Under the pieces are notes generated by a model. That model did no database searches. It saw only the letters and a list, made by a program, of their open reading frames with translations, and had not been told where the DNA came from. Below, one piece after another: positions 1 to 51,225 of a stretch of DNA of 51,225 nucleotides (position 1 is the first letter of the stretch; every line of letters begins with the position of its first letter). Source of the DNA: Paraspadella gotoi (lineage: Eukaryota; Animalia; Chaetognatha). Where the stretch lies: positions 11,331 to 62,555 of the forward strand of contig JBJCIZ010000065.1 of the NCBI GenBank assembly GCA_051294375.1, in the 5' to 3' direction. A program made the position numbers and the translations under genes.

Positions 1-1084
1 CTTCCTTAGTCTCCCCTATCCCCACTTTTATGACCTTTAGCCTACCTTCGTCGCTTTCTCTATTCGACCCGAGCTTGGCCGTCACACCTAGCGGTAATAA
101 ATCCTCGCCTCGCTTCTTTCGAATCCCAGATTTCCTTGCCCTAGAATGCGTGATCGGTTACCCAGTCCCTAAATTTCTCAATATTCTCTCACTTCCTTGC
201 AGTAACTCCCGACCTCCGAGCAAAATATTTCTTTCATCCTTCGACTTTTTTCGAAACTTTTTATTTTACCCCCTCTCGACAACTCGTTTTGATATTTACC
301 CATCTTCACTGGATAAATTATGGCTTTGAACAAGTAAGTCCATTGTAAACATAAAGAACGAGTTCCAATAATCAGGGAAACGTGCGTAATTAAGAATAAT
401 ATTAAAATCGTAAAATAATTATTCACCGAGAAATATACTTTTCTCGAACGTAAACAAAATGACATTGTTTCCACTGGAGCTCACTTGAACGCTAAATTTA
501 GGGAACCGCATTTAGAATTGATCATGGAGAAGTTTCAAAGAGAAAGTAACAATATTGTCATGATCGATAATTAATTCTACTGGCTCCTGAAGGAATATAT
601 AAAAATAAATAACAATTCCTTGACTATGATCGAGTTGTCGGAATACAAACGAAAAGGGGAAGACCACGAATAAACTGTTGACAAATGATTTGTAACAATA
701 ATTTCGAAAATGAACATTTATTCATTTCACTGCCAGAAACAAATTCGTCGATAGCCTTAAATTGCTCGTATCATTATTTATTGACGAGAATTTGTTTCCG
801 TTACATAACGTATACAAGGCTATCAGTAGTAAATGTATTTTTATTCAAAATAAAATCAGAATAATAATTCCATCGTGTAATCACGAAAAACGTTCTATCT
901 GACTCGATAGAACGGAAAAACTAAATGAATTCTCCTGGACTTATTTCAACAACATGAAATAACACGTACAAGACTTAAACGTAATAATCAATATTATTTG
1001 GCAATATTATGGAGCATATTAATTTGCAAGATTTTGACTGGATCATGGTATTAATTTTAGTTGTATTTTACTTATTCATTTTAG

Positions 1085-1616
1085 CTCACCCAAACTTGTC
1101 TTTAACGCCTGCCGGCGTTGTCGGGGTTACCACGCCCCAGCTGCACGCCTTGTGTGCAGCTATCTGGCTGGTTGCCTCGGCACGGTGCTCCGGGAGGTGC
1201 ATTTTAACTCGAATGGGGATGGAGGCATCATCAACGTGGCGCAGCTGGTGCCCAGCTGCGTCTTGCCTCCTCCCAGCCCGCGGCCTGCACTCCCGGATGA
1301 TTCCACGGTGGCGGAGGCGGCGTCGGTCATGGGGCATTTTTCCCCACCCTCACCGCGTTCGCCGTGCTCCTCTCCGACCTCAACATTGGCTACAACCAGT
1401 TCAACGACGATAACGACGACGATCTCTGATGATACCACGACTGTCGACGTCACCGGTCTATCTTCGATGAACGACTCTTTCGTTTCGGTGGCGGAGACTG
1501 CGCTCCTTCCCCCTTCTTCCCCCTCGATGCCGGATCTGACACCGGCAGAGAAGCGCATTATCCTCGGCGAAGACGATCCTCCGATCAAGACGAGCAAGGA
1601 CGAGAATGATCCTTGA
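1085..1616 (+). CDS. Putative exon/ORF encoding a Ser/Thr/Pro-rich protein of unknown function
   Basis: GC-rich island starting after a TTCATTTTAG acceptor-like site at 1084. ORF 1152-1616. Its 3' half has a diverged inverted homolog at 1746-2020 with synonymous changes. Confidence 0.35.
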
Positions 1617-2020
1617 GCAAGTACCTGGTGTGTATGGCGACTTACGATTTTTCGACGTCCTTTGTGGACGAGTTCGTCTGCGCGCGTGTTGTCCGGTGTC
1701 CCGTCCGTTATTTACCTGTTTTTTGCTGGCTGCACGGACTTCGACACCTTGCTCAATGATGCGTTTTCATCCTTAGTTTTCGTTTCTTGATGTGGAGGTC
1801 GTACTTCCCGAGGATAATACGCTCCTCTGTCCGGTGCATATCCTGGCATCGAGGGTTGAAGAAGGGGGAAGTGAGCGGGCAGTCTCTCGCACTCGAATAC
1901 GAAAAAGAGTCGTTCGTTCGATAAGTAGACCGGTGACGTCGACATGTCGTGGTAGGTCGATCAGAAGATCTGTCGTCGTTACCGGCGTGGAACTGTTGTA
2001 GCCAATGGTTGAGATCGAGT
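1372..2020. repeat. Diverged inverted repeat (arms ~1372-1622 and ~1746-2020, ~125-bp spacer)
   Basis: The plus-strand arm (CAACATTGGCTACAACCAGTTC...GAGAAGCGCATTATCCTCGGCGAAGACGATCCTCC...TTGAGCAAG) aligns by eye to the reverse complement of 1746-2020 (CAACCATTGGCTACAACAGTTC...GAGGAGCGTATTATCCTCGGGAAGTACGACCTCC...TTGAGCAAG). Confidence 0.85.
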
Positions 2021-4950
2021 GTTGGGAGGTTAATCCTTGTGAGGGATTTCTCGATCGTGAAGGTATGCGTTCGGTTGTGTCGCGATATTTTTTCGCTGGA
2101 CAATCTTCGGTTTCTTAAAACCATTGGGGTTAGGGATCGATAGATACTGGGAGCCGGATAGTAAGCGCGTCCCGGGTACACCCTCGACGTCTTGGAGTCT
2201 GAGGTTATAGTCGTGAATGGGACGTTCTCCTGGGGGGAGGGGATTAGGCGATTTGAATCGTCCATCATGCCCATGCGCTTGTATAATTCGCGCCACCATT
2301 TCTCGTTGTCTCTCGGTGCCTCGTTTCCTTTTTTTTTCGCTGTTCATCGCTGCGTGCAATTATTCGTCTTTGTCTCTGTGATGCGTGTGGCGGGTGTAAT
2401 TCGTCTTGTGGGCCTTCGTGTTTGCTTTCTGTTTCCTCTTGGAAGTTTTGCCCCATGTTCTTGTGTGGCTTTTTGTAATCTTTGGATGGCTCGTTTGTTT
2501 CGATTTTGTCGTCTGGGTTCTGCATGGCCTCTCATTCTTCCCCTCTTTGTCTCCTGTCCTTCTTGCCTCTCGCGATTTGGCGGTTGACTGCGATGTCGAA
2601 TTTCCGGGTGTTCTTTGCCGCATGGCGGATTATCTTGTATCTTGTGTATTCCAAGTTAGCGGCCGTCTTTTCTTCCGATGAAACCCTGTTGCGCTGGAAG
2701 TCCAAATTGTCGGGTGTCAAGCGGTCGAGTTCCATTTTGGAATACCGTTCCAGGTTTCGACTTGTAGGAGGTCGGGGATTAGGCGGTATAGGTGATCTTT
2801 TACGATTCCTTGCGTGGTCTGGAAGAAAGATATATGGAAGTGGTGAGATTGTTTGGTAGGGGATTAGAAAGAGAATAGAGAACGAGGGGGGTGTGGGAAG
2901 TAGAAGGATAAGAGGTATGAAAGGAGTAGAATTGAGATATTTATAGTGAATAGGGGGAAGAGTTATTTAGTGTTTGAAAGTTTAAATTGTAGTATGTTTG
3001 GAGAAGTTGTGTGTATTTGTTATTGGTTTCAATTGAGGGTTTGGTCACTTGTGATTTATTATTCTTGTTTTTAAATTACGCGGGTCTGTGCTGTCTTGTG
3101 TTCCTGGTGTTCTCTTTGTGGGTGTGTTCGTGTTGTTATGTTGTCGAATACCTGGGGTGGATTGGTTCATTCTTGGGGGCGAGGTGCGATTCGCGCAAGC
3201 TTCGTGTTGCCCGAAACCCCTGGCCGATTTAATATCGGTGGCTTCTCAAGTCGTCCGGCGATGTTGCGCTCGTTGGCGGTGTCGGGTGTCTCTGTGTTAT
3301 CCGCTTGCCTGCTTTGCTCTTCGCATTGACTGCGTTGCCAAACCCAATGACGTGTGTACGACGTTTCGTTGGGTCTTGTTGTTGAATGGTATTGTGGGGA
3401 AGGCTCTTGATGTTTGCGTGTGCCTCGTTGCTTCCTCGGTTCTCTTCTTCGGGTCTTGAGTTTGGCGTCGATGCGGTTGGTATGTCCTGCATCAATAATT
3501 CGGCTGACTGGAAGACTGAGGGATGGGATGCCTTCATTGCATGTTCTTCTTTTTGCTCATCTTTCGTTTCTCTCCTTGATTTGTCTTGTCTGCTCTTTGT
3601 TTCCAGGAAGGTGGCTTTCGCGCGGGTTTCGGTCTTGTGTGCCGTTCCTGTGATACCTGATGCTTAGGTCAACTGTCGGTCCCGGTGGGTTAAGGGCTGA
3701 GGGTTAGAGGCCGGCCTGGCTGGCGTCACTGTTAGTCCGGTTTGTGTGTTGCTGCCGGGCTGTGCAAGTTTGTATTGTTTCGTTAGGGCGCATGTTCTTG
3801 TTGGTTCTGTTTAGGAGGTCGATCGATTTCTTCAGTTTGTTTGTGTATGTAGACTGGGCGGTGCCGTGCTCGTTCTCTGGGCTTCTTTTCTTCTCTCTCC
3901 CGTGCGGGCCGGTGGTTAATTGTTCTTTTGAAGATTATTGTACCATGGTGCATTGGGTGGGGCGCGTCCGTCCTTGCTTCGTCCGTCTGGGTCCGTCGCG
4001 GGTCTTCATTTCGCACTACAACTACTTTGGACGTTCGGTTCCGCGTTCTGGCGTGGAGTGCTCTTTTGGTCGTGCAGGCGATGCGCGTGGTTCGTCGAAG
4101 GCGGTTGAGCGTGTTGCGAGTGAAGGGTGGTATGGAGGTTGGACCTAGGGAAGGGGGGAAGGGGGAGTTCAGAAAGAGGATAGGAGGCTGCACCCGATAG
4201 AATCGCGTGCACGTCCTGGTCTGAGTGGGGATAGTTCAAACGTGTGCCTGCGGCCGTTGATCGGGTCTTTTTCGATTCTGCTTAATATAGTGTGCTGTGA
4301 CCGGTGCCTTTCCGTTGAGTTCTTGATATAATCTTTCTGGGTTTTTTGCGATGCCCGTGGCGAGCCGGAAGCTAGTTTTGGTGTAGCGATTCTTGCTTCT
4401 GCTGAGACCTTGCATTTCTGTGTGTTTGAAGGGTGCAATTGGTTTTTGCACTTTTTGGAGTGCGATTTTGACGTCAAGTTAAGAAAGTCGCCTGGTCTTC
4501 ATATGGTCGGCTAGGGTGTTCAGTAAATTGTGTGTGATGGATCCGCCTTCTCTGCGGTGGCGTCTGCATGCCTCTGCAAAGTGCGAACCATATGTGTTGT
4601 TCACTCTGTTCCGGCGGGGAGCTAGATTGCTACGTAGGTTGCCCCTGAGTCGGCCTTCAAGGTACTGTGCGATCTTGTTCTCGGTCAACTCCTGCTCCTA
4701 GTTATGCATGAAGGCATTTGCGAGAAAGTTTGGTCCGGTTATTGAACAGTGTTCGCCGATTCCGTTTCGACCCCTGAATGTATTTGCGTATCCTGTATGG
4801 CTGGCCGCCTGTTAGTACCTTGATGGTCGGTTCGTAACCCCGGGGTGGTGGTTAAGGTGGTCATGATCGTGGTTTGGTTGGAATCCGGTTTCAATCGTAG
4901 GAACTGGCTGTTTGATGTAAATTCGCCTTTATCGGATGGATCAGTTTTCG
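1712..4950 (-). pseudogene. Degenerate or frameshifted coding-like block(s), product unrecognised
   Basis: GC-rich, strongly G+T-skewed plus strand with many broken hydrophilic ORFs on the minus strand. The 3' end is homologous to the 1085-1616 ORF. No domain motif recognised. Confidence 0.25.
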
Positions 4951-4969
4951 AGTTATTAATGAAAATTCT

Positions 4970-4994
4970 NNNNNNNNNNNNNNNNNNNNNNNNN
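4970..4994. other. Assembly gap (25 N)
   Basis: Run of N. Confidence 1.
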
Positions 4995-6239
4995 ACGTCC
5001 TTGACGAGCGTCGCGCCGCTGTTACCGGCCCGCCGTTTAACGGCTGGTGCACGGACTTCGACACCGCCGGTAACGGCGGACCGGACGCAGCATCACATCT
5101 TTTAAACCAATATCTATGGACCTGAAACTCGAAAACGGACTTATCTTATAAATCGGACTGTTTATTCATTGTTCTTTGTTTATTCAAATTTATTTATAAT
5201 CTTCTAACCCTGAAATCGTCGGTAAAAATGTTTTAATATCAACTATCCTGGAACAGATGATAGTTCCTATTTTTTTCTCTCTTTCTCCCATTATTCATTA
5301 TCTTCATTCTATTATAGATTTAATTTAGATTCGAAACGGTTACCTTAGAATTAACACGACGTTTGTAACAGTTACAATTCCTTTATTCACTCGTTAATTT
5401 AGAGTTTTTGATCATGGTCGTTTTTAAATTTGACGTATCTTCTAAATACCATTAATCATGCTTGAAATAATCTTTTTTACGTAGTTTTGTTTACTAACCT
5501 GCTAGAATCATGTAAAAATTTAACACCATTTAGACGCCAATTTTTTTTAGTTTCACTTTATTATCTCGACGTGGTGTACTGAGTAAATTTTCGAAAACTT
5601 TATCGCTGTCTATGATTTAGTAGTATCTTTTTTCCTTTGTTTTGTAATCATTTGTAATTTTGCTTTATTTCAAATAGTATTTACACTGTTCGTCTTCAAA
5701 AATTATCAGTCAAACAAAGAATAGATTCATTCACATAACATTAAAATAAAGGTACCGTTGGCGGACAGGTTTAAGAACAATAAAATTAAAATATTTCTTA
5801 TCTCCTTCTTCTTAATTTACTTCATTTTTTTTCCATTTTATTTCGATTTTCTATCCTTTCCTTATTCCTTCTTCCTCTCCTCTTTATTATTTCTTCTCTT
5901 CCTCTTTCCTGATTCTTTTCTTCCTATAAGCCCATTTCCTTTATATAATCTACCCAAATTTTCAGAACAGGCTCGTACTATTCGAGTTTCCAGAACTCTA
6001 ACGAGGTTCTGAAAAGGGCGGGGTGTAGAGAAATGGCGATGCCATTTTCCTATTTATTTCTTTGCCATTATGTACTTTACCACCTTTATTGTTTTGTAAA
6101 GCGCTTTTGCTTTTCTTGGAGACTTACTCTCCCTTTTCTTTCTCTTTAACCAGAATATACTAGGCATAGACTCTAGACCCTTTTCACCCTTCCAAAAACG
6201 GCCTTTTAACGATAGCTTAGGTCACACCCACGTCACGTC

Positions 6240-6656
6240 ATGTCACTTTACATCAATGATAACATTTTAGTGAGCTACGGGGCCCGGCCTAATGAGCCCA
6301 AGACTTCGTGGCTTACAGACTTGTGGACAGGCCTGATGAAGATCGTGGCTATAGACTTGTGGACGTGTTCGTGGTCATCGTCTTCAGACCACACCCGTGA
6401 CGCCTCGTCGACCACCCTCGCGGCGCCGGTATCGGCGACCGCGAGTTCTACCGTCTTCAAGACAGCGCTACGTCGTTTACGGCGCCCGTCCATCGGCGCC
6501 GGGCGTCGTCGCCCATCCTTTCCGACGACGGCTTCGAGGGACGTTGGGGAACGACTCGCTTCAGTACAGCTACGCGACGGGAGAGATACCGAGGAGGCCT
6601 CGACCTACCCTACGGGTTCGTTGACATTGACTATGTTTTTACAGTTTATCGAATAA
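6240..6656 (+). CDS. Small hypothetical ORF/exon
   Basis: GC-rich island of 138 codons with AATAAA at the stop and a short internal duplication (TDLWT/IDLWT). No motif recognised. Confidence 0.25.
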   Translation: MSLYINDNILVSYGARPNEPKTSWLTDLWTGLMKIVAIDLWTCSWSSSSDHTRDASSTTLAAPVSATASSTVFKTALRRLRRPSIGAGRRRPSFPTTASRDVGERLASVQLRDGRDTEEASTYPTGSLTLTMFLQFIE

Positions 6657-6730
6657 AGAAATATCAAAAACCAACAAACTTTAAAACTTTAAAACCATCG
6701 AACTTTAAAATTGTACGAGAAAAGAAGAAA

Positions 6731-7677
6731 ATGAAGAAAGTAAAAAGGGGATTGTACTACGCGTGTTGGGATAAGATTGAGCGTTGCAGGGGGTCCATAA
6801 GAGTAGAAACGCAATTAATGAAGGGTTGTGCAAAAAGGATTGGGACCGTGGGCTGTCCGTTCAAAGTCCACAGGGCGCAACGGTCGCTGTTCCTCGACGA
6901 GTCGGTCAGGGAAAGGTTAGACTCGTTTTTAATTTTCTTTACATTAAACAATATTTTAATATTCTAATATTTAAATATCTTAGTTTTGAGGCAAGATCTA
7001 AAAGGTGGGCCCGATTCGCGGGCAAACACAACGAATATTGGCAATTCTATAAGATCGTTATCCCAGAAGAAAAATTTCGCAGGATATTCGCGGGCAAATT
7101 CCCACTCGACATCCTTCGGCTCCAAGTCGGGCGCAAATTCGGCGATCGGCAGATGAGATCCCTTTGTCTGCGCAAGAGGCGGCCAGAAAATCCAAAAAAC
7201 TGGACATGGGACGACAGTGCCATTGTAGATCCCAGCCTTGAGCATCGGTGAGGCGCATCGGCGAGGCGATTACTCTTTATACAGTTAGTTTTAATTATTT
7301 AAAAAGTATATTAACAAATACTTTTTCAGGCACTCGTCCAAGCGCATGGCGTTCCTTGATTTCATTTCTGTGAATATTATGCCAGAGACACGCCTGCAAA
7401 CCTTCGCAAAAGACAACTTACATCGTTGGCAGGCGATTTGATTACAACCAATCTCAGTATGCGCACCCTCATGCTCGCGGACGTCAAGTTCCGTGAAGCC
7501 GTCGAAATTTTCTACTGGTGGGACATTCGGGCTGACGGACATTACGTGGCTAAGGTGAATGGCGATTTTTCACTAAAAGACTATCGTGCCTTCATTGCGG
7601 CTTCATGTAAGAATGGGATGCCCTGTCCATGTAGACAACCTCATATTGACCTGTTTCCGTTCGGTGTTTATAAATAG
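6731..7677 (+). CDS. Three-exon gene of unknown family, paralog 1 (one frameshift near 7425)
   Basis: GT-AG introns 6916-6983 and 7248-7329, both phase 2, join in frame. Motifs are shared with the 7856-8811 gene (YACWDKIER, QRSLFLDE, FPLDILRLQVG, WDDSAIVD, KDNLH, LMLADVKFREA). Confidence 0.7.
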
Positions 7678-7855
7678 ATCCATATACACAGGTGGATATC
7701 TATATAGATTTACACAAATACAAATTACTAACTTTAACTCGATGTATTATTGTGTTAATATGTTTGTGTTTCGTTATATTTATTTCGACTTTTTATTCGG
7801 TCCAGGTTTCAGGGTTAAAATTAAAAAATTTTAAAAAAAGTTTAAAAACATTAAA

Positions 7856-8811
7856 ATGAGTAGATTTTCAGAAAATGCACTCCTTTACGGCAGTTATGAT
7901 AAAATTCGTCGAATGACTCAACACGTTCAAGTACAGGGGCGGATATTCACAGATGGCAACCAACGAATAGTACCACAGTTCCAGCAATTCGGCATTTACG
8001 TGGTGCAGAAGTCGACATTCTTGGACGACGACGAGTGTCAAATGTATGTTTATTTTCTGAAATATTAAGTCGCTTTTTATATTTACAATTTTTTTTAAAT
8101 GTTTATTGATGTTGAATTTTTATCGGAGGTTCTAGGATCGATACTCTTACCGGCGGTTAAATTGGGACATGTTTCCTGAGAATTTCCACCTTTATCGGGC
8201 TCGTCTTCCGAAAAGACACGACCTAAGATCGTTCTTAAGTCGCTGGCCGATCGAGATTTTGCAGCTCCCAGTGGGAAACCTCAGACACGACACGAGTATG
8301 GAGACGCTTTTCATATACCAAGAACCCACCGGCGAAAAAAGGCTTGCTTTAGACGACACGGCTTTGTACGACGGAAGAGTAAGGATAAGGTATATTGATT
8401 AACTTCTGAAATTGTTTATTTCCGTGGGTAAATTTGTATATATGTCATTAGTTTCCAATATTAACCCCTATTAGGTACTGCTCCATACACGACCGCCTTT
8501 GCTCTTGTGAATTTCAACCCATAGAGTACTGTCATGGCCGCGACATCAGAAAGTCGGGGCCGCCAACTTTCTACCTCAACATGCAGCGTTTCTGTGCTTT
8601 GGTTAAGGACAATTTACATCTAAGGACAACCGGTGACATCACTATGTCATCTAATACTGTTTCTTTGGCGACGTTGAATTTGGCCGGCGTCCAATTCGAC
8701 GAAGCAAAGGCAATTTTTCGTTGCTGGCAGTTAAAACAAACAGCCAAATATATTAAAACTAGGGGTCGATTTAAGAGCCAACAATATCGCAATTATTTGT
8801 ATTGGATGTAG
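7856..8811 (+). CDS. Three-exon gene of unknown family, paralog 2
   Basis: Phase-2 donors at 8044 and 8390. Intron 2 (8390-8474) joins in frame to the 8581-8811 ORF; the intron 1 acceptor (~8135) is one base out of frame. Motifs YGSYDKIRR, QKSTFLDD, WPIEILQLPVG, LDDTALYD, KDNLH, LNLAGVQFDEA. AATAAA at ~8838. Confidence 0.7.
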
Positions 8812-9366
8812 TTATTATCGTAAAAATGTTTTAGCCGAATAAAATTATGCTTAATCATACATTGTTTTTGTTTAAAAACCTACGATAGTCAAAGTAAAAA
8901 CAGAGCTAAGATTATGCCGACTACTTACTAAAAATGCATAATATATATTTGACAATATTTTGTAAAATTTAAGAAGTGTAATGTCATGACTTCATCCTCG
9001 AAAAGCAGTACTATGTACCGCCATCTCATCCTCTTGTTCGTCACAGTAGCCAAACCGTGGATCTCCACCCCATGAAGAATTGGCATAAAAAATTTACCGG
9101 GGTCGTACCAACGATCAAACCTTGAACCAGAGTCTGGCGCAAACTTCTGGCCGGAAAATTTCCAACCTGGTCAAGGAGAATTCCGAAACTCTCACGGACC
9201 ACCCCCCCTTACACACCCCCTTCAACTCTTCACTCCGGACACTTACATATGTTACTATGGCCAGCGCTCCGGCCACTAATACTCACTACTACATATTTCA
9301 CTGGTCAATTCTGCTCTAACAAAAGTAATATCGATTAGCCTGGTCTCATATACTACTGAATCGCTA

Positions 9367-9575
9367 CTCTCCTCGATGGAACCGTATCTCTCTTCGATGG
9401 AACCGTATCTCTCTTCGATGGAACCGCATCTCTCTTCGATGGAACCGCATCTGTCTTCGATGGAGCCGCATCTCTCTTTGATGGAGCCGCATCCCTCTTC
9501 GATGGAACCGAATCTCTCTTCGTTGGAACCGCTTCTCTCTTCGATGGAATCGCATTCTCTTCAGCGGAATCGCAT
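9367..9575. repeat. 21-bp minisatellite, ~9-10 copies (CTCTCTTCGATGGAACCGCAT)
   Basis: Head-to-tail units without spacers; the ORF track shows the 7-aa periodicity (MEPHLSS). Confidence 0.95.
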
Positions 9576-9622
9576 CTTGTTAGTCATTCTATGCCACTTC
9601 TTCTCATGAGTTTCATTTTTCC

Positions 9623-9742
9623 CTGTCATCAGATTCCCTTGCAACCAGATTCCATTCTCCTTTGTCATCAGATTCCATTCTCCTTTGTCATCAGTTTCCA
9701 TTCTCCTTTGTCATCAGATTCCATTCTCCTTTGTCACCATCA
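9623..9742. repeat. ~23-bp minisatellite, ~4-5 copies (TGTCATCAGATTCCATTCTCCTT)
   Basis: Direct reading of tandem units. Confidence 0.85.
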
Positions 9743-10632
9743 GGTCCAATTCTTATGTATTTCTTCTCTATATCTTCAGCCTTTATTTTGATCCAATTAG
9801 AGAGTGAGAGAACAGCTTAGTGGAATTTGAAGTTTTGTTTAGATGGTTGCTTTTGGCAACAGCAGACAAATTTGATGATTCTTTGAATCAGCATATTGCA
9901 ATCGGAAGAAGTAAAAAAAAAATGTCCTGCATCAAGGGACTGAATAGAACCCATTTTCGGGTGTAATAGTAATATTTTTTTGCATTTTTCTGCGTATGAA
10001 ATATGATGCTGAATAGATCCTTTTTCGCCAGCATGCTGATGCAGGAGTCTACATAGACGACAAGTGGCCATCTCGTCGGCCACGAACTGGAAAGGACGTC
10101 CCGCCATGCGATTTAACGGGGGCGTGGTGAACGCGCAAGGGCGATCCTCGTTGTTGCTGCGCGTTTTCAGGTGGTAGCAGAAGCTCGCGTCGCTCTCCAC
10201 TTACCCTTTGAGGCGTGGTTCACGCGCGCAAATGCATGCGCTGCCACTAAGCAATGAATGGGGGCGTGAGGAGTATGCGCAAACACTTACACTTGAAAAA
10301 AAAGATTGGTTTTCCTCCGATTGAGGTGCTGCCGTGGCCCGGAGTTTTTTTTGTGGTGCATCGTTCCCGTCAAGGGGTCCACTAAAAAGTCATCTCCCTC
10401 TTTTTTTGAATAATTTGTAATGACTTTAACGTCGACGTTGTTATTGAGGCGGCGTCTCTGTGATCTATCTTTGCAAACTTAACAATGAGATCGTCAGTCC
10501 TGATGTCTTTCTCCTTCAGATAGGCGTCGACGGTTCCATCTGGCGCCAGCGTGGTTCGATCCGGTTTCTCATGGTTTTCCTATCAGTTCCATTTTCTCAA
10601 CTAAATTTGAATGCAATGGCCGGAAATGGAAG

Positions 10633-13069
10633 AAGTTGTCGCAAACGCAGCAGAAATGGGCCACATATGATAGAGAATTCTTTGCATTACTATTGCAATT
10701 AGGGCAAATGCGCATTATCTTAGGCATGCTCCGTTTGTTGCAATAACGGATCATCGCCCCTTTGCTGGTTGGCGGAAGGTTGACTCAAAGAAAGACCCAC
10801 TGGTAGGCGTACCAGATGGGCTATAGATTTAGACCCATATGATTTTGAGTTGGTCTATAAGAAAGGCAAATCCATACTGATGCAGATGCAATGAGTCGAA
10901 GAGCGATGATGACGATGACATGGCTGATGATGAATATGGCGTCTTCGCTTCTGCTCCACTCTCATTGAATCCGTCGCCTCGATGATGGTCCCGTTCTTCT
11001 TGGGCATGGAAAACCCGAACGAGGGTCCCCTAGTAAGGCCTTAATGCTAATGAAAGTGTCATTGCAACGGCTCAGAATGGAACAGGATAGCGATCCAATC
11101 ATTTCAGAAGTCAGGGACTTTGTCCGAAATAGAAAAAGCCGCCTAGAACATTTCCTAACCGATGGTAAATCCAGAAGTTTCAATAGGTTGGCTCTTGAGA
11201 TGTTGTACTATATAGGAAGAATTTCTCTCAAAGTGGTCTTGGCCCGAATTGCAAGCCATAATCCTGATTCCATGGTTAAGGAAGTTTTGGAGACTTCCAT
11301 GGTTCCATTTTCTCCGGTCACCTTCCGTTCAGAAAATTCTCGATAAAGTGCGTAGATACGCAATTGGCCGGGCGGTTGGAAAAGATGTTGCTGAACTTAA
11401 AAATTGTAAAGTATGTGATCAAATAAAAGACCTAATCTAAAGCTAGAACTCCTCTTCAGCCATTGTGGCAACAACGTCTTTGACCAATGTTATTTGCGAC
11501 TTACTTAAGTTGCCCACTGCTCTGGCGACATGAAATATGTCTTAGTAATTCAAAGATTCTTTTCCGGGTAATAGGCTTATAAGCTTAGGATAAAAACGCA
11601 TCCGGAATAGCCAAGGCATTCGAAAACCTTGTATGCTTCGCTGGTCCTCCAAAGCTGTTGACTTCGGACAACGGTGGTGAGTTTATCGCAGATGTTGTCA
11701 GGCTGTGTGTCAGATAATGGGTACGAAAAAGAGGACTAGTGTCGCGTACCGTCCCGAATCCCAAGGAAATGACGAGAGACAGAATCGTACTATACAATAA
11801 GATCTGACGAAAGGATTGCTCAATACGGTAAGAGTTGGGTGATCATCTACCATACGTAGAATGGTCGTATAATACCACTCCGTTTGCTCGTACAGAAATG
11901 ACACCTTATCTGGTATTTCTTTGGTCGTGAACTCCATTGCCCCCTTTTGTGGATGTCAAAATCGATCGATCTAAGGATCGCACCTTTGCAGGAGTACAAT
12001 TGATCAGGTTCGTAACCGTGTGAAATGATAACCGGTGAAGCTAAAGTCGAGCTGAAAGAAGAGAGCTCGAGAGGAAGAGCAATATAACAAGAAAACTAAG
12101 CATAACCCTTATTCAGGAGTGACACTGGTCTATGAGCGTTTCCTGATGGTCCTTAGAGAGAAACTTGATCCCAAATGGACTGGTCCGCTGAAGGTGGTTG
12201 AGCGTAGGCTTAGTCCAAAAGGTGGTCTTGGTATGACTTATTGGTGTGAGAGAAAGGATGGTAGTCGATGTCGTCGTAATATATGGCATTTGAAAAGAAG
12301 TGAATGCCGAATACGAGGAATTGATGAAAAAACCTCTTGTTGTAGAACAACAAAAGGTCTTAGTCAAAATTCAATTACATCTGGCTTCTTGCGATTATTA
12401 AGCAGCTCACTCAGGGATCCCCCAGTGGATCCTCCAGCTGAGATGCCCGTGGGTCTAGCCCACCTCCAATCCGCATCTGCTGACCTGTCCCAGTTACCAT
12501 GCTATCAGGTGGACACCTGCAGCAGAATCAGTTCTCGACGACCCTCAACCCTCTTCATCTGAACCCTCTCGTGATCGTGATACTTTGGATTCCGATCCGA
12601 CTTCCCAACGCTGTTGACCAATCAGATGATGTAATTATCATTGGACGTAAAGATCCAGTCTGCATCAGACAGTACAAAAGTTAAACAAGCTTGGTCAGAT
12701 ACTGTACTGAAGTTCTCAACACAAGAACTAGATCAGAGACAAGACGTTATCAGTTAGCTCTTCAAAGCTCTATGGGCCGTACTCCATCACAAGAATCTGG
12801 AGGTCCTTCCAGTTTGTGATAACCGGTCCACCGGTGTATTTGACTTGCTTTCAAGTATCAACAAGTGCTGGTGAGTTAACCCACATCGGATCTTTTTGAT
12901 GATCCAGCTACCTTAAAGTAAGACTAAAAAAAAAAAAAAGCGTTTAAATCTGCCTCTTTCTAACAAAAAACGTTGGTTCCTCTCTCTAGTGACAGTTCGT
13001 CCCACAGCTAGTGCTCTGGCTCAGTATCGAGGGAGAGGCTACAACCCCATTACCAGTACTCCTAAATAA
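10633..13069 (+). pseudogene. pol: Gypsy pol (RNase H-integrase), copy A, heavily frameshifted
   Basis: RNase H motifs plus integrase TSDNGGEF and KLDPKWTGP, in shifting frames. Confidence 0.88.
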
Positions 13070-13692
13070 ATTCAGATATTATAGCTGAGAGCTATTTGTT
13101 TGTATATCTGTATCGTTTGCTAGTTTCTTTATATTCCTTTGATTCCCAATATTTTTATCATTAGCAAAACACTCAACGAAAACGGATTGATTTTCTTGAT
13201 TGTATAGCACATTTTATTTTATATTTTTTTTTTTTCTGATAAACTTAAATTTTATGAGTCACAACATTGTTTTAGTTTTTCCTTAGCAGTTCAATTAGTA
13301 AAATGTGAGCGAGATTGGGAAGCGACGTCGGTATGTTGAATGAATAATTGTACCTGCTAGTTCTATCATTGTTAAGACTCCTTTTATAGCTCGACGTGCA
13401 AGCTAATGTTGAATCATAATCTTCTTTATAGCTCATTGGGTTGAATCACTCTTATTTGTCTTGGAATTTTATTATCCAATGTTAATTGAGGAAAGTAAAT
13501 AAAAATTAGTTAACAAGATTTAATCTTTTAAAGTATCAATATTGTTAGCTATAAAAGCATTTTGTTTGATGATCAGTTAAATAGCATGATTTCTTCTACA
13601 GGTAGTTTCTATACGTACATACCCCTGTCAGTAAGCTTCCATCCCTTCCCTTTCTATCTGTCCTCCTCGCTGTATTAAGGCACGGAGCAGCT

Positions 13693-15935
13693 ATGGGAAA
13701 GACGATCGCAGCGCGCGGCTTTCGCTTTAAATAAGACAACGTTCAACAGCCGCCTTCAACGAGATCTCGCTATATGAGAGAGATGGTGTCCGTGTCATCG
13801 TCGTTGACTCCGATCTACAAGACATTTGGATGTCGACATCGGGCGATCTTCCTCCTCATCGTGGTTCTAAGAAAAGAACTAAAACTACCGGATAAAGACC
13901 GTTACCAGATTACGAATTCGAACGAGAGCGACGTCGAGTCCGCTTAGAGACAATTTCCGTTAAAATCGATCGACTTCGCACGAACCTTCGACGAAGCACA
14001 ACGTCTTGCATCGGATTTCTTACGTCTCGCGAATGACGTTACTGATTCTTTCTGGCCCATTGGTTTCGACTTCGAAGGTGCGACGCATGGTCCAACTCGC
14101 GTCGGAAATCGGAGGTTAACGTAAGTCGCCGCTTTCAACTTTCGTTCCGGTGGTCGGCGACTCTTGCTGTAAAGACGGCCACCTCCTGTGTTGGTGTCAA
14201 TTTTGACCCACCCATTCGCTTTCTTCATCGGCAAAAGCGTCCAGAAGATATCGATTCTATCGGCCAAAATTTCTCGGAGTTTCGTTCGTGACCATAGAGA
14301 AAGATTAAGTACAATCGACATCGCGAGTATGTACGGCTTTTTGCTACAACCACTCTAGAGGTCCTCCCCCTTATTGGATTGAGTTTTCCTCGATGACTTT
14401 TTCGGCATCTTGGGAGCCCCTTCTCTAAATATCTCCATCACTTCGTCAAACCAGAGTCAATACTCGACAAGACGCTTATTCATCGGAACCATCTTGCGGA
14501 TTTTGATGAGCGCAAATCTCTGGTCAAGCCCCACAGATGGATGCCCTCGTTAGTCTGCAGACAGCGTCCATGCTCTCTGACCGTATTGGGTTGCGCTTGC
14601 CCACTTCTTACAAGCCGGTTCTGATTCGAAATACTTACTACTGTCACTCGTTAAAATCCATCGTCTGCGCTATTTCGACAAAGTCAAAGAGAGAAAATAT
14701 AAGCGTACGCATGTTAGGCAAGAGTTTTTCTTGAATCTCAACGCCAACGATCGCGACGATTTCGTTTGTCATTTTCTTCGCGACGGCGGTTTCGGACCAC
14801 GGCCGTCTTCATGCGCTGTGTCAACTTCAAGTTTTACTGTGTCCCGTATTTACTCTCTTGGATTTTTTTTTACGTCAACCCTGGATTCGAATATCACTTC
14901 GCCGTCGTTATTTCTAATTTCGCTTCGTCCAATATCGCTTCTGGTCATTCGCTTCGTTTTAGCGAATTGGGAAAACCACGACATCTTCGGTTAAAAATCC
15001 AAGAATTTCCCATTTACGTGTTCAACGAAAACTTCCATGACCTCTTCAAATTAACGAAAGTTTGCGCTTCATCGAAATTTGTTCAGAATAGAAAAATTTA
15101 CTCTCTCCGGGATATATATAATACGCTCAAACCAACGAAATTGAGCCAACTTACGCGTATGTATATCTGCGGTGAGATTGAGCAACAGGATGTATATGCT
15201 TTCTGCATATATATTAGTGATGGTGACAAGACCTCGATATATACGACTTATTAATCGGGGAGAGTTCCCCTCCCTCGCGTCTTTCATGATACCAAATAGA
15301 GAAGCTCGATAAGAAACGCATACGAACCAAGGTTATCTCTCCTTTAATGCCGCGTCCACGTCTTGTTCCAGACCGAGATACAATCATTAGCGAAGGAGTG
15401 ATATTTTTATTTCCAAGCGCGAATTGGAAAAGTAGTTATTTCACGGTGCTTTCTCACTAATTTCCTCACTTTTTCGCGTAAATCGGCGCGTATACCATTA
15501 CTCTCCGGTCTTTGCTCGTCGATTATGGCACGTTTTGCAAACGTATTTACGAAATTAGGCGATAGATCGTTTTCACGTTCCAGAGTAGACGATTTGCGAA
15601 TTCTTTGATCGCCAACTTCACTGGTCGCCCCTATCACATTCTCGACGCCGCGGAAACTTGCAAATCTCACGGCCTTGTTCGACGATTGATTCATTGGGCG
15701 AATTCGTCATCAGAAGGAAAATTCTGCGCCGTGGTCTTCATTTCAGCGGAGAAGTGGTCCCTTCGCTCCAGGCACTTCGCCATATGTGCGATATTTGTGT
15801 TCTTGTCCAGTTATTCTGCGAAAAGACAAGTATTTTTTGATTCGTTTCGTGCAGTCGAAAGGAAAAGAAGACGTGACGATTCCCCTGATCGATCCCTTCT
15901 CGAAAGCGACGCTGAGCGGGACGCTCAGTTTTTAA
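13693..15935 (+). pseudogene. DEDDy 3'-5' exonuclease-containing accessory ORF, copy A
   Basis: Near-identical to 19426-21708, including the PIGFDFEG codons and the same in-frame stops. Confidence 0.75.
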
Positions 15936-16485
15936 AAAGGGGTAAATATCGTTGGACATAAACTCTTGTCATGATCCGTCGTTCTTATTCGCCTTTTGTA
16001 AAACTGTTTGAAAATATAAACAATCGATGGTTTGTCTACAAACAATACAGTTCATTGTTATTTCATTGCTTTGATTATATGATTCTAATTTCATACAGAT
16101 CGCATTAATGTTAGTTTGGCCATCGTCGGGGTTTATTTGTGGTTTATTTTATGTGGTTTATTTATATGGTTGTTTATTAAATGGATATATGGTTCATACA
16201 GTTCATTTGATTAGTGGCTAGGCCGAGCTTACTTGAGAGATCATTGTTGTTTCTATTCGTTAACCGATGCTTTCCTTTTGCTTACTCTAGTTCTTGATCT
16301 CTAAAGACTCATGAAATCCTGTGTTATAGATACTCTCAGAAGGGTGAGCAACTGACGGAAACCCCGCTCATCACGATTTGGTTGAACCGTATATATTTGT
16401 ATTGAAAATAAACAAATATATTACAGTTGCGGCGAAAGACGCGCTTTCCTGACGGCGCCGCCCGTCAATTAGGGGGGGGAGGTGG

Positions 16486-16510
16486 NNNNNNNNNNNNNNN
16501 NNNNNNNNNN
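16486..16510. other. Assembly gap (25 N)
   Basis: Run of N. Confidence 1.
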
Positions 16511-18798
16511 CAACTGGTAGGCGTACCAGATGGGCTATAGAATTAGACCCATATGATTTTGAGTTGGTCTATAAGAAAGGCAAAATCCATACTGATGCAG
16601 ATGCAATGAGTCGAAGAGGCGATGATGACGATGACATGGCTGATGATGAATATGGCGTCTTCGCTTCTGCCTCCACCCTCATTGAATCCGTCGCCCTCGA
16701 TGATGGTCCCGTCTTCTTGGGCATGGAAAACCCAGACGAGGGTCCCCTAGTAAGCCTTAATGCTAATGAAAGTGTCATTGCACGGCTCAGAATGGAACAG
16801 GATAGCGATCCAATCATTTCAGAAGTCAGGGACTTTGTCCGAAATAGAAAAAAGCCGCCTAGAACATTTCCTAACCGATGGTATACCAGAAGTTATAGGT
16901 TGGCTCTTGAGATGGTGTACTATATAGGAAGAATTTCTCTCAAAGTGGTCTTTGGCCGAATTGCAAGCCATAATCCTGATTCCATGGTTAAGGAAGTTTT
17001 GGAGACTTCCATGGTTCCATTTTCTCCGGTCACCCTTCCGTTCAGAAAATTCTCGATAAAGTGCGTAGATACGCAATCTGGCCCGGCGTTGGAAAAGATG
17101 TTGCTGAACATCTTAAAAATTGTAAAGTATGTGATCAAATCAAAGAACCTAATCCTAAAGCTAGAACTCCTCTTCAGCCCATTGTGGCAAACAACGTCTT
17201 TGACCATGTTATTTGCGACTTACTTAAGTTGCCCACTGCTCTGGCGACATGAAATATGTCTTAGTATTCAAAGATGTCTTTTCCGGGTACACTAGGCTTT
17301 ATAAGCTTAGAATAAAAACGCATCCGGAATAGCCAAGGCATTCGAAAACCTTGTATGCTTCGCTGGTCAGCTGTTGACTTCGGACAACGGTGGTGAGTTT
17401 ATCGCAGATGTTGTCAAGGCTGTGTGTCAGATAATGGGTACGAAAAAGAGGACTAGTGTCGCGTACCGTCCCGAATCCCAAGGAAATGACGAGAGACAGA
17501 ATCGTACTATAAATAAAGATCTGACGAAAGGATTGCTCCAATACGGTAAGAGTTGGGTCGATCATCTACCATACGTAGAATGGTCGTATAATACCACTCC
17601 GTTTGCTCGTACAGAAATGACACCTTATCTGGTATTCTTTGGTCGTGAACCTCCATTGCCCCCTTTTGTGGATGTCAAAATCGATCGACTTAAGGATCGC
17701 ACTTTGCAGGAGTACATTGATCAGGTTCGTAACCGTGTGAAAATGATAACCGGTGAAGCTAAAGCTCGAGCTGACAAGAAGAGAGCTCGAGAGGAAGAGC
17801 AATATAACAAGAAAACTAAGCATAACCCTTTTCAGGAGGGTGACCTGGTCTATGAGCGTGTTCCTGATGGTCTTAGAGAGAAACTTGATCCCAAATGGAC
17901 TGGTCCGCTGAAGGTGGTTGAGCGTAGGCTTAGTCCAAAAGGTGGTCTTGGTATGACTTATTGGTGTGAGAGAAAGGATGGTAGTCGATGTCGTCGTAAT
18001 TATGAGCATTTGAAAAGAGTGAATGCCGAATACGAGGAATTGATGAAAAAACCTCTTGTTGTAGAACAACAAAAGGTCTTAGTCAAAAATTCAATTACAT
18101 CTGGGCTTCTTGCGATTATTAGCAGCTCACTCAGGGATCCCCCAGTGGATCCTCCAGCTGAGATGCCCGTGGGTCTAGCCCCACCTCCAATCGCATCTGC
18201 TGACCCTGTCCCAGTTACCATGCTATCAGGTGGACACCTGCCAGCAGAATCAGTTCTCGACGACCCTCAACCCTCTTCATCTGAACCCTCTCGTGATCGT
18301 GATACTTTGGATTCCGATCCGACTCCCACCAACGCTGTTGACCAATCAGATGATGTAATTATCATTGGACGTAAAGATCCAAGTCCTGCATCAGACAGTA
18401 CAAAAGTTAAACAAGCTTGGTCAGATACTGGTACTGAAGTTCTCAACACAAGAACTAGATCAGAGACAAGACGTTATCAGTTAGCTCTTCAAAGCTCTAT
18501 GGGCCGTACTCCATCACAAGAATCTGGAGGTCCTTCCAGTTGTGATACCGGTCCCCCGGATGTATTTGACTTGCTTCAAGTATCAACAAGTGCTGGTGAG
18601 TTAACCACATCGGATCTTTTTGATGATCCAGCTACCTTTAAAGTAAGACCTAAAACAAAACCAAAAAGCGTTACTAAATCTGCCTCTTCTAACAAAAACG
18701 TTGGTTCCTCTTCTAGTGACGTTCGTCCCACAGCTAGTGGCTCTGGCTCAGTATCGGAGGGAGAGGCTACAACCCCATCTACCAGTACTCCTAAATAA
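16511..18798 (+). CDS. pol: Gypsy pol C-terminal part: RNase H end, HHCC zinc finger, DDE integrase, GPY/F domain, Ser/Pro-rich tail (frameshifted)
   Basis: KKGKIHTDADAMSR; HGSIFSGH...CKVC; VICDLLKLP; TSDNGGEF; YRPESQGNDERQN; WSYNTT...TPYLVFFGREP; KWTGPLKV. Confidence 0.93.
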
Positions 18799-19425
18799 AT
18801 TCAGATATTATAGCTGAGAGCTATTTGTCTTGTATATCTGTATCGTTTGCTAGTTTCTTTTATATTCCTTTTATTCCCAATATTTTTATCATTACAAAAC
18901 ACTCAACGAAAACGGATTGATTTCTTGATTGTATAGCACATTTTATTTTATATTTTTTTTTTTCTGATAAACTTAAATTTTATGAGTCACAACATTGTTT
19001 AGTTTTCCTTAGCAGTTCAATTAGTATAAATGTGAGCGAGATTGGGAAGCGACGTCGGTTAGTTTGAATGAATAATGTACCTGCTAGTTCTATCATTGTT
19101 AAGACTCCTTTTATAGCTCGACGTGCAAGCTAATGTTGAAATCATAATCCTTCTATAGCTCATTGGGTTGAATCACTCTTATTTGTCTTGGAATTTTATT
19201 ATCCAATGTTATATTGAGGAAAGTAAAATAAAAAATTAGTTAACAAGATTTTATCTTTTAAAGTATCATATTGTTAGCTATAAAAGCATTTTGTTTGATG
19301 ATCAGTTAAATAGCATTGATTTTCTCTACAGGTAGTTCTATACGTACATACCTCCCTGTCAGTAAGCTTCCATCCCCTTCCCCTTTCTATCTGTCTCCTT
19401 CGCTGTATTAAGGCACGGAGCAGCT

Positions 19426-21708
19426 ATGGGAAAGAGACGATCGGCAGCGGCGCGGCTTCTCGCTTTAAAAGACAACGTTCAACAGCCGCCTTCACGAGAT
19501 CTCGGATATGAGAGAGATGGTGTCCGTGTCATCGTCGTTGACTCCGATCTACAAGATTTGGATGTCGACATCGGCGATCTTCCTCCTCATCGTGGTTCTA
19601 AGAAAAGAACTAAAACTACCGATAAAGACCGTTACCAGATCTACGAATTCGAACGAGAGCGACGTCGAGTCCGCTTAGAGACTATTCCGTTAAAATCGAT
19701 CGACTTCGCACGAACCTTCGACGAAGCACAACGTCTTGCATCGGATTTCTTACGTCTCGCGAATGACGTTACTGATTCTTTCTGGCCCATTGGTTTCGAC
19801 TTCGAAGGTGACGACGCCATGGTCCAACTCGCGTCGGAAATCGGAGGTTAACGTAAAGTCGCCGTCTTTCAACTTCGTTCCGGTGTCGGCGACTCTTGCT
19901 GTAAAGACGGCCCACCTCCTGTGTTGGTGTCAATTTTGACCCACCCATTCGCTTTCTTCATCGGCAAAAGCGTCCAGAAAGATATCGATTCTATCGCCAA
20001 ATTTCTCGGAGTTTCGTTCGCTGACCATGAGAAGATTAAGTACATCGACATCGCGAGTATGTACGGCTTTTGCTACAACCACTCTAGAGGTCCCTCCCCC
20101 TTATTGGATTGAGTTTCCTCGATGACCTTTTTCGGCATCTTGGGAGCCCCTTCTCTTAAATATCTCCATCACTTCGTCAAACCAGAGTCAATCCTCGACA
20201 AACGCTTATTCCATCGGAACCATCTTGCGGATTTTGATGAGCGCAAATCTCTGGTCAAGCCCCCACAGATGGATGCACTCGTTAGTCTGCAGACAGCGTC
20301 CATGCTCTCTGACCGTATTGGGTTGCGCTTGGCCCCTCTTACAAGCCGGTTCTGATTCGAATACTTACTACTGTCACTCGTTAAAATCCATCGTCTGCGC
20401 TATTTCGACAAAGTCAAAAGAGAGAAAAATATAAGCGTACTCATGTTAAGGCAAGAGACTTTATCTTGAATCTCAACGCCAACGATCGCGACGATTTCGT
20501 TTGTCATTTTCTTCGCGACGGCGGTTTCGGACACGGCCGTCTTCATGCGCTGTGTCAACTCAAGTTTTACTGTGTCCCCGTATTTACTCTCTTGGATTTT
20601 TTCTTACGTCAACCCTGGGATTCGAAATCACTTCGCCTCGTTATTTCTAATTTCGCTTCGCCAGATATCGCTCTGGTCATTCGCTTCGTTTTAGCGAATT
20701 GGGAAAACCACGACATCCTTCGGTTAAAAATCCAAGAAATTCCCCATTTACGTGTTCCAGACGAAAACTTCCATGACCTCTTCAAATGTAACGCAGTTTT
20801 GCGCTTCATCGAAATTTGTTCAGAATAGAAAAATTTACCTCTCTCTCGCCGTTTTGTCGCTCTCAACGCACAACGAAAAATTGAGCCAATCTTACGCGTC
20901 TATATCTGCGGTGAGATTGAGCAACAGGATGTATATGCTTTCTGCATCCAATTTAGTGATGGTGACGACTTCGTCTTCGAAAAATGTGCGACTTTTATCG
21001 CGGAGAGTCATCCCTCCCTCGCGTCTTTCCTGATCAAAGCTCGAGGCGGAAGAAGCGGAAAACTCGATGATGAACGCCATTTCGAACCAAAGTGTTATCT
21101 CTCCTTTAATGCCCGTCTCCACAGTCTTGTTCCAGACCGCGGAGAGGGCACAATCATTAGCGAAAGGAGTGACATTTTTTATTTCCAGCGCGAATTGGAA
21201 AAAGTATGTTATTTCACGGTGCTTTCTCACTAATTTCCTCACTTTTCGCGTAAATCGGCGCGTATACCATTACTCTCCGGTCTTTGCTCGTCGATTATGG
21301 CACGTTTTGCAAACGTATTTACGAAATTAGGCGATAGATCCGTTTTCACGTTCCAGAGTAGACGGATTTGCGAATTCTTTGATCGCCAACTTCACTGGTC
21401 CCCCTATCACATTCTCGACGCCGCGGAAACTTGCAAATCTCACGGCCTTGTTCCGACGATTGATTCATTGGCGGAATTCGTCACAGAAGGAAAATTCTGC
21501 CGCCGTGGTCTTCATTTCAGCGGAGAAGTGGTCCCTTCGCTCCAGGCACTTCGCCATCGTGCGATATTTGTGTCTCTTGTCCAGTTATTCTGCGAAAAGA
21601 CAAGTATTTTTGATTCGTTTCGTGCCATCGAAAGGAAAAGAAGACGTGACGATTCCCCTGATCGATCCCCTTCTCGAAAGCGACGCTGAGCGGGACGCTC
21701 AGTTTTAA
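19426..21708 (+). pseudogene. Accessory ORF with an N-terminal DEDDy (RNase D/WRN/EXD-like) 3'-5' exonuclease domain (~19770-20310) and an unrecognised C-terminal region
   Basis: Reading through in-frame stops at 19849 and 20110 gives PIGFDFEG (ExoI), MVQLAS..VAVFQL, PPVLVSILTHPFAFFIGKSVQKDI (ExoII), KYIDIA, SLKYL..ILDK and PPQMDALV (ExoIII Asp; Tyr missing). Acceptor-like TTTCTCTACAG at 19331. Confidence 0.8.
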
Positions 21709-22244
21709 AAAGGGGTAAATATCTGTTGGACATAAACTCTTGTCATGATCCGTCGTTCTTATTCGCCTTTTGTAAAACTGTTTGAAAATATAAACAATCG
21801 ATGTTTGTCTACAAACAATACAGTTCATTGTTATTTCATTGCTTTGATTAATCATGATTCTATTTCATACAGATCGCATTAATGTTAGTTGGCCATCGTC
21901 GGGGTTTATTTGTGTGGTTTATTTATGTGGTTTATTTATATGGTTGTTTATTTAAATGGATATTGGTTCATACAGTTCATTTGATTAGTGGCTAGGCCGA
22001 GCTTACTTGAGAGATCATTGTTGTTTCTATCGTTAACCGATGCTTTCCTTTTGCTTACCTCTAGTTCTTGATCTCTAAAGACTCATGAAATCCTGTGTTA
22101 TAGATACTCTCAGAAGGGTGAGCAACTGACGGAAAACCCCGCTCATCACGATTTGGTTGAACAGTATAATTTGTATTGAAAATAAACAAATATATTACAG
22201 TTGGCGGCGAAAGACGCCGCTTTCCTGACGGCGCCGCCCGTCAA

Positions 22245-22760
22245 TTAGACGCCGGTTGTGGGCGTGGCTGCTGCGGTACGTTGGGGCATCTTTGAGTCAC
22301 GTGATCTTTCATTCTTTTTCCGTCTCTTGGCGCCGGAAGTCGATTTGATTTCTTCTGTCGAAACATCACTGAACCATCTGGCCAGATGTAAGGTTGAGCA
22401 GTTTGCTGTGTATGGCGCTTGTTGGGGCCGGGGCTGCGCTGGGGCTAGCGCTTGGATCAGCGGCTGGCTCGGGGGCTGGATCTGCTGCCGAGCTTGCGGC
22501 TGCAATGGAACCAATGCGGAAAATGCTGTTTGCTGCAGCTGCTGCTTCGTCGCTCGCTGAGCCTTCCTGTTGGCGGCGTTGATGACATGGAGCCACATGA
22601 GGTGCTCTCGGAACACTTTCATCTCTTCATCTTTTGACGAGCGGGAGTGAAAAGGCGGCGGCGTCTCTCGCCTTGCGGTAAACTTCAATTCCTCGTTTTT
22701 AATTTTTCTCTCAAGGATCGTATTTTGTTTCACTACATCGGCTTTTGTCGCGTCCGCCAT
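22245..22760 (-). CDS. Antisense 171-aa ORF (charged N-terminus, Gln/Pro-rich centre, basic KRRKK tail)
   Basis: Intact ATG-to-stop ORF in an AAAATGG context, in a GC-rich island between the exonuclease ORF and the PPT. Confidence 0.5.
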   Translation of the reverse strand: MADATKADVVKQNTILERKIKNEELKFTARRETPPPFHSRSSKDEEMKVFREHLMWLHVINAANRKAQRATKQQLQQTAFSALVPLQPQARQQIQPPSQPLIQALAPAQPRPQQAPYTANCSTLHLARWFSDVSTEEIKSTSGAKRRKKNERSRDSKMPQRTAAATPTTGV

Positions 22761-23173
22761 TTTGATCGTGCGTCTATTGGGGCGTGGCGAGAATAACGGA
22801 AACGCGACGGTGGAGACGCCGAATTTTCATCTGAGAAAATCAATGGTGCTGGTTTCTATGGGCTTCTGTACAATATTTAATTTAATATTATTTGGCTTCA
22901 AATTATTAAAGATAACATTTCCCTTTTAAATCTTAGCAAATTAGATCATAAGTTTATCAGTTATATCTTAGTTTTAAAGATCCTTTCCTCAATTATAAAT
23001 TGCCTACTTTTATCCACCACGATGACGCAAGTCGTTCGCCGACAATCATCATCGATCCCCGGTCTCCTCAATGTTCTCACGACGATGCTTCAGCCGCCGG
23101 GAGACGACGACGAAAACGACGATGCAATCTTTTAACTCTCCTTCAAGCCTTCTCCCCATCCGGTCGAAGCTTT

Positions 23174-23185
23174 GGTGGGGGGATG
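23174..23185 (+). promoter_or_regulatory. Polypurine tract (GGTGGGGGGATG)
   Basis: G-rich tract immediately 5' of the TGTGGA LTR start. Confidence 0.65.
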
Positions 23186-23398
23186 TGTGGAGCAACAACA
23201 ACAACAACACGCAACCTCGGTCAAAACTGTCCTTACCAACCTTACCCTCGATCGAATTCCCTCATTCTCTTTACAGTCAAACTATGACCTTGTAAATATC
23301 CATTGTTATAGACTTAGCATCTGAGCCTTTTGACTGTTATCGTTTTTAACCTTGTTGAAGAATAAATCATTCTTACTCTGAAACTTATTGCGTCCACA
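23186..23398 (+). repeat. 3' LTR (213 bp)
   Basis: Perfect inverted termini TGTGGA...TCCACA, AATAAA at 23361, preceded by a PPT. No partner LTR in the window. Confidence 0.65.
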
Positions 23399-24034
23399 AT
23401 GTTTTCTTTAAATAAATCGTTGTTGAAACTAATTTCAAACTCTTTTTATTGCCATTACACAACGAAACGAAAGGATTATACCACAAGGATACTTTTTAAA
23501 AATTGTGAGGAAATTGTGAACTGACATATATTTTTATTAAAAACTTTTTTGCAGATTACGACTTTAATATTTTTTTACTTATAAGTATAATATACTTATT
23601 AAATGTTTTAAAATTTAAAATTAGTGATTACAAAAAAAATCAGAATAAAATTTTCAGAAAAATTTTTAAAAAAACCTTTTTTTGAGGTATTATGCTCGTT
23701 TCAGGGCTAAGAAAGAAAAAAATATTAAAGTATAATAATTATTTGTACTTTAAAATGGGTAAAAAAAGAATAAAAAACTAATTAATTATTGTTTATTTCA
23801 GTTGGATAATAATAAACTACACAAATTATTAGAAATTCAAAAAATAGCTAAAAATACTCATTCAGGGCCCGGTAGTCAAGCGATATCGTGGTTTGCGACG
23901 GTTTTTGACTTTACCATCAGATTCCCTACCCCCATTTTGGTATAGTTAGCCTATCCCAACAGTAAAAAGACTAGCTTTATATTTTTTTGAAATGTTTTAA
24001 TACTTATACTCTACTGTTTATCTTTATTCTCCAC

Positions 24035-24130
24035 CTGACTCAGTTCCTTGGGCAGCGCCTGATGGGCGACCGGCAGCTCGTCAGGCTGAAGTCGAGGCGA
24101 CTGGGAAGAACGTCCTAAAGCCATGAGGAT
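24035..24130 (-). CDS. Possible isolated 96-nt exon
   Basis: GC-rich island bounded by CCTGTCAG and CAG|GTGGAG, open in phase 0 (ILMALGRSSQSPRLQPDELPVAHQALPKELSQ). Confidence 0.25.
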
Positions 24131-24189
24131 CTGACAGGGGAACACATAATTAGAATAATTATGAGTCAATATAAGTAGAAAGATTCAAG

Positions 24190-24490
24190 TAAACACTTTT
24201 CCACTCGAACGATTCCATCGAAACTTTATATCTCGCTCAATAACACACTTCTCTACCCACACGCAATTTTTTTTTTATTTCCATCCAGTCAGGAGTAATT
24301 GGAGTTTATTGCTTCTCACAGACAGTCAGACGGATGGACAGACAGACGGAAATCATTTTTTTGCACAATTTATCATAATTCGATATTTTGATATGATATA
24401 AATGATTTACAGACAATATTTTGGGGTGGGACCGACGAACTGACAAAATGAATTATAGAGTCGAAATCTACTGATAAGCAGATCCGAATA
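24190..24490. mobile_element. Probable non-autonomous Helentron/DINE-1-like (HINE) element
   Basis: Internal ACAGACAGTCAGACGGATGGACAGACAGACGG microsatellite of the kind typical of DINE-1/HINE elements. Ends not resolved. Confidence 0.4.
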
Positions 24491-24504
24491 AAAATTACAA
24501 TTTT

Positions 24505-25050
24505 TCAACACCCAAAAAAGTACCTATCTTTACTTTCCATATAACGAGCACTCATAAAAAAATTATCTTGTTGATTTCCAAATGATTCACCACCTACTAC
24601 ATCTATGAATTTTTTTTCACATACTTTCATATTTGTAGGTTTTATTGGGGCAATACATCTTGTAGCATTATGTAATGATCTACAACCGAATGCACAACAA
24701 GCACAATGTTTTTGTCCCTGTCTTGACATAAACCAACCTTCTGGACATTTAGTGCATTTTGTCGCGCCATCATTTAATGATCTGGTTCCAGGTAAACATG
24801 CAAAACATGTCGTTTGCCCAATTTCATCATTGTAAGAGCCAGCAGGACAATTAACACATCGGCTCGCTCCAAAAATATAGTTGGACATTTTTCCTTTGGG
24901 GCAAACTTTTTTACAAGATGTGCTTCCCTTTACATCAGTATACTTTCCTTTTTCACAAGTTAGGCATGCAAATCCTCCATCTTGCGGTTGATATTCACCC
25001 ACTGGACATAAAGTACATTTTGAGTTTTCTGGTGTCACTTTTTCATAAAA
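24505..25050 (-). CDS. Terminal exon of a Cys-rich protein with GCC2/GCC3 (ephrin-receptor-like/TNFR-like) repeats
   Basis: Repeated CxxCPxGxY...GxxxC motifs (CTLCPVGEYQPQDG, CVNCPAGSYNDEIGQTTC, CTKCPEGWF). TTTTTTTCAG acceptor at 25051, phase 0, open to the stop at 24505. Confidence 0.8.
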   Translation of the reverse strand, partial: FYEKVTPENSKCTLCPVGEYQPQDGGFACLTCEKGKYTDVKGSTSCKKVCPKGKMSNYIFGASRCVNCPAGSYNDEIGQTTCFACLPGTRSLNDGATKCTKCPEGWFMSRQGQKHCACCAFGCRSLHNATRCIAPIKPTNMKVCEKKFIDVVGGESFGNQQDNFFMSARYMESKDRYFFGC

Positions 25051-25452
25051 CTGAAAAAAATATTAAAGTATATTTTGATAACAATTTTTAAAAATTTTCA
25101 GTAAAACTACACATATTTAGTGACTCTCTTTCTCTTACTTTCTTTCTCTAACACTCTCTTCCTCTCACTCTTCCAGCAAACTCCTTTGACATCTATGAAA
25201 GTAGGTGCATTAAGTGTGCTCCGTCACCCATCGTGCATACATTTCGCGAATCGACCTGTCATCCGAGCGCGAGAGACAAATGTCTGCCCGCGGTTCCATC
25301 CTCGGCGAGAACAGACATTTTGGGATGTGTTAGAGAGAGAGAGAGAGAGAATGAGAATGGCTGTGTCTCTTCCATCCCGGCGTAAACAGACATTTCGGGA
25401 ATCGAGCTGTCATCCGCGCGCCTTGGGCTATGGTGCCCCTATATTTTTTCAA

Positions 25453-25562
25453 AACTCGTCAACCACTTGTCATTTCGTAGCTAGAGGCAATGTTTACCTC
25501 CTGTCACAATTCGTCAACCACTTGTCATTTCGTAGCTAGAGGCAATGTTTACCTTCTGTCAC
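25453..25562. repeat. Two-copy ~55-bp tandem direct repeat
   Basis: TCGTCAACCACTTGTCATTTCGTAGCTAGAGGCAATGTTTACCT..TGTCAC occurs twice. Confidence 0.9.
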
Positions 25563-26314
25563 TCAGAGGGAACGGGACTCCATAAAAAACTTTCACGAAT
25601 CTGCGGGTTCCCCCAGCTATCTCTTTTCTAACCATTGTTTAAGTTTATTCCATAATTAATTTGCAGACATAGAAAAAAACAACAACGACAGAGATATTTT
25701 TTATTTTACGCGACAGAAGGCGATAATACAAAAAAGAAAATTATAAAAGCGTGACCATCGCTCGCATATTTTTAAAATTCATTCAACCATCGGTTAGAAT
25801 TTTTTTATCGTCGTCGCAAAACGAATAATATGGAACCGCAAAATTTAATTGAGCTAGACGAAGCCATAAGGCAAATTTTACCAACGAATAATCACGAGTT
25901 GGAAAAAAAATTACTCGAAAATGAAAACTTAAGATTAAGAAACGAATTATCTCTTTATACAAATAAAAACGCGCAATTACTTTGAAACAAATGGATAGCG
26001 CAACAGGACACAAATATTAAAATTCAAACCATGCAAAACGAAATTATGATATTACAGGAAAAAATTACAAAAAGCGAAATGATAATCGCGCAAGGTATAA
26101 AAGGAATTTCTGAGGCAACCGATAAATTGTTTATACAATATGTTTTGAACTAAGTTTGGAGAGTGGTTTCATTGACTTGCTAACTTTTCCGGGCTAACTC
26201 AACCGCCAAATCAATCTTTGGTATTGATGGTAAAAATGGCGCAGAGGAGACGATGGCGCTGGTCTATGACGCTCAGTAGAGATAATGACAAAGTCTCAGC
26301 CACATAGGCGAAGC

Positions 26315-26470
26315 CCAAGTTGAAGTAAGAAGTTGAAGATGAAGAAGTAAAAGGTAAAGTTGTAAAGAAGTAGAAGTAAGTGAAGTTAAAGTAAAGGTTG
26401 TAAGTTATTGAAGAAGTTGAAGTTAAAGTAAAGTTAAAGTTGAAGTTTAAAGTTGTAAGTTAGAAGTCCT
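26315..26470. repeat. Degenerate purine-rich hexamer repeat (AAGTTG/AAGTAA/AAGTTA)
   Basis: Direct reading. Confidence 0.75.
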
Positions 26471-26544
26471 GGGCAAAGGATAACAAAACATTTAATACAA
26501 ACTCAGCAAATATATATATAAAAAGTTTAAAGAATCTTTCTTAC

Positions 26545-26626
26545 TTGTTTCTGAAGCCAATATTGTGCAAAAAAGGTTGCTTCTCTCACAAGAAAGTCCA
26601 CCAATCCAGCAATTACCAAATAGTTT
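26545..26626 (-). CDS. Possible upstream exon (82 nt) of the Cys-rich gene
   Basis: TTTTTTAG acceptor and AA|GTAAG donor, open frames, same strand as 24505-25050. The linkage is inferred. Confidence 0.3.
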
Positions 26627-27771
26627 CTAAAAAATAGAGATTCCAAGATTTTCAGAGAACTGAAAGTGCAAGAATGACAGATCTATTGGTTTCATATCGA
26701 TAAATCGTAATTAAATCATCGAAATCCGATGAACCAATCAGAATCCGCCACGGAATCTGTACTTAAGTATATATATAAAACAAAAGTCTAAATCAAAAGA
26801 TGTCTCTGTAATCGCTGAAAAGCTGGCAATTCTTGCGTCAGTAAAAAGGACAAAAGAGCATCGGGAAAAGGTGGAGAAGCTGGATTTCTTCGTGATATAA
26901 AAGAGTTATTCGTAACACCCCCCGCTATTTGGGCATGCCAAAAGCATTCCAAATACCTGAGCATGTCTAGAAATAACAATCTAAAATATCCGGTCGCAGG
27001 GGGATGGAAAGAGGAAAGGAAGTAATTTTAAAAATGCTGAGTATGCAAAAATTGCGCCCAGGACTTACTTGTTAAGCCTAAAAAACGTGCAAATTCCTCA
27101 AAGCAGAATCATTCTTCTAAAAAAAACGGACGGTCGAATGGACAGACGGGGAGCGACGACAGACGACAACTGACCGGCGCTAACCCTCCTCCACACGCGT
27201 TTTAATTCAAGTTTCAATGACGAGACGAAGGGGTACAAATTAAATCAGATTAAATCATGCGAGATGGACTAAGCTACGATTAAGTCGTAAAATCTAATAT
27301 ACTATTTGACCCATAAAACAGGATTTTGCAGCTCGACTTGTACGAACGGATCACGAAGACGGCCGAAGATACCGCTCATCTACCCCGCGAAGTTGCGAGG
27401 CGACGTGTGACGATAGCTGAAACGTACGAACCTGACTCACAAAAGAAAAAAGTAAAAAATGAAACTCGAAACGGCGCGCTTCGGTTAAGCCGCAAGACGA
27501 CCGTGTAAAACAAAAAACACTAAAAGACTGGACTTCATTCTGACAATTCTAAAAACGTTTGCCCGCTAACTGAAAAAAACACAATCAAAGATTCTAAAAA
27601 TAAATTTGACACAAGGCAGGGGGGAATGAAACATTGGGAGCTAAATATCTCTAACTGGCTAACTGACTATTTAACATTTCTTCAATGATTTTAGGCTAAC
27701 TATCTTCGGGCAATTAATACTATAAATACTGAAGCAATACTAAACATATATGCCTTATATCGAAGTACAAA

Positions 27772-27887
27772 GCCGGTTATAACTGACCCCGGTGGCCGAC
27801 TTTGAACTCAATATACTAAATTATTTAGGTCAAAGCGGGAAGACCGGTTGCAACTGACCCCGGTGGCCGATCTCCGGACTCGACATA
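27772..27887. repeat. Two imperfect direct repeats (CCGGTT..AACTGACCCCGGTGGCCGA)
   Basis: Copies at ~27773 and ~27844. Confidence 0.75.
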
Positions 27888-30172
27888 TATTTCACCCGAA
27901 TCTTCCGACGGCAGTCAACCGACGTCAGAGACGTGAATATTAGTGGCAGCCCCAATTGTAAGGACAATACGGCACCGCCGGGACCGATCCGAATTCCAAA
28001 AATGGAACCGTAAAGGTAAACTAGTGGTTATTGATCATGGCGAAGCGATATACATGCTTTCTGAAATACATCTTTCGGCCCCCCGCAGGAACGAAATCGG
28101 ATTTTAAAGTTAAAATCGAACTGACTAGGAACGATTTCAACCCCTCAATCTTCAAACGATCCTGGCGAAGCCAAAAGGTGAATTTCCCAATCACGAACAA
28201 CCGTAACCGAATGACACAGTAAAAATCTTCAAAAATTCAAATTTCTCTTACCGAAGGTAACCGCATAAAGGATCGACACATGCTTCAGTCACTTCAGGCA
28301 CGCTCTCAACATCCTTCAACGATCCTTGATGAAGACCTCCGATACGAAAGACCGAATTTTATGAAGATCCGTGAACATTCGTCTCCTTACAATATTAGAG
28401 ATGCACAACCATACTACGACACGAAAAACCTTAGACTGAGCCTACGTGAAAAAATAGTAAATTGAGACAAAATCTAAAAAAAATACTAAATCTTGGATCA
28501 ATCTGTACTAAACGTAAAGGTTGCAATTTGTGAAAAATAAAATTGACAAGCCTTATCTACCTTATGTCGTAGTAGGTTGGCAAAAGAAAAAATATTAGAC
28601 TAAACCTAAAAACGAAATCAATACTAACAAATACTAAACCCGAAAAATACATAAACCTAATAATCAAATAACCTAAGAAATGTAATCAGTATCTAAATAG
28701 CGTTAAAGGAAGTTACTTTATTGGTTTATTTTTGCTTTAAGCATCCGAATGCCGAAGCAACAAGAGCAATATTTCGGCAAGGTAAAACTATAAGACTACG
28801 GATGGGGCGAGACCCTCAAACCCTGCCAAAAAGCAAAACAAGCAATAACATGATAAACCTTTTTGTCGCTGGCTCCCTGTTCCAGCTCCCTGCTATCTTA
28901 TTTTAAAAGGGAGAAAGACACAAAAAATGAGACGTACAAAGTCCAAACGATTACAAAACAGTTCACTTGCCACAGAGAACCGCATCGCAAACGTAAGGAC
29001 GGGTAAGTACTATAAAGGGGTTTCGGTAAGGTTGTTTTACCGCGGAGAAAAAACGGTTGGTTAACAAAAACAACCCTTCGTTACCGAATTTCGAAAAACT
29101 TCGGAGTTCCCGACGACTTTTTCCCAACCAACTTTGAATGAAGCCGGCTATACTCTAGGGAAAGCCGTCCGCCTAAGCGGCGCGCAGGGAGACAGCCATG
29201 GACAGAGTCGGCCGTCCGTCAAGAGATTTCGAAAATCGAGGCAAAAAATATTTATTAAAAGCAAAAAAATATTAGGGGCAAACTATGAATAATATAAACA
29301 GTTAAAGAAAACGATTTATATTATTCTTATCCTACTCTATTTGTCGCCTCTCCTCTGAGCTACCAAAAATAAGACAAAACCTGAATAAATACAAAAAATG
29401 GGACGAATGGGGTGTTTTTAAGCAGTGGGGTGGTTTGCAACACCGCTCCGAAGAGGGTTTCGTCTTTCCGTCTTGTCCTGGTCGGGAAAGACACGCTTTG
29501 GCGAGCGTTGGTTTTTGTCCTCCTCTCACTCAAGCAAAAAACCTTGACCTTGACTCAATTTCACCTTTTTCTCAACTTATACAAAGCCTTAAGACAAACT
29601 CAACAAACGTACAAGTGTGACGACGTCAAGTTCAAAATAAAAATGAAAAATCTAAAAATAAACTTTGTTATTTCGTGGCTAAAGACTAATACCAAAAAAC
29701 GAAAAATATAAAATTTTCTAAAAAACGAACAAAGCATTGTTAAACCCTAAAGATTTCTAAAAAATACTAAATTTTCATTTGAAAAATGGCCGTACCCCCC
29801 GCACAAACGGAGAGGAACGAACCTGTTCGTACAAAAGAAAAAAATTTTTGAAAAAATATAGCAAAAAAAAAAAATCGCTAAGTCCCAAAAAATAAGAAGG
29901 GAGTACTACGTAGTTAATTTGTAATGCTTGGGGGAAACGGGGGAAAATCGCAAATTTCTCCCGAGCGTAAAGCCGCGAAGATCTGGGAAAAAAAGCATGA
30001 TGGTAAATAACACTTTTTCCGGAGATAATCGAAGCCGTACGATCGATTGAAAATTGAGGTTAACCTGCCGAAAACCAAACACACAAAATAACAATATTAC
30101 CCAAAAATAAATATTTAGTAAAACTAAAAAATATTAAGAAAAAACATAAGTATACATTAATTATTTTCAGAA

Positions 30173-30680
30173 ATGTCCGCCGCACCAAGTTCCAGCACGA
30201 TCAACGCAACTTTTAAATTCGTAGCCTCAGCCCGTAACCGTCGTCACGATCCGAGCGTCCACTACGAACCGGAAGTCATGTTCATCGTCGCTGAAGCCGG
30301 ATGTTAACGAGCATAAACACGAAAACAATGTCATGTAAACTTAAGGTAGCCATCGACGATGCATCGATGCGTTCGATGGCCGCATATAAAAAAGATAAAA
30401 ATTTCAAAAACGTGAAAAAGACAAAAAATATTGAGATTTTGAAAAAAGTCAAAGTTATTAAAATGGTCAAACGAGAGAGGCTGGTACGGGCCGACTTACC
30501 GCTACACGGACAAGCCTCCTCCACGAACCTCCCCGCCAGCCCATGAAAAAACACCCTCTCAGCGATGTTTTGTTTACCGAGACGGACGTCAAAGTAAACA
30601 AAACAAGGCGAGACTCCGTCACAAAGACGCCCCCATGCCGGTCAAGGCCGTCATGGTGCAGAAATTCGAAATAAACAATA
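30173..30680 (+). pseudogene. Small frameshifted ORF of unknown function
   Basis: TTATTTTCAG acceptor two bases before the ATG; GC-richer island; AATAAA at ~30678. Confidence 0.25.
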
Positions 30681-33604
30681 AATAAATCATGAGTAATGAA
30701 ATAAAAATAAAAACGGCGTTTGAAACGGGGCACCCCCATAAAAAAGGTTTACAAAGTGCAGAAAAAATAGGGAATCCGCCTTAGAACGCGACTGAAAGAA
30801 AATGATTAATAAAAAACGTTTTTCGCCGCGTTTTACAGGAAATCGAATCCGTATTTCGAGATCCCAACCCTTTACTCCCGCCACAGGAGAATCCGAATTT
30901 TCATTCGAATTTGAACAAAACCAGAAAAACGAAACAAAACGAAATAAATAACTATTAAATAACTAAATAAAATTAAAATCCAAAAAAGAAGACGGGCTTT
31001 TCAGCCCACAGAAAAGAAAAAAGCCTTCTAGAAAGGCTTAGAGCGCCATCGTATTTAAAGTAAAAAAGGCCTAAGCCTTCATGCGCGGGGGGGGGCATGT
31101 TAACATTTAGAGAAATACCCGAAAAAGAGCCAAGGCTGACTCGCGCTCTTGACGGAGTTTAATTTATACTACAAAAAACGAAAAATATAAAAAAAAAATT
31201 ATATTAAATCATTTAAAAAATTAAACCCGTATATAAAAAACGCTCGGTTATTTAACAAAAATCTCTAAATTATTTTACTTTAAAAAACGCCATAAGCAAA
31301 TCAAAAAACGAAAAACTTTATTCTTTACTGCGACCGGGGCCGTCGCCAAAATAAGATAAAAAAATTATTTTCCTCTGCGCCCCACATTTTTATGATAATT
31401 GTCCGGTCACGGACAGAAAAAATGAAAAAATTGTCTGGCCGTAGAGACGGACGCGGACACAAAAAACAAAAAAAATATTAAAAAACGAAAACTCTGTCTG
31501 GCCGTAGTACGAACACAGACACACGAACCCACATCTCTATTGAAAAAATGTTTACTGATACGCCGTCAGATGAAGTTTCCAGAGGAAACCACTGACCTAC
31601 TGGCGAATCAGAACCGGATCCGTTGAGTTCCATTAAACTAAAAAACAGGCACAAAAAAAAAACGAAAAAAAAATTAAACATATTTACAATGATGCGAGAA
31701 AGTGTGGATTATTACTCAGCCTAGGTAATTAATAATCAAAGGCACACTTTAACGACTTTTACCTTATCATAAGCTCATTTAATAATTGTTTCAGATGCCA
31801 TTACTGACACAATGCGCGTAATATTACCCACTTATCGTGCCGCATAAGTGTAACCATAGAAAAACAGGTAAGTAAATCACGTGACATTTAACCACCCATA
31901 TTTAAACAGCTCAGCAGTTTTAACAGGGGAGGAGCTGGCGAAGTCGCCAAACCTCACTGATTCTATGTGCCGTAATAAGATCTTAGCCCCCATATCTCCA
32001 TAAGGGAGGCTAGGGCTGTATGCTAACCCCGTCCCGGCAAAATAACCTCAAAAAAAAAAAAAACATACTCAAGACTTCCCCGCCGGGACCCCGCGGACAC
32101 CAAGGCTGCCCATGGTAAAGAGAGAGAGCACGACGGCCAGATGGAACTGCAACGCCGCCTCTCTCAGGCTGTCGACCCGGACGGAGGACCTATTACCTTC
32201 CGGTGATGGGGCATCGGACTAAGGGTCAACGAAGCTCTTCCAACGCCTCCGGCAATCTCTCTGGCTACAGACAAAGTCTGGGCATCAGGACCGGTGGGAG
32301 GGCTAAGGCCACTGCGCACTGCCGGTCGCCGATCCAGCCAGTTCATCAACGACGTCACTAAGAGGCTATGACGGCCCCCAACGCCTCCTCCACTCCGCCA
32401 GGCGCAGCGCAAAACCGCCTCCCCGTGCTCCTCCTGCAAATCTTGCCCATCTTGGCAAAATCCGGACTTAACAGTTCCGCTAGTACCGCAGGGGCCTCGG
32501 GAATCCGCACATCGCCTTGCGAGTCCCACAGATGCTTCCGGGCCCTCTGCACTCTGCGCCTCCTGCAATTCCGCGAAACGTCCGCCGACGTCGAAACGCT
32601 TGCTTTCGTCGTGCGGAGCACGGTTTAGTGGCCTGCATTTTGAAACTTTGTAAATTTTTTAAAAATCAGGAAAAAAGGGAGAAAAAAGATAAAGAGACGC
32701 CGCAAAAAAGGCAACATTCAACATCAAAACCCGTAAAAGGTGAGGCAATGTACAAATATTTTTTCTTTCTTCCGAAAAAATCTACAAGTCTCAAAAATAA
32801 CAGACCCACGGTTGACGTACGATAAAAACAAAAATACAAACTAATTCGGTATAAACGGTTACATCTGTACGCCAAAATCACAATTTGATCTTACTGTAAA
32901 AGGTGAAATCCGTACATAAAAAATTAATCAAATAAGACCAATTCGAAAATTCAATTTTTACCATCAAAATCTGAAGAAAAAATTTTGAGTAGGGACTGCA
33001 CTTACAAAATCCGAAAATAAATAAATAATTTTAACTTTTAATAAAAACCCTACTTCCAACCACTTGAATTAATAAAATAAATTCTTAAAATAATATACTA
33101 ACCAAAACAAAACAGTATCTGATGAAAACATAGTCTTAAACAGTAAAAATAAATAATCAAAAAGTTCAAATCTAAAAAATCATTTAATCAGAATTTCTGG
33201 TTAAGTACACCCCCTAATGGGAAATCTCGGTCGAAGCAAAAACTAAGCAAATTTGGGACAAACGAGTTTTCGTTTTTCGGCCGAGGCCTCTGTAAAATAA
33301 AACTTTCGGAAATGCATAGCAATAAAATAGAATGGTGGCACAAAGAGTTTTGAGTTCTTTGAGGGACGAGGTATTTGTATTTATTTTAACTTTCTCTCGT
33401 CTAGCTCCAAACTGACGAATTTAAATCGCCAATGAAGATAATTCCATTCAGTCCGTACGAACGCGCGCCGCGTGTACGAGTCGTTGCTAGGCACCCTTTA
33501 TTAACGCCGGGCCTCCACACGCTCGTCAACTTGGTCTCGTCGTCAAGGAGGACGAGCTGGCCGACCTCAGGATCACGATTTCACGGATTGGACATCGGCT
33601 GGCG

Positions 33605-34891
33605 TTAAAGGTAGGAAATCATTGGCATCACTGCCAAGACGATGGAATTGTTCACGTTTCGTCTCGGAGGGAGCCGAGAAGGCCAAGAAGGCCGTAGACG
33701 CGCATCAACCCCCCGCAGTCGACGAAGGAGACGACCAAACGAAGAGGCGAATCTTTTCCAAAGTAGATTCCATAACCAAAAAGTTTTAAATACAATTAGC
33801 GAAAGAGGCGATTCGCTGTCGATCGGATATTGACGTTGTAGTTTCGAGGAGAACATTGAACCGCAAATCACGTTGAAGTAGACTCCAACACGCGCAAAGC
33901 AAAAGCAGTTTATTCTTAGCATCCACGAATCAACGGAGAAATGGGCGGTGAAAACGGGAGAAACGACGAGAGGGGCGACGCCCGCTGATGTCTCGACGAT
34001 CAAACCCGGAAGATCTTTGGTTTCCATGGAGACCAGACGCTCGAAATTGGCCACGTCGATCCCGGTTACAAAGAAAATCAGTCCGCTTTATGGAAACAAA
34101 TCCATATCACCATTTTTCCATTCGTCCACCAAGGAAATCATGAGTTCGAGAGATTCGATGTTTGAAAAACGGGAAAAAACGCGACTTTTTGACCCGAATT
34201 TACTTGAAGACGGTTAGCAAAATCGTCCGACAGAAACAACTCGAAAAAAGACCATGAACCAAACGGTGAGACGAAATTGGCGGCAATGATGAGAACACCT
34301 ACTCGAAGTTAAAAACATCGACGCGACGATCCAAATGACGCCGTGGCTCAACACGGAGGCATCGAAAAAGAAGCGCAACCCCCGGCGTCACATTTGTAAT
34401 AGAACTGGTCGCGATCCAGAGAGAATCTCGATGGAAGTAAGTTTCACAATCTTTTGCCGCTCTATGCCCGTTAAAAAAAAATGTATCGTCGACAGAATTT
34501 GCTCCCAAACAAAGTCATCTCGCACGTTGATAGAGACCTCGTCGATGGCGCCGGCAAAAAAAAATCGGCGTCGAAAAAACGCCGAATCTTGCGGCAGAGC
34601 TGCTCGTAGTCGACCTCGATACGATGACAGGTTAATTGATGAAATCTCGCGGAGCTCGGCGATCCTCTGGCCGCAGTGGACCGCCGACGGTCCATTCCCA
34701 ATCGTAATGAGAGCATCCTTACATCCGCGATGAATTTCGAATCTCGGCATCCACTAGATGAGCAGAAGAAGAAATCTTTTCTCGCGCCGATGAAGCGTCG
34801 TCATTTGACGAAAGAAGATTGACGGCGTGGACATCCTCCTGGTCTAATTGGAAGGCGTCGTCAACTGAAGAAATCTTTTTTCTTTTCACCA
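33605..34891 (-). pseudogene. Frameshifted protein-like region of unknown function
   Basis: Successive globular-looking ORF pieces (34388-34750, 33605-34054) downstream of an ATG at 34891 (MVKRKK). No family recognised. Confidence 0.3.
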
Positions 34892-35004
34892 TTGGCCTAG
34901 GGAGTGTAGACTCAGATCCAAGAAGATTTTAAAACGAGACTAAGCTGAAGTTTTAATCACTTTGCAAGATGGACGTTTAAAACGCAATCGACCCGATAAG
35001 TAAT

Positions 35005-35556
35005 TTGTTTTGGTTTCACTACAAAAAGGAATATTATTTTTACTTAAAAATTCATCATAAATTATGTCTGCTTTTGGGCGTCATGTCCGTGGAGGAGGAC
35101 AGCAAGACTCTTTTCACCCTATTAGGATCGCTTAAAAAAGCCGACTCCTTCGATTACGAAACCGAGGAGGGTAAAATTATTAATAGACCATTCAAAGAAA
35201 AACAGGTCATTTCCGAAACGGCTTGCCAGGGCATGGATCATTTTTTATACAGAAGTCAGGTGCAACTGATCGACGCCTTCGCCGTCTATTGCTCCGCATC
35301 CAAGGACGTCATTTACGGGGATAAGTTGACAAATATTTTACGGGTGGTTTTTCTTCAAGGCAAGGCTAATGAAAGAACCGTACTCAGTTATCCTTTTCCA
35401 CAATACATTCCTATCAGATCGAACACGATCAAAGAGATATCTATTCAGATACGCGATTTGTACGGAAATCTCATAGATTTTATGACACCTTTCATCAGAG
35501 TTAAATTAATATTTAAAAAAAGATATCTGGGGCTTACCAACGATGCCTCTCTTTAG
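35005..35556 (+). CDS. Polinton minor capsid protein (penton), C-terminal part
   Basis: AVYCSASKDVIYGDKLTNILRVV...YPFPQYIPI...IKEISIQIRDLYGNLIDF...VKLIFKK matches the Polinton penton C-terminal pattern (VYCD..GD..LLR..P.YVP..I.I.IRD..G..I.F..V.LHF). Confidence 0.85.
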   Translation: MFWFHYKKEYYFYLKIHHKLCLLLGVMSVEEDSKTLFTLLGSLKKADSFDYETEEGKIINRPFKEKQVISETACQGMDHFLYRSQVQLIDAFAVYCSASKDVIYGDKLTNILRVVFLQGKANERTVLSYPFPQYIPIRSNTIKEISIQIRDLYGNLIDFMTPFIRVKLIFKKRYLGLTNDASL

Positions 35557-36036
35557 TCCCCTGCGTCTCGCCAGGAGAAATCAGTTAGGATCCGGATTTG
35601 GTTCCATCCTGAGATGCATAGGCAACTCGTATTTACTACCGGCCCTACGATCGTTACTTCTCGTCGGAAAGAAGGCTATGAAGAATCTGGCGGAAGAGGG
35701 GATAAGAGCTGGGGGTCAGATTTTAAGCGACGTAGCCCGAGGAAAAAATATGAAAGAGAGTTTGACGCAAGCGAGTAAAGACACTATAAAAAATATTAAA
35801 AAAATAGCTAGCAAAAGAGGGAAGGAGGCCCTGACGAGAGCGGGCAGGGCTATAAAAGCCCGCGCCTTTGGACCGACCGGCAGTAGAGAGCCCAACGCGA
35901 CCGGAGCCGGCAAGGAAAAAATGAAAAGTAAGAGTAAAAAAGTTAAAAAAGGTCTTTGCGGACTAGGAGGCGGAAAGAGAAAAACAAAGATAAAAAAAAA
36001 GCAAAAACGGGGAAAAGATTTTCGATTTTTGACTAA
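35543..36036 (+). CDS. Polinton pVII-like basic core protein
   Basis: QLGSGFGSIL...GKKAMKNLAEEGIRAGGQILSDVARGKNMKESL plus a Lys/Arg-rich tail. The expected stop (IFDF*) is one base out of frame, fusing it to the MCP ORF. Confidence 0.75.
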
Positions 36037-36043
36037 GGGGAAA

Positions 36044-36484
36044 ATGGCGCTAGCGTTGATGGAACACTCGACCACGACGTGCGTGGACGAAGGATTGAAC
36101 GTGTTCGACAAGAGCATAGTGGATCATCAATACGACAGCACTTACTTTTTAGAGTTGAAGCCTCAAATTCCTCTCGACTCCAAGTCTTCCCAGATCGTCT
36201 TCAAGCGGGAACCCATGAACGAATTCATCGAGTTCGGGGATTCCTACATGAAACTTCACGTTAAGAACACTAAGGTGGTTTTGCGCAGATACCGACGGCC
36301 TCAATTTTTAAAAATTTGGATATTCGGTTAGGAGGACAGTTTCTAACGGTGCAGGATAATTGTCACAGGTATACGTCGTGGTTGACCATGTTGATGAATA
36401 TGGATCAGCAATGGTTGAGAACGAAGGGAAATTTATTAGGCTGTTATTACAAAAGTAACCCCAGTACTAACCGAGCAGACACGG
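36044..36484 (+). pseudogene. Polinton major capsid protein (double jelly-roll/hexon-like), N-terminus only, truncated
   Basis: MALALMEHSTTTCVDEGLNVF...YFLELKPQIPLD...IVF...FIEFGDSYMKLHVK, then after a frameshift IPTASIFKNLDIRLGG...HRYTSWLTMLMN. This matches the Polinton MCP N-terminal pattern. Confidence 0.8.
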
Positions 36485-37255
36485 TGTCAAAAATACTGAC
36501 CCTATTTTGACCCTCGACCACTGACCATTCGACCTCAAATAAGACGCTTTCAGTTTTACAATAGTCTCTTTATTTGTACGTCTCTCTCTCTCACTCTCAA
36601 TATTCGATTTGGAGGCTAACTTTTCATTTGAATTCGTTTCACGTTTTTACCTGATCTTTCACGGACGACCAGATACTATTTTCACACTAAAAATTGTACT
36701 TCGTATTTTTGTGCTATTTTTTCATTGGATTTACTCTACATTTTGTTGCATTTATCTTCAATTTTTTTGCTTTTATTATACAATATTTGTTGGATTTTTA
36801 TCGTTTTTATTTGCGTCATATTTTGCGAGATTCTCAAGAAACTTTAGATCGAAAAACGAAGTGTCGATTCACATATTCCGTCCACTCTCTCTTGCAAAGT
36901 TTCTTCGATCGTCGTCGATCATCGAATTGATCGACAGTGTGAAAATATCGACACGATGTTCTAGGAACTTCGCCGACAACTAGGATCAATCCAGCTCGAC
37001 TTCAAAGATTTTCGAGTCTTCCTTTTTGGATTTCAAAAGTTTCCAGTCGAGTTTCAAGAGAGATCGTTGTCTACCAACTACAACAACAACAACTTCGTTT
37101 CTTTTATTGCGGCGACGAATAGTTAAATCAATCAGGTGAATCGTAATCAAACAAAGATAGTCCCTAAGATTTATTGAGGTCGAAGTACGCTCCCTTAATA
37201 TATCTGACTCATCTTTTATTGACCAAAATAGTGAATTGCTCTTTGTTTTTTGACA
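36485..37255 (+). repeat. Candidate 5' LTR of the BEL element (771 bp)
   Basis: Perfect 9-bp inverted termini TGTCAAAAA...TTTTTGACA, starting where MCP homology stops. No canonical TGG PBS follows and no 3' copy is in the window. Confidence 0.45.
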
Positions 37256-37411
37256 CTTTTAAGATGAAGTTTAACAAATCAAATTAAATAAAATTCGAAT
37301 TCACATTTTTCAATTATAAATAATTTTATGTAGTCATAAACAATTTAGAGTTCTAAGTTCGTTTTATATTTTGTTGTCACTTGTCTTATTTTTTATTTCA
37401 CATGTACAAAA

Positions 37412-39929
37412 ATGGCAATTTCCATGGCAAACTTGAACGCGGAATTCGATGCCATCGACTTGTCCGATCCAACTGCCGAGGGATCCTACAACATCATCCA
37501 CGCCCTCTCCAATCTCATCCCTCGTTACCGCAGTTTGGGGGAACCAGGGCAAAATAAAGCGGATGAAATCCTCTCACTCATCGAAGCCAAGCGAGAGCAA
37601 CTCAGGTCGGCGATGAAGCTAACGAAAGATTCAAAAATAAGAGACTCTCTCAACGATTCTGTGCGCTTTGCCCAATTCACCATCCGACGTCTGAAAAAAG
37701 CTCAAGCCCCGGAGGCAACTTCGGGACTTCTCGACGCTTCAGAGGATGAAACGGATCCAAAGAGTATTCTCTCTCCGGCACGGGAGGACAGTCGTAAAAA
37801 AATGTATACGGAATTAAAAGACATGGCGAGTGCCCTGACTTCACGCCTTGAGGATTCGTCAATCGATCTCACCACTCCGGACACAGCCCATTCAAATCTC
37901 AAAACCAAAGACGGATCTTGGGACGATCAAGGTTTCACGACTTATTGTGATCAACTCAAAGCCGTACAGGAATTGAAGAATCAAATAGAAAGAATGAGCT
38001 CTCATTATGACGAAGAGGTGAAGAAGAGAAAAAGGGAAATTGATCATGAGATGGAGGTTATGGAAAAAACCAGATCAAATGGGTTAAAGGAATTAGACGA
38101 TAAAATCAAAAGTGAAGAGGAGAAGGCCCAAGCCTTAAAAACTCCTATTATACCTCAGGATTTCTCGACTCCAGAAGCTTCTGAAGATGATGATTAGCGA
38201 TGATGAAAATCAAGAAGAAGAAGAAGTCCAATGGGATGTAGTCGGTATGGACGAGTTCAGACAATTTCAAACCGAACTATCACAAATCCTCTCCAATTTC
38301 AGCACTCGTATTGACCAAAACACTAGGCTGGCAATTGAAGCTGATACCAAAGCATCTAATCAAGCTCAAGCCAATGATTGCAAATGTTTAAGGATCATGG
38401 AAGAACAAAACAAACGCATCAAGGCTCTCGAAAAGGAGGTGAAAAGACTTCAGACAGGTCAAGGAGATAGAAGAGTTAGCTTTGGAGGCACAGCCATTAA
38501 ATGTATCACTCCACCGCTCTCTTCAACACTTATCCAACCTCCACAGTCTCTACCACCCCAGCTTGAAGAAACTATGAATGCTTCACCAATCCAGCACGAA
38601 CCAAATCTAAACTCCAATCAAACAGAACCAGGTCAACCTGCCGCAGCTGCTCCAGCCGCTCTAGCTGCTCAGACCTCTTCAATAAATACAGAGGCTCTAG
38701 TGGCTCAATCCAAAGAGCACCCTTTTCTCCAAGCATTTGTGGAACAAAATAGAAAGGTTAATATGCTTAGAACTGTGGAGCAGGGAAGACCTAAGGCACT
38801 TTTTGATGGGGAATCAAAACAAGTGATATTTGAACTACACATGAGGTCATATGAAACTATTATGCAAGAAGCTGAGGCCACAGACAATGTCAAACTCCAC
38901 GAATTAGAACATTGGTTCAAAGGCTTAGCTTACATGAAAGTAGCCAAATTCACTTTTAGACCTGACAAAGAACAAGTATTTAAAGATGCCATCGACACCC
39001 TTAGGAGAGAGTATGGAAAGAAAGACGCCAACGTTCACGACATGCTTCGCGATGTCCTCAGCAAGGCTAAAGTCCCACCTGGCAACAAAACAGAACTGGA
39101 CAAGCTCGCTACCGAGCTGGAGAACGTCAAAGCCATGGCAGATGAAAATGGAAAAGGGAAGGATCTTGACAAGGACACCGTCATCAGTGAGATTCTTGAT
39201 GCCCGATGTGAACATCTTAAAATGGACTTTGCTAAGAAAGACGCCGATCATCAAATGGAAAAAGGGATAAAATACAACTTTGAGGAATTCATCAAGTTTC
39301 TCAAGACCCGTATTCTTCTGGAAAAGGGCGCCTATGCAAAAACAGGAAAAAAGAAGCTAACTATTGATGTCCCAGCCATGGACTCCAACAATCGGGATGA
39401 AAACGACGGGGGTCAGAAATCTCCAAGGAAATCTCCTCAGACTTCTCCAACAGCCCGTCGAGCATCTCGGAGCTTAAGAGCAAAGAAAGAAGACACAGAC
39501 GTTGCGTCTTTCTCCATCGATCCATGCAATTTCTGTCAAGGCAATCATGCAATGGAGGCTTGCAAAACATTCAAAAGGCTCAATGAAACTGAAAAGGGAG
39601 AGCTAATTAAAAAAAACAAAATTTGCACCCGTTGTTTTGACACAGGCCATAAACCAAAAACGTGCGATTTACCTGATGTTCAATGCATTATCTGTGATGG
39701 AAATCATGATACCTTCTTCCATGGAGTGTCATTCCCAAAGACTTACCAACCAAACAACACTAAAACCAATTCAAGCCACAACCAGTCACGCCAAAGTTCC
39801 CAAGGTCGACCTCAACAGTCTCGCAATCAGCGGACTACCACACTCAACATTACACCACTGCCCAACAACAATTCCTACCGCACCCCACCACGCCCAAATC
39901 CTCCCGAATTGGAAGGAGGGCAAGCATGA
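37412..39929 (+). CDS. gag: BEL/Pao Gag (coiled-coil N-terminus, DUF1759-like region, three Cys/His knuckles); frameshift at ~38190
   Basis: LFDGES...KLHELEHWFKGLA...DAIDTLRREYG; CNFCQGNHAMEAC, CTRCFDTGHKPKTC, CIICDGNHDTFFH. Confidence 0.9.
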
Positions 39930-42900
39930 CAAGTCTGCTATTCTGGGGTAGGGGGGGCATATAGACCAATAGTCCCAGTGGTCGTTGAGCATTGTGGACG
40001 ACGGAAACAGACCTATGCCATGATTGATACTGGAGCCAGCCGATGTGTAATCCAAGAATCCATAGTCAGAGAACTCAAAATGATAGAGAAGGAAGAACAC
40101 ATGAGAGTTAGATCCTTTGACTCAATCACTACTGGCAGCAAACGACTTGTGGATATGAATTTGGAAAATATTGAACAGGACTTTTCAATCAGCTTAAGAG
40201 ATTGCATGGTTGCCGATCTGCTTACCACTGAAGACGAATTTCCTCCAACAAATGCTGAAATACAAGGATATTCGCATATGGAAGGAGTCAGCTTTCCAGA
40301 ACTTCAACACAGAGAAATTGAAGTGCTGATTCCTGCGACACTTTCCTACACCTACACAGCAGGAGAAACTCGTGAAGGACCAACGGATCAACCAATAGCC
40401 AAATGTACTGACTTTGGCTGGACACTGATGGGTCCAAGAAGCAGCATGAAAGAAGAAGATTTGGATTGCGCAAATATGGCTTCAGAATTTACAGAGGAAG
40501 ATGAGAAAACTATTCGAGATGACATACAAAGACTCATCAACATGGATTTTGAAGCCACGAATTCAGCAAAACTCAAACCTTCTCTTAATGATGAATACGC
40601 CATGCATCAGCTGAAGTCCACAATCAGATTTGATCCCGACATTGGCCACTACGTGGTCGGACTCCCCTGGAAAGAAGGCAGGAAAAAATCAGCCCAAATC
40701 CTAAACTCTAGAGACTCTGGAGGCATGGCTCTCAATCGACTTAACTCCCTGATGCGCAAGCTCAACAAAGACCCATAAATGAGAGAAAAGGTCTGGGAGG
40801 AAATCAAAAAAAAATGAAGAAGTACCTGAAGGCATTCCAAAGTGGGTTCTCCCACTTCACGTGGTCATCCGCAAAGACATGAACAAAGTCAGGGTTTGTC
40901 ATGATGCTCGAGCTTCAGTTAAAGGAAAATGCCTTAATGACGAGCTTTTGACTGGACCTGACTTGATGAACAGTTTGATTGCCATCCTGCTTCGTTTCCG
41001 ACGTCACAAGGTCGCGATCAACGCCGACATCAAAATGTTCTTCCATCAGGTCTTCATTGACGAGGATGATGTACACGTCTTCAGATATTGGTGGTGGGAG
41101 GACAAGGAGTGCACCAAGCTCGCCTTGTTCGAGCTGAAGGTTCATATCTTTGGAGCAACCTCCTCCCCAGTCGCCGCCAACTTCACTCTCCACACCCAAT
41201 CCCTCAGAGGAGAATTCTCTGATGAAGTGATTGAGGCAATCCTCAAAGCTTTCTACGTCGATGACTTCATCAGCTCCGTCCCGGATGCAGAGACGGCAAA
41301 AAAGCTGAAAAACGACTTGGTCAAAGCTATGGCTAAAGGAGGATTTGAACTTGGCAAGTGGAAATGCTCTGACCCTTCGGTTTTGGAAGAGAAGGAGACT
41401 ACAAGCCAACCTTTATCATTTGAACAACGAGAGTCTTCAACTACAGCACCAGCCAATTAAGTCCAAGAGACAGCTTCTCTCCATGACTGCAAGCTTATAT
41501 GACCCTCTTGGACTGATCTCACCCTTTGTTTTAAGAGGACGGATTCTATTCCAAAAAGCTACTGCTCTAAATTTGGGCTGGGATGAAATTTGACCCAATG
41601 ACCTTTTGCTAGAAATTAACGCCTGGATGAGCGAGCTCCCTGAGCTAGAAAAGATCAACATTCCCCGATGGATAGCCACGCCGGAAACTACAAATGAACC
41701 TCCAGAACTCCATTTTTTTTGTGATGCTTCAATTGACGGCTATGGAGTCTCAGTCTACAGGAGGGCATGTTCAAAAGGCGGGGGCGATCCTCATGTTGCT
41801 TTTCTTTTCTCAAAGGCAAAGGTCACTCCATTGGATTCAGTCAAAACAGGTCACCATAACTGTATCCCAAAACTAGAATTAACAGCCGCCAGATTAGCGG
41901 CAGAGATTTGCCAGATGATCATTGAAGAATGCCCAAAAGAAAACTTTGCAAAAATTGTTATGTGGACTGATAGTGAAACTGTCCTCAAACAAATCCGTGA
42001 TAGAAAAACAAGGTTCAATGTCTTCATAAAAAATCGACTATCTCGAATTCACGAATTCACAAATGTTGAAGACTGGAGATATGTACCAACCAAAGAAAAC
42101 CCAGCCGACGATTGCAGCCGTGGGCTAAATGTGAAAGACGAAAAGTGGAAAAGATTCCATCTGGGTCCAGCTTTTCTAAAGCTTCCAGAAGAGGAATGGC
42201 CTGCCAATACGGTGGAGATGGAACCGCTTCCATATGATGTAAAGATATGCTCCATCAATATTAAAATCTATGAAACTGCCAAACACGAGCCAAACGATCA
42301 TTGGGCTATCCGGATTGCAAAGAAAACGGGTCAATACTTCCGCAAACTTAAGCTTATTGCAAGGTTTGAAAAAGCGGTAAAAACAATGTTTCGTCCAGAC
42401 TTTTCTGAATCTAAAGAAAAAGGCCAAAGAATCTCTCAAACCGATATTGACCAAGCTGAGAACACTCTGATTAAAGCATTACAAGCTGCTTACTACGGAA
42501 AAGAGCTCAAAGAATTGGTTAAGAAATCTGTCTTCACACCAAACAGCTCTTCAGAACTGAATCTCAAGAATTCCACTCTCAAACATCTCGACCCCTTCAT
42601 CGATAGGAACGGAGTCATGAGAGTAGGGGGGAGATTAAGTAATTCCGACTTACAATATAACACGAAATTTCCCATAATTCTTTCCAAAGAAGATTCCATA
42701 GTTCAAAATTTAATCCGTTTCAAGCACATAGGTGAGTGTCACTCAACCACCAACCAGACTATCACGACAATCAAAAAAAAATATCACATTCCATCAATTC
42801 GTCAACATGTAAAAAAAAATGTAAACCGATGTATCACTTGTCAAAAAAACCGGAAATCTCCAGCGATGCAAAAAATGGCACCGCTACCGGAAGAGCGCCT

Positions 42901-43813
42901 AAAAAAGGGCGCCCCATTTGAGATTACCGGCGTCGACATGTTTGGACCCTACAAGATCAAAATTGCTGGACGAGCAGTTCATAAACGATGGGTTGCGCTA
43001 TTCACTTGCCTCCAAGTTCGAGCCGTCCATTTTGAAATACTTGACGATATCTCGAGCTCATCGTTCATCAACGCCCTCATCCGTTTCAACTCGCGCCGAC
43101 CAGGATCAAAAAAATTCTTCAGTGACAACGGGACGAATTTCCGTCGCGCTGATATCGAGCTCAAAATCGCCGTTGAATCTTGGCAAAGCGAGGAAACTTG
43201 CAATAAAATGATTGAATATGGAATCGAATGGACTTTTGGCCCTCCAAATGCTCCACACTGGGGCGGAGTCTGGGAAAGGCTAGTTCAATCGACGAAACGA
43301 CATCTCGATTGTGTCATCAAAAAAGACAATCTTCCTCTAGAAACCTTTTCCACGTTTCTCATAGCCGTCGAAGGAATTATGAATCGACGCTCTCTCACTC
43401 CATCAAGCGACGACGATTAAGACGCTCTCACACCAGCTGATTTTCTCTATCCTGGAGTCTATGCTGGTTCTCGCCCGGTCATTGTCCCTCCTGAATCCCT
43501 TTCAGGCGATGATCTTAGAACCGAATGGAAAAGAGCGCGAAGACTCATCAAGGAATATTGGAAGAGGTGGTCTGAAGAATATTTAACTACACTTCAATCC
43601 AGAGAAAAGTGGACAAAAACAGAGGAAAACATCAAAGTCGATCAACTCATTTTAATCGTCGATGAAAATCTCCCAAGAGATGAGTGGAAACTTGGTAGAG
43701 TTGATAGCGTGGCTGAGAAAAATGGTCATGTAAGACGAATGATTATTCGTACAGCCAATGGAAAATTCTTTGAAAGAGACAGAACAAAGATTGTGGCTCT
43801 CGAAGTTGACTGA
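39930..43813 (+). pseudogene. pol: BEL/Pao Pol: aspartic protease, RT, Pao-type RNase H, integrase, C-terminal DUF5641-like domain (several stops and frameshifts)
   Basis: YAMIDTGAS; KVRVCHDA, LNDELLTGPDL, DIKMFFHQV, FGATSSP, FYVDDF; YDPLGLISP; HFFCDAS, IPKLELTAA, WTDS, NPADDCSRG; GVDMFGP, SDNGTNF, GGVWERLV; WKRWSEEYL..LQSREKW. Confidence 0.95.
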
Positions 43814-44170
43814 GTTCATTTTTCTAAAATCTTCACGCTTCCACTTTCATTTCTCAAATCAATTAAATCCAAATCTAAATTTAAAAACAATTCGCAAAAC
43901 AGAATTAACAATTCTTTTTCGAATCAAAATTAATTCTCATTTTTACGCTAAAATTCAGCGCTAAAGGATGTTCATTAATTAGTGAGATTTGCAAAATAAT
44001 AATCAAAGATCATTAAATTTTCATTAACAACAGAAACTTTATTTGATTAAATTAATATAAAAACCATTACTGTTAGAGTACGGTTTAATATCAATTCCTC
44101 TTGGTGCGAAGTTAACCCTTTTAACGACATCTAATGGAATGTCATAATTTTTTAGATGCTAAGAAAAATT

Positions 44171-44691
44171 ATCAACTCGTAGCTTAGTCAATTAGTCAAT
44201 TAGTCACTTGGTCATTATGTCATTTTAGTCACGTTTAGTCATTTAGTCATTACATCATTATGTCATTACTTTTTTACGTCATTTTATATCGTTTTAAGTC
44301 AAATGTCCAATGCTTATTGTCTGGGTAATGTTTAGTCATGTTTAATCCTTTAGTCATTACGTCATAACGTCATTTACGTCATTTTATGTCATTGTCATTA
44401 TGTCGTTTTCTGTTTAGTCATGTTTAGTCATTACGTCATAAAGTCATTTATGTCATTGTCATTATGTCGTTTTCTGTTTAGTCATGTTTAGTCCTTTAGT
44501 CATTACGTCATTACGTCATTTACGTCATTGTCATTATATCGTTTTCTGTTTAGTCATGTTTAGTCCTTTAGTCATTACGTCATAACGTCATTTATGTCAT
44601 TTTTGTCATTGTGTCATTATGTCGTTTTTCTGTCATTTGATTTTAATAATAAAAAAAAAGTTCAAAAAAAAAAAAAAAATCAACTCGTAGC
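44171..44691 (+). repeat. GTCAT-rich tandem array ending in poly(A), flanked by a 13-bp direct repeat (ATCAACTCGTAGC)
   Basis: Direct repeats at 44171-44183 and 44679-44691; A-tract 44651-44679; internal ~50-65-bp higher-order units. Confidence 0.85.
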
Positions 44692-44822
44692 ACATTGGTT
44701 AATATTGGTTTTTATATTGCCTTTTATTTTTCACTAGTGCCCTGATATTCTCTCGAAACCTTTACCTTGTTCAAACTGAACAATTTTGATTCACTTCAGA
44801 ACTCTTTTCTACTCAATAGAAG

Positions 44823-45552
44823 ATGATGCCAACACCAAAATTCGACGATTTCTGTGGTGCCCGCTACTATGTTGAAGAGGAGGGTCACGCAATCATGGTC
44901 GGCGGTCACCGCACCGTTGCCATTGAACTCTTCCCAACGGCCACTCGGAACAAGGAATCCCTTCTCTGGCTCGCCCGCCTCAATTTCCTCAATCGGAATC
45001 CGGAATATCGTTTTCTAACCAACGAATCGGAGGAAGGAGTGGACGAGCTGATTGGACCATAGATTGAAGCTTCATGGAATGTGATTGGCATCGATATCCA
45101 AGGACGACCAGCAAAGGCGATGCAGGCGTGGCAACTGCTCCAGTTTGAAGCACCAAAGTTCGCGATGCTGCCGAAGGACATGTTCCTCAACCTCAGCCCA
45201 ATCCAACGGAAAAGCGATCGTGTTCTCGATGAATTTCTTCGTCGGGATCGTGAATCAATGGACCAGGCAATTTCCGAACTACCTGCCGTCATTGCAAAGT
45301 CAAAAGAGATCGAGCACAAGCGCTTTGGTAATAGTTTGGACTGCTTTCCAACCGCCACCTCGTCCCCAAAACCCACCGTTCCAGGTGGAGGAATACAGAG
45401 AGATGGAAACGCCTTGTTCTAATTTTTGGCGCGATTTGGGCAAGTTGGCGCCGTGGTTGGATATCAGTAATTATTATCTCGACCACCCCTTGTTCGTCAA
45501 CGCTTTTCCGAAAACCCGAAAGATTCTGCTGGCTTACCGAGAGAGAAACCGG
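44823..45552 (+). pseudogene. Accessory ORF 3' of BEL integrase, unknown function (one in-frame stop, one frameshift)
   Basis: TTGATTCACTTCAG acceptor ~24 nt before the ATG. ORFs 44823-45062 and 45081-45422 are in the same frame, continue in the 45085 frame, and end at a GTGAGA donor-like site. Confidence 0.55.
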
Positions 45553-45659
45553 GTGAGAGTCGGATTTTTAAAGGTATTTTTTCCCCTTTTTTTTCCTGTT
45601 GGTAACGTGGTCTGTGGCCCTCAAAAGATGACGGATAGAGAGCTGGATTATGCATAATC

Positions 45660-45963
45660 TGTCTAATTAGTATTTGAAGTTACCTGAAATAATTGTAGAT
45701 TGCCCAAGTTGTAAATGTAATTTAAACCATGATAAAATATTACGTCTTAATCCCTTGAATCTAAAAATGGAATGCACTTAATTCTCTGCCTCCTTCCCGT
45801 CTCTCTTCCTTTGTTTATCTAATTCACTAAATGTTTACAAAATAAGAGCCGAGCTCTGAGAATCTACAGGATATTAAACTTTGAGACTAAGAATATTTAG
45901 AGAGACAAAATTTGAAACTAAAAGTTAATTACTAAATGGAGGCTAATTAAAATATTACTGACA
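45660..45963 (-). repeat. 3' LTR of the minus-strand Gypsy element (~304 bp; alternative end ~45597)
   Basis: Begins TGTCAGTAAT directly after the PPT and ends ...ATTAGACA (TGTC...GACA termini). Confidence 0.6.
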
Positions 45964-45973
45964 TCTCCCCCCC
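45964..45973 (-). promoter_or_regulatory. Polypurine tract GGGGGGGAGA
   Basis: Reverse complement of TCTCCCCCCC abutting the TGT LTR start. Confidence 0.75.
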
Positions 45974-46437
45974 AAAACAATTTTTTGTAACAGGCAGGTA
46001 AAAATAACAATGTGTACAAATGATCACATGTAAAGCACTAGCACAAATAATCACAATAGTTATAACAGTATTACAATTGATCACATATAGCTAAATATAG
46101 GAAAATAAATCAAGAACGAAAATAAATCGACGCTGCATTTAAAATGAAATCGTAGCGAAATATAAAATTGTTTTGAGAACGAATCGAACTGTCGGCCAAA
46201 CAGTTCGAGAAAAGTTACAATTAAATCAATCTTATTTTGGATCCACACAAAACATAAACAAACATTCACAAAAACATTCACACCGCAATATCTCGATCGT
46301 CCATCGTTCGAATCATTCGCTTTCGATCTATTTTCGATATCTCATCAAATCTTATCGCTTTGATTCAAATCGACCTGATTGGTTCGTCTAGTCGTTTCAA
46401 TAAACCCATCTTCGCTCTTCCTACTCCTGAGCTCGAA

Positions 46438-47622
46438 ATGGTAAGTGTGACGGATAAGTTCAGTATCCTCTTCGAAAGTGCGCAAATTATAATTAAGAAT
46501 TTATTTCCTAAAATCGAATAAAACTTTAATTTCCGATAGCAAATTCCCATTTCTTCAATCAATAATGATTTTCATAATTGCACTTTTGTTTTTAAATGGC
46601 CTTTCGGAGACGAGCTCAGACGTGCTGAGCCCAGAGGAAGGGCTCGCATTGCTGTGCCGGCAGCCTCAGTTCGCTGAGGCCGTCGAGTGCCGCAATGTGG
46701 CTCTTCCGACGGGCGACGCCGTCTTTTTAACGGCGGCGGTCGGGGCGGCGACGACTCCGAATTTAATTTCGAGTTCGACGCCGTCTTCGGTCGTTCGCTC
46801 GTACGCAATGACGGCTCTAGAGAAGGTTTTAGTATCGATCGGCGGCTGCATAGGAACATATATCATTATCGTTTTTGTTTTGCGTTTCGGCGCAAAGATG
46901 GGTTGGGTTGATGCCCTCACCCTGGCGGCCAGTAGAGGGAGGGGGCCAGGTGCCAGGTGTGTGTGGCATGTCTACCAAAACCCGGAAGTGCCCGATAACG
47001 CTAGAGATGCAGTCGCGAAGGGTAAGAGATTCAGATGTCTAAGTTAACTATACTTCGATAGAGCCAGAGCGGGTTTTTACAAATGAATTTTAAATATCGA
47101 TTTGGTAAGAATTTTCATAACCTTAATTCAGAAAAATTTTTTTTCGTTTCAGTCTGCCGCGCCCTTTTACACGCTTCTCACCAAACTCGGATGGAAATAC
47201 GGGAAATCATGTTCGATTCCCGTCACGTCACAGGGTGTTTTCGGCATCTGTCAGCCCGACCATTCGACGCTCTCTTTGGTCGTTCTTGTCACGCTGTCTA
47301 TCATCTGTCTAGCCTTATTCATTGGCGTCGTCGTTCAGCAATGTCGTCGTTGCGTCGGTAAGTGACAGGTGCAAATTAATTCAGTGCTAACATGCAAAAT
47401 TTTGACCAACCATTGAAAAATGAAATTATGCAAATAGATCGTGCAGACAGATAGTAAAAAGGGTGCAAACAATTTGTGTATTCAGGAACGTCAAGTTCAA
47501 AGTATCGTCTGTCGGTCCCTTCTCTGCTCAGTCATCGCAACAAAAATAAGAAGCGTCCGGTCGCGCCTCAGCGCAAATCGAAAAACCAAATCGTCGACAT
47601 CGAAGATCATTCCGAAGTCTAG
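46438..47622 (+). CDS. Multi-exon gene for a signal-peptide and transmembrane protein, antisense inside the Gypsy element
   Basis: Introns 46441-46539 (ATG|GTAAGT), 47022-47152, 47358-47485 and a 3'UTR intron 47623-47727; AATAAA ~47811. Signal peptide MIFIIALLFLNGLSETSS; hydrophobic helices VLVSIGGCIGTYIIIVFVL and LSLVVLVTLSIICLALFIGVVV; basic tail. One or two 1-bp frame corrections are needed. Confidence 0.7.
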
Positions 47623-47979
47623 GTGAGAAAACATAAAATGTAAATATCTCGACCTAAATATAATCAATCGACATATCAATCGTATTATTCAATATTTTTA
47701 TTGCTAATATGTCAAACCATTTTCAGGTTGGTTGACTTCGATCGACAACATGACAACATGCATGTTATCATACCAATTTGTTAAGATATCGAATATCAAT
47801 ATTATCCATGAATAAATTTTCAAAGTAAAATTCCTTCTCATTTCGATATGATTTAAATTTAAAGTAAGATTATTCTTCTTTCAATGTGATATTTAACATC
47901 GATAGCTATCCACCGAAATTTATTTAATTTTTCTAAGTGAATCAATTCTATGTCTTTTGTTTACTTCAATCGTCGTCGA

Positions 47980-48624
47980 CTAGCGACGTTTGACAAAATT
48001 CGGCCAATCCAGTTTCTTCCACCCAGCGAAACGCGTGGAGCCCAGTACCCAAATCGGTCGTTCCCGGAACTGCTGGTCGGTATCACAAAACAGTAGGCGA
48101 TCAATGAGTTCCGCCAGCACCCGCGACCCTTGCGCGTTCAGGTGAGTTCGGTTGGCGTCGTACAAATTATTGTCTAATACTAATCGGCCGTATCTCTTTG
48201 TACGGAAACAGTTTTGCAATCCGTGTGAGTGCATGACGTCCATCTTGTACAATCTACTATCGATCTCGGACGCAGCTTGATTGAACGATTGCTTCCCATT
48301 TTTAAAATCCCGATTAATCAGTGACATAGTTATTATTCTCATACCCTGAAAACGGCACGCTGCTTCTTTTATAAAGAAGTCCAACTTATTGATGTAGTCG
48401 TCCGGATCCAGTTTCGGCGCCAAATCATTTCTGCCTCCGAGGAAAACTAAAGCTCGATAACGGATTTCGTTGCGGGCAGAGCTTCGAAGAAATGCGTGAA
48501 GCGGCCTCCACTAATTGCTGTTGTCGTCGTCCAGGGATGCAACCGTGAAGCCGGCTCACGTGACTATCGCCCAGGACCCAAAATTTGTCCGCCGCATTCT
48601 TGTCGACCGTCACCTTTTTACCAT
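47980..48624 (-). CDS. SGNH/GDSL-type hydrolase (esterase/lipase fold) accessory ORF, frameshifted in the 5' part
   Basis: Block I WVLGDSHV, block II AISGG, block III VFLGGRND, block V YDANRTHLNAQG. TTCTGTTCACAG acceptor at 48640, just upstream of the ATG. Confidence 0.85.
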
Positions 48625-48762
48625 GAAGCTGGTAAGTCGCTGTGAACAGAATATATTTTTTTTATTAATATTCGGTCATACGGTGAATCATTTTTATTTA
48701 TGTTTTTCACCGATTTGATTAAAATATTAATCACTATTAATTTTAATAATGATTTGATTCGC

Positions 48763-51225
48763 TCATTCTCTCGATACATGAGAACGAATAATTTGACAAA
48801 TAGGAAGTAGTATTTTCGTATTATCGATAATGTTTTGTACTTTATACATCCCGGTTCCCACTCTCTCTAATACCTCATAAGCGGCGACGATTCGCTTCTG
48901 TAATTTTTTATTCATATTTGTTGCAAACGACATTCGTTTTCGAAATACTATGTCTCCCTTGCTTAAAGCTTCGGTTTTATCTCGAGGATTTAAATGTTGC
49001 TGATATGATAATAAATTTTTATATGCCGCAAAACGAATTTCCCGGTGCATTTCTAATAACATATTAAAATCCTCTTCTACAGCCTTACGCCCTTCTAATG
49101 GATCGATCTCCGGCGTCAGCGTCTTCATCGCGTGTTTCCGGGTTACCTGGAATGGACTCCTTCCCCCTAACGAGACGCATGGACTCATGTTTATGGAAAA
49201 CTCAACCTTCCGCAAAATATCGGACCATTTTCGTAAGTCAGGTTCTTTATCTAACCATTTCAAAATTCGAACCAGACAGATTTGATTTAATCGTTCCGAG
49301 TAAGGTTGATGTCTGCTGACGTACGTACTTTGTTGTACTTGTACTCCCAGTTTTCTTAAAATAGTTCGATCAACTTTCCGTTGAGTCACGCATTTACCAT
49401 CGATCGAAACGCAATCCCAAATTCCGTGAGATTCAAACATTTTCAAGAATGCATGAGCGACATCTTCAGCCGAAGTAGATTTTATCGGTATTAAAAAAGA
49501 CTCCCTACTATAGGCGTCTCTGGCTGAGAATATATATTTATATCCCTTTGAGTTTGTTATCGGGCCCAACAAATCACAGGAAAGTATTTGTCTCGGTGCG
49601 AACGGCATTTTAGTCGATGGTTTTTCTTTTACTGTCGGTTTTATGTTATAACTCACACAAACATGACAGCTTCGAATTGCGTCAGTAATTCGTCGTCTCA
49701 TTCCAGGTGTATAGTACATTGTTGACATTATTTTAAAAACGGTATTGTAGTTACAATGTCCGTAATCGTGGTGTACTTTCTCGGCCATTTCGATCAGTTG
49801 CTTAGTATCTACTAATATTAATTTATCGACCATACCATTTTCCTTAACAAATAACCTAAAAATAATTTGCTGGCTATTTATTTTGAACAGCGAAATATGT
49901 CGTAAGATCGTTAAGTCATGTGACTCTAATTGTAGAGCGTCGCTCTTCGATGGCCGAGTTTCGTTGTTTATGATCCAAGATTTCCACCTTTGTATTTCAG
50001 TCGAGTCGTTTTGTAATTTTAGAATTCTTTCGCTTCCTATTTGTGAAAGCGTCGGCAATTCTATATTTTCGAACTCGACTTCTTCGATTTCGAGTTTAGG
50101 TTTGTTTGCTAATAAATCATCGGTCGAAGTGACGTTATCGTACACTTTTCTTTTGTATCGTTTAATTGATATATGTATTTACAGCAGCAGGAGCAATGCT
50201 CCGATGCTTCACCATTTAGTCCTTTACATTTACACCTCTCGCAGACCTTTACCTTTGAAACCTCTCGCAAACCTTTACCTTTGGAAACCTCTCGCAAACC
50301 TTTACCTTTGGAACCTCTCGCAAACCTTTACCTTTGGAAACCTCTCGCAAACCTTTACCTTGGAACCTCCAAACCTTACCTTTGTACACTGCCATCCTGC
50401 AGGGGATTCGTTTGCTTCTGAGTTTCAACCCCTGAGGTGCAGCGGATTCACCTTTAGATCCAGGGCCCAAAGATTCTAAAGGGAATATTTCTGAGTCATC
50501 TGAATTTAATTTTAAAGTTTTAGATATTTTTGCCAAGGGCCCTCTTTTCCCCTTTTCAAAAAATAAATTCATCTCGTCTCTTTTGTCCTTTGAGAACAGG
50601 TTTTCATTAGGGATAACTCACCCTGTGAATTTCGAATAATCGAATAATAATATCGCGAAAAATATTTTTAGCCTCTGACATTTTCGAATTACATCGTTCG
50701 ATTCCAAACTCCTTGATAATTGATCCGGCGGGCATTAAAGGTCGTACCCGGCTATGGAACGAACAATAATATTAAACTCTTGTATGTAATTCAAGGCACG
50801 GGCGACTCTTTCGCTTATAATATCCATACTAAGCCAGTATGAAACTACCCTAGAGTCGACAAAAACATGAGTTTTACAACCTAATAAATAATGTTTAAAA
50901 TGTTTAAGCGATTCGAATAACGAGAACAATTCTTTAAGACAGATCGGCAATAACAAATCGTTATTAGCAAAAGATTTCGAATAATATTGTAATAAATACA
51001 TTCTTTTTTCGTCAGGATCCGCACCCTGTAAAACTTCCGCATCGGACGGACGCTGCAGCTGACACAGTACGCTGCCAAGTGCCGTGCGACTCGCATCGGT
51101 AAAGAGAACGAAATCCTCTTCCTCTATCGGAGCTCTCAGCACTCCCGTCCGATCGTCTAGCAAAATCTCGATACAGCGGTGAAAAGCTTTCTCCTCTTCC
51201 TCGCCCCATTTGAAACGCACGCTGC
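48763..51225 (-). CDS. pol: Gypsy pol: RT thumb/RNase H (51220-50735), linker, integrase (50145-48763); frameshifted
   Basis: FKWGEEEEKAF, FVLFTDAS..ALGSVLCQ, YYSK, KELFSL, FVDS; HHDYGH...CHVC, LSCDLLGP, RDAYSRE, PYSERLN, SINMSP...SPFQV. Confidence 0.92.
50233..50385. repeat. 27-bp tandem repeat (~5.5 copies) inside pol, between RNase H and integrase
   Basis: CCTCTCGCAAACCTTTACCTTTGGAAA units; they encode SKGKGLREV (or FPKVKVCER) on the minus strand. Confidence 0.9.

What the first reader, a model, noticed from the sequence alone, without database searches (positions are those of the whole stretch)
45964..47820. Intron-containing antisense membrane-protein gene inside a Gypsy element, at the env position
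Seen: between the SGNH ORF and the PPT/3' LTR of the minus-strand element lies a plus-strand gene with four GT-AG introns and its own AATAAA. It encodes a signal peptide, two hydrophobic helices, Cys-containing segments and a basic cytoplasmic-like tail. Established: introns antisense to a retroelement's genomic RNA survive retrotransposition; antisense ORFs are known in some plant Gypsy elements, whereas env genes are normally sense and intronless. Inference: this is a captured or bespoke spliced membrane protein (entry, egress or host-interaction factor) that travels with the element. It does not resemble a recognisable env.
Basis: partly seen in the sequence, partly recalled or inferred. 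Interest (0 to 1): 0.82.

Follow-up and report, generated by a model that had tools for sequence, protein, structure and literature searches.

The report
Backward spliced membrane genes in retrotransposon
A many-copy jumping gene carries, on its opposite strand at the place where a retrovirus keeps its envelope gene, an intron-containing locus with signs of protein-level selection that likely makes two small membrane proteins, one of them predicted to be built like viral cell-fusion proteins, which would let the element pass directly between cells.

Summary
The locus is real and belongs to the element. A minus-strand Gypsy element (RNase H, integrase, SGNH-like ORF, PPT, LTR 45597-45963, not 45660) carries a plus-strand locus with four GT-AG introns. 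Sister copies hold it: one contig at about ten times single-copy depth joins it to SGNH and integrase. Copy differences favour the predicted frames (11 of 17 silent; 2 of 11 indel places coding). One RNA-like data set removes intron 3 exactly. The evidence fits two products better than one two-helix protein. A (exon 2, about 159 aa) has a signal peptide and one helix; eight full-length relatives stop at about the same place. B (exon-1 ATG plus exons 3-4, 114 aa, intact) has a 40-residue ectodomain with a Cys pair, one helix, juxtamembrane Cys and basic residues, like reovirus p10 FAST proteins. No homology, exon 1-3 junction or fusion activity was shown. Antisense ORFs and sense sORF2 fusogen-like ORFs are known; nine literature searches showed no spliced antisense membrane gene in an LTR retrotransposon. 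The scan earlier noted a spliced antisense enzyme gene in another genome.

The parts
45597..45963 (-). 3' LTR, 367 bp, TG...CA
   Evidence: loose ends at 45597 (1 contig of X6, PBS-type start in element orientation) and 45963 (3 contigs of X6); single-copy flank contigs end at 45623-45625 in X1, X2, X5
45964..45973 (-). polypurine tract
   Evidence: sequence
46147..46437 (+). AUG-free leader / likely promoter and 5' UTR of the antisense locus; TATA-like box at 46161
   Evidence: 0 ATG against 2.8 expected, P about 0.06; TATA-like motif; start site not shown
46438..46440 (+). ATG directly before donor 46441, in phase with exon 3; predicted start of product B
   Evidence: junction to exon 3 not observed
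   Evidence: acceptor base 46539 altered in the X6/X8 contig, length of 46540-46564 varies among sister contigs
46565..47042 (+). product A: predicted signal peptide, Cys31/Cys42, S/T/A/P-rich stalk, one helix (about 84-110), tail ending S-x-V; about 159 aa; frameshifted near 46997 in this copy
46636..46707 (.). 31-pair hairpin inside the A coding region
   Evidence: z -5.85 for 46600-46800; mean pair probability 1.0
47022..47152 (+). intron 2 as drawn; donor would fuse A to B, use not observed
   Evidence: a diverged sibling aligns to 47044, past the donor to the stop, and again from 47147
47153..47357 (+). exon 3: ectodomain with Cys pair, transmembrane helix and juxtamembrane Cys of product B
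47358..47485 (+). intron 3, seen removed exactly
   Evidence: table 5, X6 and X8 (one data set), depth 36.1, 28 letters on the short side; not listed for X4, X5
47486..47622 (+). exon 4: basic tail of product B, ends S-x-V, stop 47620-47622
47623..47726 (+). intron 4, in the 3' UTR (predicted)
   Evidence: diverged sibling stops aligning at 47624
47811..47816 (+). AATAAA
47980..48661 (-). SGNH/GDSL-like ORF, split over two frames in this copy
   Evidence: GDS, GxND and NxxH motifs; no Pfam, protein or PDB match
48763..50178 (-). integrase
   Evidence: Pfam Integrase_H2C2 E 2.6e-9, rve E 1e-5
50735..51223 (-). RNase H of pol, running off the window; out of frame with integrase in this copy
   Evidence: Pfam RT_RNaseH_2 E 8e-18; indels against sister contigs at 50134-50690

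Best explanation
This Gypsy family carries an intron-containing locus on the strand opposite gag-pol, between its SGNH-like ORF and the 3' LTR, which likely makes two small membrane proteins, one of them predicted to work like a FAST/sORF2-type fusogen that would help capsids pass between touching cells. Steps: (1) shown: sister copies carry the locus and their differences spare its reading frames; (2) established: introns on the opposite strand are not removed from the genomic RNA, so they survive retrotransposition; (3) shown in one RNA-like data set: intron 3 is spliced out; (4) inferred: a promoter between the PPT and 46438 drives a plus-strand transcript; (5) inferred: product A (exon 2, own stop) is a signal-peptide, single-pass protein with a Cys pair, a stalk and an S-x-V end, acting in adhesion or membrane targeting; (6) inferred: splicing of the exon-1 ATG to exon 3 gives product B, 114 aa, N-out/C-in, with a Cys-flanked loop, juxtamembrane Cys and basic residues; (7) untested: B fuses or opens contacts between membranes. 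My odds: element-borne coding locus 0.85; A and B separate 0.6; B fusogen-like in function 0.35-0.4. The window copy itself is a decayed one.
For: Multi-copy linkage: X5 contig 47659-49118 at depth 120.6 against 12.3 for the flank; X6 contig 47564-48108 joins exon 4 to the SGNH end; all 30 bins of 46400-47760 covered in 4 of 4 runs. Constraint: 11 of 17 coding differences silent against 0.30 expected, P 0.003 (the 40 best of 111 differences were shown); 2 of 11 indel places in the 59% that is coding, P 0.008 (12 of 26 rows shown). Splicing: exact removal of 47358-47485 in X6/X8; X6 lacks the LTR excess of the DNA-like runs (1.3 against 4.9-7.5) and has no flank cover. A: 9 relatives keeping C31, C42, the helix, W114, C132, P143; 8 of 8 with a full C-terminus stop 6-16 residues after the conserved Pro motif, as the window frame does at 47042, and 3 of 8 end S-x-V like the window; a diverged sibling aligns up to 47044. 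B: open 114-aa frame, ectodomain 40 aa, Cys21/Cys34, helix about 41-62 (hydropathy 3.1), Cys65/Cys68, 0 K/R in the 15 residues before and 4 in the 15 after the helix, matching the FAST attributes listed in PMC3961370 and the polybasic rule of the sORF2 preprint.
Against: No sequence or fold link of B to any FAST protein (Pfam; Foldseek best E 4.2); many small type III proteins share this build, and the Atlas leads (scores 0.78-0.82, weak) were an unnamed arthropod cluster, influenza M2, SMIM3 and coronavirus E. B lacks the myristoylation motif of sORF2 and has 12 rather than 11 residues in the Cys loop, to which p10 is sensitive. The splice evidence is one junction, one data set, 28 letters on the short side, from a run whose RNA status is a guess. 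Donor 47022 is a strong site in phase with exon 3, which favours a fused product at least sometimes. The relatives are ORF predictions without context, so a stop just inside an intron would look the same. One diverged sibling contig has a frame-changing indel at 46645 in A. In exon 3 one minus-strand frame is silent at as many sites (6 of 11) as the plus frame, though no minus ORF of 60 aa or more covers it.
Confidence: 0.4

Rival explanations
1. One protein of about 266 aa with a signal peptide and two helices is made by splicing exons 2-3-4, possibly cut later to free a B-like piece, as proposed for pistolvirus p33.
For: Donor 47022 fits the consensus and is in phase with exon 3 in the frame that carries the homologous end of A; read with X at the break the frame runs to the exon 4 stop; PMC12945298 describes putative FAST pieces released from signal-peptide precursors.
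Against: After a cleaved signal peptide and helix 1, helix 2 would have to point its basic side outward, against the positive-inside rule (established; charges). Relatives of A stop where the window's own stop lies. A diverged sibling stays alignable to 47044, beyond the donor.
Confidence: 0.2
2. The products are real element accessory membrane proteins but not fusogens: B works as a viroporin or trafficking factor and A as a receptor decoy or tether (superinfection block, host-defence modulation, capsid anchoring), like HIV-1 ASP or retroviral accessory proteins.
For: Atlas leads for exon 3 include M2 and coronavirus E (weak); both predicted products end S-x-V, a PDZ-binding pattern (pattern recalled), which points to scaffold binding; an antisense promoter allows expression apart from gag-pol; ASP is an antisense membrane protein of unknown role (PMC10186651).
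Against: B's ectodomain length, Cys-flanked loop, juxtamembrane Cys and basic cluster follow the p10 order of motifs; Gypsy elements are known to use FAST-like proteins.
Confidence: 0.27
3. A captured host gene rides along as a passenger; what is conserved is host-gene history or RNA structure of the genomic 3' region, not an element function.
For: Strong hairpins in exon 2; the indel at 46645 in one sibling falls in that hairpin and breaks A's frame; context of the relatives unknown.
Against: Silent-site and indel bias between copies of the element; diverged siblings about 12% apart keep exon stretches without gaps (table 8: 23 differences, 0 gaps in 192-202 nt) while introns stop aligning; no named host family matches.
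Confidence: 0.1
4. The gene is over-read: chance splice motifs and hydrophobic frames in a 3' non-coding region.
For: This copy is frameshifted; three of four introns were not seen spliced.
Against: Relatives at E 1e-9 to 6e-4; an exact junction; variant bias.
Confidence: 0.03

Closest known systems
sORF2/FAST-like proteins of insect Gypsy (MDG1 group) elements (bioRxiv 10.1101/2025.03.14.642691; passages and section 10 read, supplements not seen; PMC13486581 passages)
   Same: Env-less Gypsy element with a small single-pass N-out/C-in protein with a juxtamembrane basic cluster; some lie downstream of pol.
   Different: All 105 candidates there are in the gag-pol orientation and were picked by an MGxxxS/T myristoylation motif in unspliced ORFs; B is antisense, built from three exons, unmyristoylated, with a Cys loop, and sits beside a second membrane protein and an SGNH-like ORF.
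Reovirus p10 FAST proteins (PMC3961370, PMC12945298; passages read)
   Same: Size, about 40-residue ectodomain with two Cys around a moderately hydrophobic patch, one helix, membrane-proximal Cys, basic cluster.
   Different: No detectable sequence or fold match; loop of 12 rather than 11; C-x-x-C rather than adjacent Cys; fusion untested.
Antisense additional ORFs between pol and 3' LTR: maize Grande gene23, rice RIRE2, Silene Retand/TRP28, Botrytis Boty brtn (PMC7264820 parts 1-2 of 3; PMC11963269 and 10.1101/2021.04.13.439636 passages; the brtn primary paper not read)
   Same: Position, orientation, presence across copies, own promoter (shown for Grande).
   Different: Those described are nuclear or DNA-binding-like proteins of plants and fungi; no introns or membrane products were described in the text I read.
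Bdelloid rotifer Vesta ORF3 types (PMC5408684; part 1 of 5 and passages)
   Same: GDSL/SGNH esterase downstream of pol in LTR elements; other families carry short ORF3s with two hydrophobic regions and Cys.
   Different: The word intron does not occur in that paper and antisense occurs only for small RNAs; esterase and membrane ORFs are described as alternative ORF3 types, here they occur together on opposite strands.
Retroviral antisense genes HTLV-1 hbz and HIV-1 asp (PMC10186651; passages)
   Same: Spliced antisense transcript from the 3' end (hbz); antisense membrane protein at the env position (ASP).
   Different: HBZ is nuclear; ASP overlaps env; both are in vertebrate retroviruses that have env; no homology.

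Membership tests
Ty3/Gypsy LTR retrotransposon | RNase H followed by integrase in pol | tested here: met
   RT lies outside the window
Ty3/Gypsy LTR retrotransposon | PPT next to an LTR with TG...CA ends | tested here: met
Ty3/Gypsy LTR retrotransposon | two matching LTRs and a target-site duplication | not testable with these tools
   5' end outside the window; no genome held
FAST proteins (attributes in PMC3961370), product B | 95-198 residues | tested here: met
   114 aa, if exon 1 is spliced to exon 3
FAST proteins (attributes in PMC3961370), product B | single helix, N-out/C-in, ectodomain under about 40 residues | tested here: met
   predicted from hydropathy and charge; ectodomain 40, as in p10
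FAST proteins (attributes in PMC3961370), product B | fatty-acid site (N-myristoylation or membrane-proximal Cys) | tested here: inconclusive
   Cys65 and Cys68 follow the helix; modification not testable; no Gly2
FAST proteins (attributes in PMC3961370), product B | juxtamembrane basic cluster and a hydrophobic or amphipathic motif | tested here: met
   4 K/R in 15 residues; hydrophobic moment 0.52 at 10-20; helix 3-16 in a low-confidence model
FAST proteins (attributes in PMC3961370), product B | cell-cell fusion activity | not testable with these tools
   needs expression in cells
p10 subfamily of FAST | sequence homology, 11-residue cystine loop and conserved 9-residue motif | tested here: not met
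   no Pfam or Foldseek match; loop of 12
sORF2 of insect Gypsy elements | MGxxxS/T myristoylation motif and gag-pol orientation | tested here: not met
Retroviral/errantiviral env | sense-strand glycoprotein with large ectodomain, furin site and fusion peptide | tested here: not met
   antisense; ectodomains of about 65 and 40 residues; no N-glycosylation sequon; no Pfam or PDB match
[quoted passage not shown] | antisense ORF between pol and 3' LTR present across copies | tested here: met
   (contigs only; no piece spans the whole element)
[quoted passage not shown] | own antisense promoter | not testable with these tools
   contigs show no strand or start
SGNH hydrolase (neighbouring ORF) | blocks I (GDS), III (GxND), V (DxxH) | tested here: inconclusive
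   GDS and GxND present, NxxH in place of DxxH; no database match

The most novel reading that the evidence does not exclude
An env-less Gypsy lineage has built a separate, antisense, alternatively spliced operon-like locus that supplies a p10-type cystine-loop fusogen (B) and a partner adhesion protein (A), with a sense-strand SGNH esterase beside them: a three-part membrane kit for cell-to-cell spread, controlled apart from gag-pol and invisible to ORF-based screens. The nine divergent relatives of A would mark a widespread, unannotated class of such elements.
Probability: 0.3. Interest if true: 0.87.

Novelty: new variant of a known kind. Interest (0 to 1): 0.7.

Why it matters
Screens for retrotransposon entry proteins look for unspliced sense ORFs, and the sORF2 survey names non-myristoylated variants as outside its reach. 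A spliced antisense locus escapes them. If B is a fusogen, Gypsy elements have reached env-independent cell-to-cell spread by a second route, with a p10-like design, and the antisense slot can hold multi-exon genes with their own regulation. B is intact and 114 aa, so the question is directly testable. Even if it is not a fusogen, A defines an unnamed membrane-protein family, and the function of antisense ORFs in LTR elements is stated as open in PMC7264820.

Tried and rejected
No genome held. No RNA holder listed by record. Single-sequence word search of exon 2: 157 candidates, none at E 0.1. SGNH ORF: 12 candidates, none at E 0.01; PDB best E 0.47, unrelated. Loci scans all blank after tblastn: integrase in viral and metagenome contigs, P0001, alignments A3 and A4 in viral contigs, A4 in metagenome contigs; A1 had no usable pattern. 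The cluster look-up for the relatives could not be made, so their sources and context are unknown beyond 'ena' for P0004-P0009. Pfam on 10 A-family members: only weak, scattered hits, best RIFIN E 0.0045 in 3 of 10, rejected as helix similarity; A1 profile against PDB: 0 hits. AlphaFold of exon 2: pLDDT 54.6, pTM 0.29; Foldseek best E 0.76; exon 3 model pLDDT 67.4, Foldseek best E 4.2; Atlas: nothing for exon 2, weak leads for exon 3. A and exon 3 are not detectably related (hhalign probability 0.1). Junctions for introns 1, 2, 4 and exon 1-3 were not listed in contigs; contigs drop rare forms, so this is no evidence of absence. No Rfam match in the window. An early idea of a second coding break near 46563 was dropped, because that stretch varies in both directions among sister contigs. 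No large-database homology search was run for B (caps spent on A and SGNH). No signal-peptide or topology predictor was available; those calls rest on hydropathy and charge. Earlier-findings look-ups by place and sequence were blank.

Full report
Setting. The window ends inside a minus-strand LTR element. Pfam finds RNase H at 50735-51223 (E 8e-18) and integrase at 48763-50178 (E 2.6e-9), the Gypsy order. Downstream lies an ORF with GDS, GxND and NxxH motifs, split over two frames at 48661-47980. It has no match in Pfam, the protein collection or PDB, so SGNH is a motif-level label. A PPT at 45964-45973 abuts an LTR. Contigs of four public runs place the LTR at 45597-45963: single-copy flank contigs end at 45623-45625, and loose ends fall at 45597 (one contig, with a PBS-type start in element orientation) and 45963 (three contigs); the 367 bp begin TG and end CA. 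The 5' LTR is outside the window and no genome is held. Earlier notes on this genome call the host an invertebrate (unchecked).

The observation. The four GT-AG introns are there (46441-46539, 47022-47152, 47358-47485, 47623-47726), with 25-34% GC against 48-56% in coding exons, and AATAAA at 47811. G|GTAAG occurs 4 times against 0.25 expected. Exon 3 joins exon 4 in frame. Exon 2 does not join exon 3 in frame in this copy; the main sister contigs differ in length near 46997 in 4 of 4 runs, so the window copy carries its own frameshift, as it does in pol and SGNH. It is a decayed copy, about 4% from the deepest contigs.

Does it travel with the element? Nine of 11 listed runs, from three studies, hold part of the stretch. 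In X5 one 1472-nt contig runs from the antisense 3' UTR through SGNH into integrase at depth 120.6, against 12.3 for the flank; an X6 contig joins exon 4 to the SGNH end. All 30 bins of the locus are covered in the four runs. Depth of single contigs is only a rough guide to copy number and no piece spans the whole element, but the locus is clearly part of a repeated family, not a single-copy neighbour.

Is it coding? Of the 40 best-supported differences shown (of 111), 17 fall in the predicted frames and 11 are silent, against 0.30 expected (P 0.003; 4 of 5 in exon 2, 7 of 12 in exons 3-4). Of 11 indel places shown (12 of 26 rows), 2 lie in the 59% that is coding (P 0.008): the window's own break, and one at 46645 in a diverged sibling, which counts against A being intact everywhere. 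In exon 3 one minus frame is silent at as many sites (6 of 11), but no minus ORF of 60 aa covers it. Siblings about 12% apart keep 192-202 nt of exon 2 without gaps and stop aligning inside introns 1, 2 and 4. These rows are not independent draws, so the P values are indicative.

Is it spliced? X6 and X8, which look like one data set filed twice, hold a contig that removes exactly 47358-47485 (depth 36.1, 28 letters on the short side, under the 30 that the tool prefers); X4 and X5 list no such joint. X6 looks like RNA: its LTR bin is 1.3 times the internal median against 4.9-7.5 in X1, X2, X5, and it has no flank cover; its RNA status is still a guess, and an intron-less DNA copy is not excluded. 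No other predicted junction was listed. The acceptor at 46539 is altered in the X6/X8 contig, so intron 1 as drawn is doubtful.

What it encodes. An exhaustive search with exon 2 found 6 relatives (E 1e-9 to 6e-4) and a profile search 3 more, 22-35% identical, unnamed. They share a hydrophobic N-terminus in most, C31 and C42, a Ser/Thr-rich stalk, one helix, then W114, G125, C132 and P143. All 8 with a full end stop 6-16 residues after the Pro motif; the window has a stop at the same distance (47040-47042), 18 nt past donor 47022, and a diverged sibling aligns to 47044. The window and 3 of 8 relatives (two lineages) end S-x-V, a PDZ-binding pattern (recalled). This makes A a likely protein in its own right, about 159 aa. 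The caveat is that the relatives are predicted ORFs without context, and read-through into an intron would end similarly. Separately, the ATG at 46438-46440, the first after a 291-nt AUG-free stretch (P about 0.06), sits directly before donor 46441 and is in phase with exon 3. That splice gives B, 114 aa and intact here: 40-residue ectodomain, Cys21 and Cys34, helix about 41-62, Cys65 and Cys68, no K/R in the 15 residues before the helix and 4 in the 15 after, and again an S-x-V end. In an A-B fusion the second helix would need the opposite orientation, against the positive-inside rule (established knowledge). Donor 47022 is nevertheless a good site in phase with exon 3, so a fused form stays possible.

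Mechanism. B follows the attributes of FAST proteins listed in PMC3961370 (passages): 95-198 aa, single helix N-out/C-in, short ectodomain, membrane-proximal Cys, basic cluster, and in p10 a Cys-flanked hydrophobic patch. Putative pistolvirus FAST proteins have loops of 10-14 residues (PMC12945298, passages). Insect Gypsy elements without env use FAST-like sORF2 to move capsids from soma to oocyte (10.1101/2025.03.14.642691, passages and section 10; its supplements were not seen and may list further variants). I therefore commit to B as a FAST-like contact or fusion protein and A as an adhesion or targeting partner, expressed from an antisense promoter. This is an inference from build alone: Pfam, Foldseek and the Atlas give no link to FAST proteins, the models are poor, and viroporins share the build. 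B is not filed as p10 or sORF2: homology, loop length, myristoylation and orientation tests were not met.

Novelty. Antisense ORFs between pol and the 3' LTR are known in plants and fungi, with nuclear or unknown products (PMC7264820, parts 1-2 of 3; PMC11963269, passages). GDSL and short membrane ORF3s are known in rotifer LTR elements (PMC5408684, part 1 and passages). Retroviruses have spliced antisense hbz and membrane-bound ASP (PMC10186651, passages). All 105 sORF2-like candidates are sense. Nine searches of the open-access library listed no spliced antisense membrane-protein gene in an LTR retrotransposon; subscription papers and Repbase were not searched, and the brtn paper was not read. 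An unchecked note of this scan (e1-8585436) describes an intron-containing antisense enzyme gene in an LTR element of another genome, so the layout may recur.

Verdict. A real, element-borne, constrained and at least partly spliced antisense membrane-protein locus; a new variant of the additional-ORF kind. The two-product model is favoured at about 0.6 and a fusogen role for B at about 0.35-0.4. Interest 0.7; 0.87 if the fusogen reading holds (probability about 0.3).

Noticed in passing
window 46636-46707 and 48600-48799: A 31-pair hairpin inside the A coding region (z -5.85 for 46600-46800) and a second structured stretch between integrase and SGNH (z -5.1 on the minus strand) are the two strongest of 27 windows scanned. 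Role unknown: genomic RNA element, splicing control or small-RNA precursor.
   Followed up: partly
window 46564-46971: The window copy differs from the deepest sister contigs at 1 place in these 408 nt, against 4.1% elsewhere (16.8 expected, P about 1e-6). Recent gene conversion is my guess; selection on this copy is not excluded.
   Followed up: partly
window 46797-47251: A contig joint skipping 453 nt with 25 letters of the exon 3 start between, in X5, X6 and X8; perhaps a deleted derivative or a mapping effect.
   Followed up: no
window 50208-50380: Tandem 26-27-nt repeats inside pol between RNase H and integrase. A similar 20-nt motif seems by eye to sit at about 44750 in the flank; an ungapped check did not confirm it.
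   Followed up: partly
window 37349-43813: A broken plus-strand BEL/Pao element (Peptidase_A17 E 1.2e-21, Integrase_H2C2).
   Followed up: no
window 10799-22248: A 5.7-kb tandem duplication at 94% identity around an N gap, holding an integrase-like ORF (17311-18798, by eye; no Pfam hit); may be two haplotypes assembled in tandem.
   Followed up: no
window 34981-36331: ORFs that resemble Polinton core and capsid-type proteins (recalled resemblance; no Pfam hit for 35510-36331).
   Followed up: no
window 44820-45422: A single-copy reading frame with one in-frame stop just outside the LTR; unidentified.
   Followed up: no
window 24505-25062: Minus-strand Cys-rich repeat frame that looks like a host extracellular-domain exon (by eye).
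   Followed up: no
window 44181-44638: Degenerate short-unit satellite between the BEL element and the Gypsy flank.
   Followed up: no
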